Source: Gemmatimonadota bacterium
Lineage (GTDB): Bacteria; Latescibacterota; UBA2968
Assembly (NCBI GenBank): GCA_026705765.1
Contig: JAPPAB010000106.1
Coordinates: forward strand, 624 to 64,623
Reading direction: 5' to 3'
Length of the DNA stretch: 64,000 bases
A model generated the notes under the pieces. That model ran no database searches and had not been told where the DNA came from. It was given only the letters and a program-made list of their open reading frames with translations. Positions 1 through 64,000 of this stretch are shown piece after piece (positions within the stretch are counted from its first letter, which is position 1; each line of letters begins with the position of its first letter). The position numbers were made by a program, and so were the translations under genes.

Positions 1-563
1 CGTCGATCTGCCGTCATCTTAAATCCTTCGGGACCTTTCCAGCCCTCCACATGGGAATCTTCGATCACGCATAGACCGCCGTGAACCGGGCGCGATCCCG
101 TCAGATAAAACCACTTGCCCGACGGCCAGAGTCCGCGATTCAACACATCGCCCGAGTTCAAAATTTTATCGGAATATCCACACCAATCGGTATGCCACCC
201 CACGGGCTGAGATCCCGACATCCGGATAATCGCAGCAGACCGGTGGACAGTCATATCATCGGTGCCAATCAAATGCCGGTGAATAGCCATAAATGGCTCG
301 TATTCCAAAAGCTCCCATGCACCTGACCCAGATTCGATCCACGCATGTCGCGTGCGACTCTGTCCGTGCTCTAAAGTCCCGTCTGGATCGGTACCGTCAT
401 ACACTGCCTGCTTGAGCTTCTCGACAATCTCATCCGGCAACACATCTTTAATAATCGCAAACCCGTGCGCCTCCAGGCATTCGGACATTGCATCGAGTTC
501 ATCTGTAGCAAACTCATAGCAATAGCCCAAATCGGGCTTTTTAATATGTGAATAGTCTGACAT
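1..563 (-). CDS. Phytanoyl-CoA dioxygenase (PhyH)-family protein, C-terminus runs off the window (partial)
   Basis: Reverse-strand translation from ATG at 561-563 gives MSDYSHIKKPDLGYCYEF...HGFAIIKDVLPDEI...WHTDW (HxD iron-binding motif), typical of the PhyH family. GGGAGG Shine-Dalgarno lies 6 nt upstream. No stop before the window edge. Confidence 0.6.
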   Translation of the reverse strand, partial: MSDYSHIKKPDLGYCYEFATDELDAMSECLEAHGFAIIKDVLPDEIVEKLKQAVYDGTDPDGTLEHGQSRTRHAWIESGSGAWELLEYEPFMAIHRHLIGTDDMTVHRSAAIIRMSGSQPVGWHTDWCGYSDKILNSGDVLNRGLWPSGKWFYLTGSRPVHGGLCVIEDSHVEGWKGPEGFKMTADR

Positions 564-583
564 TTTTCCTCCCTGTAAGCTCT

Positions 584-1597
584 TTATTCAGGTGGGTCAG
601 AAGACAGAGCATTGCCATCTGTCACCTGGCATCCGGCCAATAACACTTCCTGCACGGTCAAATCATGTGCTTGAGAATAATCCGGTTCTTTCCCCCCATT
701 CATACACGCTTTCAACTCCCGCAACAGCGTTGGAAAACTATCGGGAGGTTCAATCTCCAATTCCTGCCAGCCGCTTTGATACCCTTCGGCTTCCTCTTCC
801 AAGCACAAACTCAGATTATTGGAGCCAATGGGCGCGTGAAGCGCTGTCCCTGCCGTCCCGTGTACCTCAATCCGCCGCGCCATACCCACCTGCATAGCGG
901 CCATGTCAATCGTACCGAGACCGCGTTTAAAATCGTGTACCACAACCGCATTGTCAACGACAGTTCGCTTGCCGTAATGTTTTCTGAGAATGGGATGTAC
1001 ATCTGTCGGACGTCCCATCAGAGCCACCATAATATCGACGAGATGACCCGCCATCTCAAAATAAATTCCCCCGTGATAAATACCGTTCTCCTCTTCCAAC
1101 TCTGTGCGCCAGCTATGGGGCTTTGGGATGTGCCCGCGGTAAGCGTAAATATCACCCAACACACCCAGCTTTGCCAATCGAATAATCTCGTGAACAGCCG
1201 GATTATAACGCCACATATAGGCCAAATTGAGGACCAATTGTTTGTCCGACGCCAATTTCTGGATGCGCTTAAACTGGCCCAGATTGACCCCTGCGGGTTT
1301 TTCCAGCAACACATGCTTGCCTGCGGTGAGTGCTTGTTCGGCATAATCCAAATTCTGATAGACATGCCCTTCGACAATAACGGCATCGGCCTCACTGTTT
1401 AACACCGCGTCAACCGAATCAAAAATGGGAATATCCAGCCCCACCTCCGCACTCTTTTCTCGCCGGATCGCAATCACTTCGGGATCGGGATCGTACATGC
1501 CAATGAACGCAACCTCATCGGGCGATTGTGCAGCTTCCCGCAAGTGCATACTCGTATGACTGTGCCAACATCCCAAAAACGCAACTTTTAATGCCAT
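584..1597 (-). CDS. Gfo/Idh/MocA-family NAD(P)-dependent oxidoreductase
   Basis: 337-aa ORF. N-terminal Rossmann stretch MALKVAFLGCWHSHTSMH, then the EKP motif (LLEKPAGVN) typical of Gfo/Idh/MocA. Confidence 0.8.
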   Translation of the reverse strand: MALKVAFLGCWHSHTSMHLREAAQSPDEVAFIGMYDPDPEVIAIRREKSAEVGLDIPIFDSVDAVLNSEADAVIVEGHVYQNLDYAEQALTAGKHVLLEKPAGVNLGQFKRIQKLASDKQLVLNLAYMWRYNPAVHEIIRLAKLGVLGDIYAYRGHIPKPHSWRTELEEENGIYHGGIYFEMAGHLVDIMVALMGRPTDVHPILRKHYGKRTVVDNAVVVHDFKRGLGTIDMAAMQVGMARRIEVHGTAGTALHAPIGSNNLSLCLEEEAEGYQSGWQELEIEPPDSFPTLLRELKACMNGGKEPDYSQAHDLTVQEVLLAGCQVTDGNALSSDPPE

Positions 1598-1611
1598 TGA
1601 AAACTCCTTTA

Positions 1612-4305
1612 TTATTTCATCTCGAAATCTCCCGAACCAACCGCACGGTATTCCACACCCTCATCTCGAATGGTCACAAACGACGATGTCCGGATCTGCA
1701 ACTGTACTGTGCCCTCAATCTCGCGAAGCGGAAAAAAGCAATGCGCCGCCCCTGTATTTGTGACGCGAAAACCGGGATCGTCTTCGAGAATGACGTGCTC
1801 ACCCACCACGCGTTGAACGCGCAACCCACGCGTTGTACCATCGCCAAATGTCACCACAGCAACAGCCCCATCTATATCCTCCATTTCAGGCGTGCCATTC
1901 ACGACCAATGCATGATAAGGCGCACCATCCTCTATTCGCAATACATCTGTAACCTGCTCCGTATAGATACCTTCACCCGTTAATTGCGCTGTTTGCCATT
2001 GCACCTTCTCCCCACCCCATAAACCCATAACTCGCGCCTCGCCATCCTGTTCGCGCACAAAACCGACCTCGCCTTGAAATGTAAGATCACCCCTGCGAAA
2101 AACTTCTGTCCCGGGTTGCAGAACAATATGATCTGTAACCCCCCGGTGGCGCACTTTCAGGTACGCGCCGCGCTCGCCAATATCTTCCACCTCAACAGAA
2201 TCGACAAACGCCTTATCCCGAAACGGCTCGTGAACAGCCATGAATCGACTCGGTGATCGACCTTTTTGCCGAACCATCAACATGGGCATGCGAAAGCGAT
2301 CAATCAGTGTTTCATCTTCATCTGCGCGCCGTACAGAGGGCGCATCACCCACAAAAAGTTCGCTATCCTTCAGTCCCACAAGATGAATACGCACGGCAAC
2401 ATCATCTCCTTGAAAGGTGACACGCGCATCCTGCACACGCTCGCTATGCAGTACATTTTGAAAAAATGCAAGCGCAACATTCCGCCCCTCTGCATCTCCC
2501 TGGTCGCGTTCGTGTTCTGGGAACCGCACCTTCACACCTGGCAAAAGGTTTTCTCCATAGTGCTGCAAAGGCACATTGGTCTCTGTCCGCATATCCACAT
2601 CCGCGCTTCCGTGCATCACCCAATCGCGCTGATCGCCGCCCCGCACGCGAAACAGATCAACCACATAATGATCCTCTCCCCCCACATTTACGAGCATGAC
2701 CAACCGCCGATATTCTTCCGCCAGTCCGGGATACACGCCCTCTCCACTCGCTTCTACCCATTGCACACGGGGGTATGCGACTTCAAAAGCCAGCAGAGAG
2801 CCGTCTATAATACCTTTTCGGTTGGAGCGTTCCTGTTCTTCTTCATCGATCAACACAGTATTGTGGCACAAGGTACTGACCGTCCAGCTGCGGTATTGGG
2901 TATGGGTATAGCCCACATCGGAGAGCAATTCCTGTCCTCTGGCAAAAATCATCAGATTCAAATTATCCGCATGGGCATGTCCATAAGCTCCCGAAAAATG
3001 CAGATGCACCTGCACCTGATGTTCGCCATTTCCCCTCCCCAGCCACGCATGCCCAACACCCGGCAGCAGTGTCGCATGCGATTGTTCAAGCGGTTTGACA
3101 TTGGGATCAACCCGCCGACTATCCCGATATGCCCAGGCATCGTGCATGGGAATCCACCTCCCATCGGGATATCTGCAAATATCCAGAAGCCGACTTGCCT
3201 TTTTTACAATATCAATATCGCGCTCCAAATCCAGGTTATCATATCTCCTGCCATCATCCGACACATACCCCACAGGGTCGGAATACCCTTTCAGCGCATC
3301 AAATACCACTTGCATACCTGCCATTGTCATCCGGTGATACCCCAAACTGCCTTCATGCCAGAAGCCATCCGCATAAAATTGGCTCTCAAACAGTCCGATA
3401 CTGCGACGAACCGCTTCATGTACCAGTTCGGGATCGCCCAAAACGCGCCCCATCACCGCATACCCGCGATAGATATGGGGGCTCGCATTGGTATAGAGAA
3501 TCCCGTGATACCTATCCTGCCGAATGGCCCCACGAAAGAAATCGTCCTCAATCCGCTTTTTCACATCTATCCCAACCGCATCGGACAATCGCTCCAGTTC
3601 ACCACTCGTATAAATCGCATCATAGGCCATAACCAGATTGGTCGGCATTTCATCGTGCCGCCACCGCCCCCACTTTCCCCCATTATTTGGATAGGGCGGT
3701 TCAAACACAAATCCCTTTTGTTCGTGTGGCCGATCATAACTCACCAGAAAGCCCGGGTAATACTGCGCGAATGCGTCCAGAATCAATGTCGCGCGTCGCG
3801 CATACGTCGCATCTCCTGTTGCCTGGTACAATTCTCCCAAATCTTCCGCGATCGCCGCAAAATACACACGCGCTTCCCGCCACGCCTTTGCCCGAAAGTA
3901 ATACCGAAATCCCGTCTCATCTTCCCAAAATGGATATGTCACCGTCTCACCTACCGGGTTGACAACCTTTAACACCTGGTCATCGGAATACGCCTCATTG
4001 GGAAACACCATCTCGCAATAGCGACACTGCACGCGATGTGGATTTTTAATGGACCATCGCAACTGCCCTTCTTGAGCACCCGCATCGCAATCGGGACACC
4101 CCACAAATCGAAACCCCGTTTTATCGGGAATCAACGCCACCATCTCCGCTTCAGAAAGCACCATCACCGCTCGCACCCGCCGTTTCATACGCGCGATTTC
4201 CTTTTCGGTTAAACTCACCTGATAAACCGGGCGTTCAATGGCTTGCATAGCCGATACTCCTGTGAAAATTTGAATAAAAATTAAAAAAGAAATGCGTATT
4301 GACAT
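1612..4305 (-). CDS. Secreted heparinase II/III-like polysaccharide lyase with an N-terminal Cys-rich (zinc-ribbon-like) segment
   Basis: 897-aa ORF with hydrophobic N-terminus. Alginate-lyase-like helical region followed by a heparinase II/III-type segment with conserved His/Tyr (FSGAYGHAHADNLNLMIFARG). CPDCD...CRYCE cysteine cluster near the N-terminus. Confidence 0.7.
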   Translation of the reverse strand: MSIRISFLIFIQIFTGVSAMQAIERPVYQVSLTEKEIARMKRRVRAVMVLSEAEMVALIPDKTGFRFVGCPDCDAGAQEGQLRWSIKNPHRVQCRYCEMVFPNEAYSDDQVLKVVNPVGETVTYPFWEDETGFRYYFRAKAWREARVYFAAIAEDLGELYQATGDATYARRATLILDAFAQYYPGFLVSYDRPHEQKGFVFEPPYPNNGGKWGRWRHDEMPTNLVMAYDAIYTSGELERLSDAVGIDVKKRIEDDFFRGAIRQDRYHGILYTNASPHIYRGYAVMGRVLGDPELVHEAVRRSIGLFESQFYADGFWHEGSLGYHRMTMAGMQVVFDALKGYSDPVGYVSDDGRRYDNLDLERDIDIVKKASRLLDICRYPDGRWIPMHDAWAYRDSRRVDPNVKPLEQSHATLLPGVGHAWLGRGNGEHQVQVHLHFSGAYGHAHADNLNLMIFARGQELLSDVGYTHTQYRSWTVSTLCHNTVLIDEEEQERSNRKGIIDGSLLAFEVAYPRVQWVEASGEGVYPGLAEEYRRLVMLVNVGGEDHYVVDLFRVRGGDQRDWVMHGSADVDMRTETNVPLQHYGENLLPGVKVRFPEHERDQGDAEGRNVALAFFQNVLHSERVQDARVTFQGDDVAVRIHLVGLKDSELFVGDAPSVRRADEDETLIDRFRMPMLMVRQKGRSPSRFMAVHEPFRDKAFVDSVEVEDIGERGAYLKVRHRGVTDHIVLQPGTEVFRRGDLTFQGEVGFVREQDGEARVMGLWGGEKVQWQTAQLTGEGIYTEQVTDVLRIEDGAPYHALVVNGTPEMEDIDGAVAVVTFGDGTTRGLRVQRVVGEHVILEDDPGFRVTNTGAAHCFFPLREIEGTVQLQIRTSSFVTIRDEGVEYRAVGSGDFEMK

Positions 4306-4332
4306 TGTATATACAATTCTCTAAATTGTTTT

Positions 4333-4629
4333 ATGGATATTTACTACGAACTGCACAATATCACCTTTATCTGGGATGAAAATAAAGCTCGTACAAACTC
4401 AATAAAACACGATGGTGTAACTTTTGAGCAAGCTGCAGAAGCTTTCTTTGATCCCTTTTTAAAAGTGGTGGATGCGAGTCGTAGTGAAGAGGCCCGCGAT
4501 GCCGTTGTTGGGCTGGATACACGCTGGAATTTACTATTCGTTGTTCACATTGAAATACAAGATGATGAAATTCGGATCATTTCAGCCCGTAAAGCAACTC
4601 GAAGGGAAAGATTTGACTATGAAAATTGA
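4333..4629 (+). CDS. brnT: BrnT-family (DUF497) ribonuclease toxin
   Basis: 98 aa. FIWDENKARTNSIKHDGVTFEQAAEAFFDP ... RIISARKATRRER matches the BrnT signature. Overlaps the downstream antitoxin by 11 nt. Confidence 0.8.
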   Translation: MDIYYELHNITFIWDENKARTNSIKHDGVTFEQAAEAFFDPFLKVVDASRSEEARDAVVGLDTRWNLLFVVHIEIQDDEIRIISARKATRRERFDYEN

Positions 4630-4915
4630 CAAATTAAAAAATCGTCTGCGGAAAAACCGTCCTATGACGACCGTATCTATTCGGTTTCCCGAAGATGTTA
4701 TCGACGATCTAAAGCAAGTTGCACCAATGCTGGGATTCTCCGGATACCAACCACTTATTCGCGCTTACGTAGGTCAGGGCTTGCGTGTGGATCTTGAACG
4801 CTTAGATCAGGAGATCCTACCTGCTTTGGTCAATAACCTAAAAAAACGCGGTATCAGTGAAGCACTAATCACCGAAGCTTTGGCAGAAGCAAACCAAGCA
4901 CCAAAACCGCAATAA
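4619..4915 (+). CDS. brnA: BrnA-like antitoxin (CopG/RHH-type)
   Basis: Internal ATG of the 4472 ORF, in frame (MKIDKLKNRLRKNRPMTTVSIRFPEDVIDDLKQ...), translationally coupled to brnT. Typical BrnA placement and size. Confidence 0.7.
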   Translation: MKIDKLKNRLRKNRPMTTVSIRFPEDVIDDLKQVAPMLGFSGYQPLIRAYVGQGLRVDLERLDQEILPALVNNLKKRGISEALITEALAEANQAPKPQ

Positions 4916-4975
4916 TTATTACTGTACAAATCATCCCTTTTTTGAGCAAGCCTTACAGAATCCTCTGTGAGGCTT

Positions 4976-6265
4976 TTATTTTATCTCATCCAAACGCGCA
5001 CGAAACCCGGGCAAAAGAGCTGTGACCACGGCGGTTGCAACCAGGGCGACACTGGTGTGCAAACCGAGGGCAATAGGCGCGCCATAAACTTCGGTGAGTT
5101 TGCCAATTTGCAGGCTACCAAGCGGTCCTGCGCCAATGGCGAGGACAAGTGTACCCATAGCGCGATCTCTCATATCATCGCGAGCAGCGATAAGCATAAT
5201 TGAGCTTTGCATCACACTGAAAAATGCATGCCCAATGCCGGCAAGTATGAGGAGAAAGATGGCGAGTGGAAAAGCAACCTGCGTGCCGAACAGGGTAAGC
5301 GCACCAACCCAGGACGTGCTAAAGGCAAAGACAAACAGCGCAAGAGACTGGAAAAGCGATCCAGCGGAAAATATCCAGCCGCGACTGAGGCGCGAGCGCA
5401 ACACACTGACCGCGTAAAGGCCAAAAAACGCCCCAATACCATTGCACGCGCCCAGCACACCGTATTCAAGTGGCCCCTTGTGAAGAATATCGTGTGTAAA
5501 AATGGGCAGGATGGTCTGGTAGGGAAACGCCAGAAAATTCATGATCACAGTAATGAGCAGCGTACCCATAATCGGCTGGCTGGTACGTATGTATTGCAAG
5601 CCTTCGCGCATCAGCGTCCACGGAGAGGTTTTGAGAATCGCGGGGTGACGCGGCACTTTGACGCCCAGCATGATCAGAAATGAGATAAGGGAGATGAAAA
5701 AAATAGTGATATAACAGTCCAATACGCCAAATAAAGCGTAAATATATCCGCTTAAAAAAGGCCCAATCATGCGAGCGATATTTTGGGTAAAGCTTTCGAG
5801 CATCATCGCTTCAACCGTGCGCTGCTTGCTTACCAGATCGGGTACCAGAGCGCGACGAGCAGTCCAATTAAGAGACCACGAGGTGCCAAATAACACTGCG
5901 CCAATCGCGAGATGCCAGACTGCCAGTTGGTTGGTCCAGAGCAGCAGGATAATGGCTGCGAGAACCAGTACGCTGAGCCATTGCGAGAAAATCACGATGC
6001 GAACGCGCCCAACGCTATTGATCAATGGCCCGGCGATAAAACCGATGAGCAACAGGGGAATAGATCGGTAAAAGCCAATCAGTGCGACCTCAAACGCAGA
6101 GTGGGTAATCTCAAAAACGAGCCATCCCACGACAATCATTTCCATCCACATGGCCTGCCACCAGAGCATATTGCTCAAGATCAGGTAGCGAAAGCCGCGA
6201 TTGCCCAGGGGGGCAAGGGACCCTCGAAAGGAGATGACAAATTTTCCCGTTCTTCTAATGCGCAT
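4976..6265 (-). CDS. MFS transporter
   Basis: 429-aa polytopic ORF with about 12 hydrophobic segments and MFS-like loop motifs (GPLINSVGRVRIV). Confidence 0.75.
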   Translation of the reverse strand: MRIRRTGKFVISFRGSLAPLGNRGFRYLILSNMLWWQAMWMEMIVVGWLVFEITHSAFEVALIGFYRSIPLLLIGFIAGPLINSVGRVRIVIFSQWLSVLVLAAIILLLWTNQLAVWHLAIGAVLFGTSWSLNWTARRALVPDLVSKQRTVEAMMLESFTQNIARMIGPFLSGYIYALFGVLDCYITIFFISLISFLIMLGVKVPRHPAILKTSPWTLMREGLQYIRTSQPIMGTLLITVIMNFLAFPYQTILPIFTHDILHKGPLEYGVLGACNGIGAFFGLYAVSVLRSRLSRGWIFSAGSLFQSLALFVFAFSTSWVGALTLFGTQVAFPLAIFLLILAGIGHAFFSVMQSSIMLIAARDDMRDRAMGTLVLAIGAGPLGSLQIGKLTEVYGAPIALGLHTSVALVATAVVTALLPGFRARLDEIK

Positions 6266-6331
6266 GGTCGAGTTTCAAATCCAATCTTCATAGCGCGGAG
6301 AATGTCGTCTATCGCTATAGCCTCTGCTCTT

Positions 6332-6904
6332 TTACCGCCCAATCTCAAAATCGCGCGCCACTGCCCTTGCCATCGTCACGAGTACATCGTCGTCAATGCG
6401 CACGCGATAATTGGGATTAATATATTGAAATTGGATCTTGCGATTGGGTGCAATCACAAAGAGCGATGGTACGGGCAAAGAGCGTTTTCTGTTATTCACA
6501 AACGCAACGCCATAAGCCTTTGCTGCCTCAAATTCCACATCAGATAATAACGCAAAATCGAGACCCACGCGATCGCGCACCTCAGCCAATTTTTCAGGCG
6601 GATCGGGCGCAATAGCAATAATTTCAAAACCCAAACTATCCAACTGTGACTTCAGTTCCTGCAGTTGTCCCAACTGCCGTCGGCAATGCGGTCACCAGTA
6701 TCCCCGATAAAAAATCAAAATCGTCGGTTTTTTGTGTGTGCCCAGGTCAAAATCTCGTCCATTCGCATCGACGAGTGTCAGCGAGGGAACTTCATCGCCA
6801 ACCATCAAGGGACGCACCTTATTCGGCGCATCGGGCAATTGCGCGTGCCCCCATCCAAAAGTACCAAACACTACCAGCAACGCAATCCAGATTATTTTCT
6901 TCAT
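6332..6904 (-). CDS. Thioredoxin-fold redoxin (AhpC/TSA or thiol-disulfide oxidoreductase-like), candidate selenoprotein with in-frame UGA at 6692-6694
   Basis: ORFs 6692..6904 and 6332..6673 are in the same frame and separated only by TGA. The joined product reads ...KPTILIFYRGYW-[TGA]-PHCRRQLGQLQELK.... The TGA sits exactly where the first Cys of the redoxin WCPxC motif is expected. Signal-peptide-like N-terminus. A GCAGUUG-GGA-CAACUGC hairpin starts about 15 nt after the UGA. Confidence 0.5.
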
Positions 6905-6918
6905 AAAAATCTCCTATA

Positions 6919-8418
6919 TTACAATGAAAGAATCTTCTCGATCTTCCCCGGCTGTGCCCAGTTGCATTTTCCCTCTCCGTTGAGTTGTCTCAACAACGTG
7001 GGAATACCCGGATGGTGAAGCGCAGAACAAATTCGCCTGGCATCAGCCTCATCCCAACAAGGGATAAACGCCTGCATCGCTTGATTCGCCTGCCATATCT
7101 GCCCATCTCTGCTATTTAAGATCACAGGATGGAAATCACTCTTGCCATAAGCCTCCCAAATCACCTTGTAAGGTGCAAAAGAATACGGGCCGACACCGAG
7201 CAGTGACCACCAGACACCTTTGGCAATAGCTGACCGGATCAAAGTACCTTTCCGACTCTCCAGTTTGTCTCTAACCTCAATGAGATATTGTCTGAGATCG
7301 GCATATTGCTCAATACTGGTCCACGAAAGCGGTCGTCCTGTATCTCTATCATACGGAAGCAGAATCCATTTATGCGGGACCATATCCCCATTTTTCCATA
7401 TCTCCTTTGTCGCAAGCGGAAAGAGAAATTCCTCAGGCAGATGCGTTGGTTTATCCTCGAACATAAAAATCGCATTCGCACCACACGTATTTACGCCCTG
7501 GCGCGGTTTCTGATCAGAAGATAGTTCGACTTTGATGGCACCAAGATCAGCAGTGTCTCCGCGTTTAAGAACGCGCCATTGATCGTCAGATGCCTTTAGA
7601 GGAACCGCACGGTGTTCGATCCACCCCCCTCCCCGCTCTCTGAAATATCTGACGGGGAATCTGTGCGGCACATCCATGCGAAACCTGGCGCAGCAATAAG
7701 ATGTACCTACCCCTTCAAACACCTCTGTCGCCGTAAATTCACAGACTTCATCTACCTCAAATCTCCGACCATTGGCAACATAGTCCCTGAACCCTTTGTG
7801 GGCATCACCGCCCGAAAAAAGAGAAAGTGGGAGAAAGAAACACCCTATCCCATTCCCACGCAGCAATTTGCCCAGTACGACCTTCAAAACCAAAGCCGCT
7901 ATATCGGTGCGCGAGGAACCGAGAAGAACCTGTTTCTTATCGGGAACAAGACCTTCTGCTTCAAAATAAGGCTTGAGTCTCTCCTTATATGAATCAGACA
8001 AATCCGTAAAATTTGCCCACGGCGGATTGCCAAACAAAATGTCGTAATCGGTATTTGGAGGATCTGTAATCACATCTAATGCGAGAAGTTGCGATGAGGG
8101 AAAATCAATCGCGAATTTCCGATACGCTTTAAGTTGAAATGCCTGAAGATGTGACGTATGGACCTCGATCAACGTCAGGCGCGAAAGAAGCTCTGGCGAT
8201 ACCCGAATACCTCTCGATCTGGCGAGACGGAACAGTGCGAGCGCGAAAGCGCCCTGTCCCGCAGCCGGGTCACAAACAGACGCCCCATCAATCCACGCAT
8301 CGAAAATACCCCACCGCTCGATAAGCCATTCTGCCCATTTAATCGGAGTAAAAACCTGCCCGACCTCAACACTGTGTGAACTGCTTATAGACATACTTCT
8401 CAACCCATTCCAGTGCAA
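6919..8418 (-). CDS. Gamma-class N6-adenine DNA methyltransferase (Eco57I/TaqI-like) with C-terminal target-recognition region
   Basis: Motif I VCDPAAGQGAF precedes motif IV FGNPPW, the gamma-class order. 499 aa. The true start may be the internal MSISSS. Confidence 0.8.
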   Translation of the reverse strand: MHWNGLRSMSISSSHSVEVGQVFTPIKWAEWLIERWGIFDAWIDGASVCDPAAGQGAFALALFRLARSRGIRVSPELLSRLTLIEVHTSHLQAFQLKAYRKFAIDFPSSQLLALDVITDPPNTDYDILFGNPPWANFTDLSDSYKERLKPYFEAEGLVPDKKQVLLGSSRTDIAALVLKVVLGKLLRGNGIGCFFLPLSLFSGGDAHKGFRDYVANGRRFEVDEVCEFTATEVFEGVGTSYCCARFRMDVPHRFPVRYFRERGGGWIEHRAVPLKASDDQWRVLKRGDTADLGAIKVELSSDQKPRQGVNTCGANAIFMFEDKPTHLPEEFLFPLATKEIWKNGDMVPHKWILLPYDRDTGRPLSWTSIEQYADLRQYLIEVRDKLESRKGTLIRSAIAKGVWWSLLGVGPYSFAPYKVIWEAYGKSDFHPVILNSRDGQIWQANQAMQAFIPCWDEADARRICSALHHPGIPTLLRQLNGEGKCNWAQPGKIEKILSL

Positions 8419-8636
8419 TTAATTATGCCAATCACCTGACGAACTTTCTTCAACGCAACCAGATACTGACTTTGGATCCATATCTTCTTTGAAATCACAT
8501 ATCGCATTTATACACATTTGTTTGTCAAAATTCAACCCGATTATACCCGCCTGACAAACACCTGTCAACCGATTTGTGTCAATGAGACGCGGGAATATAC
8601 TATTGGTTATTTTTAATCCGTTCAATTAAAAAAGAC

Positions 8637-8676
8637 GGCACTGGGAAAATTGCCAGTGCCACTTTTTCATTTTTTA
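8637..8676. terminator. GC hairpin (GGCACTGG...CCAGTGCC) flanked by A-run upstream and T-run downstream, a bidirectional terminator-like element
   Basis: 8-bp perfect inverted repeat with loop, followed by ACTTTTTCATTTTTT on the plus strand and preceded by AAAAAAGAC. Lies between the MTase-side operon and guaD. Confidence 0.3.
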
Positions 8677-8731
8677 GACTATATTTTGTCTTTTAGTTTT
8701 ACAAAATATCAAGAGAAAAGGAGATATTGGG

Positions 8732-9199
8732 ATGCAGCAGAAATTCATGGACAGAGCCATAGAGCTCTCCCGGATTCATATGAGGGCGGGAGAAGGCGGC
8801 CCATTCGGTGCGGTCATTGTCAAGGATGGAAGAATTATTTCAGAGGGATATAATGAGGTACTCTCCAGCAAAGACCCCACAGCCCATGCGGAGATCATGG
8901 CCATCAGAAAGGCGACATTCAAGCTCGATACTTTCCACCTCACGGGATGCGAAATCTACACCAGTTGCGAACCCTGTCCCATGTGTCTCGCCGCCATCTA
9001 CTGGGCCAGGATTGAGACAATTTATTTTGCCAATACCGCTGAAGACGCCAGAAATATCGGCTTCGACGACCAATTCTTTTACCAGGAATTGCAACTGCCG
9101 CGAGCCAAACGGCAAATTCCCTCCCATCAATTGCTGCGCGATCAGGCATTAGCGGTCTTCAAAGAGTGGCAGGAAAAGGCGGATCGCATTGAATACTAA
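8732..9199 (+). CDS. guaD: Guanine deaminase (CDA-fold, GuaD-type)
   Basis: 155 aa with GGPFGAVIVKDGRIISEGYN...DPTAHAEIMAIR...YTSCEPCPMCLAAIYWARI...GFDD, close to Bacillus subtilis GuaD including the HAE and PCxxC zinc motifs. AAGGAG Shine-Dalgarno upstream. Confidence 0.8.
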   Translation: MQQKFMDRAIELSRIHMRAGEGGPFGAVIVKDGRIISEGYNEVLSSKDPTAHAEIMAIRKATFKLDTFHLTGCEIYTSCEPCPMCLAAIYWARIETIYFANTAEDARNIGFDDQFFYQELQLPRAKRQIPSHQLLRDQALAVFKEWQEKADRIEY

Positions 9200-10488
9200 A
9201 GTGCCCCGACCACAAACCGGATCGCGAATAGCACCGCCACCGTAACCACTGCCAGATTCAGCTCATGGCGGCGCCCGCCCAACACCTTAATGAGTGCATA
9301 GGAGATGAATCCAAGACCGATCCCTGTGGCAATCGAATAGGTGAAAGGCATCGCGATTGCAGTCACGATGGCGGGGACGCACTCAGTCAGATCTTCCCAT
9401 TCTATGTGCCGAAGTGCACGCGCCATGACACACCCTACGAACACGATCGCCGGGGCAGTCGCGTAAACCGGAATCGCAGTCGCCACCGGTGCGAACACAA
9501 GCGCGACCAGGAAAAGCCCCGCCACGACCAGAGCCGTAAGCCCAGTCCGCCCACCTGCCCGCACCCCTGCCGCACTCTCGATACTTGACGTCGTGGTTGA
9601 CGTGCCCAGGAGTGCGCCAACTATAGTGGCGGAGCTATCCGCTACAAGGGCACGGCGCAGCCCTGTAACCCGACCGGCGCTATCGGTCAATCCTCCCTCG
9701 TTGAGTACCGCAACCAGCGTGCCGCTGGTGTCAAATAGATCCACCATCAGGAATGCGAATACGATCGAGATCAAGCCTATCTCGAATGCCCCGACAATGT
9801 CCAGCTGCAACGCTGTTGGAGCCAGCGAAGGTGGTAGCGCTACCACGGATTCCGGTGCTGACGATAGCCCCCCTATCCAACCCACCAATGCCACAACCAG
9901 AATGCAGATCAGCACAGAGCCAGGCACCTTCCGGTGCTCGAGCGCTACGATTCCAATGAATCCGAGGCCCGCCAGCACCACTGTCCACTGAGCCAGATCG
10001 CCCAGCGTGACCAGCGTGGCTTCGCTGGCTACCACAATCCCTGCGTTGCGCAATCCAATAATGACAAGGAAGTATCCGATACCCGCTGCGATGGCCATCT
10101 TCTGTGAGCGAGGAATGCTGTTGACGACCCACTCTCGCACGGGAAGCACGGACAGGATGAGCATCAGGCATCCAGAACAGAACACCGCTCCGAGCGCGAC
10201 CTCCCAGGACAGGCCCAGCGTACCTACTGCAACCGCAGCGAAATAGGCGTTCAGACCCATTCCCGGGACCAGTGCAATGGGATAGTTGGCGTAAAGGCCC
10301 ATGACCGCAGAGCCAAAGGCTGCAGCGAGACAGGTGGCTACCAGCACTGCGCCAGTGTCCATTCCCGCGCCTCCCAGCACCAGCGGATTCACGAAGATGA
10401 TATACGATAGGGTCAAAAATGTGGTGCAACCCGCCAGCACTTCCTGCCGCACGTTCGAGTTTCGATCTTCCAACTGAAAATAGCTCAT
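9196..10488 (-). CDS. NCS2-family purine permease (AzgA/PbuG-like guanine/hypoxanthine permease)
   Basis: 430 aa. MSYFQLEDRNSNVRQEVLAGCTTFLTLSYIIFVNPLVL matches the AzgA/PbuG N-terminus. Polytopic. Converges on guaD. Confidence 0.8.
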   Translation of the reverse strand: MSYFQLEDRNSNVRQEVLAGCTTFLTLSYIIFVNPLVLGGAGMDTGAVLVATCLAAAFGSAVMGLYANYPIALVPGMGLNAYFAAVAVGTLGLSWEVALGAVFCSGCLMLILSVLPVREWVVNSIPRSQKMAIAAGIGYFLVIIGLRNAGIVVASEATLVTLGDLAQWTVVLAGLGFIGIVALEHRKVPGSVLICILVVALVGWIGGLSSAPESVVALPPSLAPTALQLDIVGAFEIGLISIVFAFLMVDLFDTSGTLVAVLNEGGLTDSAGRVTGLRRALVADSSATIVGALLGTSTTTSSIESAAGVRAGGRTGLTALVVAGLFLVALVFAPVATAIPVYATAPAIVFVGCVMARALRHIEWEDLTECVPAIVTAIAMPFTYSIATGIGLGFISYALIKVLGGRRHELNLAVVTVAVLFAIRFVVGAL

Positions 10489-10697
10489 TATTCCGTTGCT
10501 CCTCTCTGCATTGTGGATTCTTCAGCTATATATGTACTCCATCCTATCGAATGATCCATCTTCTGTCAAGACAGTACCACGTTCATTATTGCAAAGGACA
10601 GATATTTTGCACTTTGCACATCCCCTTAAAAGCGATACTTTAAGCGAGAAACGGATGAGCAGGACAGACTGACCACTAACGACTGATTATTCACCTC

Positions 10698-11795
10698 ATG
10701 AATGACCTTGCAATCTATCTTACCACAAGCCTTTGCGCTGCGTACATCTCGCTGATCGCCATTTTTTTATTTGGCCTTTCTCGCAGATCGCGGCGAGTAA
10801 ATGGACGGTGTCTATCCGTTTCCGTTGTTGTGCCCGCTCGCAATGAAGCCGCCAACATCGATGCGTGTTTGCGCGCTTTGGCCGCACAGACCTATCCTGC
10901 CAACCATCTGGAAATTATCGTAGTCGATGACCGCTCCACCGATGATACCGCCGCTCGAATCGACAAATGGACGCGCTGTTTACCCAATCTGAGCCGTGTA
11001 TCTGTCACACATCAGAACTATATCTGTCCCAAAAAAAACGCCCTGTGGCAGGGCATCAAACACGCGCGTGGAGATATTATTTTTACAACAGACGCCGATT
11101 GTCGGCCCGGTCCCAATTGGATAACCTCAAATCTCGCGCACTTTGCGCCTGATGTCGGCATGGTCATCGGCCATGCTCCCCTGCTGCAAAACGAAAAAGT
11201 CCTATCGGGCTTGCTATCTCTCCAAGCACTCATCGTCTCAACGCTCGCGGCGGGCAGCGCGGGCATTGGATTTCCGCTCACCTGTTCGGGGCGCAACATG
11301 GCCTATCGCAGAAAGGCCTTTGATGAGGTCAACGGTTTTAACAACGTCGGACACATCATAGGTGGTGACGATGTATTGCTCATGCGCCAAATTGCACAAA
11401 AAAGCATGTGGAAAATTCGGTTCAACACAGACGCCGATGCATTTGTCCCCTCGGCATCTCACCCGGACAATCTCATCAATCGACAGGTGCGCTATCAATC
11501 CAAAACCATTCACTACGGCATTCCCACCTTGATTCTGGCTCTTGCGGTATATATATTCCATGTCATTCTGGCGACATTGCCCATTTTATTCTGGGTCAAC
11601 GTCGAATTATTTTATGTGGTCGGCTCTTGCCTGGGGATCAAAATAATCGCCGATGCCATTTTTTTGCTCTTGGGCAGCATCCGGTTCAAAAGCCCGAAAT
11701 TGCTCCTGTGGTTTCCAGTTCTCGAAATCCTGATCATACCCTATATTGTCATCATCTGCGCGCTCGGCACATTTTCACCGTTCAAATGGAAATAG
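10698..11795 (+). CDS. Membrane-embedded family 2 glycosyltransferase (GT-A fold with C-terminal TM helices)
   Basis: VSVVVPARNEAANIDACL...IIVVDDRSTDDT...TDADCRP (DxD-type motifs), then several C-terminal hydrophobic helices. Paralogous to the 12863 ORF. Confidence 0.7.
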   Translation: MNDLAIYLTTSLCAAYISLIAIFLFGLSRRSRRVNGRCLSVSVVVPARNEAANIDACLRALAAQTYPANHLEIIVVDDRSTDDTAARIDKWTRCLPNLSRVSVTHQNYICPKKNALWQGIKHARGDIIFTTDADCRPGPNWITSNLAHFAPDVGMVIGHAPLLQNEKVLSGLLSLQALIVSTLAAGSAGIGFPLTCSGRNMAYRRKAFDEVNGFNNVGHIIGGDDVLLMRQIAQKSMWKIRFNTDADAFVPSASHPDNLINRQVRYQSKTIHYGIPTLILALAVYIFHVILATLPILFWVNVELFYVVGSCLGIKIIADAIFLLLGSIRFKSPKLLLWFPVLEILIIPYIVIICALGTFSPFKWK

Positions 11796-11796
11796 T

Positions 11797-12855
11797 ATGT
11801 TATCAATCAAATTGCTGCCCGAAACCTTCATGCGATACCATCGCGCAATCACGCCCCGGCGAATATGGAATGCCTCAAAAGTGATCGCGTCCTACGCCCT
11901 CTCCAATCTGTTTCGGCGGGATATTCGCATGGGTAAACCCTTTGTGCTCATGGTCGAACCCACCAATTTCTGCAACCTCAAATGCCCCCTCTGTCCCTCT
12001 GGCAATGGCGACATGACCCGCGAGCGCGGCATTATGCCGTTTGAACACTTCAAGCATGTCTTCGAACAACAGGCCGATCACCTTCTGCTCCTTATGTTGT
12101 GGAATCAGGGCGAACCCTTTATCAACAAACACCTCACCGACATGATCCGATTGGCCTCCGCGCACAATGTCCCCACACTGACCAGCACCAATGTCCACTA
12201 CATCAAAAACCGGGAAACCGCCCGGGACATCGTCGATTCCGGCCTGTCCGAGCTCGTGGTCTCTCTGGATGGCGTCACACCCGAAAGCTATGTCAAATAC
12301 CGCGTAGGCGGCAATTTTGACCGCGTGCTCGACGGCATTCGTCTGCTCGTTCAGGCAAAACGCGATCTACAAAGCAGCCACCCCCTGATCCACCTGCAAT
12401 TTATCATCATGAAACACAACGAACACGAAATTGAGGCTGCGCGCAAATTCGCTCGGGAGTTAGGTGTAGATCGCCTCTCACTCAAAACAGCCCAGGTTTA
12501 TACCGAATCCGATGCAGAGACCTTCTTGCCCTCTGAAGAGAAATTCAGCCGCTACGATTACAATGCAGACCATCTTTCGACCAAAAGCAAAATCAGCAAC
12601 ACCTGTCGGCATCTCTGGTACAGTACTGTCATCAATTGGGACGGCGCTGTATCGCCCTGTTGCTTTGACAAAGATGTTCACTACGGTCTCGGCGATGCCC
12701 TCAGTGAATCGGACTTCGACCAGATCTGGACCGGTCAAAAATACACGGACTTCCGAAACGCCATCCTCAAAGACCGCAAATCTGTGCCGATATGTAACAA
12801 CTGCTCAGAAGGCGTAAAAGGCATGTTTTACGACATAGAAAAAGTCGAGCACTGA
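11797..12855 (+). CDS. Radical SAM enzyme with SPASM-like C-terminal Cys-rich domain
   Basis: CNLKCPLC (CX3CX2C) near the N-terminus. C-terminal CRHLWYSTVINWDGAVSPCC...CNNCSEG auxiliary-cluster-like motifs. Start chosen at ATG immediately after the upstream GT2 stop; the ORF track lists an upstream in-frame start. Confidence 0.75.
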   Translation: MLSIKLLPETFMRYHRAITPRRIWNASKVIASYALSNLFRRDIRMGKPFVLMVEPTNFCNLKCPLCPSGNGDMTRERGIMPFEHFKHVFEQQADHLLLLMLWNQGEPFINKHLTDMIRLASAHNVPTLTSTNVHYIKNRETARDIVDSGLSELVVSLDGVTPESYVKYRVGGNFDRVLDGIRLLVQAKRDLQSSHPLIHLQFIIMKHNEHEIEAARKFARELGVDRLSLKTAQVYTESDAETFLPSEEKFSRYDYNADHLSTKSKISNTCRHLWYSTVINWDGAVSPCCFDKDVHYGLGDALSESDFDQIWTGQKYTDFRNAILKDRKSVPICNNCSEGVKGMFYDIEKVEH

Positions 12856-12862
12856 TTAAACA

Positions 12863-13978
12863 ATGGATATTATCCTCCACTTATTGCTGCTCTCTACAGT
12901 CCTCTACACCCTCGTCGCACTGTGTTTTTTTTTCGGATTATTCCGCCTGAACAATCAGCCGCGCACTGATGAAACGCCATTTATATCCATCGTTATTGCC
13001 GCGCGCAATGAAGCGGACTATATCGGTCTGTGCCTCGAATCCCTGAAACAACAGATCTATCCATCCGACAGATTTGAAATCCTCGTCGTTGACGACGACT
13101 CGATAGATAATACATCCCAAGTCGTCGCCTCTATGCGCCTGGACAACCTCCACCTTTTGTCTGTCGATAACAGCTTTCCAGAAATGACGGCAAAAAAACG
13201 ACCGATGTCCGTTGGCATTCACCATGCGAGGGGTGAATGGATTCTCACGACCGATGCCGACTGCACAGTGCCACCCACCTGGATCGCCAGCATGGCGTCT
13301 TATATGGCGGCTGATATTGGCATTGTCATTGGTTTTTCGCAACTTACATCGCGCTCGTTTTTCGGCCGATTGCAGGCTTATGATTTTCTCACCCTCATGG
13401 CCGCAGCTGCCGGTGCCGCGGGGACAGGCATCCCCCTGGCTGCTTCGGGACAAAATTTTGCCTATCGCAAAGGTCTTTTTGAAAAAGTCGGCGGTTTCCA
13501 CGACATCGCACACCGCCCATCTGGCGACGATGTGCTATTGCTCCAATTGCTGCGCCGAGCATGGGATGGACGCATCGCGTTTGCCGCTGATCCCGGCGCA
13601 TTTGCAACCACCCATCGCCCCGAAACGCCACCATCGTTCTGGCAGCAACGCAAGCGATGGGCATCTAACGCCGCGTATCAACTGCGTCTCAACCCCATTT
13701 TTTTTTCCTATATTGCAGTGGTATTTTTGACCAACGCGCTCATTCCCACTGCTTTTCTCATCTCAATAATAGATAGTACATACACCCTGCCCCTGACCTG
13801 CTGGGGTGCAAAAATACTGGTGGATCTGCTCGTAGTGGGAAAAGGTGTTTATACCTTCAAGCGTGCGGATCTACTCATCATGTTTCCCCTTTGGGAGATC
13901 TTACAAATCCCCTACACCATTCTCATCGGCCTCGCGGGAACCCTGCGCGGATTTACGTGGAAAGGTCGAGATCATTGA
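12863..13978 (+). CDS. Membrane-embedded family 2 glycosyltransferase (paralog of 10698 ORF, with QxxRW-like motif)
   Basis: ISIVIAARNEADYIGLCL...ILVVDDDSIDNT...TDADC, plus WQQRKRW (QxxRW). C-terminal TM helices ending ...EILQIPYTILIGLAGTLRGFTWKGR, mirroring the first GT2 tail. Confidence 0.7.
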   Translation: MDIILHLLLLSTVLYTLVALCFFFGLFRLNNQPRTDETPFISIVIAARNEADYIGLCLESLKQQIYPSDRFEILVVDDDSIDNTSQVVASMRLDNLHLLSVDNSFPEMTAKKRPMSVGIHHARGEWILTTDADCTVPPTWIASMASYMAADIGIVIGFSQLTSRSFFGRLQAYDFLTLMAAAAGAAGTGIPLAASGQNFAYRKGLFEKVGGFHDIAHRPSGDDVLLLQLLRRAWDGRIAFAADPGAFATTHRPETPPSFWQQRKRWASNAAYQLRLNPIFFSYIAVVFLTNALIPTAFLISIIDSTYTLPLTCWGAKILVDLLVVGKGVYTFKRADLLIMFPLWEILQIPYTILIGLAGTLRGFTWKGRDH

Positions 13979-13981
13979 AGT

Positions 13982-15112
13982 ATGAGGTATCTCATGACTA
14001 CCAAAACCCTATTCTGCTTTCTCAGCCTGCTGCTCGCAATGCCATCCTATGCCCAGCGGCCACGCGCCCGGGATCTCGGCATTCAGATTGGCACATTGCC
14101 CACAGGCACATACAACGCCATTACCGATGTCGAAGGCGTTCTCGTCGGTCACGTCACTTTAATCGAAGGCAGTGGCGAACTCGTCGTGGGCAAAGGACCC
14201 GTGCGAACGGGTGTCACAGCTATCGTTCCGCACGGCGAAGATATCTATCGAAATAATATATTCGCCGCTGCCGAAGCTCTCAATGGCAATGGTGAAATGA
14301 CGGGGATGGCCTGGATTAATGAACGCGGACAACTCGAAGTGCCCGTTGTACTTACGAATACGCTCTCTGTGGGAGAAGGCTATAGTGGGGTGGTCGAATA
14401 CATGCTCAAGCAGGGCACCGGACGGGTCTCCCTACCTGTAGTCGCCGAATGTTACGACGGCGGTCTCAATGACATTGCAGGGCGCCATGTCACAGTCGAT
14501 CATGTTGTCGAAGCTATTGAAATCGCCACAGGCGATGCCGTGCCCGAAGGCTCGGTTGGTGCGGGCACGGGCATGCGCTCGTATGGATTCAAAGCTGGCA
14601 TCGGCACGGCCTCGCGCGTTGTTCCAGATGGACATACCATAGGCGTACTCGTCAACGCCAACTGTGGACGCAGGCCAGAACTCCTCATTGCCGGCGTTCC
14701 CGTGGGACGTGAAATACCCGTTCAGGCTTCTCCAACGCGCGATGGCTCGATCATCGTGGTCATAGCCACCGACGCACCCCTCGTACCACATCAACTGCGC
14801 CGCCTGTGCAAACGCGCCGCCATAGGCATTGGTCGCACGGGCACGGTTTCTCGCACCAGCAGCGGGGATTTTGCCATTGCCTTTTCAACCGCCTATCGCC
14901 TACCTCGCACCCGCGCTGACCGCGATACAATTACCACACTGCGCGATGGCCGGCTGAACGCCATCTTCCAGGCCACCATCGAAGCAACTGAAGAAGCCAT
15001 TGTCAATTCCATGTGCGTAGCAGAACCCATGACGGGCCGAGACAATCGCACAATGCCCGCGCTACCGCATGACAAATTGGTCGAGGTGCTGAAAAAATAC
15101 GGTCGAAGATAA
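13982..15112 (+). CDS. Secreted DmpA/S58 (P1) family peptidase (L-aminopeptidase/D-Ala-esterase-like)
   Basis: Signal peptide, then DLGIQIGTLPTGTYNAITDVEGVLVGHVTL, the DmpA/ArgJ-like self-processing family signature region. 376 aa. Confidence 0.75.
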   Translation: MRYLMTTKTLFCFLSLLLAMPSYAQRPRARDLGIQIGTLPTGTYNAITDVEGVLVGHVTLIEGSGELVVGKGPVRTGVTAIVPHGEDIYRNNIFAAAEALNGNGEMTGMAWINERGQLEVPVVLTNTLSVGEGYSGVVEYMLKQGTGRVSLPVVAECYDGGLNDIAGRHVTVDHVVEAIEIATGDAVPEGSVGAGTGMRSYGFKAGIGTASRVVPDGHTIGVLVNANCGRRPELLIAGVPVGREIPVQASPTRDGSIIVVIATDAPLVPHQLRRLCKRAAIGIGRTGTVSRTSSGDFAIAFSTAYRLPRTRADRDTITTLRDGRLNAIFQATIEATEEAIVNSMCVAEPMTGRDNRTMPALPHDKLVEVLKKYGRR

Positions 15113-15124
15113 ACACAGGGACAG

Positions 15125-15964
15125 CTATTGATAGGTGAGGCTGCGAATGACGAATCCCCTTTCCTCGTCGGCAATATTCTCGTGGTAATCTACAAAGAAC
15201 TGCTCCGGATAGCCGAACTCCTTGTTGTACGTGACGTCAATGCGGGCTGCGTTCTCGTCCAGCGCGGCCTGTAATACGGCGAACAGAGCCTTGACCGAAA
15301 CGAACCGCTCAGGATCGGGGATATTGGGCACGGCCGGGTCGGCAGAGGCGACGCTCACGACTGCACCGCCGCGCACGGTTACTTCTGCGTCAGCAGTATA
15401 GTCTATCGGACAGAAGCAGTTCCATGCGCCTGTATAAACGTAGTTTGCAACCCTGCTTCGTTCCCAACGACCCTGATGACGGAGCACGTCCGCCTGTAGG
15501 GAGCCTGGATCGCGCACGAGAAGGACATCCTCGAAGATTGGCACATCGATCTCCCTACCGCCAGCGGTGATACCGGTTACAGTGCGGACGTACCTGCCCT
15601 CAGGCAAATCTACGTCAATCAGCGGCATATCAACGATCCTGTGGAAAGACACGGGCAGTATGCGCGTTGGATCAGGCAGATCCACAACCACTATCTGCGA
15701 TCCCCTGTTGCCGGTTAGCTGGACGCGCACTGCGATAATGGTCCCATCAAACTCGCAACTGCCAGTGTTGATGGCGTCAACCTGCGTGGGTACGGCATCT
15801 TTGCCAATCACCGCCATGAGGTAGTCGTTCGAGTATGCCTCTGTAACCCCACACGCCACTTCCGAGGCATCCGGGAAAGTAGGCGATGGATTAATGCCAC
15901 AGGCAACTGTGATCCCGAGGATCAATAGAACTCCTGATCTTGCAATATAGCGTCTGATGTTCAT
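15125..15964 (-). CDS. Hypothetical lipoprotein
   Basis: Start taken at MNIRRYIARSGVLLILGITVACG (lipobox-like, GAGGTGG Shine-Dalgarno upstream); the ORF track lists the longer 15125..15997. No recognisable catalytic motifs. Confidence 0.5.
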   Translation of the reverse strand: MNIRRYIARSGVLLILGITVACGINPSPTFPDASEVACGVTEAYSNDYLMAVIGKDAVPTQVDAINTGSCEFDGTIIAVRVQLTGNRGSQIVVVDLPDPTRILPVSFHRIVDMPLIDVDLPEGRYVRTVTGITAGGREIDVPIFEDVLLVRDPGSLQADVLRHQGRWERSRVANYVYTGAWNCFCPIDYTADAEVTVRGGAVVSVASADPAVPNIPDPERFVSVKALFAVLQAALDENAARIDVTYNKEFGYPEQFFVDYHENIADEERGFVIRSLTYQ

Positions 15965-16206
15965 AATCCACCTCTTCGTGAATATAATTCTACTCATTCG
16001 CTTTTTATATACTCAGAACGCACAAAGGACATGGATAGTTCCTCGATGGCTCAGATAATCCGCCCTATCATCGCCCCGGACCTCCTCGCTATACGCCTCT
16101 TTTCTTGAGAGGGCGCGTTTTGGAGCGATAGATGTTGACAGATGCCCGACAGAGTGCCATACTTCCCAGCGTCGAGAAATTCTGAGAAAATACTGGAGGA
16201 CCAGAT

Positions 16207-17682
16207 ATGTCTCAACTCCCCATCATCACTGCCCTTTGCGCCTATGTTTTTCTCACCTTATTGGTCGGTGTCTATGCTGGCAGGCGCGTCAAAGACTCCG
16301 CCGATTTTGTCGTTGCGGGTCGGCGTCTGGGCATCTTGCTGGCAACGGGCACGCTTTCCGCCACATGGTTTGGCACGGGCACTGTGCTCGGCGCAGCAGG
16401 CGCAGCTTACAAAGGCGGTTTTTTAGCCATCATTGCCGATCCCTTTGGTGCAGCCCTGTGTCTGTTTCTCGCTGGCCTGTTTTACGTGCGAATGATGCGC
16501 CGCATGGGCGTTTCAACCATTGCCGAATTTTTTGAACGGAGATTTGGCAAAACAGCCGGTGTGGTAGCCGCAGCGTGTACAATTCCGGCCTATCTCGGCT
16601 GGGTCGCGTCGCTGATGGTGGGATTTGGGAAAATTATCCACGCGCTCACGGGGCTGGATGCGGTGTTAGGCACCTGCCTGGGCGCTGTTATTGTGCTGAT
16701 CTATACAACTGTAGGCGGCATGTGGGCGGTAACGCTAACAGACTTTATCCAGGTGGCCGTCTTAACTCTGGGACTGATCTTTATGACGCCCGTTCTCCTG
16801 AGCGACATGGGAGGATGGGCTGCCATTCGAGCACAACTACCCGATGATCAATTTTATCTCTACCCCCGCGATGCAGACATGACCACCTGGTTTAATTATG
16901 CGCGCGCCTGGTTGGTAATTGGCCTGGGCAATCTCGCTGGACAGGACCTTTTGCAACGCAGCCTGTCCAGCCGGAATGAATCCGTCGCCCAAAACAGCGC
17001 GTATCTCTCTGGTATTATTTACCTGACCGTTGGCCTCTTGCCCGTTTTCCTGGGTATTGCAGCCACACTCACATTTCCCAATCTGGCCGACCCCGAGCAG
17101 GTGATGATGAAACTCGCCGAAACCTATCTTCCTCCACTCGGCATGGCCGTTTTTATCGGTGCTTTGATCTCCGCGTTGATGAGCAGCGCAGACAGCGCCT
17201 TGCTCGCCCCTGCCAGCGTGATCGGAAACGATCTGATCCGCTATCTGCGCCCCGATATTGACGCGCGAACCCAACTTCGCCTGTGCCGCTTGAGTGTTCC
17301 CATCCTCGGCGTCATCGCGCTTTATCTCGCCCTTTCACACGACACAGTTTATACGCTGATGGTCGATTCCTGGTCCATCTTGCTGGCGACCCTTTTTGTA
17401 CCTCTCACCGCAGGTATCTGGTGGCGCAACGCCAATCGCTCTGGCGCGCTCTGGTCAATGATTTCAGGTGCGATCGCCTATCTCATCCTCCTCCAAATCG
17501 CACCCGATCAACCCGCCGATCTCCTCGCAGTACCCATCGGCCTTCTCGCGCTTATCATCATAACCAAAACGACTACAAAAACAGATCCCCCCTTGCCCTT
17601 GAGCGATACGTCAGGAACACCTCTCCCCTATGAAAACCGCCTGGGTGCTCTAAATCCACTTCGAGGTTCATCTGATAGATAA
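16207..17682 (+). CDS. Sodium:solute symporter (SSF) family transporter
   Basis: 491-aa polytopic protein. N-terminal region GRRVKDSADFVVAGRRLG...ATWFGTGTVLG is typical of SSF (PutP/PanF-like). Confidence 0.8.
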   Translation: MSQLPIITALCAYVFLTLLVGVYAGRRVKDSADFVVAGRRLGILLATGTLSATWFGTGTVLGAAGAAYKGGFLAIIADPFGAALCLFLAGLFYVRMMRRMGVSTIAEFFERRFGKTAGVVAAACTIPAYLGWVASLMVGFGKIIHALTGLDAVLGTCLGAVIVLIYTTVGGMWAVTLTDFIQVAVLTLGLIFMTPVLLSDMGGWAAIRAQLPDDQFYLYPRDADMTTWFNYARAWLVIGLGNLAGQDLLQRSLSSRNESVAQNSAYLSGIIYLTVGLLPVFLGIAATLTFPNLADPEQVMMKLAETYLPPLGMAVFIGALISALMSSADSALLAPASVIGNDLIRYLRPDIDARTQLRLCRLSVPILGVIALYLALSHDTVYTLMVDSWSILLATLFVPLTAGIWWRNANRSGALWSMISGAIAYLILLQIAPDQPADLLAVPIGLLALIIITKTTTKTDPPLPLSDTSGTPLPYENRLGALNPLRGSSDR

Positions 17683-17701
17683 ATTAAAAGGAGACGCAAT
17701 C

Positions 17702-17929
17702 ATGACCCAACTTCTCGAAAAAGCACTCCAGGAAGTGTCTAAACTTCCGCCAGAAAAGCAGGAAGCTATCGCGAGTGTCATCCTTGAAGAACTCGAAGAT
17801 GACCGTCGATGGGATGAAGCGTTTGCCGCATCGCAAGATAAACTCGGCAAACTCGCCCAAAAAGTCCGGTCCGATATCAAGGCGGGGCGTTTCAAAAAAA
17901 TGGGGACAGAGATAACGTATGTCCAATAA
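17702..17929 (+). CDS. Small antitoxin-like protein (putative addiction-module component, TIGR02574/DUF2281-like)
   Basis: 75 aa. LPPEKQEAIASVILEELEDD...WDEAFA pattern typical of that antitoxin family. Overlaps the downstream ORF by 11 nt. Confidence 0.5.
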   Translation: MTQLLEKALQEVSKLPPEKQEAIASVILEELEDDRRWDEAFAASQDKLGKLAQKVRSDIKAGRFKKMGTEITYVQ

Positions 17930-18491
17930 CTTGTTTTCTACTTACCGCCAGGGTGAGAATCGCATCACCTCTACGTTCTTAGCTGTTCTTCAACGGTTGA
18001 GCTTACCCAATATAGACCGGATTCTTGGAACACTTATTGGGGATACTGCTTTCAGTCTTGTATCTTTCGAAAATCAGCCAAAAGGAGAAAGATCGACACC
18101 TGACGCGAGAATTCGGACGGGATCTGATATCTGGATTGAGACTAAGACAAAACCTAACGCGGTGCGATCTGAACAGGTTATGCGGCATTTGAAAAGCCTC
18201 GGAGATGACGAACGCCTATTATTGCTGACGCCAGACGACAATCAGCCAGGAGACTTCGAAAATAGGGTTATCTGGTCGAACTTCAGAACCCTGGTCACAG
18301 CCATCGAAGAAATCCTTGAGGACAAGAGTGAGCCTCCTTCCGAGAAAGAGGCATTTCTCCTGAGGGAGTTCATATTGATGATCCAAGAAGACGGACTTAC
18401 AGGCTCTACCGAATCCAGGGTTCTCGTGGTCGCTGCCAGAGAGGCGTGGCCGACATACAAAAAATCTCAATGCATATATATGCCAGTCTAA
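17919..18491 (+). CDS. 190-aa putative PD-(D/E)xK-like nuclease, candidate toxin partner
   Basis: TPDARIRTGSDIWIETK gives a PD-x(n)-E-x-K arrangement. Translationally coupled to the upstream antitoxin-like gene. No similarity to RelE/ParE that I can see. Confidence 0.45.
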   Translation: MSNNLFSTYRQGENRITSTFLAVLQRLSLPNIDRILGTLIGDTAFSLVSFENQPKGERSTPDARIRTGSDIWIETKTKPNAVRSEQVMRHLKSLGDDERLLLLTPDDNQPGDFENRVIWSNFRTLVTAIEEILEDKSEPPSEKEAFLLREFILMIQEDGLTGSTESRVLVVAAREAWPTYKKSQCIYMPV

Positions 18492-18552
18492 CCGTAGATT
18501 CCAGCGTTCCACACACCTGGCTTTCTACGCAGAAGGCGCAGTCCAGCCACTT

Positions 18553-18870
18553 GTGCCCAAAATCAAGGCGGTAGTCGAATCGGTAAATTTAACGCGAGAA
18601 GGAATCAAATCCCTTAAAGGCGAGGAGAAAGACCTTGCCGAAGAGTTGCTGACGCAGATTGAGAAGTTCCACCATAAATGGCAGACTCAAAAAGTTATGT
18701 TTCTGAGCGATCCTGATGACGACGAGACTGTAAATCTGAAAAAGGAGATTATCAACGACAAGCAAGATAAGAGTGGAAAGAATGTGGCGTTTGTAATGCG
18801 TCATGGATACGTGACCATGGAGTCACTCAAAACGGCAAGCAAGACCAGTGAATTAAAGCAGAGGGAATAG
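18553..18870 (+). CDS. Hypothetical small acidic/lysine-rich protein
   Basis: ORF only. GTG start in the track. No motifs recognised. AT-rich context. Confidence 0.3.
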   Translation: MPKIKAVVESVNLTREGIKSLKGEEKDLAEELLTQIEKFHHKWQTQKVMFLSDPDDDETVNLKKEIINDKQDKSGKNVAFVMRHGYVTMESLKTASKTSELKQRE

Positions 18871-19002
18871 TGAATTTTAAAAAATCTTGACAGAACAATT
18901 AGATTACCCTTTTTATTTAACCATGCCTGAAAAATGCCACCGCAGATATTTTTGTTCCCAGAAGTTACAAAATCGGACAACACTACTGGGAGGTGATTCT
19001 TT

Positions 19003-19707
19003 ATGAACAACGAAAAATTTGATGCGCGCTTTGCACCTGCTTATGGCGTCTCAGAAGCGGCTCGCTATCTAAATATTCCGCCTTCTACGCTCAGGTCCTG
19101 GATATCAGGCGTTCGGTATCACTCTGACCGACGCAACTTTGAACCCGTTATTATTGTACCTCCATCAGAAATCGTACAACTATCCTTTGTCAACTTAGTG
19201 GAGGCCCATGTCCTAGTGGCACTCCGCAGAGTCCACAAGGTGCGTTTGCAGGATATCCGGGTAGCACTGGACACGCTTGAAAATCAATTTCCAAAGCAAC
19301 CTCACCCTCTGGCTTTTGAAATTTTCGCAACGGATGGAAAAGATCTGTTCTTAAAACATATCGGGCAGCTTATCAATCTCTCCAAGCGCGGACAACTGGA
19401 AATGGAAGAGGTCATTGACATGTATCTTCATCGTATTGAGTATGATACAAGTGGACCCGTTATCTTGTATCCCTTTACACGAGGCCCATTCCAGGAAAAT
19501 GATCAACCGAAAGCCGTCTTGATGAATCCTTATATTTCTTTTGGCCGTCCTGTGCTTGCGGGAAGAGGTGTGCCGACAGAATTGGTCTTTGAGCGGTTCA
19601 ACGCAGGAGAGTTAATAGACGCACTGGCTGAAGATTATGGCCGTAAGAGATGGGAGATTGAAGAGGCTATTAGGTATGAATCGGCCAGAAGCAGAAAAGC
19701 CGCTTGA
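19003..19707 (+). CDS. DUF433-like protein (HTH N-terminus plus DUF433 C-terminus), antitoxin-like
   Basis: C-terminal GRPVLAGRGVPTELVFERFNAGELIDALAEDYG resembles the DUF433 signature. Overlaps the downstream PIN-like gene. Confidence 0.55.
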   Translation: MNNEKFDARFAPAYGVSEAARYLNIPPSTLRSWISGVRYHSDRRNFEPVIIVPPSEIVQLSFVNLVEAHVLVALRRVHKVRLQDIRVALDTLENQFPKQPHPLAFEIFATDGKDLFLKHIGQLINLSKRGQLEMEEVIDMYLHRIEYDTSGPVILYPFTRGPFQENDQPKAVLMNPYISFGRPVLAGRGVPTELVFERFNAGELIDALAEDYGRKRWEIEEAIRYESARSRKAA

Positions 19708-20125
19708 CCTTCCACCCATTTTTGTGGATCGCGCTCTTGACAGTCCTCGTTTTACTGAGCCATTGCGAACAACACAGGTCAGAATTGGACATCTCACAGG
19801 GTTCCTGGAGGTCCACGCACACAATGACCTTTTCGCCCCGGATACGCGCGATGAAACATGGATCAACCATTGTGGACAAAACGGATGGATTGTATTTACA
19901 AAGGATCGAGCAATCAGATATCGACAAATGGAGAGGCAAGCTGTTCAAACATATAACGCACGGCTTTTTAACTTAGCAACGCGCAAGAATATGACGGCTG
20001 AGGAAAATGCCCAAGCGTTTCTTAAAGCGATTCCGCGAATTGCTCAATTTGTAAGGCGACATAGGCCACCTTTTATCGCAAAAGTCTCCCGATACGGCCA
20101 AGTTGAAATGGTTCTCAATCTGTAA
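19676..20125 (+). CDS. DUF5615-like (PIN-like) protein, putative toxin partner of the DUF433 gene
   Basis: Start taken at internal in-frame ATG (MNRPEAEKPLDLPPIFVDRALD...) of the 19637 track ORF. IFVD...NGWIVFTKDRAIRYRQ resembles DUF5615/PIN-like proteins. 32-nt overlap with the upstream gene. Confidence 0.5.
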   Translation: MNRPEAEKPLDLPPIFVDRALDSPRFTEPLRTTQVRIGHLTGFLEVHAHNDLFAPDTRDETWINHCGQNGWIVFTKDRAIRYRQMERQAVQTYNARLFNLATRKNMTAEENAQAFLKAIPRIAQFVRRHRPPFIAKVSRYGQVEMVLNL

Positions 20126-20274
20126 AAGTCAAAAAGCGCAGTTCCTTTGCAAAGGAACTGCGCCTATTTTATTATATGGACCGGGTAAAGACCGCAAAAT
20201 AAGTGCGGGTCGGAGATTGCCAGCGGCCTGGTCCGTTTGGGGAAAAGCAAAGAGCGTGATCTGACCTTCCTGGA

Positions 20275-20499
20275 TCATCTAAAAGATTCCTTGATATCTG
20301 TCAGTGTATAAGTCGCTTTCTCATCTTCCATACCACGCATCGCTGATGTAAGAGATAAGTCGGTCCACATCGTATCTTCTTCACGGTCCTTCGGTATTTT
20401 GTGCCGCGATTTAAGAAATTCGACAAAATCGAGAACTTCCTGCAGTACAGGCTCTGGAAGAGTTTGCAAATGTTGAGAAATATGATCTAATGTTGTCAT
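20275..20499 (-). CDS. Orphan DUF2281-like antitoxin-family protein
   Basis: Start taken at MTTLDHISQHLQTLPEPVLQEVLDFVEFLK; the longer track ORF overlaps the LarB 3-prime end. No cognate toxin gene adjacent. Confidence 0.4.
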   Translation of the reverse strand: MTTLDHISQHLQTLPEPVLQEVLDFVEFLKSRHKIPKDREEDTMWTDLSLTSAMRGMEDEKATYTLTDIKESFR

Positions 20500-20548
20500 A
20501 ACAAAATCCTCAAAAAAATGGGCGAACACACAGACCCGCTCCCCATAA

Positions 20549-21307
20549 TCACCCTGCCCGAACGCGATTGATCTTACTCGCTGCGACCCCCGCCCCAAAT
20601 CCATTGTCGATATTGACCACGGTCACGCCCGACGCACAACTGTTCAACATACCCAGCAATGCCGCCAGCCCCTTAAAACTCGCCCCATATCCCACACTGG
20701 TCGGCACGGCAATAAGCGGCACATCGACCAAACCACCAACCACGCTGGGCAACGCCCCTTCCATCCCGGCCACCACGATAATCACACTCGCATCCAATAG
20801 ACGTTCCTTACACGCCAGCAAACGGTGAATCCCGGCAACTCCTACATCGTAAAGTGTTTCAACCTCATTGCCCATCACCCGCGCGGTTTCCACAGCTTCT
20901 TCCGCCACGGGCAAGTCAGATGTGCCCGCAGACACAACCAGAATTTTGCCGACTGTTTCCGCAGCGGGAATCTCCCCTGCGACGACCACTGTACGGGCGA
21001 GCGCGTTGATATTTGCTTCGGGATATTTTGCGACCAGAGCGTCCCGCATCTCTGCATTTGTGCGCGTCGCCAGCAGTGTCGCACCCGATGACACAATGCG
21101 GTCTGCTATAGCGGTCACTTGCTCAACCGTCTTTCCCTCGCAAAAAATGACTTCGGGAAACCCCTGCCTCAGTGTGCGATGGTGGTCAATGCGCGCAAAA
21201 CCAAGCTCTTCAAATGGCAAGTGCGCGAGGTGTGCAAACGCCTCATTCACATCTGTTTGACCCTGTGCAACAGCCTCTAACAACGCGCGTATGCGTTCTG
21301 GTGTCAC
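20549..21307 (-). CDS. larB: LarB-like (PurE-related) nickel-pincer cofactor biosynthesis carboxylase/hydrolase
   Basis: 252 aa. N-terminal extension plus PurE-like core with [13 protein letters not shown] (PurE SDxP loop). Confidence 0.7.
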
Positions 21308-22287
21308 GCCGCCACCCCCGCTTTGATCTGTCCCAGCAAATCCATGAGATGATTCGGATCGTCTTCTGTCATCAATGTGCGGCGATAAGGAGTAGCGCCG
21401 GGCACACCCTTGATATATGCCGCGAGATGCCGGCGCATTTCCAGGACGCCATAGCGCAAACCCTTAAATGCGATAGACGCCTTGAGATGATGAACAGCCA
21501 TTTCCAGACGGTCTCTATCCGTTGGTTCGGGCAATAATTCTCCCGTATTCAGAAAGACTTCCATGCGCTTGAAAAGCCATGGATTGCCAATAGCCCACCG
21601 CCCCACCATCACCAGATCGCAACCTGTTTTCTGCATCATCTCCTTTGCAGCCTCTGGCCCGCGCACATCGCCATTGCCGATTACGGGAATCGAAACCGCG
21701 TTTTTGACTTCCGCGATAATATCCCAATCTGCTCTACCAGCAAATTTCGCCTCGCGCGTACGGCCATGCACGGCAATTGCCGCTGCACCAGAATCTTCAG
21801 CAATCCGCGCAACTGCAACTGCCTGATTGGCTTGCGCCCATCCACTTCTAATTTTCAGCGTCACGGGAATATCCACGGCGTGCACCATTGCGGCAATGAT
21901 CTGTCCCAAAAGATCAGGCGTTTTGAGCAGCGCCGCACCTGCATTTCGCGTCACGATTTTTTTTACCGGGCATCCGCAATTGATGTCGATAATATCCGGA
22001 TTGCGCTCCGCCACAACCCGAGCCCCTTCGGCCATGACCTCGGGTTCTGATCCGAACAACTGCGCGGAAATCGGAAACTCATCGGCTTCAAAATCGAGAT
22101 ATTGATTCGACCGCTCACTGCCCTCGGCCAGCCCTTTGGCACTGACCATCTCCGTGACCGCAAAACTCGCGCCCTGCTGCCTGCACAACATGCGAAATGA
22201 CCGATCTGTAATACCAGCCAATGGCGCCAGTGCTGTCCGCCCGGGAATATTTACATTGCCGATTTTTATGCCCATATCATCATTCAT
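21304..22287 (-). CDS. tRNA-dihydrouridine synthase (Dus family)
   Basis: [14 protein letters not shown] ... TIM-barrel flavoenzyme motifs. 327 aa. 4-nt overlap with larB. Confidence 0.8.
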
Positions 22288-23134
22288 CCCGATAACTTTC
22301 TCGCGCTTCTAACAATACGTTTGACAATTGTTCGGCAAATTTCACCTGACTATTGTCTTCGGGTTCATAGCCAATTTTCTTTCGCGCATTGGAGATCGTC
22401 CAGAAATTGTGCGAATTGCCGCTAATACCATAAAAAATTTGAAACGGAATCCCATATTCATCTTCGATATTTTCAGCCTCAATGCTCTTCACAATCAACT
22501 GCACCTGATCCCGAATGCTCAAATACGCCCCCAAACCCCGATGCATGCTTTTCAAATTCGTGGATTTTGCGCGATCCATATCGGTCTCGCGCGGGCCACC
22601 TATCCGAATCTGCACATTCTCCAGCTTCTTCCCGCCGTTCATCAATCCCGTTGCAAAAGTAAAGCCCAACAACTCGTATTGCGCCTTTGCCCAGCCGTAA
22701 TAATTGTCGGAAAGCGGGTACATCTCTGGCGTTACAAATTCCTGCTTGCCTGCCCAGATCAGATTCTCGTAATAATCTGCCGCGTGATTTGAACTGATGA
22801 TCACAGCGCGTCGAACATTTTCCTCCACACACGTCTGATACACATTGTGCGCCATATCGATATTCGTCATCTCTGCCCAGAAGCGATCTTTCTGGTCTCT
22901 TGCCCGCACAAATCCGCAGTGGATAATCGCATCTTGCCCCCTGAAATACTCCCGATAAGTATCCCGGTCCCGATTTGTCAAATCCGCAATCACCACATCA
23001 CTTACTTCCTCGCCCTGGCGATTGGTCGTCTTCACGTCTAAGACCGTCAGATCATATCGCTCGCGCAATGCAGGCAACATCCGCCCGGCCACATAACCTG
23101 TTCCCCCCGTAATGAGTACTTTTCTCTTCGCCAT
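22280..23134 (-). CDS. NAD-dependent epimerase/dehydratase (extended SDR)
   Basis: KVLITGGTGYVAGRM Rossmann motif. 284 aa. Confidence 0.75.
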   Translation of the reverse strand: MAKRKVLITGGTGYVAGRMLPALRERYDLTVLDVKTTNRQGEEVSDVVIADLTNRDRDTYREYFRGQDAIIHCGFVRARDQKDRFWAEMTNIDMAHNVYQTCVEENVRRAVIISSNHAADYYENLIWAGKQEFVTPEMYPLSDNYYGWAKAQYELLGFTFATGLMNGGKKLENVQIRIGGPRETDMDRAKSTNLKSMHRGLGAYLSIRDQVQLIVKSIEAENIEDEYGIPFQIFYGISGNSHNFWTISNARKKIGYEPEDNSQVKFAEQLSNVLLEARESYRDE

Positions 23135-23155
23135 ATCAACTCCTCAAATCAATCA

Positions 23156-23914
23156 TCACGACAATGGAAATGGCATCCCGACCTTTGCAAAATGTCCAAA
23201 TTGGTCTTCTCCGCGTAGCACAATAGGCTCCCAGGACTGCTTGTGTGAATTGAGCGTGGTCTGTTTGACATGCGGAGGAATAAATCGCACGGTCAGTCCG
23301 CATCGCCGCCGGTTTGACTGATTGGGATTGCTCGCATGAAATAATTGCCCGTCGTGAACCGACATCTGCCCGGCCCTCAACACAATATCGACCGCCGCGC
23401 TATCATCGACATATTCATCGGGAATCTCCTGATTAATACTCAGCAAATTGCCTTCGCGCACTGACTTGCCGTGTACTGCAATCCCATTTTTGTGCGATCC
23501 CGGGATAAAGCGCATACACCCATTCTCCACATCCGCATCATCAATGGCGATCCAGGCCGTATGTGCAATAGGCGGTTTCAGACCCCAGTACGTAATATCC
23601 TGATGCCAGGCCACAAATATCTTTGCCTCTGGATCGGGATATTTGCAAAAGAAGTGGGTGGATAACAGCATCACATTATCGCCCATCACGGTCTGCATCA
23701 CGTCCAAAATCCGTTTATCTGTTGCCAGTTGCCAGATAAATGCCTCGTCAAAATGCCGTCCTTGCAAACCGATCTGACATTTTTCTTTGCCTTCTCGCGC
23801 TTCCAAATCGTCAAATAACGCGCGAAAATGCCCGATCTCGCGTTCTGAAAACACATCAACTTCTGTCAAAAATCCCTGCGTCTCATAAGTTTCGACCATA
23901 GAGTCTAAAGGCAT
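23156..23914 (-). CDS. Phytanoyl-CoA dioxygenase (PhyH)-family Fe(II)/2OG oxygenase
   Basis: Start taken at MPLDSMVETYETQGFL (AAGGAA Shine-Dalgarno upstream). WHQDITYW HxD motif. Second PhyH paralog in the window. Confidence 0.75.
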   Translation of the reverse strand: MPLDSMVETYETQGFLTEVDVFSEREIGHFRALFDDLEAREGKEKCQIGLQGRHFDEAFIWQLATDKRILDVMQTVMGDNVMLLSTHFFCKYPDPEAKIFVAWHQDITYWGLKPPIAHTAWIAIDDADVENGCMRFIPGSHKNGIAVHGKSVREGNLLSINQEIPDEYVDDSAAVDIVLRAGQMSVHDGQLFHASNPNQSNRRRCGLTVRFIPPHVKQTTLNSHKQSWEPIVLRGEDQFGHFAKVGMPFPLS

Positions 23915-24077
23915 AGTGCATTCCTTTCGTGAGCATTGGTGAACAGTATATAAACTATATCGGCTGTCTTTTTTGCGCAACTCGTTTTCCAAATTGCTTA
24001 AAAAAGAACCGGTTCAAAAGCGATACAATGCATAGTGCTCGCTATCAAACCGGCTTCTAACCGTTTATATCACCTGC

Positions 24078-24950
24078 TCAGACGCCGATCTCGCGCAAAA
24101 AAGACGGACTCAGCGTACCGCGCGCCACCTCTGCCACAGGTCCCGCCATTGTCAGATTAAACGCTTCATCCACATCGATCATCAACGTGCCTCCAGGCGC
24201 TTCTACCGTCACGGGTGATGCGACCAGTCCCAAACGCACCGCAGCACTTGCCGCAGCACATGAAGAAGATCCCGACGCCTGAGTTTCACCTGCGCCGCGT
24301 TCCCATATCAAAATGAAAATTTTCTGGTCACCCGTGGGCACGACCAACTGCACATTGGTTCGCCTCGGAAAAATCTCGTGGTTCTCCAACTCAGGTCCCA
24401 GGCGCAACAAATCATCGCGCGTCCACGCCTCGCCCCTCGGCTTAAACACCACGCAATGGGGATTGCCCACGCTCACACCCGTAAACACCATATCCTCGCC
24501 AGCAGCGGTAATCGGCTGTTCGATCAGTTCTTCCACCTCGAGCGAACAGGGCAATGCCCCTGGTTTAAACGTCGCCTCCCCCATCTCCACAGTCGCCGCA
24601 CTCGCATCGCCCCATTCGTCGATATGCAAATCAATATGAACCAGTCCCCCTGGCGTATCGACTGAAAATGAGGTTTTGTCCAACTTACCAGTAGCATGCA
24701 AATACCGCGCAAAAATCCTCAACCCATTGCCCGATTTCTCCGCCTCGCTGCCATCTGGATTCCATATCCGCAGCCCAAAATCCGCGCGGTCAGACGCTTC
24801 CAATGTCAAAATGCCATCACTCCCCACCCCCCAATTGCGATCACAGATTTTCTCAATGCGCTCTGGCGTCAATTCAAACGTCAGTTCTTCTGGATCCATC
24901 ACCAGATAATCATTGCCCAATCCATGACCCTTAAAAAATCCGTTCTCCAT
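24078..24950 (-). CDS. dapF: Diaminopimelate epimerase
   Basis: FKGHGLGNDYLVMD and SGNGLRIFA motifs, the two active-site Cys regions. 290 aa. Confidence 0.85.
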   Translation of the reverse strand: MENGFFKGHGLGNDYLVMDPEELTFELTPERIEKICDRNWGVGSDGILTLEASDRADFGLRIWNPDGSEAEKSGNGLRIFARYLHATGKLDKTSFSVDTPGGLVHIDLHIDEWGDASAATVEMGEATFKPGALPCSLEVEELIEQPITAAGEDMVFTGVSVGNPHCVVFKPRGEAWTRDDLLRLGPELENHEIFPRRTNVQLVVPTGDQKIFILIWERGAGETQASGSSSCAAASAAVRLGLVASPVTVEAPGGTLMIDVDEAFNLTMAGPVAEVARGTLSPSFLREIGV

Positions 24951-24982
24951 AATTGCTCCTGTTTTTGTAGTAGTCTGAACCC

Positions 24983-26350
24983 CTAACTAACGACCACCGC
25001 GACCCGATGCATCGAATTGTTGAGATACCCCTTCAGATTCCAGGTAATGGCGTGCGGCTGACTTATGCCTTGTGAATCGGTCGCCCTTGCCCAGATCTCG
25101 TAATATCCCGCTTTGGGAAATGCGACCTCCGCCCGCCAGTTCTGCCACGCATACGCATTCACTGGCTCGTCGAGCTTCGCATCAATCCATGTTGCGCCAA
25201 AGTCGATTGACAGACGGACAGCGTCAACCTTCCGGTCTCCTGCCCAGGCATGTCCGCGCACTTCCAGAGACCGCCCTGCCATCTTGTGACCAGTAGCTGG
25301 ATTTGTAATTAACGACTTAACCTTCATGGCGTGGATAATCTCGAAGTCCTTCTCATCTACTTTTTCCCCAGGCACTATCATCCGATTGGGGATCCGATAA
25401 TCCATTCCTGTCATTTTGGGACCATCGTGAACCTGATCTCGCAACCAGATGCGGGTCAACCATTTCTGCGAGCAAGACCCCGACCAACCGGGAATGATCA
25501 GGCGCAACGGCGCACCATTCATGGGATGGATCGGTTTGCTGTTCTGGGCAAAAGCGATGAGGTTGTGCTCATCCATCGCCTTCTCAATCGGCACCCCGCG
25601 CGAGAGGGGAAGCCGTCCTTTCTCACCAGAAACGTGGGTATCGGCGCCCACATGCGCGGTATAAACCACATTGTCTTTCACCCCGGCAGCCTTGAGAACA
25701 TCGGATAGGCGAACACCAGTCCACTCGGAACACGCCACAGCGCCATAGGTCCATTGACTACCATCCGCAGGAGGCTCAAAAAAGGCGCGTCCATTGCCCC
25801 CGCACTCCAGTGTCAGTGCTCTATTAACAACTTCAAATCGCTGTTTGAGATCGTCAATGCTGAGAGTCAGGGGATTATCCACCAGACCATCAATCGTCAG
25901 TTTCCAGCCTACTGCATCCGTATTCTCAGGCGGAATGCCATTGTTGCGAATAAAATGTCTCTCAGTCGGCGTAATAGCGTCATCGAGCAAGTGCGGAGGC
26001 GTTTCGGCATTCAATGGATGGTCATTGAGCACGGTCAAGCCATCCTTACCCTGAATCATATCCTCCGAAGCGAGCACGACAGGAATAAAATGCGCCGGAA
26101 TATTGCGATGAAAAGGAATCGCCGCCCCGACCATTGCCCCCATCACCGCCAACCCAGCCTTCTTCAAAAACCCACGCCTGTCGGGATATGTCTCGCGGCC
26201 AAACAACAAGTAATCAGCCTCATCGGGGTTGCTCTGATAGAGATCGAATAAACCTTGTTCTTCAGTGTTTTTTTGCATTGTCGCTGCCTTTTCATCTGTA
26301 CACAGAATACCCTCTAATTCTTCAAAGCCTCCACTCAGAAATTTTTCCAA
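24983..26350 (-). CDS. Sulfite-oxidase-family molybdopterin oxidoreductase (SorA-like), Tat-exported
   Basis: DRRGFLKKAGLAVMGA Tat motif. LTLECGGNGR carries the Mo-ligand Cys of the sulfite oxidase family. C-terminal dimerisation-domain length. The true start may be the internal MQKNTEEQ. Confidence 0.7.
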   Translation of the reverse strand: MEKFLSGGFEELEGILCTDEKAATMQKNTEEQGLFDLYQSNPDEADYLLFGRETYPDRRGFLKKAGLAVMGAMVGAAIPFHRNIPAHFIPVVLASEDMIQGKDGLTVLNDHPLNAETPPHLLDDAITPTERHFIRNNGIPPENTDAVGWKLTIDGLVDNPLTLSIDDLKQRFEVVNRALTLECGGNGRAFFEPPADGSQWTYGAVACSEWTGVRLSDVLKAAGVKDNVVYTAHVGADTHVSGEKGRLPLSRGVPIEKAMDEHNLIAFAQNSKPIHPMNGAPLRLIIPGWSGSCSQKWLTRIWLRDQVHDGPKMTGMDYRIPNRMIVPGEKVDEKDFEIIHAMKVKSLITNPATGHKMAGRSLEVRGHAWAGDRKVDAVRLSIDFGATWIDAKLDEPVNAYAWQNWRAEVAFPKAGYYEIWARATDSQGISQPHAITWNLKGYLNNSMHRVAVVVS

Positions 26351-26380
26351 ATAAACCTTACTGTTGCAGAGATAGGCACA

Positions 26381-27214
26381 CTAAATGGTTTGAAACCACT
26401 GCTTATTGACAGTAACTTGTTCAACCAACTCAGTATTTACACCAAGCTGTAAGTCCTTCAACATCCCAGCAAGTGCATTACCGTCAATGAGATCCAGCGG
26501 CGGCGCACCATCGCGCTGTGCTTCAGTCCAGGCGTCTCGAGTGAACCTTCCCGTAGTTATCAATAAGCCCTTGTCGGCTCGGCCAACCATAGCCCCTCTA
26601 AAATCTCTAACTGTGGATGCCGTCACCGATCCAACATAACGTTTACACTGGAATATCACATGAAATGAAAGGAGGTTACCAAGTTTGACCACACCACGTC
26701 CATCAATACCACCGTCGCCAGCTTGCCCCGTGACCTCAACCTGAATAAAACCAGACTCCCGCAAGATGCGTTGACACAATCTTTCAAAGGCATCCGGCGA
26801 AATGCTCTGAACAACCTGGATAAGCTCATCCTCCCAACTCAAACTGTCCTTATCTTCCTCTTCAAGTTTTGCTTCGTCGCGTTCCGCTCTGGCTTGCTGG
26901 AAGAGTTTCTGCACGAATTGCCTGACTACTGTAGGGTCAACTGTCTCTGTTTGGTGTCCCTGCGACGTTAGTGCCCAGACACCGCGTGCTGAGTTCTCAA
27001 GTAGGCCGTAATTTTTCAGGTAATTTCTTGCCCATCCAAGACGGTAATTAAGCGTAGTTAGGTTGCCCTTATGTATGGTGTTTATATCTTCTTCCGACAA
27101 CCTGAGAATCTGAGCGACGCGATCCGACATCTCAGAGATAGAGCAAGAACCGCCCAGTTCGCGCAGGGCCTGTAATACGGGGTTGAACATCTTCTGGAAC
27201 TGTGGTAATGCCAT
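26381..27214 (-). CDS. mrr: Mrr-like type IV restriction endonuclease (Mrr_N winged helix plus PD-(D/E)xK catalytic domain)
   Basis: Start at MALPQFQKMF (AAAGGAGAA Shine-Dalgarno). C-terminal GQAGDGGIDGRGVVK...FQCKRY is the Mrr_cat signature. 36 bp downstream of the pAgo gene on the same strand. Confidence 0.75.
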   Translation of the reverse strand: MALPQFQKMFNPVLQALRELGGSCSISEMSDRVAQILRLSEEDINTIHKGNLTTLNYRLGWARNYLKNYGLLENSARGVWALTSQGHQTETVDPTVVRQFVQKLFQQARAERDEAKLEEEDKDSLSWEDELIQVVQSISPDAFERLCQRILRESGFIQVEVTGQAGDGGIDGRGVVKLGNLLSFHVIFQCKRYVGSVTASTVRDFRGAMVGRADKGLLITTGRFTRDAWTEAQRDGAPPLDLIDGNALAGMLKDLQLGVNTELVEQVTVNKQWFQTI

Positions 27215-27312
27215 GGATTCTCCTTTAATTTCCTGATTTGCTCTTGCTCTCAGGAATGCGCTTACCAGCCATCGCATAGTTGTCGGTGTAGGTCAGATAT
27301 AACTCTATTAAT

Positions 27313-28734
27313 TTACATAAAAAAACGAAATTGGTAGGGTGTCCGCCTTAGGCTTGGCATACGCTTGACCACCCGCGCGAGTACCTTCGCATAACCCATA
27401 GTAACCGGCAACGGGTCATACAGTGAGTCATTGTTCCAATTCATCTTTGAAAGCCCCAACACGGCACGTGCCGTGTCGTCCCACAACCCATGGCCAGCAT
27501 GACGCACCAACCTCAAGGGACGAGGAGTACTCCTGGAACCTTTAAAATAAGATCCTCTCTCACTGATATTTCTCACGTCACCATGTGTCCATAGAAGAGC
27601 ATCTCGGGGCCCAAGGTCAACCAGGGTTCCACGCGAAACTGGATAGGCAGCGGGATTCCCCTTAATACCACCTGCGGGCTCATCAATGCGCACACCGCGC
27701 CACCCCACATCTTCAACTACCTGCACGAGATCAATCGCCTCGCATAGGTGAAATGCCTCCATGCAACCTTTGACTTCATCTGCCTTGAACTCAGTGGTCT
27801 TATGCACCATAATCCGTCGAGGTAATCGCCCGGCGTGGCGTCGCCGATAGAGGTCGAGAGATCGGGACATTACCCGAAACATCTCAGTCCGTGATAGAAA
27901 GGGGTTATCACGATGCACTTCGACCTCATGGGCATTGTAGGCGATAAACTCCAAACCAGAACCCTCGGCATCGAACACCTGACTGCAGCATGTAACAAAA
28001 CGTGGATTGTTAGATTCCATTGGACGAACTGCGTATGAAATGCCGATATACGCTGTTTCTGAATCGGACTCCGCCAGCTTCCAAGGGACTCCGCCAGCCT
28101 TGACATAGAGCGCTAGGCCAATACGCCACATGACACTGGCTTGGCACGAGTATGTGAGGGCGCTGTCTTCCCTCACCAGTTGAATGGGTAATCCAAGGGT
28201 TGCCGTTGTTGCCTTCAGGTGATCATGAAGGTCGAAGTCTTCATCGGATACTCCGGCATAGCCAGGATTCCATCGCTGAGGGATGTAGATGAAAAGGACA
28301 TCAAACTTGCTCCTGTACGTCTGCAAACGCTGAATAGCTCGGACTAACCGATCAGCTAATACAATGTGCGGACGCGGCGAATTATTAAATTCGGTCTCAA
28401 GTTCCTGATCAAGTTCAATGCGGCAATCACTATCTGCCGCTCCCATATGCACACCAAAGACAGTCCGAAAACCCGGCCATTCGGGGAGATAATCCTTGCG
28501 TTCTCTCGGTATGTGCGTCGACTTAAGGCGCGTCATGAAGCTATATAGGTGGTTACTTTCCCCGGCGGGTGCCAAGGTCGCCACTCGGATTGGATCAGGT
28601 AATATGCCCGCGGAGTATGGGCCAAATCGCAATAGCCCACGCAATGGATGAATCTCACGGTCTGAAGTACGATCTGGATGGAAGATCAGGCTTGGCTCCG
28701 GTAGCCAGATGTGCGGGGCGATCTCGCTGTTCAT
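27313..28734 (-). CDS. Short prokaryotic Argonaute (MID-PIWI, catalytically inactive-looking PIWI)
   Basis: 473 aa. C-terminal PLPVTMGYAKVLARVVKR matches the Ago PIWI P-x-P-V-x-x-A...R motif. YIGISYAV sits where catalytic IGIDV is expected, so Asp is missing. Size and MID-PIWI-only architecture are typical of short pAgo. Confidence 0.75.
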   Translation of the reverse strand: MNSEIAPHIWLPEPSLIFHPDRTSDREIHPLRGLLRFGPYSAGILPDPIRVATLAPAGESNHLYSFMTRLKSTHIPRERKDYLPEWPGFRTVFGVHMGAADSDCRIELDQELETEFNNSPRPHIVLADRLVRAIQRLQTYRSKFDVLFIYIPQRWNPGYAGVSDEDFDLHDHLKATTATLGLPIQLVREDSALTYSCQASVMWRIGLALYVKAGGVPWKLAESDSETAYIGISYAVRPMESNNPRFVTCCSQVFDAEGSGLEFIAYNAHEVEVHRDNPFLSRTEMFRVMSRSLDLYRRRHAGRLPRRIMVHKTTEFKADEVKGCMEAFHLCEAIDLVQVVEDVGWRGVRIDEPAGGIKGNPAAYPVSRGTLVDLGPRDALLWTHGDVRNISERGSYFKGSRSTPRPLRLVRHAGHGLWDDTARAVLGLSKMNWNNDSLYDPLPVTMGYAKVLARVVKRMPSLRRTPYQFRFFM

Positions 28735-28829
28735 GATCCTACTCTCCGTGAGAATCCTGTAATAGGAGAAAGGCGATAGACCGCGTCTATACCATCGCCG
28801 ATATCCAGTGCCCGTAGATCGTTTTGAGG

Positions 28830-30473
28830 CTAGCCCAAGTGACGACTCCAGAACTCAACCAGATCGTTGAGTTGGCTGTTATAGCGTTTGACACTGCGTT
28901 CTCTACCGAAATCCGCTGAAATCATCTTGTTTTCTTGAGTGATACCATCGAATACGGTTCGTGGCTCTATCAGCAACCACAAGCGATCATCGGCCCAATC
29001 TAGGCGTATACCGATACCCTCGCGCCAGTGAAGCTCGGGGCTACCAGCAACTGTTCCAGTAAGCGTACCTACTAATTTCTCCAATTGTGTCCAGGTACTT
29101 GATTTTGGGTCGGTTGGGGCCAATAAGTCCGCTCTTCCGCGCCGTACAACCTCCAGACCGCGCTGACGTGCGATTGCACGAGTTAACGCTTCTCGAAGAA
29201 GACCTCGCTCGCTCGATTCATACCTTTGACGCTTGATTTCGAACGTATGAAGGTCAAAATCCGTAATGCCATGGGGCTCAAAAGCAGTGCGTACATCTGC
29301 ATCGGCACCAAATGCCAATACTCCGGCTTGGGAACGTGCAGCGATCACGTCGACGCCAGTGCGCTCTATCGCCTCTCGCACTTCGGCGGTGCCACCAATG
29401 TCACAGACGACGCGTCTACACACGCTCGGCAAACCAGTCACTGGCACAGCGTTGAAACGTACTACTGGCCAGCCCTGCCCGCCCGTTGGGCGTGGCGCTG
29501 CACTCCAGTGTCGGCGTTCTGAAGCAAAAGCGTCGAGCGTTGTAGTGTCGATGTCATCTATTTGGCGAATCAGATCCCGCAATACTTCGTCAAAGTTATC
29601 AATAGACACTATGCCCACTTCTATTCCCTTCTCATCTGCCTTGGCCAACAATTCACGAACGCGCGGCAACGGCTGACCTTCCCCGTGATGCAACCAAAAT
29701 AGCCCCGCCGGAAAGGCACCTGGCTGTTGAGTTGCTTCATCAAGAGCGTCCATAACTGAATCGTCACGACCACTATAGCCAACTACTACAAGTCCAAACC
29801 TACTACAGGAATCAATGAGAATATTTCTTAGATGTGTATCCTGGTGTCGCAGTTCTTCAGTGGTATTCTTGAGTCTCCGTGACTGAAAATCACCATGCAG
29901 CTTCACTTCCACCGGCCATCGCCCCTCATGAATTGCCTGCTCCCCTAATTCAGGCGCATCAAGGGCTACACTCGTCAATGAACCAGTTGTGTCATAAATC
30001 TTGGCGCAAGCGTCTGCCACCATGGCATCAAAATTCGTTGTCCATATCAGACGTGTACGATTGGCGCGCATCAGAGTTGCGAGAGCCAAGTGACCGTATG
30101 ATGGTTTTGCACCTGCTAGCTTTGCATTAATATAGGCACGCCGATCTCCTTCGGATGGATACACCTCTTCAAATAGTGCGGCATATTCGCCGGGATCCCC
30201 AGCACAAGGCAACCGCTTAAAAGAGTCAATGTAGGTCTGTAATTGCACCTGGATAGCCGGATTTGAGAGATCTGCCACAGATTGGCGCGATACCTTGCGC
30301 TGACTGACAAACAATTCCTGTTTGAATTGCCAGATCATGTCCGTCGCGGTAGGAAGACCAGCGGAGGCCGAGGCACCAGCACCAAGCAACCACATCAGAT
30401 TGGGCGAACGTATAGAGAAGCGTCGTGCGAAGTCGTCCGAGTTGATTTGAGGAAGTAATGACTTAGTATTCAT
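28830..30473 (-). CDS. SIR2-APAZ protein (NADase effector partner of short pAgo, SPARSA-type)
   Basis: 547 aa. N-terminal SIR2 signatures LLGAGASASAGLPTATD, WTTNFDAMV and VKLHGD. A roughly 250-aa C-terminal region of APAZ size. Encoded immediately upstream of the short pAgo gene with a 96-bp gap on the same strand. Confidence 0.8.
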   Translation of the reverse strand: MNTKSLLPQINSDDFARRFSIRSPNLMWLLGAGASASAGLPTATDMIWQFKQELFVSQRKVSRQSVADLSNPAIQVQLQTYIDSFKRLPCAGDPGEYAALFEEVYPSEGDRRAYINAKLAGAKPSYGHLALATLMRANRTRLIWTTNFDAMVADACAKIYDTTGSLTSVALDAPELGEQAIHEGRWPVEVKLHGDFQSRRLKNTTEELRHQDTHLRNILIDSCSRFGLVVVGYSGRDDSVMDALDEATQQPGAFPAGLFWLHHGEGQPLPRVRELLAKADEKGIEVGIVSIDNFDEVLRDLIRQIDDIDTTTLDAFASERRHWSAAPRPTGGQGWPVVRFNAVPVTGLPSVCRRVVCDIGGTAEVREAIERTGVDVIAARSQAGVLAFGADADVRTAFEPHGITDFDLHTFEIKRQRYESSERGLLREALTRAIARQRGLEVVRRGRADLLAPTDPKSSTWTQLEKLVGTLTGTVAGSPELHWREGIGIRLDWADDRLWLLIEPRTVFDGITQENKMISADFGRERSVKRYNSQLNDLVEFWSRHLG

Positions 30474-30555
30474 TGGTTTTTCAAGACCCTTTTCCCGATG
30501 ACGTAAAGCGTATATCCCACTCCGTTAATGAGAAATCTCATTGTTTGTCACTTTA

Positions 30556-30852
30556 TCATACCGTCGGCTGTAGTTCATAGCGCTTGACCTTGATCTGATC
30601 TTCATTTTTGCGCGCTTGCACCAGATTATAGGCAGTCTGACGGCGCAACCAGAACTCGGCGTTGGACCATCCAGCCTTCTCCAACCGAATAGCCATCTCC
30701 GGTGAAATAGCCGCATGACCGTTCAGTACACGTGAAAGCGTGTGACGGGCTACGCCCAACACCTTCGCTGCTTCGGTAATATTCAGACCGAGGGGCTCCA
30801 GACAGTTCGCTTTAATACTGAGACCCGGATGAGGTGGATTCTTCATAGCCAT
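30556..30852 (-). CDS. higA: HigA-family HTH (XRE) antitoxin
   Basis: [36 protein letters not shown] helix-turn-helix. Follows higB by 16 bp. Confidence 0.8.
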
Positions 30853-30867
30853 GGCGTTTATCCCTTG

Positions 30868-31146
30868 TTAGTGATAATCAACCAAATCGACATCGTACAC
30901 GTCACCTTCTTCAAAGCGAAAGATGATACGCCAGTTGGCGGAAATCGAAATACTCCAAAATCCTTTCCGGTCGCCCTTCAGTGGATGAAGCCGATACCCT
31001 GGAAAATTGAGGTCCGAGGGTTTGTTAGCCTCGTCTAAGTCCGCCAAAACGAGTGCGATCCGTTCTGCCTGATCAGCACGCACTCTGCTGGGATCTCCGC
31101 GCTCATACAATCGCTTGAGGCCCCGATGTCGAAACGTCTGAATCAT
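30868..31146 (-). CDS. higB: HigB-family (RelE/ParE superfamily) toxin
   Basis: 92 aa. FRHRGLKRLYERGD ... GYRLHPLKGDRKGFWSISISANWRIIFRF matches the plasmid-maintenance killer HigB family. Confidence 0.8.
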   Translation of the reverse strand: MIQTFRHRGLKRLYERGDPSRVRADQAERIALVLADLDEANKPSDLNFPGYRLHPLKGDRKGFWSISISANWRIIFRFEEGDVYDVDLVDYH

Positions 31147-31255
31147 AAAAAAACGTACCGTATATCGGTACGCGTGTCAATAACGAAATCAATACATGCC
31201 TGAATCAGGGCCGTGCTTACCACCAAAACATATCATATTGGCAAAAATATAATAA

Positions 31256-31669
31256 ATGATTACTTTATCAAGTAGTAAAGGAGAAACAATGGCTGGTGAA
31301 AATTATATTGCCGCGAATATCACTCGGCTGAGGCTGGACCGACAATTGACCCAGGAGGAACTCGCCCGAAAAGCGGGCATCTCACTGATGGCACTCAGAA
31401 ATATCGAGCGAGGAACTGTCGTCCCGCGTGCCCGTACCCTCACCGATCTTGGAAAAGCACTACGGGTTCCGATTCGCGACCTCGTGACACCTGTGCAGTC
31501 TCTCGAGACCGTGCGATTCCGACCTCAGTCACAGATACAGGAAGATCGCCTTTTGCGACTCGTGCAACAAGCACTTGAGCAGGAGCACATCTCACTCGGA
31601 CGTGCCGCTGAGATTCTGGGGCTAAGTCGTGAGGAAATGAGAAGGTATGCACGTGAGTGGGCGAGGTAG
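31256..31669 (+). CDS. XRE-family HTH transcriptional regulator
   Basis: LTQEELARKAGISLMALRNIERG helix-turn-helix. The likely true start is MAGENY at 31289. Confidence 0.65.
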   Translation: MITLSSSKGETMAGENYIAANITRLRLDRQLTQEELARKAGISLMALRNIERGTVVPRARTLTDLGKALRVPIRDLVTPVQSLETVRFRPQSQIQEDRLLRLVQQALEQEHISLGRAAEILGLSREEMRRYAREWAR

Positions 31670-31733
31670 ATGGCGATGGCTCAGACCGCGCGGACACAGA
31701 TGTGCCCATTGACTACCGCGATATGGACATTCA

Positions 31734-32054
31734 CTATTGGTTCAAGCTTTTCTGGATGGTTCCCAGGTCTCGATTGAGGTCTTCGAGATCGTATTGGGCT
31801 GGTACTTTTCTGGCACGCGCATAGTCCATCATCTCCCACAAGGAAACACCAGCATCGCGAGCCGCGCGTGCAAGTGTGAGCTTTCCATCCCCGTATAGAC
31901 GGGCGTAGTGCTCCAACTTCCATTGCTGGACTGCTTTTGCCAGCAAGCGCCTCACAGTAGTCGAGCGATCAGACTGCTCGACATCCTCAATGAATTCCAA
32001 TTCACGTACTAATTCCAGGGGGAGCCTGATGCCTACCATACGTTCCTTTTTCAT
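31734..32054 (-). CDS. UPF0175-like small protein (antitoxin-family), orphan
   Basis: C-terminal ARDAGVSLWEMMDYARARKVPAQYDLEDLNRDL resembles UPF0175. No DUF3368/PIN partner adjacent. Confidence 0.45.
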   Translation of the reverse strand: MKKERMVGIRLPLELVRELEFIEDVEQSDRSTTVRRLLAKAVQQWKLEHYARLYGDGKLTLARAARDAGVSLWEMMDYARARKVPAQYDLEDLNRDLGTIQKSLNQ

Positions 32055-32098
32055 AGCTTCGCCTCACAACAAGAAGACAGGTGATTCTATAAGTCAAG

Positions 32099-33139
32099 TT
32101 ACAACTCTCCGAATCTCTCTTGCAGATTGATAACCTCGCCGCTTTGGGCTGACTCGTATCCCGCCTGCACGATGGCAAGGCTCTTCCGCTCGCTTCTTCC
32201 CGATGTCGGGCCTTCAGTTCCTTCCAGCACATAGTCCACAAAGTCCTCAATTTCCTCCGCAAATGCCGAGAGATCGCTTCCGGGATAGGAAACTTCCTCC
32301 CGCTGATCGTCATTGTTCTCACACCACACTTCACACGACTCTTGAGTCGCCTGCAACAGCCCTGTATCTCCGAAAACCATATAGCCACCCGGCGGATTTG
32401 GAAATTTCACCTCACAGCTTTGCAACACCGTCGTCTGAAATCCCGCGTCCATCGTCAGAAGTCCCGTCATGGTCCCTTCGACATCATCCCGCCGGAAACT
32501 GCGAGCGTGATGCTCTTTCATATAGACCGAAGTGACCTCTCCCAAAACGTATCGGAGCATCGCCATCGTGTGAATGCCGTGAAGCATCCATGTACCCGTT
32601 CCTCCTCGCTGTGGATTGGAAAGCCACTCGCGTCTTCCCGGATAAGCGTAGGTAGGCCGCGCCCGAAATCCCGACGACACCGACGCCGACACCACTTCGC
32701 CGATATAAATTCCCGTATCCACCACATGTTTCAAAAAACGCGCCATGGGATGGTAGGACATGCTCTCCGCGACATAGAGACGCACACCTGCGCGATCGGC
32801 CGCATCGATCATTCGGGTCGCATCCTCCACCGTCAGCGCCATCGGCTTTTCCACCAGCACATGCTTGCCGGCATCAGCGGCGGCGACCGCCTCCGGACAA
32901 TGGTTGGGATGAGGTGTGCAGAGCGAAACCGCATCGATCTCGGGATCCATCAGCGCATTGTCGAGATCTGTGTACGTCTTCTCGATCCCGAACGCCTCCG
33001 CCATGGCTTTCAGATGATCCGGATCTCGATCCACCAGACACGTCACCTCAACCTTCCGCCCAAGCTCTCGTGCGCCCTCCACATGGTGGCTCCCCGCCCA
33101 TCCAACGCCCACGACAGCCATTCGAACAATATCGCTCAT
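32099..33139 (-). CDS. Gfo/Idh/MocA-family oxidoreductase
   Basis: MAVVGVGWAGSHH Rossmann N-terminus. HVLVEKPMALT EKP motif. 346 aa. Confidence 0.8.
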   Translation of the reverse strand: MSDIVRMAVVGVGWAGSHHVEGARELGRKVEVTCLVDRDPDHLKAMAEAFGIEKTYTDLDNALMDPEIDAVSLCTPHPNHCPEAVAAADAGKHVLVEKPMALTVEDATRMIDAADRAGVRLYVAESMSYHPMARFLKHVVDTGIYIGEVVSASVSSGFRARPTYAYPGRREWLSNPQRGGTGTWMLHGIHTMAMLRYVLGEVTSVYMKEHHARSFRRDDVEGTMTGLLTMDAGFQTTVLQSCEVKFPNPPGGYMVFGDTGLLQATQESCEVWCENNDDQREEVSYPGSDLSAFAEEIEDFVDYVLEGTEGPTSGRSERKSLAIVQAGYESAQSGEVINLQERFGEL

Positions 33140-33162
33140 TCAACCAAACTCCTGTACTCCGT

Positions 33163-34008
33163 TCAAGTATTATCTCCCCGACCACTTTCTTCCTCTACAA
33201 TCTTAGCAACCGTATTCAGATGTCGTTGCGGCATTCCATTTCGATCTCTGGGCAACCGGTCCCCGATAAACTCGTCGAATCCAATCTGTTCCGCTATATC
33301 CTCTGCCGGGACTCCCCTACCCAGTGTCTCGCGAACGACCTCCCTAACACTCGCCAGATACCTGGCCTCCCACCGAATCCAGTCCTTCACCCGATCCTCG
33401 CCGAAGAGAACATCGCCGTGCCCCGGAACCAGAATATCAATATCGAGCGTCATGAGTTTGTAAAGAGAACGTTCCAGCACCTCGCTATTCCCCGCTCCAA
33501 TCGCAGCCACGATACCGGTCACCACCGAATCACCTGCAAACAAAAGCCTATGTTCCTCTATGTAAATACTCACGCCATCCGGACTATGTCCCGGCGTCGG
33601 AAACATCCACGCATGCAATCCTCCCAAATCCATTCGAAGCTCATCTCGATAGGTAATAGTCGGCTGGATCACCCGGGACCGCGCCTCGGCCTCATCCACC
33701 CCCCAGCGTGTCGCCCACCCCGGTATCTGTTTCTCGATCTCCGCAGGCGTGAGAGCATGTGCGAAAACCTCCCCTTTCGCCAGAGGACCCGCGCCGAGAA
33801 TATGGTCTCCGTGACCGTGAGTAAGTGCCAGTCGATTCGGCTCGAACCCGCTTCCGCGAATAAAGGAGGCCATAGCGGCCCCTTCATCTTCATAATTGCT
33901 CCCATCAATCGCCAGTGCCACCCGTTCTCCGATCACAATGCCGTTCTTACCATCCACAAAACGGCTATCAACGCTAAAAATCCCCGGGGCGAGTTCATTG
34001 AACATCAA
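33163..34008 (-). CDS. MBL-fold metallo-hydrolase
   Basis: LTHGHGDHILGAG (HxHxDH) motif. 281 aa. Confidence 0.75.
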   Translation of the reverse strand: MMFNELAPGIFSVDSRFVDGKNGIVIGERVALAIDGSNYEDEGAAMASFIRGSGFEPNRLALTHGHGDHILGAGPLAKGEVFAHALTPAEIEKQIPGWATRWGVDEAEARSRVIQPTITYRDELRMDLGGLHAWMFPTPGHSPDGVSIYIEEHRLLFAGDSVVTGIVAAIGAGNSEVLERSLYKLMTLDIDILVPGHGDVLFGEDRVKDWIRWEARYLASVREVVRETLGRGVPAEDIAEQIGFDEFIGDRLPRDRNGMPQRHLNTVAKIVEEESGRGDNT

Positions 34009-34029
34009 GATCCTCCATATGCCGCCTTG

Positions 34030-34929
34030 CTACTGCACCCCGAACAGCGCGAAGGAGAAATTTGGTGCAGGATCGACCAGATCGCTTCTGTCCTTTAGAT
34101 AACGGCGTTTTTGCTCCTCGGGCGGAATAGTCTCTATCTCCACAAAGCCAATTTGCGACATCTCATCATTCAATTCCTCGGGTGTAAACACAGACAACAT
34201 CGGCTCCCCGCGACGAGCCACGAATCGGTCCAACCTGTCGGCGAAAGGCAAGCTCTCTTCGGGAATAAGATGCCTGGCGAGCTTATAATCGAAAACAATG
34301 CGGCTGCCCGGCGCGGCAACATCTGCAACGCGACCAAGCGTCTCCCATATGGCATCCTTTGTGAGATAATAAGTCGTTCCAAGCCAGGAAAAAAAGGCGG
34401 GCTTATCTGGATCAAAACCAGCTCGGAGAAGTGCCTCATTTAGCTGGTCGGTCTCAAAATCAATGGGAACAAATACCAGATTGGACGGAACATCGCCGTT
34501 GACTACACGCACCTGCGTCTCTTTTGTCGCCTGAGTCGCGGGGTGATCCAACTCGAATATCCGCACGCCATCTGCGAGTTCCTTGTGGCGCATGGAAAAC
34601 GTATCGAGACCGGCACCGAGGATCACATACTGCCCGACGCCCTCCGATATCGCCCCCATAAGACGGTCTTCTGCATATCTGGCTCGCAGGATAACCTCGG
34701 TATGTATGGGGCGGAACGAGTGGAACACCTTGTGAACAACGAACCAGCTAAGCAATCTGTTCTTAGCGATCACACGCCAGATAAACGGCACCATGTCAAC
34801 CGCGTAATCATCGGCAAAAACCGGGGATTTGCTCTGCTGATAATGATACGCGCGTACACTTGCTGCGAGTGCCGCCGTCTTGCTCGTCCTGTGCTTGTGT
34901 GCGGATATTCCAGATTGAGGTGAAGACAT
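34030..34929 (-). CDS. Class I SAM-dependent methyltransferase (leucine-carboxyl-MTase/TIGR00027-like O-methyltransferase)
   Basis: VILGAGLDTFSMR and ELDHPATQ motifs typical of the LCM / mycobacterial O-MTase family. 299 aa. Confidence 0.7.
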   Translation of the reverse strand: MSSPQSGISAHKHRTSKTAALAASVRAYHYQQSKSPVFADDYAVDMVPFIWRVIAKNRLLSWFVVHKVFHSFRPIHTEVILRARYAEDRLMGAISEGVGQYVILGAGLDTFSMRHKELADGVRIFELDHPATQATKETQVRVVNGDVPSNLVFVPIDFETDQLNEALLRAGFDPDKPAFFSWLGTTYYLTKDAIWETLGRVADVAAPGSRIVFDYKLARHLIPEESLPFADRLDRFVARRGEPMLSVFTPEELNDEMSQIGFVEIETIPPEEQKRRYLKDRSDLVDPAPNFSFALFGVQ

Positions 34930-34958
34930 ACTAATCCTTCTTTCGTCGTCAGCCCTGC

Positions 34959-35351
34959 TCAGACTCGCTCTTCCGCCCAGCGGACGACGGTTTCAGCGAT
35001 CTCCACTGCATCCAGGTATTCCTGTTCCTCAACCGGATTGGACAAGCCTGGATAGCGTGTGATCACGGCGTATGGGGTCAATCCCTCTGCCTTGAGAACG
35101 CTCTCCGGGATGATTTCTCCCACTTCTTCGAGCAGCGACAACAAATGAGCCAGATCATGCACGTAAGGAAACTCAATGTCGCACTTGATCAGCATGGCCT
35201 TAACAGCTTTCTCGGCGGCCTGCTGAGCCTCGAAGCACAAGTCTTCCAGATAAGCATCGGGCACGCGGTTCTTCGCCAACGCGAGATTGCTTCTGGCGCG
35301 GTTCAACCACTCTCGCGGATCATCGGCCGGAAAACGCTCAGGAGGCTTCAT
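34959..35351 (-). CDS. HEPN-domain protein
   Basis: 130 aa. All-helical. Pairs with the upstream minimal nucleotidyltransferase; 14-nt overlap. Confidence 0.7.
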   Translation of the reverse strand: MKPPERFPADDPREWLNRARSNLALAKNRVPDAYLEDLCFEAQQAAEKAVKAMLIKCDIEFPYVHDLAHLLSLLEEVGEIIPESVLKAEGLTPYAVITRYPGLSNPVEEQEYLDAVEIAETVVRWAEERV

Positions 35352-35664
35352 AAACTATCCGCCCTTCCTTTAGGGCTGGCTTAATGATCAGCGCATGGCT
35401 ATCCCTGAAGCGTTCCACATCTTCAGATGACACTACGACCGCATCAACCGCAACTCCGACCCCATGCAACTTCCGGTAAATTTGCGCCATGAGATTGCGT
35501 GCATCTCCTCCATCTTTGACGATGAGCAGATCGATGTCACTATTCCGCGTCATTGCGCCTCGCACGGCGGATCCAAAGAGTATAATTCGCTGCGGCTGTG
35601 CCACTTCCACGACACGCTTAATGATATCGTCCAACGTATTTTGGTCAAGCACCTGTTTCTTCAT
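35338..35664 (-). CDS. Minimal nucleotidyltransferase (MNT) domain protein, HEPN/MNT module partner
   Basis: ILFGSAVRGAMTRNSDIDLLIV (GS...DxD NTase motif). 108 aa. Confidence 0.75.
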   Translation of the reverse strand: MKKQVLDQNTLDDIIKRVVEVAQPQRIILFGSAVRGAMTRNSDIDLLIVKDGGDARNLMAQIYRKLHGVGVAVDAVVVSSEDVERFRDSHALIIKPALKEGRIVYEAS

Positions 35665-35722
35665 GGCATGTCCTGTCTTCTCAAACCAACATTGCCCATT
35701 TGCTCCGTTACTCTCGCCCGCA

Positions 35723-38700
35723 TCAGACTGCTTGCATCAGTTCCACCAGAACTTTTGCTAGATCGTCACGTTCCACCATCTCCTGTTCCCTTTTGTCCAA
35801 CTTTCCTGTTTTACCCACCCTCTCGTAACCCCTCTCCTCTGTTGCTTCGCCCAGAAGGGTGAAATACTGCATGCTGTCTTCCAAGTAATACATGATTGTC
35901 TCCACCCACGTCGTCGGGTGTACACTTATTTCTGTTGGATAAGGTATCTTGTCTCCGATGTACTTCTGCACTATGGACTCTAATGCCCTCCGCACGTCCT
36001 TATACCCCGTGTATTCTTCTGGGTCCTGTGCCAGTTCGTCTACTAGCACTCGTATCCGGCTTCCTAGATAATCCAAGTACTGCCGCTGGGTCTCGACCTT
36101 CACACCATCTGGCACGAGAACCCACAGGGCGTCGAGTTCCCCAAGTTCACCTTTCGGTTTCCACCACACCTTGCCTTCCATATCGTACTTTTTTTTGTTC
36201 CAGCTATCGTCGTTGTCGATCTCAGAGCGCGGACTTTCGCCGGCTCCGGTATCCTCTCGCTGCACAAATTTAAGCTCTCCTTGTTCGCTATCAGTTTCAC
36301 GCGGTTTTTGGCGATTATTAGACGGCTCAGGAGTGCGTTCAAAAGGTGGTTTAGTTGATGCTCTCTCGCGTTTCTTTATTTTTGTCTTTTCCGCTTTACC
36401 ACCTCCCGATGCACTCGCTGGGAAAATTCTCCTTTCTTCTAACATGGGCCACAGCTTCTCCAGCGCGATCTCCCTATTTGCATAAAAGGCCGATTCTCGG
36501 ACCCGAAAGAACTCCCAACCACAACGCTCCAGTTGCCGCTGCCTCTCCATGTCCTTATCATACTGATCTGGACCGTGCCAGGTATCACCATCGCATTCGA
36601 CCGCCAATCGCGCTTGCCCACCTTCGATGGCAAGGTCAATTCTCCTGCCAGCAAACTCAACTTGAGGTTGAACGTTATATCCTTTTCGTACGAGTTCCAG
36701 CGTAACGTCAATCTCGAACCAGCTATCGAAGGGGTCAGGTGGGTTAATGACCTTTCGATTGTCCTGTGCGGCCCGACGTTCGAGTTCCTCCCGGTCTATG
36801 CCAGCAATCGCTTGCGGTTTCGTATTCTCAAAGAATTTGAGCAATTCTTGACGCAGATCGGATGTGCTCAGATCGTTGACGGTTACAGAATGAAAAAGAA
36901 ACATCTGATCTCGGGCACGGCTTGCCGCAACGTTGAACCGCCGCTCATCTGCCGGACTTGCAAGTGGGCCAATTCTCTCATTAGATGCCGCGACCATGGA
37001 CAGGAATATAACGTCACGCTCATCGCCTTGGAAACTATATGAGTTTCCGCAAACGAGATGCCGCCGCTCCATCTCTTCTGCGCCTATTCGTTCAAGTAAC
37101 TTTCCCTCAATCAACCTTGCCTGTGCTTCTCCCTGGAGAACAACAACGCCCATAGTTTTTTCGGAATATCGCCCGTCATCACATAATTCCAATATCTTCT
37201 CGACAATGGCGTCGGCCTCCGGTCGGTTCACCACCCCATTCCCAACTCCTTCGCGATACCCGCTTTCGATAAAGACGCGCTCCAGCGGGTTCAAGCGCTC
37301 AGGCCCATATTGCCGCAACGGGATTAACGGCGTGTCAGAATAGCAGAGACCATTGCTGAAACGAATAATTTCTGGCATGCAGCGGAAGTGCTCACGCAGA
37401 GTGATATGCCCTTCGTCATATAGCCGTTTTCCATGGTCGAACAGGCTGCTTTGAACGGCAAAAGAGTCTTTGAAGTCAAAATCATATAGTAAGTCGTTCA
37501 TGAGACGATGTACAGCATCAAGAGGTAAGCCAACAGCATCGGGACTGATCTGCTTGTCATCCCCAACAATGAGTACTTTTTTGCCCAGATAAAAGAGTGG
37601 CAATGCCTCTGGTCCGCATTGCGATGCTTCGTCAATAATGACCACATCGAATATACCGGGAGCAGGGTCCACCGTATCCCAGATGCGGTGTAGTGGCATG
37701 ACCCAGGCCGGGACTGCCTCACGGCATTTGTTCAAGTGCTGCTGTGCATCCCGTCGATGCTTTGGAGCGTGCCTCCCGGTTCCTTTCCCAAGACGACCCA
37801 TTGCTTGCTGCCAAGCTACCATGTGGCCGCGATGGCTACTTTCGAGTCGCGATAAGCAAAACGACCAAGCATGAAGTTCTGCAAGTTGTGCAATGACTCT
37901 GTTAATTTCATCCTCAATCTGGTGCGAACGTATAGCAAGGCTTGGGGCATCTTCCTTCTTTATATATTCATCGATCCAGAACCTTGCTTGAGCCCAATGC
38001 CAGGCATTCTCTACCTGTTGAACGCGCTCGTCCCAGCAAGACTTAGTGCAGCTTTGCTCCAATTCTACGGTGAAATTCGGCACAAATTGGCGCAGCTTCT
38101 CAATGTCTGCATCCAACTTTCTCATCTTCTGACATTCATCCTTTAGACTTTGTGTCGCCTTCGCGACCTGTTTATATCCTTCGATATCTCGATTGCGAAT
38201 CGCCTGAAGCAAGTCGCTTACAACGGAATGGGCATTAGTCCTCCCGGCAAGAGACCCTATTGGTTCTTCAATCTTCAGAATCGCCTTTTCAGCCAATTGC
38301 TTGAGCGCGAACCTGCAAGAGGCAATCAATTGATCAATCTGAGCCTCGTCATTCCAATCAGGTGTTCGGAGAGCGGGGCACTGTCTCAGAGACTCAATGC
38401 AATCATCACGTCGTTTCCCAAGTGACAGAGCATCGGCAAGAGCGTCGCACATTTCCTTGAGCTTCTGGAATTGTAAGGCATAAGTGCCTTCTTGTTCCTC
38501 ATATCCCACCCAGACTTCCCAGGCCTTTTCAAGCTCAATAAGCACGTGAAAAAAATCAGCCGCAACTGACAAATGGTGGAGATTGGAGCAGAAACTACCA
38601 TCCACTTGAACAGTTTTGACTATCTTGGGACGGAACGGCCACCAGCCGAGTTTTCCGCCATTTTCCAAATGCCTTTTCAGATTGCTGACATCTTCATATA

Positions 38701-40816
38701 GCGTCCTGATGTCGGCCTCGTCTGGAAATTTGATGTTCGTTTCACGAACTACGGAAAGGCGCAGCTCTATAGCGTCTATTGCCCCTTGCGTCACAAGATG
38801 ACGTTCAAGCCACAGTGATTCATTACCACTGGCGATATCGCGCAAGGCGTTGCTCATCCACGAATATGGCGATATTGATAACTGACGCCTCAAATCGCTG
38901 AAAGCGGTAAGAGAATCGTGAATTTTTCTTACGCTTTCAGCATCGATATCCGATAGCGCATCTGCATCTTGTTCGTTGCCCTCAGTGGACGATAGTTCAT
39001 GTTCGCGGTGCGCTCGTCTCTCTGAATCAACAAGCTCGGCAAACTGCGCGGCAGACGATAGTTCGTCAGGCCATACAAGATCCAACTCTTGCCGTTTTTC
39101 CAAGCTGAAGTGACGCAACTTCCTCAATAGGTCTCGCAATTTATCTGCGGTGATCGGACATGTCTTGTACAAAGGGACGGTGTCGGTGAACCAGCTATAG
39201 ACGCTGCGATCCTGATTGACTGACTTAGCTATACGCGCTGCGGTACCTCGGTAGGTCCCTTCTGCAACGGATTGAGAATGCGTTTCGGATTCTCTGATGT
39301 CGCGTAGGCGTCTATCGACTTTGGCTTTCTCTTTTCGCAACTCTTGTAGCTTGTTTTCGAGCGTCTTGATTTCGCTTTTTGCCCGGTCCTCGTTCCAATC
39401 TTCGCTCTTGCGAAGAATTCCGCTGACGCTCAATTCGAGAGATTTCCCTTCTTCCGGTCCCGAACCCAGTAGATTGATGTATAGCGGATGTAACTCTTCT
39501 GGCACAAGTCCGTCGAGAACCTGGAGCGCCCGCGGTGTCTTGGCGGTGATAAGCGTTCTCTGCCCTGTCGCGAGCAAGTGGCAGATGAGATTCGCAATCG
39601 TGTGGGATTTTCCAGTGCCCGGCGGTCCCTGTACGAGGACGCCACTGGTAGTTCGTATCTTATCTACGATGCGACGTTGTTCTTCATTCCAGGGTTTTGG
39701 AAAGAACAATTCACCATCGAAACTACTGTTCGTTTCGCCGGGGTCCTGCTCTGAAACATCACTATCACTGTTCGTCTGAATCTCAGCAAGGTCCTTAAAT
39801 TGAGAAGGAAAATCCTCTCCATCCTCTATTTTTCCCTTAATTCGCTTCAATGTCTCGGTGAGGCCCCTTACGGATCGTTTTCTCAATATAAGAGCCGGTG
39901 CATATTCAACGACTGGTTTGTCCAATGTCAGGTTATTTGTCGCTTGCAGCGTGCTATTGTATTCGCCTTGAGAACTGATTGAATGGACGAGGGCCTGAAG
40001 AACACCTTCGACGCAGCTTCTGTTCCAGGGATCATCGTCCGCAGCCTCAGATAGCGAAGCCTTTGCGTTTTCTTCGGCGCGTTCGGGTTGTTCCTCAATG
40101 TCCAACATATCCAGTTCAGGTCGAACGTTTGCGCCATCCGGCAGTGGCCGTACAGTGAACTTGCCTAATTTCGCTTCAAATTCGAGAGCGGCGTTTGCGA
40201 CAATCAGGTGACGGCGGACTCGCTGACCGTTCGGCGTTTGCCAGATAAGCAGACCGAGCGCGAGGACAAGTTCGTACTCCTCACTAAGCCGAAGTTGCTC
40301 CTGATGGATAACAAAGAGCGTTGTGTAAACGCTATGTATGCTTTCCCAGTCGTTATGCTCTTCCATCCATGGCAGCCAATGTTCTTCGACGTATTTATCC
40401 CAAGCCTCCTGAACATCGGGATAATCTTCAAGGCGTTCGATATAAAAAATAAATTCAGGCTGATCGGTCCCCTCCTGCCAATCGAGATTTTTTACCTGCT
40501 TCGTTATTTCAGGCAGGAGATCGGGAATATCGTTTTTGTCTCGAAGGGACTCGTCTTCAACCCAGTCTTCGCAGATAGAAGGAACGCCAGGCAACAGCGG
40601 TTCCTTCTGGTTCTGGATTTCTATCCACACGTCAGAATCGAAATCTTCGTCACGTCCCCACGCCTGTGTGAAACACCCTTTAAGCTTTGGAATATCCTTT
40701 AACCAAAGCACATTTTGATACTCGTCAACGTCCCTTGTGGTCCTGGTACGCAGCACTGCAAGCCGGGTCAGATATTCGACAAGGCGCATAACTTTGTCTT
40801 TGTAGTTATTTTCCAA
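35723..40816 (-). CDS. 1697-aa multidomain protein: DUF4011-like N-terminal region, SF1 Upf1/DNA2-like helicase (AAA_11/AAA_12) and C-terminal Vsr/DUF559 PD-(D/E)xK endonuclease domain
   Basis: Walker A [18 protein letters not shown]. Walker B VIIDEASQ. Motif-VI-like [13 protein letters not shown]. C-terminal [47 protein letters not shown] is the DUF559/Vsr-like nuclease fold. Long coiled-coil linker regions. Confidence 0.8.
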   Translation of the reverse strand: [1697 protein letters not shown]

Positions 40817-40837
40817 GGGGAGCCTTCTCTGATTACG

Positions 40838-41809
40838 TCAATCCTTCCAAACCATCACCACGGCCATTGCTTCATCAAGGCGCGTGTACAACAAATCAAA
40901 TGCGTCTGCGGCATCCTCATAATCAAAACGATGCGTTATCATTGCCTCCGTTTGAATTTTGTCTTCCATCAACAACTGGATCGCCATATCCGACCCCTGT
41001 GGCCGGTACGCGCTATTCAGATATCCCCCAATCAGGCGTTTGCCCTGAATTTTTGACGAATCCAGAGGCAGTGGCTCGCCCTCATACAATCCCACAACCT
41101 GCAATAATCCACCTCCCCGCACCATATCTTGCGCCTGTGCAAACGCCTGCGCGCCCGCGCGTCCCCCCACAGCTTCAACCACAACATCTGCACCCCGACC
41201 ATCAGTAAGCTCTTTCACCGCTGCAATCGGATCGGTCTCGCCCGCATTCACCACAGCACTCGCACCCAACTGTTCGGCCAAATCACAACGCAGGGACAAC
41301 GCATCGACCGCGATCACCCGGCAATCGTGCAAATGTCGTGCAACCTGCATACAGCAACTTCCCACCAGACCTTGCCCTAAAATCGCCATGGTATCTTTCG
41401 GACCAGCTCCAGTTTCCCGCATCCACAGCACCGAACTCGTAGCCAGAGGCCAAAAAGTTGCCGCCTCGGATGTAACCGCATCGGGTAGTGATACCACTGC
41501 TGGTTTATGGCGCGAATTGACAACCTCAACAGCCACGTACTCGGCATGCGGCGCCAGAGCCGCCACCCGTTCCCCCATCGAAAAATCATCGACCTGCGCG
41601 CCCACCTGCACAATCGTCCCAGCGAGCGAATATCCCATCATCTGGTGATCAATCGCTTCTTCTCGCACATACCGCCGCCAGATCTCAGATCCCCTGCTAA
41701 TCAGCGTGCGTTCTGTTCTGATAAGCACCTCTGTCTGTCGAATCTCTGGCAACGGCACATCTTCAACCTCGACATGGTACGCGCCTTCGGGTTTAATCAC
41801 GCGCTTCAT
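40838..41809 (-). CDS. MDR-superfamily zinc-type alcohol dehydrogenase-like oxidoreductase
   Basis: Start taken at MKRVIKPEG (GGGAGGTG Shine-Dalgarno). ILGQGLVGSCC Rossmann motif. GroES-like N-terminal domain. Confidence 0.7.
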   Translation of the reverse strand: MKRVIKPEGAYHVEVEDVPLPEIRQTEVLIRTERTLISRGSEIWRRYVREEAIDHQMMGYSLAGTIVQVGAQVDDFSMGERVAALAPHAEYVAVEVVNSRHKPAVVSLPDAVTSEAATFWPLATSSVLWMRETGAGPKDTMAILGQGLVGSCCMQVARHLHDCRVIAVDALSLRCDLAEQLGASAVVNAGETDPIAAVKELTDGRGADVVVEAVGGRAGAQAFAQAQDMVRGGGLLQVVGLYEGEPLPLDSSKIQGKRLIGGYLNSAYRPQGSDMAIQLLMEDKIQTEAMITHRFDYEDAADAFDLLYTRLDEAMAVVMVWKD

Positions 41810-41846
41810 GGAACACCTCCCGATGGTAGTGGTTTGTAGCAATCCA

Positions 41847-43766
41847 TCAGTCTCCATCCCCCATCATCACCCAATCGTACATCTCCCCAGCCCGTTCGAC
41901 AGCGAGATCTACATCTTCGCGCAACATCAACCGCTCCCCCACCAGTTCCCGAGCGGCTCGCGCCACACAATCCAGATACGCTTCTCGACTACCATAGCGT
42001 TGAGCAATCGATAATCGCGAATCACCCTCGCGCGCATCCTCATCGCGCGCAAATGGCACCCACATCCCATCCAGGCCAACAAGCGCATCGGTCGCGCCGC
42101 GTTGTCGATACCGCCATCCCGTAAACGTACCCAGGGGTGCGACCACCTCGGGCATGCGAATACCCGCGACCTCATTGCCATCTCGATCAACCTGGGGCAC
42201 GCGCACCCCAAAAGGACGCCCTTTTTCAGGCGGCTCGATATCGATAATACCCGCATCCCACCTATCTCCCCAATTCAACCGCAAAGGTCTCCGCATGCGT
42301 CTGGGACTTGGCAAGTCGGGAATAGTGGGAAATTTCAAATCGTCTGCATCTACCAGAGAACCATCCGCAATGCGGCCATATCTGCTCTCGGGAGGATCAA
42401 CGCCCTCGCGCACCCAGCGGTCTAACGCAACGAGAAGGGCGCGCTCTGCATAGCGAAAATTCACGGGATTTGGGGGCACTGCTCGCCCCGGCTTTTTGGG
42501 CACATCGCCCGGACCGTGTTTTGTACTTGCAAAATGATAAACGCGAACCGAAGGATGAACCTCCACATCCTCTTGTCCGTTCACATCTGTGTGATTCAAA
42601 GACGCACCGCGATTCCAGTATTCGGTTGAAGTATTGGTATAAAAAATGCGAGGTGTCACCCCTGCGGCGTCACAGCGATCCAACAAACCGCTCTCTTCTC
42701 GCGTTTCCGTATCTATCTGCGGCAAATCCGTAAACGGAAACTGCTCCGTGGGATACAACGCATCAAAATGCGCGCTGGCATGCCGCGAAGGCTGTGCAAA
42801 CCGATGATTAAACGATCCCCGTGCGCCGCCCGCAACATTGGCAAATACCCCATCGAAAACCTTTCGGCCAGCCTCATCCCCATTAAAACCCTCATACAAC
42901 ATGTGTCGCAAGAAACGCCCACTTTGCGACGACCCAAAAGCATACGCCCGCTCAATCGCATTGCCCAGCGGATTGCCATCCATCCCGTACTTCAAAAACG
43001 ACACAAAATCCCGGGTTGCGGCAAAACCCGTTCCCATCACAGTTGGATTTTTGCCCGTATAAACCAGATTGTAAATGCGCCCCGGTTCAAATCCCTGCGG
43101 AAATCGGATCGCGGCACGCCCGTCTTCCAGCCGATCAAACGACCATTGATCGCGCCCAATTTCCTCGGCTTCATCATACGGATACGCCCGCACAGTGAGC
43201 ACCGCATCGCCATCTTCTACGGGTTCATAGGGATCGTGATAGCGACTCCCCAAAGAATGCAAATCCGTCTCTGCATCCACCACAACCTCACACGACACAG
43301 GACCCGTAACATCAACCACTGGCGCGTCCAAGGTCATCAAATTGGTAGCGCCTTCTGCTTCAGGCGGCACATCGGCCTGCCAACCACACGCGGCAATCGT
43401 ATAACCCTGTTGCATCAAAAAGCCATCGCCAAAATGTGCGGCAGTATCCGGCATATTCGATCCCGTTGACAGATTAAACATCGGCAAAATATTTTTGCGC
43501 CCCCGATTGACCACATTGTAAAACACAGTACTGTTGCCCCGGGCGACATCAACCGGCTTGAGCAAATGCACATCGGCTCGAAAAATCACCCGCCCGCTCT
43601 CGTCAACAGGCGCGAGATTTAAATCGATAATCGCCTCGTTTTGTTTGTGAGTGGGATCAAGCGCGAACCACGCACTGCCACACAGCGTTTCATAAGCGCC
43701 CACGGCACCGTACAATTTGCCATCAAGCACAGTTTCCCGAGCAGTAATTTCCAATTGCGTGAGCAT
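41847..43766 (-). CDS. Hypothetical 639-aa protein (possible alpha/beta-hydrolase-like)
   Basis: ORF with no diagnostic motif I can name confidently. Conserved-looking blocks VFYNVVNRGRKN and GWQADVPPE. Confidence 0.45.
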   Translation of the reverse strand: MLTQLEITARETVLDGKLYGAVGAYETLCGSAWFALDPTHKQNEAIIDLNLAPVDESGRVIFRADVHLLKPVDVARGNSTVFYNVVNRGRKNILPMFNLSTGSNMPDTAAHFGDGFLMQQGYTIAACGWQADVPPEAEGATNLMTLDAPVVDVTGPVSCEVVVDAETDLHSLGSRYHDPYEPVEDGDAVLTVRAYPYDEAEEIGRDQWSFDRLEDGRAAIRFPQGFEPGRIYNLVYTGKNPTVMGTGFAATRDFVSFLKYGMDGNPLGNAIERAYAFGSSQSGRFLRHMLYEGFNGDEAGRKVFDGVFANVAGGARGSFNHRFAQPSRHASAHFDALYPTEQFPFTDLPQIDTETREESGLLDRCDAAGVTPRIFYTNTSTEYWNRGASLNHTDVNGQEDVEVHPSVRVYHFASTKHGPGDVPKKPGRAVPPNPVNFRYAERALLVALDRWVREGVDPPESRYGRIADGSLVDADDLKFPTIPDLPSPRRMRRPLRLNWGDRWDAGIIDIEPPEKGRPFGVRVPQVDRDGNEVAGIRMPEVVAPLGTFTGWRYRQRGATDALVGLDGMWVPFARDEDAREGDSRLSIAQRYGSREAYLDCVARAARELVGERLMLREDVDLAVERAGEMYDWVMMGDGD

Positions 43767-43820
43767 TGACTCGCTCCAATTCTCAATAATTCTCTACCCG
43801 TTCCGATAAAAACCTACAAC

Positions 43821-44756
43821 CTAAAGCGCGGTGAGATCAAAGGGATTGGACCACGCCTTGTCGCCATTTGGTGCAATAATCTCAAAACGCACGTGTTTTG
43901 AACCGGGCCGCAGCGTAAATGTGGCGGTCTCAAACAGCTTACCACCCTCATGGTATTCGGTCCCCCTCGAATCTAATACCGCGGCAATGCGCTGTGCAGG
44001 TGAACATTTTACCGTGGCTTCAACCGCGCGGCCTTCCCCACCATGCAACTGAATATCAAAAATTTGTGGACCCGTTGACGCATAACCCGCGCCGGATTCC
44101 AGGGCTTCAACAATGGCTTCTGGCGACCGCTCCTTCACGCGCACCATTGTCCAGCCCTGATACGTATCGCGCGCTTCTGAATCAGCCGCGTGGGAATCGT
44201 CATTGCCCAGTGCCGGGAGCAATTGTCCGGACAAATCCATCCAATCGTCCCAGTGCACAGAAGACTCACCGCGTCCGGCGCACCGACAGGTCGTATTAAA
44301 AACCTCTATACCCGCCAAACCCGTCAACGGCATTGTATCGCGCAAAATATTGATCCCGCTCCAGTGCGGATGTGCGAGCCAGATTGAGCCACCCTGTTTT
44401 TTAACTTCATCAATCACATGTTGCGGGGGCATCGCCCGGGCATCCATATCCTCTGAAATATTGAGTGCCACAAAATGGTGGCGGTCCCCACCAAAGGGAT
44501 TATCGGGATGCAATTCAGCACCCTGGATAAGCGTAAAGTTTTCAGGACAGGTCAGTGTTTCGACAAATGTGATATTATTGTGATCGGATACACACAAATA
44601 ATCATAGCCCTGATTGACATACCCATCCACGCGTTCTTGTGGTGAGACCCGCCCATCCGAATTTGTCGAATGGCTGTGCAAATTGCCCTTCAGCCACATA
44701 TAACCATCGCCATCAGATAAAACAAACGGATTTACCAACCCTTTTTCTTCGGACAT
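43821..44756 (-). CDS. PHP-domain metal-dependent phosphoesterase (CehA/McbA-like)
   Basis: WLKGNLHSHSTNSDG and VSDHNNI motifs of the PHP fold. 311 aa. Confidence 0.7.
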   Translation of the reverse strand: MSEEKGLVNPFVLSDGDGYMWLKGNLHSHSTNSDGRVSPQERVDGYVNQGYDYLCVSDHNNITFVETLTCPENFTLIQGAELHPDNPFGGDRHHFVALNISEDMDARAMPPQHVIDEVKKQGGSIWLAHPHWSGINILRDTMPLTGLAGIEVFNTTCRCAGRGESSVHWDDWMDLSGQLLPALGNDDSHAADSEARDTYQGWTMVRVKERSPEAIVEALESGAGYASTGPQIFDIQLHGGEGRAVEATVKCSPAQRIAAVLDSRGTEYHEGGKLFETATFTLRPGSKHVRFEIIAPNGDKAWSNPFDLTAL

Positions 44757-44825
44757 AACAAACTCCTTTGAAAAGCGCGAATCAACGACGTAGTTTTTAG
44801 CAACTTTGGGTGGTTGGGCGGGGTT

Positions 44826-44860
44826 CGTCTATTCGTCTATTCGTCTATTCGTCTATTCGT
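44826..44860. repeat. Tandem 8-bp repeat (CGTCTATT x4) overlapping the 3-prime end of the amidohydrolase CDS
   Basis: ttcgtctattcgtctattcgtctattcgtctattcgtcc read directly. Confidence 0.6.
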
Positions 44861-45982
44861 CCACCAGACCTTCCCCGCCCGAACAGACGCACGACAAACC
44901 AACCGTTGCTCGCCCATCAACACCTGCTGCATTGCATCGGTCAACTCAAATTTACCCTTTTCCAACTCAAATACAGCGACATCGCCCGCAGCACCAACCC
45001 CCAGGTGTCCGAGATCATTCTCTCGATCAATCACCTGTGCAGGTTCAATGGTTGAGCGTTGAATCACTTCCTCGAGCGACATGCCCAAATTCAGAAACTT
45101 GGACATCGTCGTCGGCAAGTCGTAAACAGGACCATCGATATTGTACGAATGGATATCGCTGCTGATGGTATCGGGTGGAAAACCATCTTCCATAGCTGCG
45201 CGCCCCACGTCGTAACTAAAACTGCCCAACCCGTGTCCGATGTCAAAAATTACCCCGCGGTCTCGCGCATCCCACGCCTCAGAAATCACCTTTCCCCGGT
45301 TGTCGATAATCGACGCGGGTTGTGTACCGTGAAAACAATGGGTCACAATATCGCCCGGGCGCAGAGGCTGGAGCAGGTCGCGCAAAAGCACATCGGCATT
45401 GCTGATATGAACCATCAGGGGTTTTTCGCACCGATTGGCGGCTTCCAGGGCAATTTGCAACAAATCGCGCACATCCGCATCACCACCCACGCCTTTGTAC
45501 AAACGCACCTTAACGCCCAGGGCTGTTTTCGGGTGATTCAAAACCGTCTGCGCGCACTCACTGGCCGACACATAGCCTTCATACACCATCTCGCCGCGCC
45601 GCCAGGGCAAGCCGACACCCGATAGATTGACATAGGCCAAAATGCGCGTTGAAGACGGTTCCATTACATAGCGCTCCAATCCGCGATAATTAATCCAACC
45701 CGCCGTCCCCGTATCAACGCTCGTTGTCACGCCTGTGCGCGGACACAGGTCATCGGCCTCTATCCCAAAACTCGACACATCTTTGTACACATGGGTATGC
45801 AAATCAATCAGCCCCGGCATCACGAGACATCCGCTTGCATCAATTACTGAATCGGCCGCCCCCAAATCGCACCCAATAGCAGCTACTACGCCATCCTTCA
45901 AAGCCACATCCAACGCGTCATGCACGCCATTAGCCGGGTCTATCACCGTACCACCTGTTATCAACACATCGTATTGTTCAGC
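44837..45982 (-). CDS. Amidohydrolase-superfamily enzyme (dihydroorotase/deacetylase-like)
   Basis: Start at MAEQYDVLITGGTVIDP. LIDLHTHVY metal-binding HxH. Confidence 0.75.
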   Translation of the reverse strand, partial: AEQYDVLITGGTVIDPANGVHDALDVALKDGVVAAIGCDLGAADSVIDASGCLVMPGLIDLHTHVYKDVSSFGIEADDLCPRTGVTTSVDTGTAGWINYRGLERYVMEPSSTRILAYVNLSGVGLPWRRGEMVYEGYVSASECAQTVLNHPKTALGVKVRLYKGVGGDADVRDLLQIALEAANRCEKPLMVHISNADVLLRDLLQPLRPGDIVTHCFHGTQPASIIDNRGKVISEAWDARDRGVIFDIGHGLGSFSYDVGRAAMEDGFPPDTISSDIHSYNIDGPVYDLPTTMSKFLNLGMSLEEVIQRSTIEPAQVIDRENDLGHLGVGAAGDVAVFELEKGKFELTDAMQQVLMGEQRLVCRASVRAGKVWWTNRRIDE

Positions 45983-45993
45983 CATATCTATCC

Positions 45994-46992
45994 TCACGAT
46001 CGCTCCGCAATATAGGTTTCCGCATCGATTTTTCCCTCGGCAATCAATTCGCGGAACAGTGCCACAGTTTCCGCCACGCCTTCTGTCAGCGGCTTGTGCG
46101 CCACTTTGCCAATCGCAGCCTCTAACCCACTGCCATCGACTTCCTGGGGAAATGGCAACTGGATATCTTCAAACGTGACCTTATCCGCCGCCTCGGGTGC
46201 TGCCCGATCAATCGCATCCTTCACATCCTGCATATCGGGTGCAAATCCACCCAAATTAAACGCTCCGGCACCCGCGTAATCGGCTCGTGCAGCCTGAATA
46301 AACGCGCACGCCGTATCATCGGCATATTGAAAAACCGTGCGCCCGCCATAAGAAATGTGATAGGGCAAATTCGCCGCTGCTGCGAGCATAGCGGTCGTAG
46401 GCGTAGAAGTAATTCCCTGATCGCGCCCCACCCCATAGACTACATAGGGCCGAAAACCGATAGAAGACACACCCTCGTCGAGCCAATACACATGTGCGGT
46501 ACCCTCATTCGCCTGTTTGTACACGCCGTAATGCGTATGGGGCATCAGTGCGGAATCATCTCGCATCACAGCGCCCGGCTCGTAATCCTCAGGCGCGCCA
46601 AAAACCGCGACAGAACTCGCATAGACCACTTTGTCAATACGCTCCTGCCGGCGTTTCACAGCTTCAAAAACATTTGCAGTACCCACCACATTGACGCGCG
46701 CACCGAGCGGTGGATCGGCTTTGCAAAACGGCACTTGAAGCCCTGCCAGATGAATGACATGCGTAATCTCATTATCATCCAGCGCCTGTTCAAAATCGGG
46801 CAAATCCGCAATATCGCCCGCGACAAAGTTCACCTGAGCCAATTCGCCATCTGACAGCAACAATTGCAACCGCCGAGGCTCTGTCGCCAGATCGAATACC
46901 GTAACCGGCACCCCTTCGCGCACCAGATTGTACACAGTCCACGCGCCAATACACCCCAATGCACCCGTAACTAAAAAACGCTCGTCAGCCAT
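45994..46992 (-). CDS. NAD-dependent epimerase/dehydratase (SDR)
   Basis: FLVTGALGCIGAWTVYNL Rossmann motif. 332 aa. Confidence 0.75.
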   Translation of the reverse strand: MADERFLVTGALGCIGAWTVYNLVREGVPVTVFDLATEPRRLQLLLSDGELAQVNFVAGDIADLPDFEQALDDNEITHVIHLAGLQVPFCKADPPLGARVNVVGTANVFEAVKRRQERIDKVVYASSVAVFGAPEDYEPGAVMRDDSALMPHTHYGVYKQANEGTAHVYWLDEGVSSIGFRPYVVYGVGRDQGITSTPTTAMLAAAANLPYHISYGGRTVFQYADDTACAFIQAARADYAGAGAFNLGGFAPDMQDVKDAIDRAAPEAADKVTFEDIQLPFPQEVDGSGLEAAIGKVAHKPLTEGVAETVALFRELIAEGKIDAETYIAERS

Positions 46993-47066
46993 AATTCCCT
47001 CTAAAAAAATCCGTTGGCATACACAATCACCAACGGATTTTCGCTATGAAAATAAACCCTCTGCGA

Positions 47067-49511
47067 TTAGAACAACAAGACCGATACCGACTTCTGGATC
47101 ATGGCAATAGACACCGATGCCATGCCCACAAGCGCCATGCCCACAGAAAAGCCCACCATTAACACCGCTGCATAAATACGCCATTGTTGCTTGCCAAAAC
47201 GCTTCCAGAAATAATAGCGAGCAATCAACGCACCGATGATCTCGGTGATCATAAAATGTGGAATACTGGTCAAACTGCGTATATAACCAAAAATCAGCAA
47301 GATGGGTAATCCAAATATGGACAAAACAATGAAGAATACAAGTCCTATTGCAAATCCGGTGCCAATAACCCAGGGTTTTAGAGCCTCAAACAAAATGGGC
47401 TGATCATCTGACGACTGTAAAAATGCTCCGTCAAAAGAAGGCACCTGATCGATCTCGTATTGATAGAACAATTCTCGGTCCTGGGGATCCATCGCCCGGG
47501 AAATGATCATTTCTGGATTTGGCGTACCCAGATGCGCGCCATTGTTCGCACTGCGTATTTCTGGAGCAGAAGGCAACCCTTGTGCTAAAGCATCGGAAAT
47601 ATCGGGGGGCGCGCGACTCAGTGTTGCGGGCGAATATGGTGGGGATTGTGTATCATCAAAATTGGTGTAAAAATAAGCTGTGCTCGACCACGGCCCATAC
47701 CTGCGCTCGTCATCGGGTACACTATCCGGATCATCGGGTGTTGCCCGCACCCGCCAGTACCACCACGCATTATTCGACAAATTGGCTGGCGTCCACGTTA
47801 CGGTGCCCTCCTCGGAATAGTCAACTTCCCCACGCATGGTACTGGTAATCCACACACACCGCTGAAGGGCGTTCAACGGCCAGAACAATTGCACATATGG
47901 ATAGGCATCGGAAGGAATAGGCGCGAGTTTCCAGATGTAGGACCAGTACATAAAACTGGTCAGAAAAACCAGCGGCACCATAAAAATCTCAGCCTTCAAA
48001 ATGCTCGTAAATTTGGTACCAGTCAACTCGATCTCTCGGAAACGCTGCGCTGCTGCGCCATAGTTATCCAGACCAAAATCCACAAACCAGATCTCAATCC
48101 CCCGGAAACCACTGAGAAAAATGGTAGCTTGTTTAATGTACGGAATACTCACGTTTTGCCCCACCATACCATCTAAACGGGCATTGACAAATGAAATGAG
48201 AGGCGTATATACAAATGCAAAAATAAAGAAAAAGATCAGTAGAGTGACGGTGACCAGTTGCGGAAAAAGAATTTTTGACAGAACAATGGTGTACAAACTC
48301 GCTATACAAAACAACACCACGCAAATCCAAATCCTGAAATCCCCCCGCCCGGGCGGCGTTTCCCACGATCCCTTCTCGGTCTTTTCAATCCGCGCAGTTC
48401 GCACCCCGCGCCACACCTGATAAAATCCAATAACAGTAATGGCAAATGTAATACCAATGCCAAAGCTCATCCAGAAATCAATACCCGTCACAAAATGGGT
48501 CTGAATGGTGTCCATCCCCATAAACCAGTGCGGCATAAATCCATAATGGTGTAAAATGGGACTTGCAATTGTATGGATCATCACGCCTATAAAAGCCCCC
48601 ATCACGGCCCAGAATGGGGCGAGAAAACCCGCAAAAATGGGTCCCAGATGGAGGGTAAAGCCCAGTGGGGTTGCAGGTAAAAAATATCCCGTATATTGTG
48701 TGAAATCGACAAATGGAATCGGGATAAGCTGCACCGGTTGTTCCATAAACGCACCCGTAATGGCTGGTACAGCTACATAAAGCATCCCCCACACCAGGCC
48801 GATCACCGCCCCAACAGAAAACATGCGCCAGCGCCACGTAATATCCCCGCTGCTCTCTTCTGCCAATGCCATAGCCCCCTGTGCCGCGATAGGTGCAAAT
48901 GGAAATGGCAACTTCTCGTAATCGGACGTGATGCGGAACAACACATAACTGGCGGAAAACCAGGCAATGCGACCCATAATCGTGCCCAGTATCAGCAATG
49001 CTATGGGCCAAAACCAATCGGCGTGTAAAAACGTGCGCTCGATCAGCGCCTCGGAATTTGCCTTCGGCGCGTACCACCACAATTCGCCCAGTGCTTTTTG
49101 TATGCCAAATTGTACGGCTGCGGGCGACTGCACAAAATACTGATTCCACAATAGACCTTCAAAAGCATTGGACTCTCGATTGACCAGCGCAATCGTCACG
49201 TAATACAGCAGATAAATTTCCTGTCGCTTGAGTACAGTAAACGAGCGCTTTGCCAACTCGATAAACAAAATAATCGTGACCCACTGCGCCGCCGCGCCAA
49301 TGGAGCCACCGATCATCAGTTCCAGATAAATATTGCCTGGCACCATCACAATCGAGACAAATAACGCACCCACAATGGTCTTTGTATTAAAGCCATCGGC
49401 ATATTCGTCGGGCGTTTCGAGCAGATCGCGATACTCTTCAATCTCTTCAAACTGCGTATTTTTCTTTGGTGGTTTGTCTTTGTTGCGTCTTAAAAGATTG
49501 CCTAAAGCCAT
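47067..49511 (-). CDS. 814-aa polytopic membrane protein with a large extracytoplasmic insert; paralog-like to the 54043 ORF
   Basis: Many hydrophobic helices. Shares a motif region (EKLPFPFAPIAAQGA versus ERLVFPAMAPLIDM) with the 668-aa protein two genes upstream. Confidence 0.6.
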   Translation of the reverse strand: MALGNLLRRNKDKPPKKNTQFEEIEEYRDLLETPDEYADGFNTKTIVGALFVSIVMVPGNIYLELMIGGSIGAAAQWVTIILFIELAKRSFTVLKRQEIYLLYYVTIALVNRESNAFEGLLWNQYFVQSPAAVQFGIQKALGELWWYAPKANSEALIERTFLHADWFWPIALLILGTIMGRIAWFSASYVLFRITSDYEKLPFPFAPIAAQGAMALAEESSGDITWRWRMFSVGAVIGLVWGMLYVAVPAITGAFMEQPVQLIPIPFVDFTQYTGYFLPATPLGFTLHLGPIFAGFLAPFWAVMGAFIGVMIHTIASPILHHYGFMPHWFMGMDTIQTHFVTGIDFWMSFGIGITFAITVIGFYQVWRGVRTARIEKTEKGSWETPPGRGDFRIWICVVLFCIASLYTIVLSKILFPQLVTVTLLIFFFIFAFVYTPLISFVNARLDGMVGQNVSIPYIKQATIFLSGFRGIEIWFVDFGLDNYGAAAQRFREIELTGTKFTSILKAEIFMVPLVFLTSFMYWSYIWKLAPIPSDAYPYVQLFWPLNALQRCVWITSTMRGEVDYSEEGTVTWTPANLSNNAWWYWRVRATPDDPDSVPDDERRYGPWSSTAYFYTNFDDTQSPPYSPATLSRAPPDISDALAQGLPSAPEIRSANNGAHLGTPNPEMIISRAMDPQDRELFYQYEIDQVPSFDGAFLQSSDDQPILFEALKPWVIGTGFAIGLVFFIVLSIFGLPILLIFGYIRSLTSIPHFMITEIIGALIARYYFWKRFGKQQWRIYAAVLMVGFSVGMALVGMASVSIAMIQKSVSVLLF

Positions 49512-49532
49512 AGATTGTCCCGTGTATAGATA

Positions 49533-52500
49533 CTATGCGTTGGCCGCCGCTGTGGGAGCGGAGAGCAATTCCCGCCCTTTTTCCGTGTATTTGGTGCGAT
49601 TGGTTGGATCAACCGTCCGCCAGATCAAAAATTGTTTGCGAAGCGCGTTCATAAAGCCCTGATTGACCCTCCGCCACGATGCCGCATCACCCGAAAGCCG
49701 ATCTATTGTCAGCGTCATCGCAAAAATATTGTGCTCTCCCGTGGGCACGGCTTCAAAATGTACTTGCTGACTTACACCCAAATCATAAGGTGCCAACCAT
49801 ATCGTCGTATCAATCGTATATCCCGCGCCGGTTGCTGCTTCAATTGCACCAAACCGCGCACCATCTGTATAAAACGCACCCATGGACTCGCCCATGTGCG
49901 ACTCGAAATAATCGACCAGAAATACCGACAGCCCAAACACGTCTTTACCGCCCACTGTAAAGGGAAATTCAAAATGCCAGTGATCACCTTCCGGGTCGGG
50001 CAATTTCCAGCGACGCGTCACATCGGGCACGGCCATCATTGACGCCTGGCGCGCGGGATAGAGCGACGAAATTAAAACCACCACCATCACCAGTGCCGAA
50101 GAAATCACCGTTGACAATGCTGAATAATTCACATTAAGCCCTTGCAACCACCCCTGCCACAACAAAACTTTGATCACGCCTTGACCGAGCAAATACCCCG
50201 ATACAGTCCCCAAAACAGCATAAACACACGCCTCGGCAATAAACAAAAAGGCGATGTGTACAGGTGCCAACCCCACAGAAGAATAAATGCTAATTTCGCG
50301 AAAACGCTCGTACACCGATCCCATCATCGTATTCAACACAATCAGTGCAGCCACCAGGATGGGAACGAACAAATTGGCGAGGCCGGGCAATGGCCCCCAT
50401 CCCAGCGAACTGTAAATCGATACCTGGATTTTGCCATCTTCCCCAGGAATACCCGCGTACACCACGACCGACAACCGCGATACATATTTTTTGACCTGTT
50501 CTTCAACATTTACATCTTCGCGCAAACGAATCGCCACAGATTGTAGTGGGCTACCCACCTCTCGCAATATCTTATAGGGAATAATGGCAATATCGTCGGG
50601 ATCAATATGCTCGAATGGCATGTTCTCGAGTTGGGGTTGTTCCAGACCCTGTCTTTCGCGATTCTCCTGCTGGGTCATCTGAGAGATGATTTCATCATCC
50701 GTCAGCTTAAAATCTGCCGGACTCAACATCTCCCCGTCCAGATCCGGGTGATTGCGCATTTTTTCCGCGTCGATCAACCCCACGACTTTCAATTGTTTGC
50801 CAAATAAGCGCACGCTCTTTTTGCCGATATCTTCAGGCTCTACCTTGAGCAATCCGGCTATTTTGCCGGGCAAAATACACGCAAATTCGCCCTCTTCAAA
50901 CCAGCGTCCATGGCTCAACAGAGTATCGATCCTCGTAACCGCCGGCTCATTAACAGCCAATCCCAATATCCCCAGCACTTTAGTCGTTTTTTCAGGCGTC
51001 TCGATAGGCGTCTTTTTCAAGTCTCGCGTCACATACCAACTGCGCGGCGCAATATCACCCTGATCAAAAAAATTGACGCGGGCATAATCATAAGCCGTAT
51101 CCTCCAGCGGTCCCCAGAACTGGCTGCGGATTAACAGTCCTGGATATGTGCCTTCGGTATCATCCAGAGGAAGTTGATGAAAATCGAGCGTCGTCTTGAT
51201 TGACGTAAAGGACAACACCGTAAATGTCAACAAGACCAGCGTGGCAAATGTCAGGCTCGTGCGCATTTTGCGCTTTTTCATGTTCGCAATACCCAACTGA
51301 AATGCCGCCACCGATGCACTTATTCGCCCCACATCCGTATCGTGCAACAATACCTCTTCTGTGCGCAGTTGTCGGATATTTTCGTGAAACCGCCCCGACA
51401 CAATGGAAATCACAAAAATCGCCAGTGCAAAAATCACAAAAGCCAGCAAAATCACAAACGGATTGGAGAGATCAAAAGCGGGATGCACCTGCGAAAGCAC
51501 GATCCAGATCACCATAAAAACCGCGCCAAAACCGCTGATTTGCACCCGGATATCCGAAAAGGTAAAAAGCAATCGCTCGACAAAAAACGCGCACGGAATG
51601 ACCAGTATCATAAAGAAAATCACGCCGCGGATCACATCGTTTTGCGTTGATTTCACGTCTGGATAGGCGCGCGATTCGAGACCCATGCCCGCGCGCGTGT
51701 GTTTGACAAACAAATCCCATTTCTTGTCTTGCATCGCCTCTTCTGCCAGATCCAGATGGTGTTTGGCCTGCGTGTGCAAATTGGTCATCCGCTGATTCTC
51801 AATCGAATACTTCTCCAATTCGCGCATTCGCGCCTCGTTCAGCGTCCACATATCTTTTGCAGCCTGGTAAGAAGAGCGAATAAACGCCCCACCGTGTTGT
51901 AAAATCTGGAAGCCATCGCCGCGTGCGACTTCCACGCTTTCCGCACTCTTTGAGTTCAACAACAAGTAGCGCACGCCAATCTCCCGCTCCCGCATCACAA
52001 TTTTGACCCGTTCGCCCGGCGTAGTAAAAATGGTTCCCACCGGTTCTTCTGGACCAAAACCGATGGCATAGCCGTATTCCTGTGGCGCAGTATTGCCGGG
52101 ACCGAGCACGCTGATACTCGATAACTTGGTGAGATAACGCGGATCGACTGTTTCGTAAAAATCCGTTGCAATACACGGAAATAAAATCCGCGTACGCTTG
52201 GATATCCACCAGTCCATATTAAATTCGCCCCGGTATATGCGCGCCTGGCGACCGTGATTGGGCGCGTACGTAATTTCGCCGCTTTCTGGATCCATATAAA
52301 AAGCTTTCACATCCACGCGACGTTCGGCAATGCCCGGCATGTAAAATTCGCCATTTTCATCGGCAATGTCGTAATAGACGCGACGCACGCCTTTAATCGA
52401 TTTGTCATTGCCCATTCGCAGCGAAGCCACAGCTCCGGGACGGGGGCGATCAGGTGTAATGCTTAGCCGGGGAAATGTGCGCACAAAACCCTGCAACCCT

Positions 52501-54050
52501 CGCATGCGGTCGTCGGGATCCAGCTTGTAATCGGGCAAAAAATCCTCGGAATTTAACCCGAGATCGAGCACGCCAGCAAGCAGGCGTATCTGCCCGGTGA
52601 GATTTTCGAAATTCACATGCTCGGGTTTATCCAGTGGGGTATCCACTCTGAAACGCGCATCGTTGACCGTAATGAGCGACAGTGCAGGCGTCCCCGCTTC
52701 CAAAACGACCTCGCCATCTGTTTTCAGAATTTTGCCCGGGATATACATATCCCAGCTCATGCCGCCTTTTGGATTGATCCCATCGATGAGGGCATCGGCG
52801 GGGTCCAGATCAAATCGCTCGGCTATTGCCTTTGAATAATGTATAAACGACTTGCCAAATGGCGTGAAGAAACGCTTGTAATAATAATTGCGCGTGCTGT
52901 TCCAAACCCCGATTTCATCTGTCTGACTCGTCAAATCCAGAGAAATCAACAGTGGCAAATCGAGGGGTTCGGTCATCAACGCGGCAAAATGCTTTTCCTT
53001 GCGCGAATGCCTGCTCAAAAAATCGCAAATGCCCCTGAAGCCGAGATGGTGCCCGGAAGAAGCGAGAAACAAAAGCGTGTGTTTGGGCGGGTACTTGCTA
53101 AAATATTCAGCCAACTTCATCATGCCCACAATCCCACACGCCATCTCCGCACCCGGCGCAAGCGCAGGCACCACAGACATCGCATCGTAATACGTATTGA
53201 TCACCACGATTTTTTCGCTCAATACAGGATCGGTCCCGCGAATCCAGCCCAAAATATTCCGCGTCTCTTTCTTTTCCCAATCCATTCGCGCCTTCAAAGT
53301 GACATTGACCTCATCCTTTTGCGCGAGCAATGCCTTGAGTCTTTCGCCACTCTCCTTATCGATCCAAAATCGCTCAACACTATTGGGCACCTGCAAAAAT
53401 TTGGTCTCTGCCTGCGCGGTAAACGTGGAATCGGGTTCAACAAATATTATCTGCTGCGCGCCGAGCATGGCGGCATTGAGCCAGTTATTCCACGAATTAA
53501 ACTCCATCAACACCACCGCACCTTCTATATCGCGCCCATTAAATTCCGATACATCGCCAGTGCCACCCCACAAGAGATGCCCCCGCACGCCACCTGGGGG
53601 CAATGTGGTCGTCTTGACCAGATTGGGCCATAGACCGTGAATAGAAAAAACCTCGCCGGTATCTTCTACTTCTAAGCTGCCGCCCCGGTCTATGGGCACC
53701 GCCACGCCATACGTCTCGGCTTCGACGTCTTCTAATTCCAAACGCCGAAACTCGGATTCTATAAAATCCGCGGCTTTTTCATGGCCTTCATACCCCACTA
53801 CGCGCGAGTCGTAGCGCACAAACTGATCCATCAACGCGTGAATCCCATCTTCGCGCACAGCATCCAGAACCCGTGTGCCCACTTCTTCTGCCCGCGGAAC
53901 GGGTTCGGGGAGAACCTCGCCGGGCGTTTCCAATCCCAACAGAGTAGCTATATGGGGATTTACGCGATAGGGTCCCGCAATCAGAAGCGCAGTGACAAAA
54001 ATCCCCAGACCGATAAGGCTCCACGTGATGTGCTTGTAATATTTATCCAT
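49533..54050 (-). CDS. 1505-aa fusion: N-terminal TM anchor, PA plus M28-like zinc peptidase domain, then MacB/FtsX-type permease domain(s)
   Basis: LFLASSGHHLGFRG (M28-like). NMKKRKMRTSLTFATLVLLTFTVL (MacB/FtsX TM1 motif). MMGSVYERFREISIYSSVGLAP...FIAEACVYAVLG (FtsX core motif). Confidence 0.65.
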   Translation of the reverse strand: MDKYYKHITWSLIGLGIFVTALLIAGPYRVNPHIATLLGLETPGEVLPEPVPRAEEVGTRVLDAVREDGIHALMDQFVRYDSRVVGYEGHEKAADFIESEFRRLELEDVEAETYGVAVPIDRGGSLEVEDTGEVFSIHGLWPNLVKTTTLPPGGVRGHLLWGGTGDVSEFNGRDIEGAVVLMEFNSWNNWLNAAMLGAQQIIFVEPDSTFTAQAETKFLQVPNSVERFWIDKESGERLKALLAQKDEVNVTLKARMDWEKKETRNILGWIRGTDPVLSEKIVVINTYYDAMSVVPALAPGAEMACGIVGMMKLAEYFSKYPPKHTLLFLASSGHHLGFRGICDFLSRHSRKEKHFAALMTEPLDLPLLISLDLTSQTDEIGVWNSTRNYYYKRFFTPFGKSFIHYSKAIAERFDLDPADALIDGINPKGGMSWDMYIPGKILKTDGEVVLEAGTPALSLITVNDARFRVDTPLDKPEHVNFENLTGQIRLLAGVLDLGLNSEDFLPDYKLDPDDRMRGLQGFVRTFPRLSITPDRPRPGAVASLRMGNDKSIKGVRRVYYDIADENGEFYMPGIAERRVDVKAFYMDPESGEITYAPNHGRQARIYRGEFNMDWWISKRTRILFPCIATDFYETVDPRYLTKLSSISVLGPGNTAPQEYGYAIGFGPEEPVGTIFTTPGERVKIVMREREIGVRYLLLNSKSAESVEVARGDGFQILQHGGAFIRSSYQAAKDMWTLNEARMRELEKYSIENQRMTNLHTQAKHHLDLAEEAMQDKKWDLFVKHTRAGMGLESRAYPDVKSTQNDVIRGVIFFMILVIPCAFFVERLLFTFSDIRVQISGFGAVFMVIWIVLSQVHPAFDLSNPFVILLAFVIFALAIFVISIVSGRFHENIRQLRTEEVLLHDTDVGRISASVAAFQLGIANMKKRKMRTSLTFATLVLLTFTVLSFTSIKTTLDFHQLPLDDTEGTYPGLLIRSQFWGPLEDTAYDYARVNFFDQGDIAPRSWYVTRDLKKTPIETPEKTTKVLGILGLAVNEPAVTRIDTLLSHGRWFEEGEFACILPGKIAGLLKVEPEDIGKKSVRLFGKQLKVVGLIDAEKMRNHPDLDGEMLSPADFKLTDDEIISQMTQQENRERQGLEQPQLENMPFEHIDPDDIAIIPYKILREVGSPLQSVAIRLREDVNVEEQVKKYVSRLSVVVYAGIPGEDGKIQVSIYSSLGWGPLPGLANLFVPILVAALIVLNTMMGSVYERFREISIYSSVGLAPVHIAFLFIAEACVYAVLGTVSGYLLGQGVIKVLLWQGWLQGLNVNYSALSTVISSALVMVVVLISSLYPARQASMMAVPDVTRRWKLPDPEGDHWHFEFPFTVGGKDVFGLSVFLVDYFESHMGESMGAFYTDGARFGAIEAATGAGYTIDTTIWLAPYDLGVSQQVHFEAVPTGEHNIFAMTLTIDRLSGDAASWRRVNQGFMNALRKQFLIWRTVDPTNRTKYTEKGRELLSAPTAAANA

Positions 54051-56049
54051 AGCGATGTACCCAATGCCCGCGTTCAGGGAACCAGATTATGTCGATACCC
54101 ACTGACAAAGCCACACCGAGAATATATCCGACGAGCAAACCGATGAACAGGGGTCTCGATTTGCGATAAACCGTTGGACCGCCTACTTTTATGATCACAA
54201 ACTTAATCAACCATGCAAGAAAAGTCGTAAAACTGCTGCGCCGGACCAGATAAGAACCCGAAATCGCCAGACCCACGGGATGCAGCGGCCACCACGCAAA
54301 GCGATAGCGCATATAAATCAACCCGGCCATCATCAGACCGCCAATGCCAAAAAATACCGCTTGTTCGGGATTATCCTCATAAAATGGCGGCTCATCGGGT
54401 TTTTTGATCGCATCGACCGTACCCTGGAAATGGCGTTCGGCTGCCCGCGTAATCTCCCAACTGTTGAAATTATAAGCCCCCTGATCGTAACCCAACCACA
54501 CGGTGAATAACATATTGAACAGCAAGCTGACAATAAACACCAGTCCAAGCGCGCCCATCAGCCGCCGCCGCTGATTGCCGGGAACGCCCTCGGAGACGCG
54601 TCCTGCATGGGAAAGCGCGGGCAAAAACAACCCCTTGAAATGCCCGGTAATCAAACCCGAATAGCGGTAAGCGACAATGGTGGCAAGCGGGATATTGCGC
54701 CGTCCAAAAAATGGTGCCACCATACTCCAGGGTCCTATCGGTGTATTGGTAAATGGCATGCCGGTATCCGCCAGGATCTTCGCCATACCCGTATAGACAA
54801 AAATTACGGCGAGGAGCAGCAAAAATCCTTGCAGCGGATCGAAATTCATCTGTGTCAGCCAGATAAACAAATATGCCATGCTGCACAGCAGACCGATACA
54901 AGCAGCGCGATAAGACATCAATTCCCCAGAGTCATCCACTGTGGGATCTCTCCCAAGTGCCTTCATCAACACATCTCTCAAATGTCTTCTCGCAACCCAG
55001 AAGGTCGAACACACAAAAACAATAAATGCGCCCGCAGTCTGCCAGTAATACACCCCCGTGCGATAATAAGGCGTGGTGGCTTTATAGCCCCACTTGCTGA
55101 GCTGACCGCCCTCAAAGATGAACAACAAATCAAAAAACCAGATTGAAAACAGAACATCCAGGCTGGCAAAATAAGAAAAAAGTATAGTAAAAATGCCAAA
55201 ATATCCCCTGATAGGCGGCAATTGGCGATCAATCCAGTACCAGCGCGACCGGTAAATGGGAAAACGCGGAAAACCCGGTACAAAGTAATTGATACAATTC
55301 CAGGCCAGCACGCCAAACGCAATGGCAAACCCGATCCAGAACAAACGATTGCGCATAAACCCGGGCAACCATCCCTCGCCATCGCCCGGTTCAGAAACCA
55401 TATCGATCAACGGCGCCATCGCGGGAAAAACCAGGCGTTCGTTTTGTACCCACTGTTTTCTCAAAACAGTAGCTACACAGGCCAGCATTAAAAAAGCTGC
55501 CGCCACAACCGTCGTCCACCAGAACAGGGGCAATACCCAAACATCCCAGGGGATAGTAGCACCACTCGGCAAGCCTTCGTAAAACCACGCAACGGCATTC
55601 CCCTTGTGACTCGGCAACAGCCAGTTGGGCAAAAGCGGGTGCAGGTGTTCAGCCCACTGATTTTCTTCCGTAGCAAAATAATAAGGCGCCGTGATATAGC
55701 CGATCAAATATCCCGTCAGGCCAAAACACGGCAGTGCCGCGCCCACGAGGCCCATCGCCAGAATCGCATGCCACTCGCCTGGTGAAAGTGTCCAGCCGGT
55801 CACCCTTGCAACAATCGCGAGTCCGATCATCAGAATCATCAACACGATCAGCATGGCCATTGGAATGTGGCTATACGTCATCAGCGGAGCGTGCAAGATG
55901 TAGCGCACACAAATAGCCAGCAGATCCAGGGCGACGACCAGAAATAGCCCCAATCCCACGGCGCGCAATGTTACTGCGGGTTGTGAACTCGCATCATCTG
56001 CTTCCGTCTGAATATTTTGCGTATCAAGAGCCATTGGCGCAGTTTTCAC
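54043..56049 (-). CDS. 668-aa polytopic membrane protein (first gene of the three-gene membrane operon)
   Basis: About 14+ hydrophobic segments. 8-nt overlap with the downstream M28-FtsX gene. Confidence 0.6.
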   Translation of the reverse strand: MKTAPMALDTQNIQTEADDASSQPAVTLRAVGLGLFLVVALDLLAICVRYILHAPLMTYSHIPMAMLIVLMILMIGLAIVARVTGWTLSPGEWHAILAMGLVGAALPCFGLTGYLIGYITAPYYFATEENQWAEHLHPLLPNWLLPSHKGNAVAWFYEGLPSGATIPWDVWVLPLFWWTTVVAAAFLMLACVATVLRKQWVQNERLVFPAMAPLIDMVSEPGDGEGWLPGFMRNRLFWIGFAIAFGVLAWNCINYFVPGFPRFPIYRSRWYWIDRQLPPIRGYFGIFTILFSYFASLDVLFSIWFFDLLFIFEGGQLSKWGYKATTPYYRTGVYYWQTAGAFIVFVCSTFWVARRHLRDVLMKALGRDPTVDDSGELMSYRAACIGLLCSMAYLFIWLTQMNFDPLQGFLLLLAVIFVYTGMAKILADTGMPFTNTPIGPWSMVAPFFGRRNIPLATIVAYRYSGLITGHFKGLFLPALSHAGRVSEGVPGNQRRRLMGALGLVFIVSLLFNMLFTVWLGYDQGAYNFNSWEITRAAERHFQGTVDAIKKPDEPPFYEDNPEQAVFFGIGGLMMAGLIYMRYRFAWWPLHPVGLAISGSYLVRRSSFTTFLAWLIKFVIIKVGGPTVYRKSRPLFIGLLVGYILGVALSVGIDIIWFPERGHWVHRYG

Positions 56050-56191
56050 AAAAAAGCAAAATTCTAAAAAAATGTGAGGAATTAATTAACCCCCGCCCCT
56101 TGCATTTGTCAAATGGTTTATCTGTTTATAATTGTAAACCGGCATATAGCGCAACATCGCTTCTATTTACGAAAAAACGTACGCAAGAACC

Positions 56192-56220
56192 TTGACACCA
56201 ATCAGCCGTTTTGTTAAATT
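56192..56220 (+). promoter_or_regulatory. Sigma70-like promoter for tRNA-Phe
   Basis: TTGACA, 17-nt spacer, TAAATT, ending about 25 nt upstream of the tRNA 5-prime end. Confidence 0.4.
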
Positions 56221-56245
56221 TTGTTTTTTTATTGGGAAAGATGAT

Positions 56246-56321
<76 letters not shown>

Positions 56322-56375
56322 TTTTTTTAGTTGACCATACACAGACGTAGATTTTCTTTTTAAGTTCCAGATATA

Positions 56376-56420
56376 AAAAAGGGTGTGAACTTTCAGTGTT
56401 CACACCCTTTTTATTTTTTG
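56376..56420. terminator. Bidirectional rho-independent terminator
   Basis: AAAAAA-GGGTGTGAAC-tttcagt-GTTCACACCC-TTTTTATTTTTT. Serves tRNA-Phe on the plus strand and the FGE gene on the minus strand. Confidence 0.65.
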
Positions 56421-56429
56421 GTAAAAAAA

Positions 56430-57260
56430 TCACAAACTCTGAGCAACTCGAAACCCCACATAAAGGCTCCCGGCAAAGGCACTGTGTCGGTCGCGAGTAG
56501 CCGAGCGAAGGAAAAACCCTTCCAGATACCAGGCACCGCCGCGCACCACGCGCGCAGTGCGATCACCGACCTCCCACGCAGACCCGTCCTTGGGTGCTCC
56601 CACATATCTATTATTATACCAATCCTGAGTCCATTCCCACACATTGCCGTGCATGTCGTAAAGCCCCCAGGCATTGGCCTCGAACGATCCCACAGGTGCT
56701 GACATCTCATTATCCCACTGACTGCCGCACCCATTGCAATTGGCGCGGTTGTGACCGAGATTATGTCCCCAGCTATACCTCGTCACTGTTCCTGCGCGCG
56801 CCGCATACTCCCACTCTGCCTCGCTCGGCAAACGATAGTTTTTTCCCGTCTGCTCCGATAGCCATTCCGTGTACGCCACCGCATCATCCCAGGTGATATT
56901 GATCACCGGACGCCGCCCGCGCCCAAAACCTCTGTCATCTGCTCGCTCGCGCCCCGTCGCATCCGTGAAGAGATCGTATTCCTCAAATGTCACCTCGTAC
57001 TTCGACAGCGCAAACGATTTAATCGTCACCTCATGCACCGGTCTTTCGGCATTGGTGCAACTTCTCCCGGACACGCACCCCATCTTAAAACGCCCCGCGG
57101 GAATCACCACCATCTCTGGCGACTTAAAAGCAGCCATCTTCTCCTGTGAAACCTGAGCGGATGCAACCGTGAAAAATCCCAATAAGACGAAAACAAAAAT
57201 ATTCCTGGTCACACTCTGCATGATATATCTCCTATCATTAATTACCTGATAAATGCTCAT
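56430..57260 (-). CDS. Formylglycine-generating-enzyme (FGE/SUMF1) family protein, secreted
   Basis: RLPSEAEWEYAARAG ... YDMHGNVWEWTQDWY ... VVRGGAW, classic FGE-sulfatase domain motifs. Signal peptide at the internal start MQSVTRNIFVFVLLG. Confidence 0.75.
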   Translation of the reverse strand: MSIYQVINDRRYIMQSVTRNIFVFVLLGFFTVASAQVSQEKMAAFKSPEMVVIPAGRFKMGCVSGRSCTNAERPVHEVTIKSFALSKYEVTFEEYDLFTDATGRERADDRGFGRGRRPVINITWDDAVAYTEWLSEQTGKNYRLPSEAEWEYAARAGTVTRYSWGHNLGHNRANCNGCGSQWDNEMSAPVGSFEANAWGLYDMHGNVWEWTQDWYNNRYVGAPKDGSAWEVGDRTARVVRGGAWYLEGFFLRSATRDRHSAFAGSLYVGFRVAQSL

Positions 57261-57305
57261 AACACAAAAAATAAAACAACTTCTTATGGATGAGAAACAT
57301 ATTTT

Positions 57306-58034
57306 TCACCTTCCGATAATCACATTGACCAGGGCGCCGGGGCGGACATACTTTCCCGCATTCAAAAAAAGACCCGTTACTTTGCACGTCCCATTTTCCG
57401 GATCAATTATGGGACTGATCCCGACGACGCGCCCGAGCAACGCGCGCTTTCCCCCGGCGGTCATCACGGCAGACAGCGGCATATTCTTATAGATCGCGTT
57501 CAGCATGTCCTCGGACACAAGCAGATGCACCTGAAGGTCCATATGGTCGATCACCCGCGCGACCGCGGTGTAAGCCAGTATCCAGTCGCCTGCCTTTACA
57601 TTGACCTCGACCACCATCCCGTCCTGGGGTGCGATGATCGCGGTTCTGTCCAGTTCCATGCGCGCGGTGACCCAGTTGCAGTGCGCGACCTCGGCATCAA
57701 AGCGGACATTCTCAAGCTGCTGGTCACTGATCAGTTTCTTATCGTGCAACATTTCCCAGCGCGCTTTCAGGGTCTGGGCCTTCTTCAATGCAATTCGAGC
57801 TGCTGCTTCCTTCACGCGCAGATCTCGGCGGATTAATACCATAAGGGTATCCCCTTTGACCACCCGGTCTCCCACCTCAAAGTTGACCTGCTGCATCCGC
57901 GCGTTCATCCCGGCATAGACCGTCGCCGACCGCGCAGGTACTAAAGGTGCTCTCAATATCAGTTCTTGTGCATTGCCCCTTGCGGCAATGAGCATGAGGA
58001 ACAGGCCGCACAGAAACATCGCGTTGTATATCAT
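57306..58034 (-). CDS. HlyD-family membrane-fusion/periplasmic adaptor-like protein
   Basis: Signal/TM N-terminus, biotin-lipoyl-like hairpin (VVKGDTLMVL ... IIAPQDGMVVEVNV) and beta-barrel segment. 4-nt overlap with the upstream gene. Confidence 0.6.
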   Translation of the reverse strand: MIYNAMFLCGLFLMLIAARGNAQELILRAPLVPARSATVYAGMNARMQQVNFEVGDRVVKGDTLMVLIRRDLRVKEAAARIALKKAQTLKARWEMLHDKKLISDQQLENVRFDAEVAHCNWVTARMELDRTAIIAPQDGMVVEVNVKAGDWILAYTAVARVIDHMDLQVHLLVSEDMLNAIYKNMPLSAVMTAGGKRALLGRVVGISPIIDPENGTCKVTGLFLNAGKYVRPGALVNVIIGR

Positions 58035-59224
58035 AGTTGGTCTCCTGTCAGACGAATACGTAACACACCCCTGAATCGCACGTTTTTGCGTTTCAGGGCC
58101 TCGATCTCTTTCTGCTTTTCCGCCAGTTCTTTCTCAATTTCCCACCGTTTCAGGTAGTGAACAGGCGGATAAGCCATTTTCAGGTCCTCCAGTTTTTCAA
58201 AAGCCTCTTGCTTCTGCCTTGACAAATCTTTTACGCGCTCAGTGAGACCTCTTAAAACGGGCCGAAACCGCGAAACCTCCTTTTTTTGCGCAAATTTGAA
58301 TTCAATCTCCCGAGTAGTGAAACGGACAGCACCGCCCAGACGTTCTTCCTCTCCAACTTCAAAAGAAGCATCTGCCTCAAGCAGCCCAGATACAAAACTG
58401 TTTACGGGAATCCGTTCCACCATCTCCTGATAGGTCTCGCCTTTCAACCGGATCGTCTGTATTCTCACGGGGCGATCCGTCTCCTCCACGCGCACCTTAT
58501 CCGGCAAAATAGCGCCGTGTTCTCCGCATGTCAGAACTCGCCCATTGAAAAAGATCCAGAACCACGCGGGTCTCGCATCGAGGATCAGGGCTTTTCCACT
58601 CACCTTCTCCCGCGTGTGTCGCCATTGTCCTTCAAAATTCAAATAGGTTTCTGTATTGGCTCTCCGATAATCTGAGTATGCGGCCGAAGGCGTCGCCATC
58701 AGGTATCTAAATGATCGCCAGATACCGCCCTTATGTGATACGGGCATGAACGCCACGAGCAGTATGACAACCACAGCCAATACAGTACCCTCCCCCATAA
58801 GGGATCCGGTTTTGACCCTGTATTTCGCGCTGCCGGGAAATACACAAACCGCGGGATGGGGATAAAACAAGGGCACGCCGCTTTTGGTCGTACTATCGGC
58901 GATCAAGTGGCTCATATAGCCCAGGAGTATGGCCGCATAACACGCGGTGTCCCAGGCGAGTAAGGGCAAAGTGACAACCGATAGCGCAAGCACACAGAGC
59001 AGCGAATGCGTAATCGAGCGATGCCCCCACCGCCGCTCAATCGGGATGGAAGCAAAGGGCATCGCCCGACCAATAGAACTTCTCGGCGAATCCACATCCG
59101 GAAGCAGGCTCCCTATGATCGCGCATGCGACCGCGGGAAGATTGCGGTGAAAGGACAAGGAAAAGAGCGAAAAGGATCCCGCTACCGTGAGCAGCCCAAA
59201 TGCAATATGTGTAGGTGCAGTCAT
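58031..59224 (-). CDS. Membrane-bound metal-dependent hydrolase (YdjM/DUF457-like) N-terminal domain fused to a C-terminal coiled-coil region
   Basis: N-terminal about 170 aa polytopic with HRSITHS and SHLIADS His motifs. C-terminal about 200 aa charged and heptad-rich (EALKRKNVRFRGVLR...). Confidence 0.55.
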   Translation of the reverse strand: MTAPTHIAFGLLTVAGSFSLFSLSFHRNLPAVACAIIGSLLPDVDSPRSSIGRAMPFASIPIERRWGHRSITHSLLCVLALSVVTLPLLAWDTACYAAILLGYMSHLIADSTTKSGVPLFYPHPAVCVFPGSAKYRVKTGSLMGEGTVLAVVVILLVAFMPVSHKGGIWRSFRYLMATPSAAYSDYRRANTETYLNFEGQWRHTREKVSGKALILDARPAWFWIFFNGRVLTCGEHGAILPDKVRVEETDRPVRIQTIRLKGETYQEMVERIPVNSFVSGLLEADASFEVGEEERLGGAVRFTTREIEFKFAQKKEVSRFRPVLRGLTERVKDLSRQKQEAFEKLEDLKMAYPPVHYLKRWEIEKELAEKQKEIEALKRKNVRFRGVLRIRLTGDQL

Positions 59225-60780
59225 CGTTTGAACCTGTACATAAAGAATCGAATGCCTACAAGAATCGCGCTGCCAATACCCGCCAGCACATAGCCCTCCA
59301 TACTCCCGATACCGCGCATGAAGAATCGCGCCGCGACCACGAATAGGAGAATCAGCACCACGGCGAACGTGAGATCGATCTGATCTCGCGCGCCCGTGTG
59401 GGACACATCCCTGACCGCGGATCGGGTTACCGCCGGTTCTTTGCGAAGCCGTTCCACAATCTCAATAATGGCGCGCGGATTGCCAGCACTCTGTTGTAAT
59501 ACCCGAGTCTCGGTCATGGCGTAGTCTTCTATGTCGGCGCCCGCGGCGCACTGGCGGATCAGCTTCTTGGCGTCCTCGGTAGATAGGTGCTCTACTTCTA
59601 CGCATTCGAACTTCCAGAAGTATTTCTCGTAAGGCTTCCGGACTTCTGGTAGAGCAGCAATAATGGTAAACTTGCGGTTGAGTTTGTCGATTAATCGCCC
59701 GACGGAGGCGGTCATATCCGACAGGTCATCCACGATCAACACGAACTCGTTTCTCTCAACTGAGCCGAGCACCATATCGGTCCAGCCCTGAATGCTCGTG
59801 CGGGTGTGTTGCTTTTTGATCGTTTCAAAGTTGTCTGGACCATCCGGACATAGCCTTCCGATTTTGTGCAACCCCTCCGCAATATTTATCAGGTTCTCTT
59901 TCACTGGTGAAAGCGTCTTTACCTTCAGTGCGTTCTCTGCGTCGAGTAGCGCGAGCAAATGGCTTTTGCCCACGCCGATTGGACCAACGACCAGGGTATC
60001 AATACCCTTGCTCAAGTTGCCTGTGAGCTGGCACAATTCCTCATCGCGTCCCACTGTCTTTCCCATCCCGACCCTCGACCGCGCAAAGAATCTGTAATCG
60101 CGATTCTTCAGGCGCGACCACCACCGCGACAACCGCGATCTGCGGTCAATGCGATCAACAGAACGCCGCTTTTGCTCTTCACTAACAGAGATGTAAATGG
60201 ACGCCGCCTCAATGGACGCATGCCCCATCAAGTCCTTGATCCGCTCAACCGGCACATCCCGATCTGCGAGGTCTGTGCCGAAGGTGTGCCTGAGCATGTG
60301 CGGATGGACGTGGCGGATCCCCGCGCGCTGGGCGCAGGTCTTCAGGGCTGCCCACACGGTCTTGCGGCTGAGACGCTGTCCGTTGCGGAGATTGCAAAAG
60401 ACGTATTCAGAATCCGAAAACCGACGGGACTCCAGCCATTCTCGGAGCACATCCTGCACCTCGGGGTTCATCGGGACAACGCGCTCTTTGCCACGCTTAT
60501 CCGCAAAGCGAAGGCTCGGTGTGTCCGTTGACCAGTGGATATTGTCAACCGTGAGTGAACACGCTTCGGATACGCGCAGACCACACATCGAGAGCACGGC
60601 AATGAGCGCGCGATCACGCGAATTCATGCGTACGGATTTGAGTGCTTCAAGCTCGTGTTGCGCGAGCGCTTTTGGTACTGCTGGACGGGTTACAAGTGAC
60701 TGGTGAACCATGGAAATACCCTCCTGTATGGGTTGGAATTGAAACTTCGTGCCCTTCAAATAGTGCAAAAATCGTGCCAA
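59221..60780 (-). CDS. Fusion protein: tyrosine-recombinase catalytic domain (no core-binding domain), P-loop ATPase, and C-terminal two-helix membrane anchor
   Basis: Box I LSMCGLRVSEACSL. Box II HPHMLRHTFGTDLA. MGHASIEAASIYISV gives the R-H-R-H-Y pentad. Then Walker A VVGPIGVGKSHL and Walker B FVLIVDDL. C-terminal hydrophobic helices FAVVLILLFVVAARFF / VLAGIGSAILVGIRFF. The likely true start is MVHQSL at 60711. Confidence 0.7.
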   Translation of the reverse strand: MARFLHYLKGTKFQFQPIQEGISMVHQSLVTRPAVPKALAQHELEALKSVRMNSRDRALIAVLSMCGLRVSEACSLTVDNIHWSTDTPSLRFADKRGKERVVPMNPEVQDVLREWLESRRFSDSEYVFCNLRNGQRLSRKTVWAALKTCAQRAGIRHVHPHMLRHTFGTDLADRDVPVERIKDLMGHASIEAASIYISVSEEQKRRSVDRIDRRSRLSRWWSRLKNRDYRFFARSRVGMGKTVGRDEELCQLTGNLSKGIDTLVVGPIGVGKSHLLALLDAENALKVKTLSPVKENLINIAEGLHKIGRLCPDGPDNFETIKKQHTRTSIQGWTDMVLGSVERNEFVLIVDDLSDMTASVGRLIDKLNRKFTIIAALPEVRKPYEKYFWKFECVEVEHLSTEDAKKLIRQCAAGADIEDYAMTETRVLQQSAGNPRAIIEIVERLRKEPAVTRSAVRDVSHTGARDQIDLTFAVVLILLFVVAARFFMRGIGSMEGYVLAGIGSAILVGIRFFMYRFKR

Positions 60781-60856
60781 AATTTGCCCAAAATCCCGTA
60801 ACTGATTGCAGGAGAGTATGTTTTTAAAAAATGCCCAAAAATGGACATGCGAAAAA

Positions 60857-60919
60857 GTGTTTCAAATGAAACAGTTGGTGTTTCAAATGAAACAGTAAGT
60901 GTTTCAAACGAAACAGTTT
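60857..60919. repeat. Three tandem 21-bp direct repeats, each an imperfect palindrome (GTGTTTCAAATGAAACAGTnn)
   Basis: gtgtttcaaatgaaacagttg / gtgtttcaaatgaaacagtaa / gtgtttcaaacgaaacagttt read directly. Lies 77-140 bp upstream of the recombinase-ATPase ORF. Confidence 0.8.
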
Positions 60920-60962
60920 GATTAGAATTAAATAAGTGGACTATTAGGGATATTACACAAAA

Positions 60963-60990
60963 AAAGCCCTGAAGAACACAGGGCATTTTG
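60963..60990 (-). terminator. Rho-independent terminator for the RelE/XRE operon (minus strand)
   Basis: Minus-strand reading GCCCTGtgttcttCAGGGC followed by TTTTTTT. Confidence 0.5.
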
Positions 60991-61138
60991 GAGGATATTT
61001 ATGGTAATGATGCTCGGATTAGCACTATACTGGAAATGTCGCGATCATCCGGGGCAGGGGACCAGCGGATGCAATAACTAAAACAAAACGACTTTCTGTT
61101 AATTGAAATGTTATACACCAAAACAGGTCAAGTCCAAT

Positions 61139-61465
61139 TTAGCGAGATGATACTGTTTCTTGCAGAGGATGAAAAGAAATTCGAATCTGTTTATGTAATG
61201 CGGCGGCGATTCGCCGTAGCATAGCCAGTGAGTGCCCTTCGTAGTCTGCATTTTCAAGTCTGCAGATGACAGATGCCGATGTCCCAACCTTTTTTGCCAA
61301 TTCTCGTTGGGACAGTCCAGACTCGATTCTGATCTGGTAAAGTTGGGCAGCAACTTCGGCGTGTATTCTTTCTGTTTTTAACAGGACTTCCATTTCCTGG
61401 TCGCCTTCAACATAGCGTTTGTGAAGAATCGCTACGGCATCGGTAGTTTTTTGTGTTTTCATCAA
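61139..61465 (-). CDS. XRE-family HTH antitoxin
   Basis: SGLSQRELAKKVGTSASVICRLEN helix-turn-helix. 4-nt overlap with the upstream toxin gene. Confidence 0.7.
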   Translation of the reverse strand: MMKTQKTTDAVAILHKRYVEGDQEMEVLLKTERIHAEVAAQLYQIRIESGLSQRELAKKVGTSASVICRLENADYEGHSLAMLRRIAAALHKQIRISFHPLQETVSSR

Positions 61466-61836
61466 TCATTCTCCAGCGAATAGGTGTGTCGCCCGGGGTT
61501 CTGTTCAAAGTTTCTTTTTCTTTGAATTGCGAGGTTAATTTCTGTGGAAGGCACGCGCTGTTCTTTAACAATACCGTGTGAAATCACAGTGGCATTACGT
61601 CCCCAAAAAAAGTAAAGAAGCCGATATTGAATGCCGCGATAAGCGATGCGAAGCTCATAGATGTCGTCTCTCAAGTAATCAGATTCGGGCCTCCGAAGTT
61701 CATGACCTAATTTTTGGAGTCGTTCAATTTTCACGATACATTTGGCTTTGACTTTAGGAAGGAGTGCGTCAAGCCAGGCGAGAACTGGAACGTTTCCATT
61801 CGTTTCTTGATAGAATATGACCTGGATTTCCGGCAT
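61462..61836 (-). CDS. RelE/ParE-superfamily toxin (Gp49/HigB-like)
   Basis: 124 aa. IFYQETNGNVPVLAWLDAL ... DIYELRIAYRGIQYRLLYFF matches the Gp49-like addiction-module killer family. Confidence 0.7.
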   Translation of the reverse strand: MPEIQVIFYQETNGNVPVLAWLDALLPKVKAKCIVKIERLQKLGHELRRPESDYLRDDIYELRIAYRGIQYRLLYFFWGRNATVISHGIVKEQRVPSTEINLAIQRKRNFEQNPGRHTYSLEND

Positions 61837-62106
61837 TGAGTATCGTTATTTCCTGAGTGACGCTTTCTATATTTATTTTAATGTTCTCAAATTTAAGAAC
61901 AAAGTCAACAGATTTTATTGAGTAGCCGGCGCACCGTGCCTACGCCCACGCCACTGTTCACTATCTCCGTCGCGGCTGTATGCCGAAACTGATGGATCTC
62001 GCATTTGACCTCTGCCTGATCACACAGCTTTGTCCACTGATACAGCGCGATCCCATAACTCATGCGCTGATCTTTGTATTTTCCCGTCCTGAGGTAAAAC
62101 TATCGG

Positions 62107-63426
62107 TTATTTCCCCTCAAGTTCTGCCGCCAGTTGCGCCAACCACGCATCCACATCCGGGGGAATATCCAGCGGTCGTCTGACCATATTTATTTCAGGA
62201 TATCCGCCCACCTCGTTCTGACTATCTATCATCCGGCCTTCGCGCGTTCGAAATTCGTGTATAATCCGTTTGTCAATTGCATCGCGGTCTTTCGGACGCG
62301 CACCCGCGCTTGCCACCACATGTTCCACTACCGCTGATGCGGGCAATGGTGTGATGTTGCCCCAGATGGGTTTCTCTTCCAAAATGCGGATATTGCCCGA
62401 GGTCAAAGGCACATTGGTTCCTGTTCTATCCAACGCGATATTATCCTCGAGATACGCATCACCCGTTGCCGATACCAATGCCAGTCCTGACCGTGTATCG
62501 TTGCCGTGGATCATCACGTTGCCCACCACACTCACCCTCGCATTTTGTGGGATAAAATCGACATCGTTAAACTGCCCACTGATAAGATTAAGGTGAATTG
62601 CTCGAGATCCTGGATTATAGATCAGATTGTTCACAATAACACCTGTTGCAGATGCCTTAAAAAGTGGACTGCGCTCTACATTATGGGCATACAAATTGCC
62701 GATAATGGCAATTTCTCGGCAGAAATCGTGAATCAGCGATCCCTTTGAATGTGGGCCGCCGCTATGAGACGCATCATGCAGACCTTCGGAGATAATACAA
62801 TTGCGAAATGTGATGCGATGAGAAGTCGCATCCGGTCCTTCTGTACGCGGACCAGACGCGCTCAAATTCTCATCTACTGCCCATGAAATCGAACAGTGAT
62901 CGATTAACACATTATAAGCTTCACCTCCCCACGTTGAAATACCATCAGGCTCCCATCCACTTCTTTTGGGTTCTCCCGCATCGCCCGGTCGCACCCGAAT
63001 ATGTTGCACAATCACATCGTGTGTCTCAATGAAAATGGCACCGCGAATGATTGTAATGCCCGGACTCGGCGCGGTTTGTCCCGCCACTGTCACATACGGT
63101 TCGCTAATGGTCAACTGCGCCTTATTCAGATCAATTACGCCTCCCACTTCAAATACCACAATACGCGGTCCCGATGCAGATAGTGCCTCATTCAGTGATC
63201 CCTGTCCACTTGCAGACAGGTTTGTCACCCGAAGGACTCTGCCTCCACGTCCACCAGGCGTGTTCATACCAAAATCGCTGGTCTGATTCTCCGTAATATC
63301 AAAGCGGTGTGCATACCTATCCAGCCCATCACGGGTATTATCTTCTTCTTGCCCTGTAGGTTTATCACCACCACACGCGATAAGTGCGACAAATATGCAC
63401 AACACGATTTTTTGGATTAAATTCAT
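62107..63426 (-). CDS. PL1-family pectate lyase-like lipoprotein (right-handed beta-helix)
   Basis: Lipobox LIACGG. Repetitive beta-helix segments. HDVIVQHIRV and IDHCSISW resemble pectate lyase catalytic-region motifs. 439 aa. Confidence 0.65.
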   Translation of the reverse strand: MNLIQKIVLCIFVALIACGGDKPTGQEEDNTRDGLDRYAHRFDITENQTSDFGMNTPGGRGGRVLRVTNLSASGQGSLNEALSASGPRIVVFEVGGVIDLNKAQLTISEPYVTVAGQTAPSPGITIIRGAIFIETHDVIVQHIRVRPGDAGEPKRSGWEPDGISTWGGEAYNVLIDHCSISWAVDENLSASGPRTEGPDATSHRITFRNCIISEGLHDASHSGGPHSKGSLIHDFCREIAIIGNLYAHNVERSPLFKASATGVIVNNLIYNPGSRAIHLNLISGQFNDVDFIPQNARVSVVGNVMIHGNDTRSGLALVSATGDAYLEDNIALDRTGTNVPLTSGNIRILEEKPIWGNITPLPASAVVEHVVASAGARPKDRDAIDKRIIHEFRTREGRMIDSQNEVGGYPEINMVRRPLDIPPDVDAWLAQLAAELEGK

Positions 63427-63637
63427 AACGCGATTCCCCGCTCTGCACGCACCAACTGAATCGCTATGCCTGAAAACTCTGTTGTCGTGCGAAAACCTAT
63501 CATACCCACCAGACCACTGCTGAGCAGATTGGTATAATTAATTCTACGCTGTCACTACTGACGTTGTGCTGCGCGTGGGCGTTTACAAAAAAACACCAGG
63601 TATCCGTCACCCCCTCGCCCATTCTCGATAGCAAGCA

Positions 63638-64000
63638 TTACGGCAGATTCAATGGTATTTTTATCTCAGCCTCGGGTTCTCGGTAAGCGCGATAGGTTGC
63701 CCAATAAGTCTCTCCCGAATAGGCATTGAGTCGGAAGACCTCCGTACCGTTAGCATCAACCTCACTTAGTGCTACCGCCCTCTCCTCTATCCCCAGACTT
63801 TCGCCGTAACCGCGGTCATTCCGCCACGCAATCAGCCAATTCCCATTATCGAGCACCGTAACCCCTCCCCACCAGGGCGTATAACCGTATTTCGGCTCCA
63901 ACCGAAACTGACGTATGAAACTGGCCCGACCACTAAGAGGATCAATCGCGTATTCTACCACCCGGGAAAACGGCTCCAGGTCACTGCGATCAGGAGATTC
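63638..64000 (-). CDS. Hypothetical protein, N-terminus beyond the window edge (partial)
   Basis: ORF continues without stop to position 64000 on the minus strand. Trp/Tyr-rich, probably secreted. Confidence 0.35.
   Translation of the reverse strand, partial: ESPDRSDLEPFSRVVEYAIDPLSGRASFIRQFRLEPKYGYTPWWGGVTVLDNGNWLIAWRNDRGYGESLGIEERAVALSEVDANGTEVFRLNAYSGETYWATYRAYREPEAEIKIPLNLP

What the first reader, a model, noticed from the sequence alone, without database searches (positions are those of the whole stretch)
47067..56049. Three-gene operon of giant membrane proteins with an M28 peptidase-FtsX/MacB permease fusion at its centre
Genes of 668, 1505 and 814 aa (minus strand) overlap or abut (8-nt overlap; 21-bp gap). 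The central protein has a TM anchor, a PA/M28-like zinc peptidase region (LFLASSGHHLGFRG) and unmistakable MacB/FtsX permease motifs (KRKMRTSLTFATLVLL; MMGSVYERFREISIYSSVGLAP). No ABC ATPase gene is present in the operon. The flanking 668- and 814-aa proteins share a motif (E[RK]L.FP.A.PI) and look like paralogs. A mechanotransmission-type FtsX module coupled to an extracytoplasmic peptidase and two paralogous polytopic partners is not a described system.
Basis: partly seen in the sequence, partly recalled or inferred. Interest (0 to 1): 0.55.

Follow-up and report, generated by a model that had tools for sequence, protein, structure and literature searches.

The report
Peptidase-like membrane motor with peptide permeases
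Three real, co-transcribed membrane genes of an uncultured Latescibacterota bacterium encode an ABC-type "mechanical" membrane protein fused to a peptidase-shaped outer head that lacks the normal catalytic residues, flanked by two distant relatives of oligopeptide (OPT) permeases; this gene combination is conserved across the phylum and I found no description of it.

Summary
Three minus-strand ORFs of 668, 1505 and 814 aa sit at the stated coordinates, with an 8-nt overlap and a 21-bp gap.

The central fusion is not a chimera. Full-length homologues (45-95% identity) occur in at least 393 places in species-representative genomes, almost all labelled Latescibacterota, often with two or more copies per genome.

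The interpretation needs four corrections.
1. The "M28 peptidase" has the PA/M28 fold. However, every canonical zinc or catalytic position that could be aligned is replaced by other, near-invariant residues (Y287, E302, H334, H335, A465). It is not a classical aminopeptidase.
2. The flanking proteins are not orphans. The 814-aa protein is a divergent OPT-superfamily permease. The 668-aa protein (DUF6785+DUF6784) is its remote homologue (hhalign 97%).
3. The ATPase is missing only locally. One orthologous LolD/MacB/FtsE-type ATPase lies on the same strand within 10 kb of the fusion gene in 18 of 82 related loci. In the most distant clade it is in the operon.
4. Relatives add a PqqD-family peptide-binding protein.

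Best reading: an ATP-driven type VII ABC mechanotransmitter with a tethered peptide-capturing head that works with OPT-like permeases. It is a new variant of a known kind. The parts are well supported; the mechanism is inferred.

The parts
54043..56049 (-). g1: polytopic membrane protein of 668 aa (probably 663 aa, starting at ATG 56034). It carries Pfam DUF6785 + DUF6784 and is a remote OPT-superfamily homologue.
   Evidence: Pfam DUF6785 E 6e-101 and DUF6784 E 7e-22. hhalign against the g3 family gives 97% probability and E 7e-11 over 441 columns. About 10 hydrophobic segments. Directly upstream of g2 in 51 of 83 g2 copies in 82 related loci, including one copy in L048 that has g1-like genes on both sides.
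49533..54050 (-). g2: 1505-aa, 8-TM fusion protein. It combines a PA/M28-like ectodomain, three extra TM helices, a complete MacB/FtsX unit and a C-terminal cytoplasmic domain.
53973..54029 (-). g2 aa 8-26: N-terminal membrane anchor, N-terminus inside.
   Evidence: Hydropathy. The Lys residues before the helix are visible in the sequence.
52611..53879 (-). g2 aa ~58-480: PA-domain-containing M28-fold ectodomain with a non-canonical, conserved site (Y287 Y288 D289, E302, H334 H335, D372, A465).
   Evidence: Profile versus PDB: 2ek8 E 1.7e-13, 6hc6 E 6e-10. AF2 model pLDDT 81.6, pTM 0.83. Foldseek: 2ek8 E 5.5e-23, BSAP, TfR1, PaAP, GCPII. Residue tally over 80 homologues.
51636..52610 (-). g2 aa 481-805: beta-rich ectodomain followed by a three-helix stalk that leads into the membrane.
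   Evidence: Secondary structure of the AF2 model. No family assigned.
51399..51635 (-). g2 aa 806-884: three extra TM helices with invariant polar residues (E825 R826, H856 P857).
   Evidence: Hydropathy. Invariant columns.
50037..51338 (-). g2 aa 905-1338: complete type VII ABC (MacB/FtsX) membrane unit. It comprises an N-terminal amphipathic helix, TM1, a periplasmic core domain (aa ~952-1220), TM2, the coupling helix ERFREISIYSSVGLAP, and TM3-4.
   Evidence: Pfam FtsX E 4.5e-14. PDB MacB 5lil E 2e-7, with the profile 3e-10. Foldseek: MacB 5gko E 1.2e-7 and MacB periplasmic domain 5c59/5lj8. MacB_PCD Pfam in homologues.
49536..50033 (-). g2 aa 1340-1505: conserved cytoplasmic C-terminal domain (beta-alpha-beta4-alpha-alpha). 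It is tentatively START/Bet v1 (SRPBCC)-like.
   Evidence: pLDDT 70-90 in the model. Many weak Foldseek hits to START/PYL/Bet v1 folds, E 2e-3 to 3e-2, with the query range not reported. No Pfam hit. Many invariant residues.
47067..49511 (-). g3: 814-aa divergent OPT-superfamily permease.
   Evidence: No direct Pfam, NCBIfam or PDB hit. The exhaustive search found 952 relatives, and 21 of 52 sampled family members hit Pfam OPT, best E 5e-18. One close homologue is named OPT/YSL by NCBI. Directly downstream of g2 in 51 of 83 g2 copies.
47412..47834 (-). g3 aa ~560-700: non-membrane insertion that is absent from the ~630-aa core family.
   Evidence: Relatives of ~630 aa match g3 up to about aa 560 in their best stretch and have a second matched stretch whose position is not reported. 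No strongly hydrophobic segment lies between aa 521 and 722. One homologue (P0261) carries an FGE-sulfatase domain at its aa 567-647, and single other family members carry WD40 or PDZ domains whose positions were not determined.
56376..56412 (.). 15-bp-stem palindromic hairpin flanked by A/T runs. It looks like a bidirectional terminator between the FGE-sulfatase-like gene and g1, and so marks the upstream limit of the operon.
   Evidence: Conserved in L012.
40838..46992 (-). Co-directional downstream genes, possibly in the same transcript: SDR epimerase/dehydratase, amidohydrolase/deacetylase, PHP CehA/McbA-type metallohydrolase, Abhydrolase_10 and Zn-ADH.
   Evidence: Pfam and NCBIfam. Gaps or overlaps of -11 to +80 bp. 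No strong terminator after g3. Synteny with g3 is kept, in part or in full, in loci whose g2 is 65-95% identical.

Best explanation
The locus encodes a peptide-handling envelope machine built on a type VII ABC (MacB/FtsX-type) mechanotransmitter.

Shown:
- g2 is an 8-TM protein.
- Its C-terminal half is a complete MacB-like membrane unit with a periplasmic core domain and a conserved coupling helix.
- Its N-terminal half is a ~780-aa periplasmic head with the PA/M28 aminopeptidase fold. The canonical di-zinc and catalytic residues of that head are replaced by a different, near-invariant set of residues.
- g1 and g3 are two remotely related permeases of the OPT (oligopeptide transporter) superfamily.
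- At least one of these permeases accompanies g2 in nearly every related locus.

Inferred:
- A LolD/MacB-class ATPase, encoded outside this window but beside the locus in relatives, binds the coupling helices of a g2 dimer.
- ATP binding and hydrolysis are transmitted across the membrane to move the periplasmic core domain and the attached M28-like head.
- The head acts mainly as a capture or unloading module for peptides or peptide-like compounds, or as a non-canonical hydrolase acting on them.
- The OPT-like permeases then carry the released substrate into the cell, where the downstream hydrolases and dehydrogenases may process it.
For: - Identity of the g2 parts.
- Conservation and paralogy of the fusion.
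- Non-canonical site: Y287 80/80, E302 78/80, H334 80/80, H335 74/80, D372 78/80, A465 75/80, aligned to the HxD, GAxD and EE motifs of 2ek8 and 6hc6.
- OPT membership of the g3 family, and g1-g3 homology.
- Synteny over 83 g2 copies in 82 loci: g1-g2-g3 in 34, g2-g3 in 17, g1-g2 in 15. In the ~70% clade g1 lies 0.7-8 kb upstream, with TPR genes in between where checked (L014).
- ATPase: an orthologous (57-96% identical) LolD/MacB/FtsE-class ATPase lies on the same strand within 10 kb in 18 of 82 loci. No FtsX permease gene was seen next to it in L012 or L001. The order is g2-g3-(PqqD)-small FtsX-ATPase in L058, L061 and L079.
- Peptide theme: the M28/PA fold, OPT permeases, PqqD-family genes conserved after g3 in two distant clades, and TPR genes.
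- Precedent for a type VII ABC transporter working with a periplasmic hydrolase: YbbAP-TesA (PMC12646458).
Against: - No ATPase gene lies in this operon or in the 64-kb window, so energisation of this particular copy is inferred.
- No substrate, direction of transport or physical g2-OPT contact is shown. Adjacency is the only link.
- DUF6785 genes also occur without g2.
- The downstream enzymes are conserved only within the orthologous clades and give no clear substrate.
- PqqD proteins are best known from peptide maturation, which fits export as well as import.
- The TM part of the g2 model has low confidence (pLDDT 67).
- The last two M28 ligand positions (D372, A465) are assigned from motif and secondary-structure position, not from a printed alignment.
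Confidence: 0.4

Rival explanations
1. Envelope extractor/hydrolase of the YbbAP-TesA or FtsEX type. g2 uses ATP-driven mechanotransmission to extract a hydrophobic or envelope-bound molecule from the inner membrane, or to act on wall or surface proteins. It presents that molecule to its own fused head, which is a true enzyme with a non-canonical metal site (Tyr/Glu/His/His/Asp). The OPT-like permeases merely recycle the soluble products.
For: The closest characterised systems pair type VII ABC units with periplasmic hydrolases (FtsEX papers listed). The substituted site is as strictly conserved as an active site. The C-terminal cytoplasmic domain has weak START/Bet v1 (lipid-binding fold) matches. 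Three extra TM helices carry invariant polar residues.
Against: The general-base Glu of M28 enzymes is His in 80 of 80 homologues and the last His ligand is Ala, and I know of no M28 enzyme with this set. The START-like assignment is weak and has no sequence support. This reading does not explain why one or two OPT-like genes are so tightly and variably coupled to g2.
Confidence: 0.2
2. Peptide natural-product (RiPP-like) maturation and export or immunity system. A PqqD-type recognition protein holds a precursor peptide. The MacB-type ABC unit exports it or removes it from the membrane. The M28-like head trims or binds it outside the cell. The OPT-like proteins act as exporters or in re-uptake.
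For: PqqD-family genes sit directly after g3 in the ~55% clade and in the distant L058 and L079 loci. The neighbouring ATPase scores nearly as well against darobactin and bacteriocin exporter ATPase models as against LolD. MacB-type pumps export peptides in other bacteria (established knowledge, reviewed in PMC5985334, listed).
Against: No precursor peptide gene, radical-SAM enzyme, cyclase or other maturase was seen in the window or in the loci examined. The window locus has no PqqD gene. Characterised OPT-family members are importers (PMC12831333 abstract).
Confidence: 0.12
3. Metal-chelate (for example ferric) acquisition. The Tyr-Tyr/Glu/His/Asp site of the head binds a metal or metallophore. 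ATP-driven movement releases it to YSL-like OPT permeases for import.
For: The OPT superfamily includes the YSL metal-chelate transporters. The replaced ligands (adjacent tyrosines, Glu, His, Asp) resemble ferric-ion binding sites, which is my own recollection of FbpA and transferrin and was not tested. A PvdO-like FGE-sulfatase-family gene lies just upstream in this clade.
Against: This is purely analogical. The PvdO-like gene scores below its family cut-off (183.6 bits against 500), is separated from g1 by a terminator-like hairpin, and was found only in the 92-94%-identical loci (L003-L008, L010, L012). No Fur box, TonB receptor or siderophore genes were looked for or seen.
Confidence: 0.08
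4. The three genes are functionally unrelated neighbours, or the 1505-aa ORF is an assembly or annotation artefact.
For: DUF6785 genes can occur without g2.
Against: The full-length fusion is conserved at 45-95% identity in at least 393 places in species-representative genomes, with hundreds of invariant residues across both halves. An OPT-like gene lies directly next to 67 of the 83 g2 copies. In 9 further loci (the ~70% clade) a g1-like gene lies 0.7-8 kb upstream on the same strand, and two of the remaining cases (L031, L056) have g3 directly downstream.
Confidence: 0.02

Closest known systems
YbbAP-TesA (E. coli type VII ABC transporter-hydrolase complex; PMC12646458)
   Same: A MacB/FtsX-type membrane unit driven by a LolD-like ATPase, combined with a periplasmic hydrolase-fold module. 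Long-range mechanotransmission is the proposed mechanism.
   Different: Here the hydrolase-fold module is fused covalently to the N-terminus through an extra four TM helices. It has the PA/M28 fold rather than the fold of TesA and lacks the canonical catalytic residues. OPT-like permeases are the conserved partners. The ATPase is not in this operon.
MacB (MacAB-TolC) and LolCDE
   Same: Best sequence and fold matches for g2 aa ~905-1338: four TM helices, a periplasmic core domain, the coupling helix and an N-terminal amphipathic helix. The neighbouring ATPases in relatives score best against the LolD, MacB and FtsE models.
   Different: g2 has no fused nucleotide-binding domain. It carries a 900-aa N-terminal extension and a 165-aa C-terminal domain. 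No conserved MacA or TolC partner is present. A short HlyD-like gene lies 1.3 kb upstream, beyond a terminator-like hairpin, and was found only in the 92-94%-identical loci.
FtsEX with EnvC, PcsB, CwlO or RipC
   Same: An ABC-type mechanotransmitter that controls an extracytoplasmic hydrolase-related module rather than transporting a substrate across the membrane.
   Different: The FtsX periplasmic domain and its partners are different. No cell-division context is present. There are several paralogous copies per genome. The head is fused rather than recruited.
PA-domain M28 aminopeptidases (Aneurinibacillus AM-1 2ek8, B. subtilis BSAP/YwaD 6hc6) and their non-catalytic relatives (transferrin receptor, nicalin)
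   Same: The same fold, including the PA insertion (Foldseek E 5.5e-23 to 1e-20; profile E 1.7e-13). Like the transferrin receptor and nicalin, g2 has lost the canonical zinc site.
   Different: The replacement residues are themselves near-invariant across the family, which argues for a retained but different function of the pocket. The domain is also membrane-tethered on an ABC unit.
OPT/YSL transporter family (Pfam PF03169)
   Same: g3 is homologous to proteins that hit the OPT model over its full length. g1 is a more remote relative that shares the E[RK]L.FP region.
   Different: Neither g1 nor g3 reaches the Pfam OPT threshold itself. g1 is filed as DUF6785/DUF6784. g3 has a ~140-aa insertion. 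No OPT protein is known (to me or in the searched literature) to work with an ABC-type partner.

Membership tests
Type VII ABC transporter membrane subunit (FtsX/MacB-like) | FtsX-type four-helix TM domain (Pfam PF02687) | tested here: met
   PF02687 E 4.5e-14, 53 bits against a cut-off of 25.5, aa 1228-1337. MacB 5lil E 2.2e-7.
Type VII ABC transporter membrane subunit (FtsX/MacB-like) | Large extracytoplasmic domain between TM1 and TM2 with the MacB periplasmic-core fold | tested here: met
   Foldseek hits to MacB periplasmic domains 5c59 and 5lj8 (E 8e-6 to 1e-4) and to full MacB 5gko (E 1.2e-7). Homologues carry the precomputed Pfam MacB_PCD.
Type VII ABC transporter membrane subunit (FtsX/MacB-like) | Cytoplasmic coupling helix after TM2 (ER.REI...G motif) | tested here: met
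   YERFREISIYSSVGLAP aligns to the SVTERTKEIGVRMAIGA motif of MacB and is invariant in the family.
Type VII ABC transporter membrane subunit (FtsX/MacB-like) | Dedicated LolD/MacB/FtsE-class ABC ATPase partner | tested here: inconclusive
   Absent from the operon and from the whole 64-kb window. An orthologous ATPase (57-96% identical) lies within 10 kb in 18 of 82 related loci and is in the operon in L058, L061 and L079. The rest of this genome could not be searched.
M28 metallopeptidase (Pfam PF04389) | M28 alpha/beta fold, here with a PA-domain insertion | tested here: met
   Foldseek: 2ek8 E 5.5e-23, 6hc6 E 9e-22. Profile versus PDB: E 1.7e-13. More distant family members carry the precomputed PF04389. 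The window protein itself does not reach Pfam M28.
M28 metallopeptidase (Pfam PF04389) | Co-catalytic zinc ligands His, Asp, Glu, Asp, His and the general-base Glu | tested here: not met
   Aligned positions are Y287 (His), E302 (Asp), H334 (catalytic Glu) and H335 (Glu). D372 (Asp kept) and A465 (His) are assigned from motif and secondary structure. These residues are near-invariant in 80 homologues, and none has the canonical set.
OPT oligopeptide transporter family (Pfam PF03169 / TC 2.A.67) | Significant match to the OPT profile over most of its length | tested here: inconclusive
   g3 and g1 have no direct OPT hit. g3 relatives at E 1e-43 to 1e-63 hit OPT above the gathering score over model positions ~24-620 of 623, and 21 of 52 sampled members hit it. 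g1 versus the g3 family: hhalign 97%, E 7e-11.
OPT oligopeptide transporter family (Pfam PF03169 / TC 2.A.67) | Proton-coupled uptake of oligopeptides, glutathione or metal chelates | not testable with these tools
   A functional property with no experimental data for any bacterial relative found here.
Tripartite MacAB-TolC-type efflux pump | Conserved adjacent membrane-fusion (HlyD/MacA) partner | tested here: not met
   A 242-aa HlyD/RND_mfp gene lies at 57306-58034. It is separated from g1 by another gene and a terminator-like hairpin and was found only in the 92-94%-identical loci (L003-L005, L007, L008, L010, L012).
Tripartite MacAB-TolC-type efflux pump | Outer-membrane TolC-family exit duct | not tested
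   No OEP/TolC scan of the window or the related loci was made.

The most novel reading that the evidence does not exclude
A hybrid primary/secondary uptake machine: an ATP-driven type VII ABC mechanotransmitter moves a tethered, catalytically rewired M28/PA receptor head that captures peptides (or peptide-like or metal-chelate ligands) and hands them to physically associated OPT-superfamily permeases. This would be the first case of an ABC 'motor' servicing a secondary transporter, and the first assigned role for DUF6785/DUF6784 and for bacterial OPT-like proteins.
Probability: 0.25. Interest if true: 0.75.

Novelty: new variant of a known kind. Interest (0 to 1): 0.5.

Why it matters
Type VII ABC systems (MacB, LolCDE, FtsEX, YbbAP) are a small set of machines that do mechanical work in the bacterial envelope, and each new partner has revealed a new function. 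This family adds three things:
- a covalently fused peptidase-fold head with a rewired, strictly conserved pocket;
- a consistent genetic partnership with OPT-superfamily permeases, a transporter class with essentially no functional or structural data in bacteria;
- a cytoplasmic C-terminal domain with no sequence family.

The family is present in two or more copies per genome across Latescibacterota, a widespread uncultured phylum thought to live on complex organic matter (PMC4454575). It is therefore likely to be a major, unrecognised nutrient or envelope system of that phylum. It also gives a testable handle on DUF6785/DUF6784.

Tried and rejected
- **Assembly chimera:** rejected, because the full-length fusion is conserved in hundreds of genomes.
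- **Pairwise BLAST of g1 against g3:** not significant (E 0.35). Homology appeared only with profiles.
- **Direct searches of g1 and g3:** Pfam, NCBIfam and PDB sequence searches gave nothing beyond the DUFs. The g3 family profile against PDB gave no hit.
- **ABC ATPase in the window:** none found. tblastn of the L012 ATPase against the window also found nothing.
- **C-terminal domain of g2 against Pfam at E up to 10:** nothing meaningful. The START-like idea therefore rests only on weak Foldseek hits.
- **Literature:** 'DUF6785/DUF6784' gave 0 papers. Combinations of Latescibacteria, FtsX, OPT, M28 and type VII ABC found no description of this system.
- **MacAB-TolC-like efflux pump using the upstream HlyD gene:** considered and rejected as a general explanation, because that gene was found only in the closest clade.
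- **Downstream enzymes as a clue to the substrate:** NCBIfam names are too generic.
- **PqqD or p336 partners in the window:** absent.
- **Model coordinates:** not available to scripts, so the geometry of the substituted site could not be inspected.

Full report
**Observation**

The three minus-strand ORFs exist exactly as described: 54043-56049 (668 aa), 49533-54050 (1505 aa) and 47067-49511 (814 aa). They have an 8-nt overlap and a 21-bp gap, and the quoted peptide motifs are in the 1505-aa translation. I call them g1, g2 and g3.

The closest g1 homologue (91% identical) is 663 aa long, so g1 probably starts at the ATG five codons downstream (nt 56034).

A perfect 15-bp-stem hairpin with flanking A/T runs at 56376-56412 separates the upstream FGE-sulfatase-like gene from g1. 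No comparable terminator follows g3. Five further co-directional genes follow with gaps or overlaps of -11 to +80 bp. The transcription unit therefore starts at g1 and may extend beyond g3.

The best matches of all three proteins are metagenome-assembled genomes that are almost all labelled Latescibacterota, at up to 95-97% identity.

**The central protein (g2)**

*Membrane unit.* Pfam sees only FtsX, at aa 1228-1337. PDB sequence searches add MacB (5lil, E 2e-7) and the PA-domain aminopeptidase YwaD (6hc6, E 2e-3). A profile of 16 homologues raises these to 3e-10 for MacB and 1.7e-13 for aminopeptidase 2ek8.

*Topology.* Hydropathy gives eight TM segments:
- an N-terminal anchor (aa 8-26);
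- a ~780-aa external region;
- three TM helices (aa 806-884);
- a cytoplasmic linker with the typical MacB/LolC N-terminal amphipathic helix (…IANMKKRKMRTSLT…);
- TM1 of the FtsX unit;
- a ~270-aa external domain;
- TM2, the coupling helix ERFREISIYSSVGLAP, then TM3 and TM4;
- a 165-aa cytoplasmic tail domain.

*Ectodomain model.* An AlphaFold2 model of aa 31-810 is confident (pLDDT 81.6, pTM 0.83). It matches PA-containing M28 enzymes and their non-catalytic relatives: 2ek8 at E 5.5e-23, then BSAP, the transferrin receptor, PaAP and GCPII. After the M28/PA part come a beta-rich domain and a three-helix stalk.

*C-terminal half model.* The model of aa 796-1505 is weaker in the membrane part (pLDDT 66.9) but confident in the soluble domains. 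It matches MacB, the pneumococcal Spr0694-0695-type transporter and isolated MacB periplasmic domains. A long tail of weak hits (E 2e-3 to 3e-2) to START/Bet v1/PYL folds probably reflects the C-terminal domain. Its predicted beta-alpha-beta4-alpha-alpha order fits a helix-grip fold, but it has no Pfam match. I treat this assignment as tentative.

**Not a chimera, but not a classical peptidase**

Full-length homologues (1480-1610 aa, 45-95% identity) are abundant: 478 in the word-indexed search, and at least 393 confirmed places in one-genome-per-species contigs. Individual genomes often hold two or more copies. For example, four hits (P0027, P0057, P0074, P0081) have longest contigs of the same length, 8,082,295 bases. 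Hundreds of columns are invariant across both halves.

The alignment to 2ek8 and 6hc6 places family residues at the M28 signature positions as follows:

| M28 signature | Canonical residue | Residue in this family |
|---|---|---|
| HxD | His ligand | Y287 (with Y288 and D289 following) |
| GAxD | Bridging Asp | E302 |
| EE | Catalytic Glu, then Glu ligand | H334, then H335 |

From motif and secondary-structure position, the fourth ligand Asp is kept (D372) and the fifth (His) is A465.

Across 80 homologues the counts are Y287 80/80, Y288 80/80, D289 80/80, E302 78/80, H334 80/80, H335 74/80, D372 78/80 and A465 75/80. No member has the canonical set. The pocket is therefore conserved but rewired. 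'M28 peptidase' is right for the fold and wrong, or at least unproven, for the chemistry.

**The flanking proteins**

g1 is Pfam DUF6785 + DUF6784 (E 6e-101 and 7e-22).

g3 has no direct family or PDB hit. The exhaustive HMMER search nevertheless finds 952 relatives. Many are ~630-aa proteins whose best matched stretch covers g3 up to about aa 560. Of 52 sampled family members, 21 hit Pfam OPT, with a best E of 5e-18 and near-full model coverage. NCBI names one close homologue 'OPT/YSL family transporter'.

g3 carries a ~140-aa non-membrane insertion (aa ~560-700). One homologue (P0261) has an FGE-sulfatase domain at the corresponding place, and single other family members carry WD40 or PDZ domains whose positions I did not determine.

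g1 and g3 are not detectably similar by BLAST (E 0.35). The two are therefore remote homologues within the OPT superfamily rather than close paralogues.

**Synteny**

I examined 82 related loci containing 83 g2 copies.

| Arrangement around g2 | g2 copies |
|---|---|
| g1 directly upstream and g3 directly downstream | 34 |
| g3 only (one of these is cut at the contig end upstream) | 17 |
| g1 only (one of these is cut at the contig end downstream) | 15 |
| g1-like genes on both sides (L048) | 1 |
| Neither directly adjacent, but g1 0.7-8 kb upstream on the same strand (~70% clade) | 9 |
| No partner detected (L077, L078) | 2 |
| Truncated by contig ends | 5 |

In the ~70% clade, TPR genes lie between g1 and g2 in L014, the one locus where I checked. 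Two of the five truncated loci (L031, L056) have g3 directly downstream.

DUF6785 genes also occur without g2, for example as a tandem pair beside a Peptidase_M14 gene. The OPT-like proteins are thus a general transporter family, of which particular members partner g2.

**The ATPase question**

The 64-kb window has no ABC ATPase. In 18 of 82 loci, however, an ABC ATPase lies on the same strand within 10 kb. These ATPases are orthologous to one another: 80-96% identical among Latescibacterota clades and 57% to the most distant clade. They score best against the LolD, DarD, YbbA, DevA, MacB and FtsE models, which is the type VII class.

In L012 (g2 92% identical to the window) the ATPase sits 6 kb upstream of g1. 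No FtsX permease gene lies next to it there. In the window the corresponding region differs and contains an integrase-AAA fusion, a YdjM gene and a Gp49-like gene.

In the most distant clade the operon order is g2, g3, (p311), (PqqD), small FtsX, ATPase (L058, L061 and L079). The small FtsX protein there has four TM helices and no periplasmic domain.

Taken with the invariant coupling helix, this makes an ATP-driven mechanism the most likely one for the window copy too, using an ATPase encoded elsewhere in the genome. That last step is inferred.

**Further partners**

A PqqD-family protein (Pfam above the gathering score) and a ~310-340-aa protein of unknown family follow g3 throughout the ~55% clade and in L058. 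L079 has the PqqD gene but not the second protein. The window locus lacks both.

The downstream epimerase, amidohydrolase, PHP-hydrolase, Abhydrolase_10 and ADH genes keep their linkage to g3, in part or in full, across loci whose g2 is 65-95% identical. Their family names are too generic to name a substrate.

**Mechanism**

Shown: the domain identities, the topology logic, the rewired pocket, the OPT relationship, the synteny, and the class and orthology of the neighbouring ATPase.

Inferred: a g2 dimer (or, in the distant clade, g2 plus the small FtsX protein) is driven by the LolD-like ATPase. Mechanotransmission moves the MacB-like periplasmic domain and the tethered M28/PA head. The head captures, unloads or non-canonically processes peptide-like ligands. 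The OPT-like permeases move these ligands across the membrane.

The common thread among the components is peptide handling: an aminopeptidase fold, OPT permeases, PqqD and TPR proteins. I give this reading 0.4.

Rivals:
- a YbbAP-TesA/FtsEX-like extractor-hydrolase, with the OPT proteins only recycling products (0.2);
- peptide natural-product maturation or export (0.12);
- metal-chelate acquisition (0.08);
- unrelated neighbours or an artefact (0.02).

**Comparison with known systems**

The closest characterised system is YbbAP-TesA, a type VII ABC transporter that presents membrane-extracted substrates to a periplasmic hydrolase (PMC12646458). MacB, LolCDE and FtsEX-EnvC follow.

The differences here are:
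- the covalent fusion through four extra TM helices;
- a PA/M28 head with non-canonical residues;
- the OPT-like partners;
- a novel cytoplasmic tail domain;
- an unlinked ATPase at this locus.

Literature searches for DUF6785/DUF6784 and for combinations of the component names found no description of this combination.

**Verdict**

The system is real, conserved and phylum-wide. It is a new variant of the type VII ABC mechanotransmission theme with an unexpected OPT partnership.

The core claim of an undescribed conserved module stands. Interest 0.5.

Noticed in passing
window 56376-56412: Perfect 15-bp-stem palindrome (AAAAAGGGTGTGAAC...GTTCACACCCTTTTT) with A/T runs on both sides, between the FGE-sulfatase-like gene and g1. 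It looks like a bidirectional intrinsic terminator and is 97% conserved in locus L012.
   Followed up: partly
window 56430-57260 (-): FGE-sulfatase-family protein most similar to PvdO (dihydropyoverdine dehydrogenase) but well below that family's cut-off (183.6 bits against 500). It is conserved just upstream of g1 in the 92-94%-identical loci. One g3 homologue (P0261) carries an FGE-sulfatase domain at the place corresponding to the g3 insertion.
   Followed up: partly
window 57306-58034 (-): Short (242 aa) HlyD/RND membrane-fusion-protein homologue with no pump gene beside it. It is conserved upstream of the locus only in the closest clade. It could be a MacA-like adaptor for g2, or a remnant.
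   Followed up: partly
window 58031-63426 (-): Apparent mobile or defence island: a YdjM membrane protein, a 519-aa fusion of a tyrosine recombinase (Phage_integrase) with an AAA_16/NACHT-like NTPase, a Gp49-like toxin gene (61462-61836) with an abutting ORF whose end overlaps its start (61139-61465), and a 439-aa ORF with no family. This region replaces the segment that carries the ABC ATPase in sister locus L012.
   Followed up: partly
window 35723-40816 (-): 1697-aa protein combining Upf1-like helicase domains (AAA_11/AAA_12) with a C-terminal MTES_1575/DUF559 restriction-endonuclease-like domain. It is a possible defence or repair nuclease-helicase.
   Followed up: no
L023 17315-19042 (and the ~66% clade loci): Bacterial microcompartment shell genes (a protein with two matched BMC stretches and one with four) lie shortly downstream of the g3 orthologue in L023 (294-bp gap), followed by PHP-hydrolase and ADH genes. 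A microcompartment-linked catabolic pathway may sit next to this transport locus in some Latescibacterota.
   Followed up: no
L002 17254-18616; L058 16435-17786; L079 16361-16708: A PqqD-family gene follows g3 in two very distant clades. It is paired with a ~310-340-aa protein of unknown family containing several Cys residues in L002 and L058, but not in L079. These genes are probably further components of the system that the window locus lacks.
   Followed up: partly
L083 10001-14077: Two tandem 667-aa DUF6785/DUF6784 genes occur without any FtsX fusion, beside Peptidase_M14 and AP_endonuc_2 genes. An AP_endonuc_2 gene also neighbours the lone ABC ATPase in L001 and L012.
   Followed up: no

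What the first reader, a model, noticed from the sequence alone, without database searches (positions are those of the whole stretch)
57306..60780. Operon encoding a tyrosine-recombinase catalytic domain fused to a P-loop ATPase and membrane anchor, with a membrane hydrolase-coiled-coil protein and an HlyD-like adaptor
The first gene has a complete recombinase catalytic pentad region (LRVSE..., HMLRHTFGT, GHASIEAASIYI) but no N-terminal core-binding domain. It continues into a Walker A/B NTPase (GPIGVGKSH; LIVDDL) and ends with two hydrophobic helices. That is a domain combination I do not recognise from any described integrase, Xer or transposition system. It is translationally coupled (ATGA overlaps) to a YdjM-like membrane metal hydrolase fused to a long coiled coil, and then to a secreted HlyD-like adaptor. 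The presence of the tandem palindromic repeat array in its leader strengthens the idea of a DNA-acting, membrane-associated machine.
Basis: partly seen in the sequence, partly recalled or inferred. Interest (0 to 1): 0.7.

Follow-up and report, generated by a model that had tools for sequence, protein, structure and literature searches.

The report
Membrane-anchored recombinase-ATPase fusion with partner hydrolase
This is a real, widely conserved but undescribed operon whose first protein joins the DNA-cutting half of an integrase to an ATP-driven switch and a membrane anchor, is always paired with a membrane metal-hydrolase, occurs on plasmids and genomic islands in several phyla, and has unknown function.

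Summary
Three translationally coupled minus-strand genes encode:
- A: a tyrosine-recombinase catalytic domain without a core-binding domain, a STAND/AAA_16-type P-loop NTPase, and a C-terminal two-helix membrane hairpin.
- B: a YdjM-family membrane metallohydrolase with a beta-rich domain and a helical hairpin.
- C: a short secreted HlyD/MFP-like adaptor.

The fusion is not a frameshift artefact. It recurs in hundreds of independent assemblies at 24-95% identity. The catalytic R-K-H-R-H-Y and the Walker A/B residues are kept in about 50 of 51 full-length homologues, and dN/dS is 0.12-0.20.

The conserved core is the gene pair A+B, found in 16 of 16 metagenomic loci and 10 of 10 assessable plasmids. 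The recombinase head is sometimes degenerate, replaced by a winged helix, or precisely deleted at the orthologous locus.

The 21-bp palindrome array is not a recombinase substrate. It lies about 100 nt upstream of a perfect sigma-54 promoter, and the same leader precedes integrase-less copies. It is therefore most likely an enhancer for an NtrC-type activator.

Function is unknown. My best guess (0.4) is a mobile-element or island-borne conflict or exclusion module: a membrane-tethered DNA-sensing/cleaving STAND switch working with a hydrolase effector. A plasmid-maintenance role is the main rival. I found no published description.

The parts
60856..60918 (-). Three tandem 21-bp units, each holding the palindrome TGTTTCA-N2-TGAAACA. 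Interpreted as the upstream activating sequence (enhancer) for a sigma-54 activator.
   Evidence: locate the array. It is conserved in L008, L004, L009 (no integrase domain) and the paralogue L005. It lies about 100 nt upstream of the -24/-12 element.
60764..60779 (-). Sigma-54 promoter element TGGCACGATTTTTGCA (-24 GG, -12 GC), 68 nt upstream of the start codon.
   Evidence: There are only 2 matches in the window on both strands, against 0.2 expected. An equivalent element stands upstream of the operon in L001/2, L004, L005, L007, L008, L009/10, L093/4, L099 and L101.
60720..60725 (-). Ribosome-binding site AGGAGG, 8 nt before ATG 60711.
   Evidence: Sequence. It is conserved in the alignment A7.
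59221..60711 (-). Gene A, 496 aa: recombinase catalytic domain, STAND NTPase and membrane hairpin.
   Evidence: The AlphaFold2 model has mean pLDDT 81.
60109..60654 (-). Gene A residues 20-201: Xer-like tyrosine-recombinase catalytic domain (R46, K72, H138, R141, H164, Y173). No core-binding domain precedes it.
   Evidence: Pfam E 3e-39. NCBIfam XerA profile positions 73-260 of 263 are matched. Foldseek finds XerA, XerH and the Brujita integrase. The catalytic residues are conserved in 48-51 of 51 homologues.
59392..60060 (-). Gene A residues 218-440: STAND/AAA_16-type P-loop NTPase. Walker A is GPIGVGKS (243-250), Walker B is LIVDD (324-329), and a GNP motif lies at 410-412 in the helical lid.
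   Evidence: AAA_16 is matched in 66 of 92 relatives, and ATPase_2, NB-ARC and nSTAND models also match. Foldseek finds RFC, MgsA, NB-ARC and CED-4.
59239..59373 (-). Gene A residues 447-491: two hydrophobic helices forming a C-terminal membrane hairpin.
   Evidence: dN/dS is 0.03-0.08.
58031..59224 (-). Gene B, 397 aa. Residues 1-166 are a YdjM/DUF457 membrane metallohydrolase with invariant H6, D43, D45, H68, H73, H106 and D110. A beta-rich domain (191-324) and a helical hairpin (327-379) follow.
   Evidence: pLDDT 88. There is no significant PDB fold match. The gene is always adjacent to gene A.
57306..58034 (-). Gene C, 242 aa: N-terminal hydrophobic signal or anchor, then a truncated membrane-fusion-protein (HlyD/MacA/MexJ-like) lipoyl and beta-barrel region.
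   Evidence: It is present only in relatives with at least about 45% identity.

Best explanation
What is shown:
- This is a sigma-54-dependent, three-gene operon.
- Its conserved core is a pair of inner-membrane proteins.
- Protein A has a cytoplasmic Xer-like tyrosine-recombinase catalytic domain with an intact active site and no core-binding clamp. A basic helix joins that domain to a STAND (AAA_16-type) NTPase, and a C-terminal helical hairpin holds the protein at the membrane.
- Protein B is a YdjM-family (phospholipase C / P1-nuclease-like) membrane metallohydrolase with an extra beta-rich domain and helical hairpin.
- Protein C is a periplasmic adaptor-like accessory.
- The module sits on plasmids and in variable, defence- and toxin-antitoxin-rich chromosomal islands in Latescibacterota/Gemmatimonadota-like MAGs, Proteobacteria, Bacteroidota and Leptospirales.

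What is inferred:
- It is a conflict or exclusion module carried by mobile elements.
- Transcription is switched on by an NtrC-type activator bound to the three palindromes.
- The STAND NTPase acts as a nucleotide-dependent oligomerisation switch at the inner face of the membrane.
- Oligomerisation brings several clamp-less recombinase heads together on DNA, taking over the assembly role of the missing core-binding domain. The heads bind the DNA and, through Tyr173, nick it or covalently trap it.
- The co-translated YdjM hydrolase is the membrane-side effector or remodelling partner.
- C links the complex to the periplasm or outer membrane.
For: The fusion is real and selected:
- There were 424 homologues in the word-index search and 463 representative clusters for the ATPase-membrane half. 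Of 92 long members, 79 carry Phage_integrase.
- The active-site and Walker residues are conserved.
- dN/dS is 0.12-0.20 for the recombinase domain and 0.12 for the NTPase.

The A+B pairing is obligatory:
- It holds in 16 of 16 loci, including members at 24-31% identity.
- It holds in all 10 assessable PLSDB plasmids, with the gene order swapped in Spirosoma.
- Fused B+C (P0272) and B+HTH_36+DnaA_N (P0344) proteins exist.

STAND character:
- AAA_16, ATPase_2, NB-ARC and nSTAND models match across the family.
- Foldseek finds NB-ARC, CED-4 and RFC.
- The Walker B is of the hhhhDD type and a GNP motif is invariant.

The N-terminal head is shuffled, as is typical of conflict systems. It can be active, degenerate (GLFLxE, no HxxR), replaced by a winged helix (P0148), or deleted (P0067, P0092).

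Genomic context:
- L008 has PARIS-like AAA_15+DUF4276, DUF499, TIR, HEPN/NTase and MazE.
- L006 has a type I restriction-modification system.
- L101 has AbiE, a KAP NTPase and BrnT.
- L100 has GAAD/GASH.
- The Nitrosococcus plasmid has MazF, Abi and a GIY-YIG nuclease with helicase and methylase.
- This window has HigB/HigA-like genes and an integrase remnant.

Sigma-54 control is supported. Activator genes lie adjacent in L001, L005, L099, L100 and L101.
Against: - No experiment bears on function.
- No PADLOC model matches.
- The family is absent from 50,697 phage genomes and from IMG/VR with the patterns used.
- Sigma-54 induction with STAS, PilZ and response-regulator neighbours looks more like a signalling or envelope regulon than a typical constitutive defence system.
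- On several plasmids the pair lies next to rep or par genes. Some chromosomal clusters carry initiator-like (HTH_36/DnaA_N) and DnaC/IstB-like genes. Both fit a maintenance or replication role.
- The recombinase head can be lost while the rest of the operon stays under selection, so DNA cleavage cannot be the core activity.
- No target DNA site was identified.
- The window protein's own AAA_16 score (22.6 bits) is below Pfam's gathering cut-off.
Confidence: 0.4

Rival explanations
1. Maintenance module of plasmids or integrated elements. A would be a self-contained, membrane-anchored resolution or segregation enzyme. It would follow the logic of membrane-bound FtsK activating XerD, but in one polypeptide and with a STAND switch. 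It would resolve multimers or tether the replicon to the membrane. B and C would remodel the envelope at that site.
For: - On plasmids the pair lies in or near the backbone. In pA5BP1 (14 kb) it is about 2 kb from rep, and the plasmid also carries ParA.
- In pHALHY01/02 it is next to the replication initiation gene.
- In the Methylobacter plasmid it is 3 kb from replication initiator protein A, and in Flammeovirga 5 kb from rep.
- ParA and ParB lie upstream in L011.
- Initiator-like HTH_36/DnaA_N proteins and DnaC/IstB-like AAA+ proteins follow the operon in L001, L004, L099 and L100.
- The catalytic domain is Xer-like.
Against: - Integrase-less versions sit on plasmids too (Nitrosococcus, Allochromatium, Methylobacter). 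Site-specific resolution therefore cannot be the shared function.
- No dif/cer-like site was found.
- Chromosomal copies in this window lineage are syntenic with housekeeping-type flanks and lack any rep or par genes.
- An obligatory metallohydrolase partner has no precedent in resolution systems.
Confidence: 0.25
2. Sigma-54-controlled envelope or stress-response module. The recombinase or winged-helix head would serve only as a DNA-binding domain of a membrane-tethered regulator or DNA anchor. The YdjM hydrolase and MFP-like protein would carry out membrane or cell-wall remodelling.
For: - Sigma-54 promoters with enhancers, dedicated activators, and STAS, PilZ and response-regulator neighbours are present.
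- Degenerate active sites in a sub-branch and replacement by a winged helix suggest that binding rather than catalysis is the common denominator.
- From general knowledge, not tested here: E. coli ydjM belongs to the LexA regulon.
Against: - The full catalytic hexad is kept in about 98% of the closer homologues and is under purifying selection. A pure binding role would not need this.
- The distribution is patchy and plasmid- or island-borne, not what a housekeeping envelope function would show.
- The palindromes are also present where A lacks any DNA-binding head (L005, L009), so A's head does not explain them.
Confidence: 0.15
3. One reading: the recombinase domain acts on the 21-bp palindromic repeats in its own leader, as recombination or binding sites of a DNA-acting machine.
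For: - The repeats are palindromic, and they are significant.
- They lie directly upstream of the gene.
- Tyrosine recombinases bind inverted half-sites.
Against: - The same repeats, sigma-54 promoter and ribosome-binding site precede integrase-less operons at the orthologous locus (L009/L010). They also precede a paralogous locus (L005) that has an adjacent NtrC-type activator.
- More distant relatives have different palindromes at the same distance from their sigma-54 promoters (L001, L099).
- Spacing and position (three sites, 21-nt phase, about 100 nt upstream of -24) are those of an enhancer.
- No inversion or excision variants of the leader were seen among the relatives.
Confidence: 0.05
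4. Assembly or frameshift artefact joining an integrase fragment to a separate ATPase gene.
For: - Stand-alone ATPase-membrane proteins of 281-306 aa exist.
- A Maribacter record splits the gene into two partial proteins.
Against: - The identical junction occurs in hundreds of independent assemblies, including complete plasmids of cultured strains and Mb-scale long-read contigs.
- The linker is a conserved, confidently modelled helix.
- No family member has a core-binding domain, so none looks like a normal integrase that was truncated.
Confidence: 0.01

Closest known systems
Xer-type single tyrosine recombinases (archaeal XerA, XerH, XerD/XerC)
   Same: The catalytic domain matches in sequence and fold. 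The best NCBIfam hit is XerA at 3e-42, and the best Foldseek hits are 4a8e, 5jjv and 5hxy. The full R-K-H-R-H-Y set is present.
   Different: There is no N-terminal core-binding domain in any family member. Scores are far below the equivalog cut-offs (145 against 220 bits). The domain is fused to an NTPase and a membrane hairpin. No dif-like site was identified, and the domain is dispensable in some lineages.
STAND NTPases with N-terminal effector or DNA-binding domains (antiviral Avs proteins; AfsR/MalT-type regulators)
   Same: The architecture is an N-terminal effector or DNA-binding head followed by an AAA_16/NB-ARC-like NTPase with hhhhDD and GxP motifs. The head is shuffled across the family. 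The genes occur in islands and on plasmids.
   Different: There is no C-terminal repeat sensor; a two-helix membrane anchor takes its place. A tyrosine-recombinase head is, to my knowledge, not described for Avs. The YdjM partner is obligatory. No PADLOC model matches.
FtsK-XerCD (a membrane-anchored ATPase that activates a Xer recombinase)
   Same: The logic is shared: a Xer-like catalytic domain is coupled to a membrane-bound nucleotide-driven protein. This analogy comes from general knowledge and the review PMC5357621 found.
   Different: FtsK is a RecA-fold translocase with N-terminal membrane helices and is a separate protein. Here the ATPase is a STAND-type switch, it is fused to the recombinase, and the anchor is C-terminal. 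This is analogy only, not homology.
Recombinase plus AAA+ helper pairs of transposons (IS21 IstA/IstB, Tn7 TnsC, Mu MuB)
   Same: A DNA-breaking and -joining enzyme is governed by an oligomerising P-loop ATPase. There is a weak NCBIfam IstB match (E 0.018), and IstB/DnaC-like genes lie in some extended clusters.
   Different: Those recombinases are DDE enzymes and the helpers are soluble. There are no transposon ends here, and the operon is syntenic in related genomes.
E. coli YdjM/YbcI (PF04307, DUF457) membrane metal-dependent hydrolases
   Same: B scores 96 bits against a cut-off of 29, and its His/Asp ligands are invariant.
   Different: B carries an extra domain of about 230 residues (beta-rich region plus helical hairpin) that E. 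coli YdjM (196 aa profile) lacks. It is obligatorily paired with gene A. The family itself has no established substrate.
Periplasmic adaptor (membrane fusion) proteins MacA, MexJ and ZneB
   Same: C passes the TIGR01730 cut-off and matches MexJ, MacA and ZneB chains.
   Different: C has only 242 aa, covering profile positions 9-244 of 322, and has no long alpha-hairpin. No cognate pump lies in the operon. C is absent from the more distant family members.

Membership tests
Tyrosine recombinase / Phage_integrase (PF00589) | Catalytic-domain profile match above the curated cut-off | tested here: met
   135 bits against a cut-off of 27.1, covering residues 20-178.
Tyrosine recombinase / Phage_integrase (PF00589) | Catalytic residues R-K-H-R-H/W-Y | tested here: met
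   R46, K72 and R141 are kept in 51 of 51 homologues, H138 and Y173 in 50 of 51, and H164 in 48 of 51.
Tyrosine recombinase / Phage_integrase (PF00589) | Catalytic-domain fold | tested here: met
   The AlphaFold2 model matches XerA, XerH and the Brujita integrase in Foldseek at E 5e-9 to 1e-7.
Xer / phage integrase functional classes | N-terminal core-binding (SAM-like) domain that clamps the DNA | tested here: not met
   Only 45 residues precede Arg I, and 38-67 in all complete homologues. The XerA profile is matched only from position 73.
Xer / phage integrase functional classes | Equivalog-level score to XerA, XerC or XerD | tested here: not met
   145 against 220 bits for XerA, 129 against 330 for XerD, and 127 against 335 for XerC.
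Xer / phage integrase functional classes | Cognate recombination site or element ends | tested here: inconclusive
   No flanking inverted or direct repeats of the att, dif or invertible type were found in 56300-62300, and there is no second copy of the tRNA-Phe 3' end. The target could lie elsewhere.
Xer / phage integrase functional classes | DNA cleavage and strand-exchange activity | not testable with these tools
   This needs biochemistry with a Y173F control.
STAND NTPase (AAA_16 / NB-ARC-like) | Walker A GxxxxGK[ST] and Walker B hhhhDD | tested here: met
   G243, G246, G248 and K249 are invariant. D328 is kept in 50 of 51 homologues and D329 in 49 of 51.
STAND NTPase (AAA_16 / NB-ARC-like) | Profile match above the curated cut-off | tested here: inconclusive
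   The window protein scores 22.6 bits against a cut-off of 32.6. Among relatives, 66 of 92 match AAA_16 at E <= 1e-3 (best 6e-12). ATPase_2 matches 23, NB-ARC 20, and nSTAND1/3/5/6 match 9-12 each.
STAND NTPase (AAA_16 / NB-ARC-like) | GxP motif in the helical domain after the NTPase core | tested here: met
   G410-N411-P412, with P412 invariant, lies at the start of helix 412-423. Equating this with the STAND GxP motif rests on my own knowledge of the family.
STAND NTPase (AAA_16 / NB-ARC-like) | C-terminal repeat sensor (TPR, WD40 or LRR) | tested here: not met
   The C-terminus is a two-helix membrane hairpin.
YdjM / DUF457 membrane metallohydrolase (PF04307) | Profile match above the cut-off and conserved His/Asp metal ligands | tested here: met
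   96 bits against a cut-off of 29. H6, D43, D45, H68, H73, H106 and D110 are invariant in 42-44 sequences.
Membrane fusion protein / periplasmic adaptor (TIGR01730) | Profile match above the cut-off | tested here: met
   117.4 bits against a cut-off of 94.9. PDB matches are MexJ, MacA and ZneB.
Membrane fusion protein / periplasmic adaptor (TIGR01730) | Cognate inner-membrane pump encoded alongside | tested here: not met
   The operon holds only A, B and C. The FtsX-type genes beyond tRNA-Phe are not conserved neighbours in other loci.
Sigma-54-dependent operon | -24 GG / -12 GC consensus at the right distance from the start codon | tested here: met
   TGGCACGATTTTTGCA stands 68 nt upstream of the ATG. 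It is conserved in at least 10 related loci, where it is usually the only match in 12-20 kb.
Sigma-54-dependent operon | Upstream activator sites and a cognate activator (bEBP) | tested here: inconclusive
   Three palindromes lie about 100 nt upstream. Activator genes lie adjacent in L001, L005, L099, L100 and L101. No GAFTGA-type activator is encoded in this 64-kb window. Binding was not tested.
Known anti-phage defence systems (PADLOC v2) | Match to a system protein model | tested here: not met
   The only hit is a marginal one to mad8, E 0.003 for A. B and C have none.

The most novel reading that the evidence does not exclude
The A-B(-C) module is a new kind of envelope-spanning DNA-handling device carried by plasmids and islands.

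In this reading, a ring of membrane-anchored STAND subunits carries clamp-less recombinase heads. The heads capture DNA at the inner face of the membrane by forming a covalent 3'-phosphotyrosyl link.

Two outcomes are possible:
- The device intercepts incoming foreign DNA, which would be exclusion by covalent trapping.
- The device hands the element's own DNA to a hydrolase- and adaptor-built passage for export or vesicle packaging.

Either would be a use of tyrosine-recombinase chemistry outside recombination, and a defence or transfer principle not yet described.
Probability: 0.12. Interest if true: 0.9.

Novelty: new variant of a known kind. Interest (0 to 1): 0.66.

Why it matters
Tyrosine recombinases are thought to need their core-binding domain to clamp DNA and to work as soluble tetramers. 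Here a whole family of hundreds of sequence clusters in at least five phyla has dropped that domain. It keeps the active site under selection and has welded it to a STAND-type switch and a membrane anchor, always next to a membrane metallohydrolase of a family that itself has no known substrate.

Whatever the module does, it is a new use of recombinase chemistry. It would also give a first functional handle on YdjM/DUF457 proteins.

The system is directly testable. It occurs on complete plasmids of cultured strains:
- Flavobacterium sp. ANT_P5B, plasmid pA5BP1
- Haliscomenobacter hydrossis DSM 1100
- Spirosoma taeanense
- Nitrosococcus oceani ATCC 19707
- Allochromatium vinosum DSM 180

Its predicted switch, a sigma-54 activator binding three palindromes, gives a way to turn it on.

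Tried and rejected
1. Frameshift or fusion artefact. Rejected on cross-assembly conservation and selection.

2. A hidden core-binding domain in the longer (556 aa) homologues. Rejected: the extra length is a low-complexity insert inside the NTPase.

3. An island integrated at tRNA-Phe with the fusion as its integrase. I found no repeat of the tRNA 3' end. The operon and its downstream flank are syntenic in relatives, and only the upstream flank varies.

4. An invertible promoter or shufflon. No suitable inverted repeats were found.

5. The adjacent HigA-like HTH protein as the binder of the palindromes. Unlikely, because the array persists where that toxin-antitoxin pair is absent (L008, L009, L005).

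6. LexA-box reading of the palindrome (CTGT-N10-ACAG). The sigma-54 enhancer reading explains position and spacing better.

8. The genome-contig scan with the full-length alignment was swamped by ordinary Xer integrases. Only L011 was a true family member.

9. The metagenome scan gave only 8 loci, and the viral scan gave none.

10. A profile search of PDB sequences with the NTPase half found nothing meaningful.

11. Eight literature searches found no description of the fusion or the gene pair. The tyrosine-recombinase classification paper located does not mention it either.

Full report
**1. What is there**

The minus strand carries three ORFs at 59221-60780, 58031-59224 and 57306-58034. Both junctions are ATGA overlaps.

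The first ORF as listed starts at a TTG at 60780. However, an AGGAGG site at 60720-60725 is followed by ATG at 60711, and the stretch upstream of it holds a promoter (see section 6). Close homologues begin with the same MVHQS peptide. I therefore take gene A as 59221-60711, 496 aa, and number residues from that ATG.

Profile searches:
- A: Phage_integrase, residues 20-178, E 3e-39, plus a weak AAA_16 match at 220-290.
- B: YdjM, residues 1-166, E 2e-27, plus a weak Zn-dependent phospholipase C match.
- C: HlyD_D23/HlyD_3, and TIGR01730 above its cut-off.

Hydropathy finds two C-terminal hydrophobic helices in A (447-465 and 473-491). It finds at least three strongly hydrophobic segments in B and one N-terminal segment in C.

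**2. The fusion is genuine**

The word-index search returned 424 homologues. The listed full-length ones have 29-95% identity. They come from MAGs labelled Gemmatimonadetes, Latescibacteria and Proteobacteria, and clusters at about 30% identity include Flavobacterium and Maribacter.

In an alignment of 51 full-length members:
- R46, K72 and R141 are invariant.
- H138 and Y173 are kept in 50 of 51, and H164 in 48 of 51.
- Walker A G243, G246, G248 and K249 are invariant, and Walker B D328/D329 is nearly so.

No member has more than 67 residues before Arg I, so the lack of a core-binding domain is a family trait. The 556-aa forms are longer because of a low-complexity insert inside the NTPase.

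Nei-Gojobori estimates against two relatives give these dN/dS values:
- recombinase domain: 0.12-0.20
- NTPase: 0.12
- membrane hairpin: 0.03-0.08
- B and C: 0.20-0.30

The AlphaFold2 model has mean pLDDT 81. It shows a recombinase catalytic domain, a long basic helix (193-216), a P-loop domain with a helical lid, and a helical hairpin. Foldseek finds XerA, XerH and the Brujita integrase for the first half. For the second half it finds RFC, MgsA, NB-ARC and CED-4.

**3. What kind of NTPase**

A profile of the NTPase-membrane half, searched against 1.84 billion representatives, found 463 clusters at E <= 1e-3. Most are about 500 aa with the match starting near residue 215.

Of 92 long members, 79 carry Phage_integrase. 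Matches to NTPase models were:
- AAA_16: 66 members
- AAA_22: 52
- ATPase_2: 23
- NB-ARC: 20
- nSTAND families: 9-12 each

With the hhhhDD Walker B and the invariant G-N-P at 410-412, this places the domain among STAND NTPases of the AAA_16 type. I read the G-N-P as the STAND GxP motif from my own knowledge of the family. The domain has no significant sequence match in the PDB.

**4. The conserved unit is A+B**

I searched the six-frame ORFs of 16 related loci with the window's proteins. A YdjM gene lay immediately next to gene A in every one of them. That includes the members at 24-31% identity, L006 and L011.

C is present only in relatives with at least about 45% identity.

tblastn of the NTPase half against PLSDB found 11 plasmids and no phage. 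In all ten that could be assessed, a 'metal-dependent hydrolase' lies adjacent:
- Flavobacterium sp. pA5BP1 (14 kb)
- Spirosoma taeanense pTS (gene order swapped)
- Haliscomenobacter hydrossis pHALHY01 and pHALHY02
- Flammeovirga
- Methylobacter
- Allochromatium vinosum pALVIN01
- three Nitrosococcus plasmids

Fused B+C (P0272) and B+HTH_36+DnaA_N (P0344) proteins exist.

B keeps H6, D43, D45, H68, H73, H106 and D110 in all 42-44 aligned sequences. Its model (pLDDT 88) adds a beta-rich domain (191-324) and a helical hairpin (327-379). No solved structure matches these convincingly.

**5. The recombinase head is variable**

- Some branches have a degenerate head (GLFLxE in place of GLRVSE, and no HxxR).
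- Others have a winged helix (HTH_24/HTH_36, P0148) or a Lin1244_N-like region.
- The gammaproteobacterial plasmids have no head at all.
- At the locus orthologous to this window, with the same FGE-sulfatase, DUF6785 and FtsX flank, L009 and L010 encode a 306-aa protein. It keeps the first ~24 residues and then jumps straight to the NTPase.
- A paralogous locus (L005) has a 281-aa version and no C.
- In L004 the same leader and MVHQS codons run into an inserted Rce1-like gene that precedes gene A.

DNA cleavage is therefore conserved in most members but is not the indispensable activity.

**6. The leader**

Reading 5' to 3' on the minus strand, the leader contains:
- a terminator-like hairpin at 60966-60984 that ends the upstream toxin-antitoxin pair;
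- three 21-bp units with the palindrome TGTTTCA-N2-TGAAACA at 60856-60918;
- TGGCACGATTTTTGCA at 60764-60779, a perfect sigma-54 -24/-12 element, 68 nt before the ATG.

The whole leader is conserved in L008, L004, L009/L010 and L005.

More distant relatives have their own sigma-54 element upstream of the operon or of the preceding STAS gene: L001/2, L007, L093/4, L099 and L101. It is usually the only match in the locus. L001 and L099 have different palindromes at a comparable distance.

Sigma-54 activator genes lie adjacent in L001, L005, L099, L100 and L101. None is encoded in this window.

The array is therefore best explained as an enhancer for an NtrC-type activator, not as a recombinase substrate.

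**7. Context**

The downstream flank is syntenic in close relatives: FGE-sulfatase, tRNA-Phe, DUF6785/6784 and a 1505-aa FtsX-domain protein.

The upstream flank varies:
- this window: a HigB/Gp49-HTH pair and a 52-aa integrase remnant;
- L008: PARIS-like AAA_15+DUF4276, DUF499, TIR, HEPN/NTase and MazE;
- L009: unrelated metabolic genes.

Other loci sit next to defence-type or mobile-element genes:
- a type I restriction-modification system (L006);
- AbiE, a KAP NTPase and BrnT (L101);
- GAAD/GASH, with a canonical integrase and excisionase (L100);
- MazF, Abi and a GIY-YIG nuclease with helicase and methylase (N. oceani plasmid);
- ParA and ParB (L011).

Extended clusters add two STAS proteins, a wHTH protein of 250-268 aa, a DnaC/IstB-like AAA+ protein, PilZ and activators. 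In Latescibacteria-type loci they add an HTH_36+DnaA_N protein with weak similarity to replication initiator O.

**8. Interpretation**

Firmly established:
- the architecture;
- its conservation;
- the obligatory A+B pairing;
- carriage on plasmids and islands.

Also well supported, but from sequence only: sigma-54 control. A conserved consensus -24/-12 element with upstream palindromes and nearby activator genes points to it, and rpoN dependence was not tested.

Function is inferred. I favour, at 0.4, a conflict or exclusion module in which three things happen:
- The STAND domain oligomerises at the membrane.
- Oligomerisation assembles the clamp-less recombinase heads on DNA, where they bind, nick or covalently trap it.
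- The YdjM hydrolase acts as partner or effector.

The grounds are the STAND architecture with a shuffled N-terminal head, the patchy distribution across phyla, and the neighbourhoods.

The main rival, at 0.25, is a plasmid or element maintenance role. The grounds for it are proximity to rep and par genes and the initiator-like neighbours.

A sigma-54-controlled envelope or stress module with a DNA-binding head gets 0.15.

**9. Novelty**

PADLOC has no model for these proteins. The systematic tyrosine-recombinase classification (PMC8138268) does not mention ATPase fusions or membrane anchors. Eight full-text searches found no description.

Public records call these proteins 'tyrosine-type recombinase/integrase', 'site-specific integrase' or 'ATP-binding protein', and their partner 'metal-dependent hydrolase'.

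I rate the finding as a new variant of known kinds: a STAND switch with an effector head, and a tyrosine recombinase. There is a modest chance that it is something categorically new.

Noticed in passing
window 61139-61836 (-): A Gp49/HigB-like toxin gene (61462-61836, PF05973, E 3e-18) overlaps an HTH_3 antitoxin-like gene (61139-61465). They lie directly upstream of the operon and end at the terminator at 60966-60984. A Gp49+HTH pair also neighbours the operon in L001/L002, but in divergent orientation.
   Followed up: partly
window 61905-62063 (-): A 52-aa ORF holds only the HxxR region of a tyrosine recombinase (HQFRHTAAT; Phage_integrase E 1e-4). It is probably the remnant of a canonical integrase and marks an old mobile-element insertion in the variable upstream flank.
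   Followed up: partly
window 56246-56321 (+): tRNA-Phe (GAA) lies between the FGE-sulfatase gene and the DUF6785 gene. No second copy of its 3' end exists in the window, so there is no evidence of an intact island integrated at this tRNA.
   Followed up: yes
window 47349-47364 (-): A second consensus sigma-54 element (TGGCACCGGATTTGCA) lies inside the 3' part of the 814-aa ORF 47067-49511, upstream of ORF 45994-46992. It may drive the downstream genes.
   Followed up: no
L004 7166-8001; L009 3146-3300; L005 7932-8010: The same leader (terminator, three palindromes, sigma-54 promoter, ribosome-binding site and the MVHQS/MIHQS/MTHPS first codons) heads different gene contents. These are the recombinase fusion (window, L008), a precise recombinase-domain deletion (L009/L010), a shorter paralogue (L005) and an inserted Rce1/CPBP-like gene (L004). 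The 5' end of the operon looks like a rearrangement hot spot.
   Followed up: partly
window 59313-59330 and 60099-60116: An 18-nt inverted repeat (17 of 18 complementary) lies inside gene A and brackets the NTPase-membrane part. It arises from codons for LKNRD and RFFMR. Three 'RFF' motifs occur in A (YRFFARS, ARFFMRG, IRFFMYR). It is probably a coding coincidence, but rough odds put it above chance expectation.
   Followed up: no
window 49533-56049 (-): A giant 1505-aa protein with a single FtsX-like permease domain and a 668-aa DUF6785/DUF6784 membrane protein lie downstream of tRNA-Phe. They are syntenic in L008, L009 and L010. No link to the MFP-like gene C could be shown.
   Followed up: partly
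window 62107-63426 (-) and 63638-63961 (-): Neither a 439-aa predicted lipoprotein-like ORF nor a 107-aa ORF has any Pfam match at E <= 1e-3.
   Followed up: no
L099 12807-16270; L100 12412-16465: Extended clusters downstream of A-B-C hold a wHTH protein of about 250-268 aa, a DnaC/IstB-like AAA+ protein, a small HTH_17-like protein, PilZ and one or two sigma-54 activators. Two STAS proteins lie upstream. Together these suggest a larger system of 8-10 genes in some lineages.
   Followed up: partly
L092 1602-2498; P0272; P0344: Natural fusions or truncations occur: a YdjM N-terminus joined to the HlyD-like part in one ORF (L092), a B+C fusion of 638 aa (P0272), and YdjM+HTH_36+DnaA_N of 601 aa (P0344). 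They could be real Rosetta-stone fusions or assembly or gene-calling artefacts.
   Followed up: no
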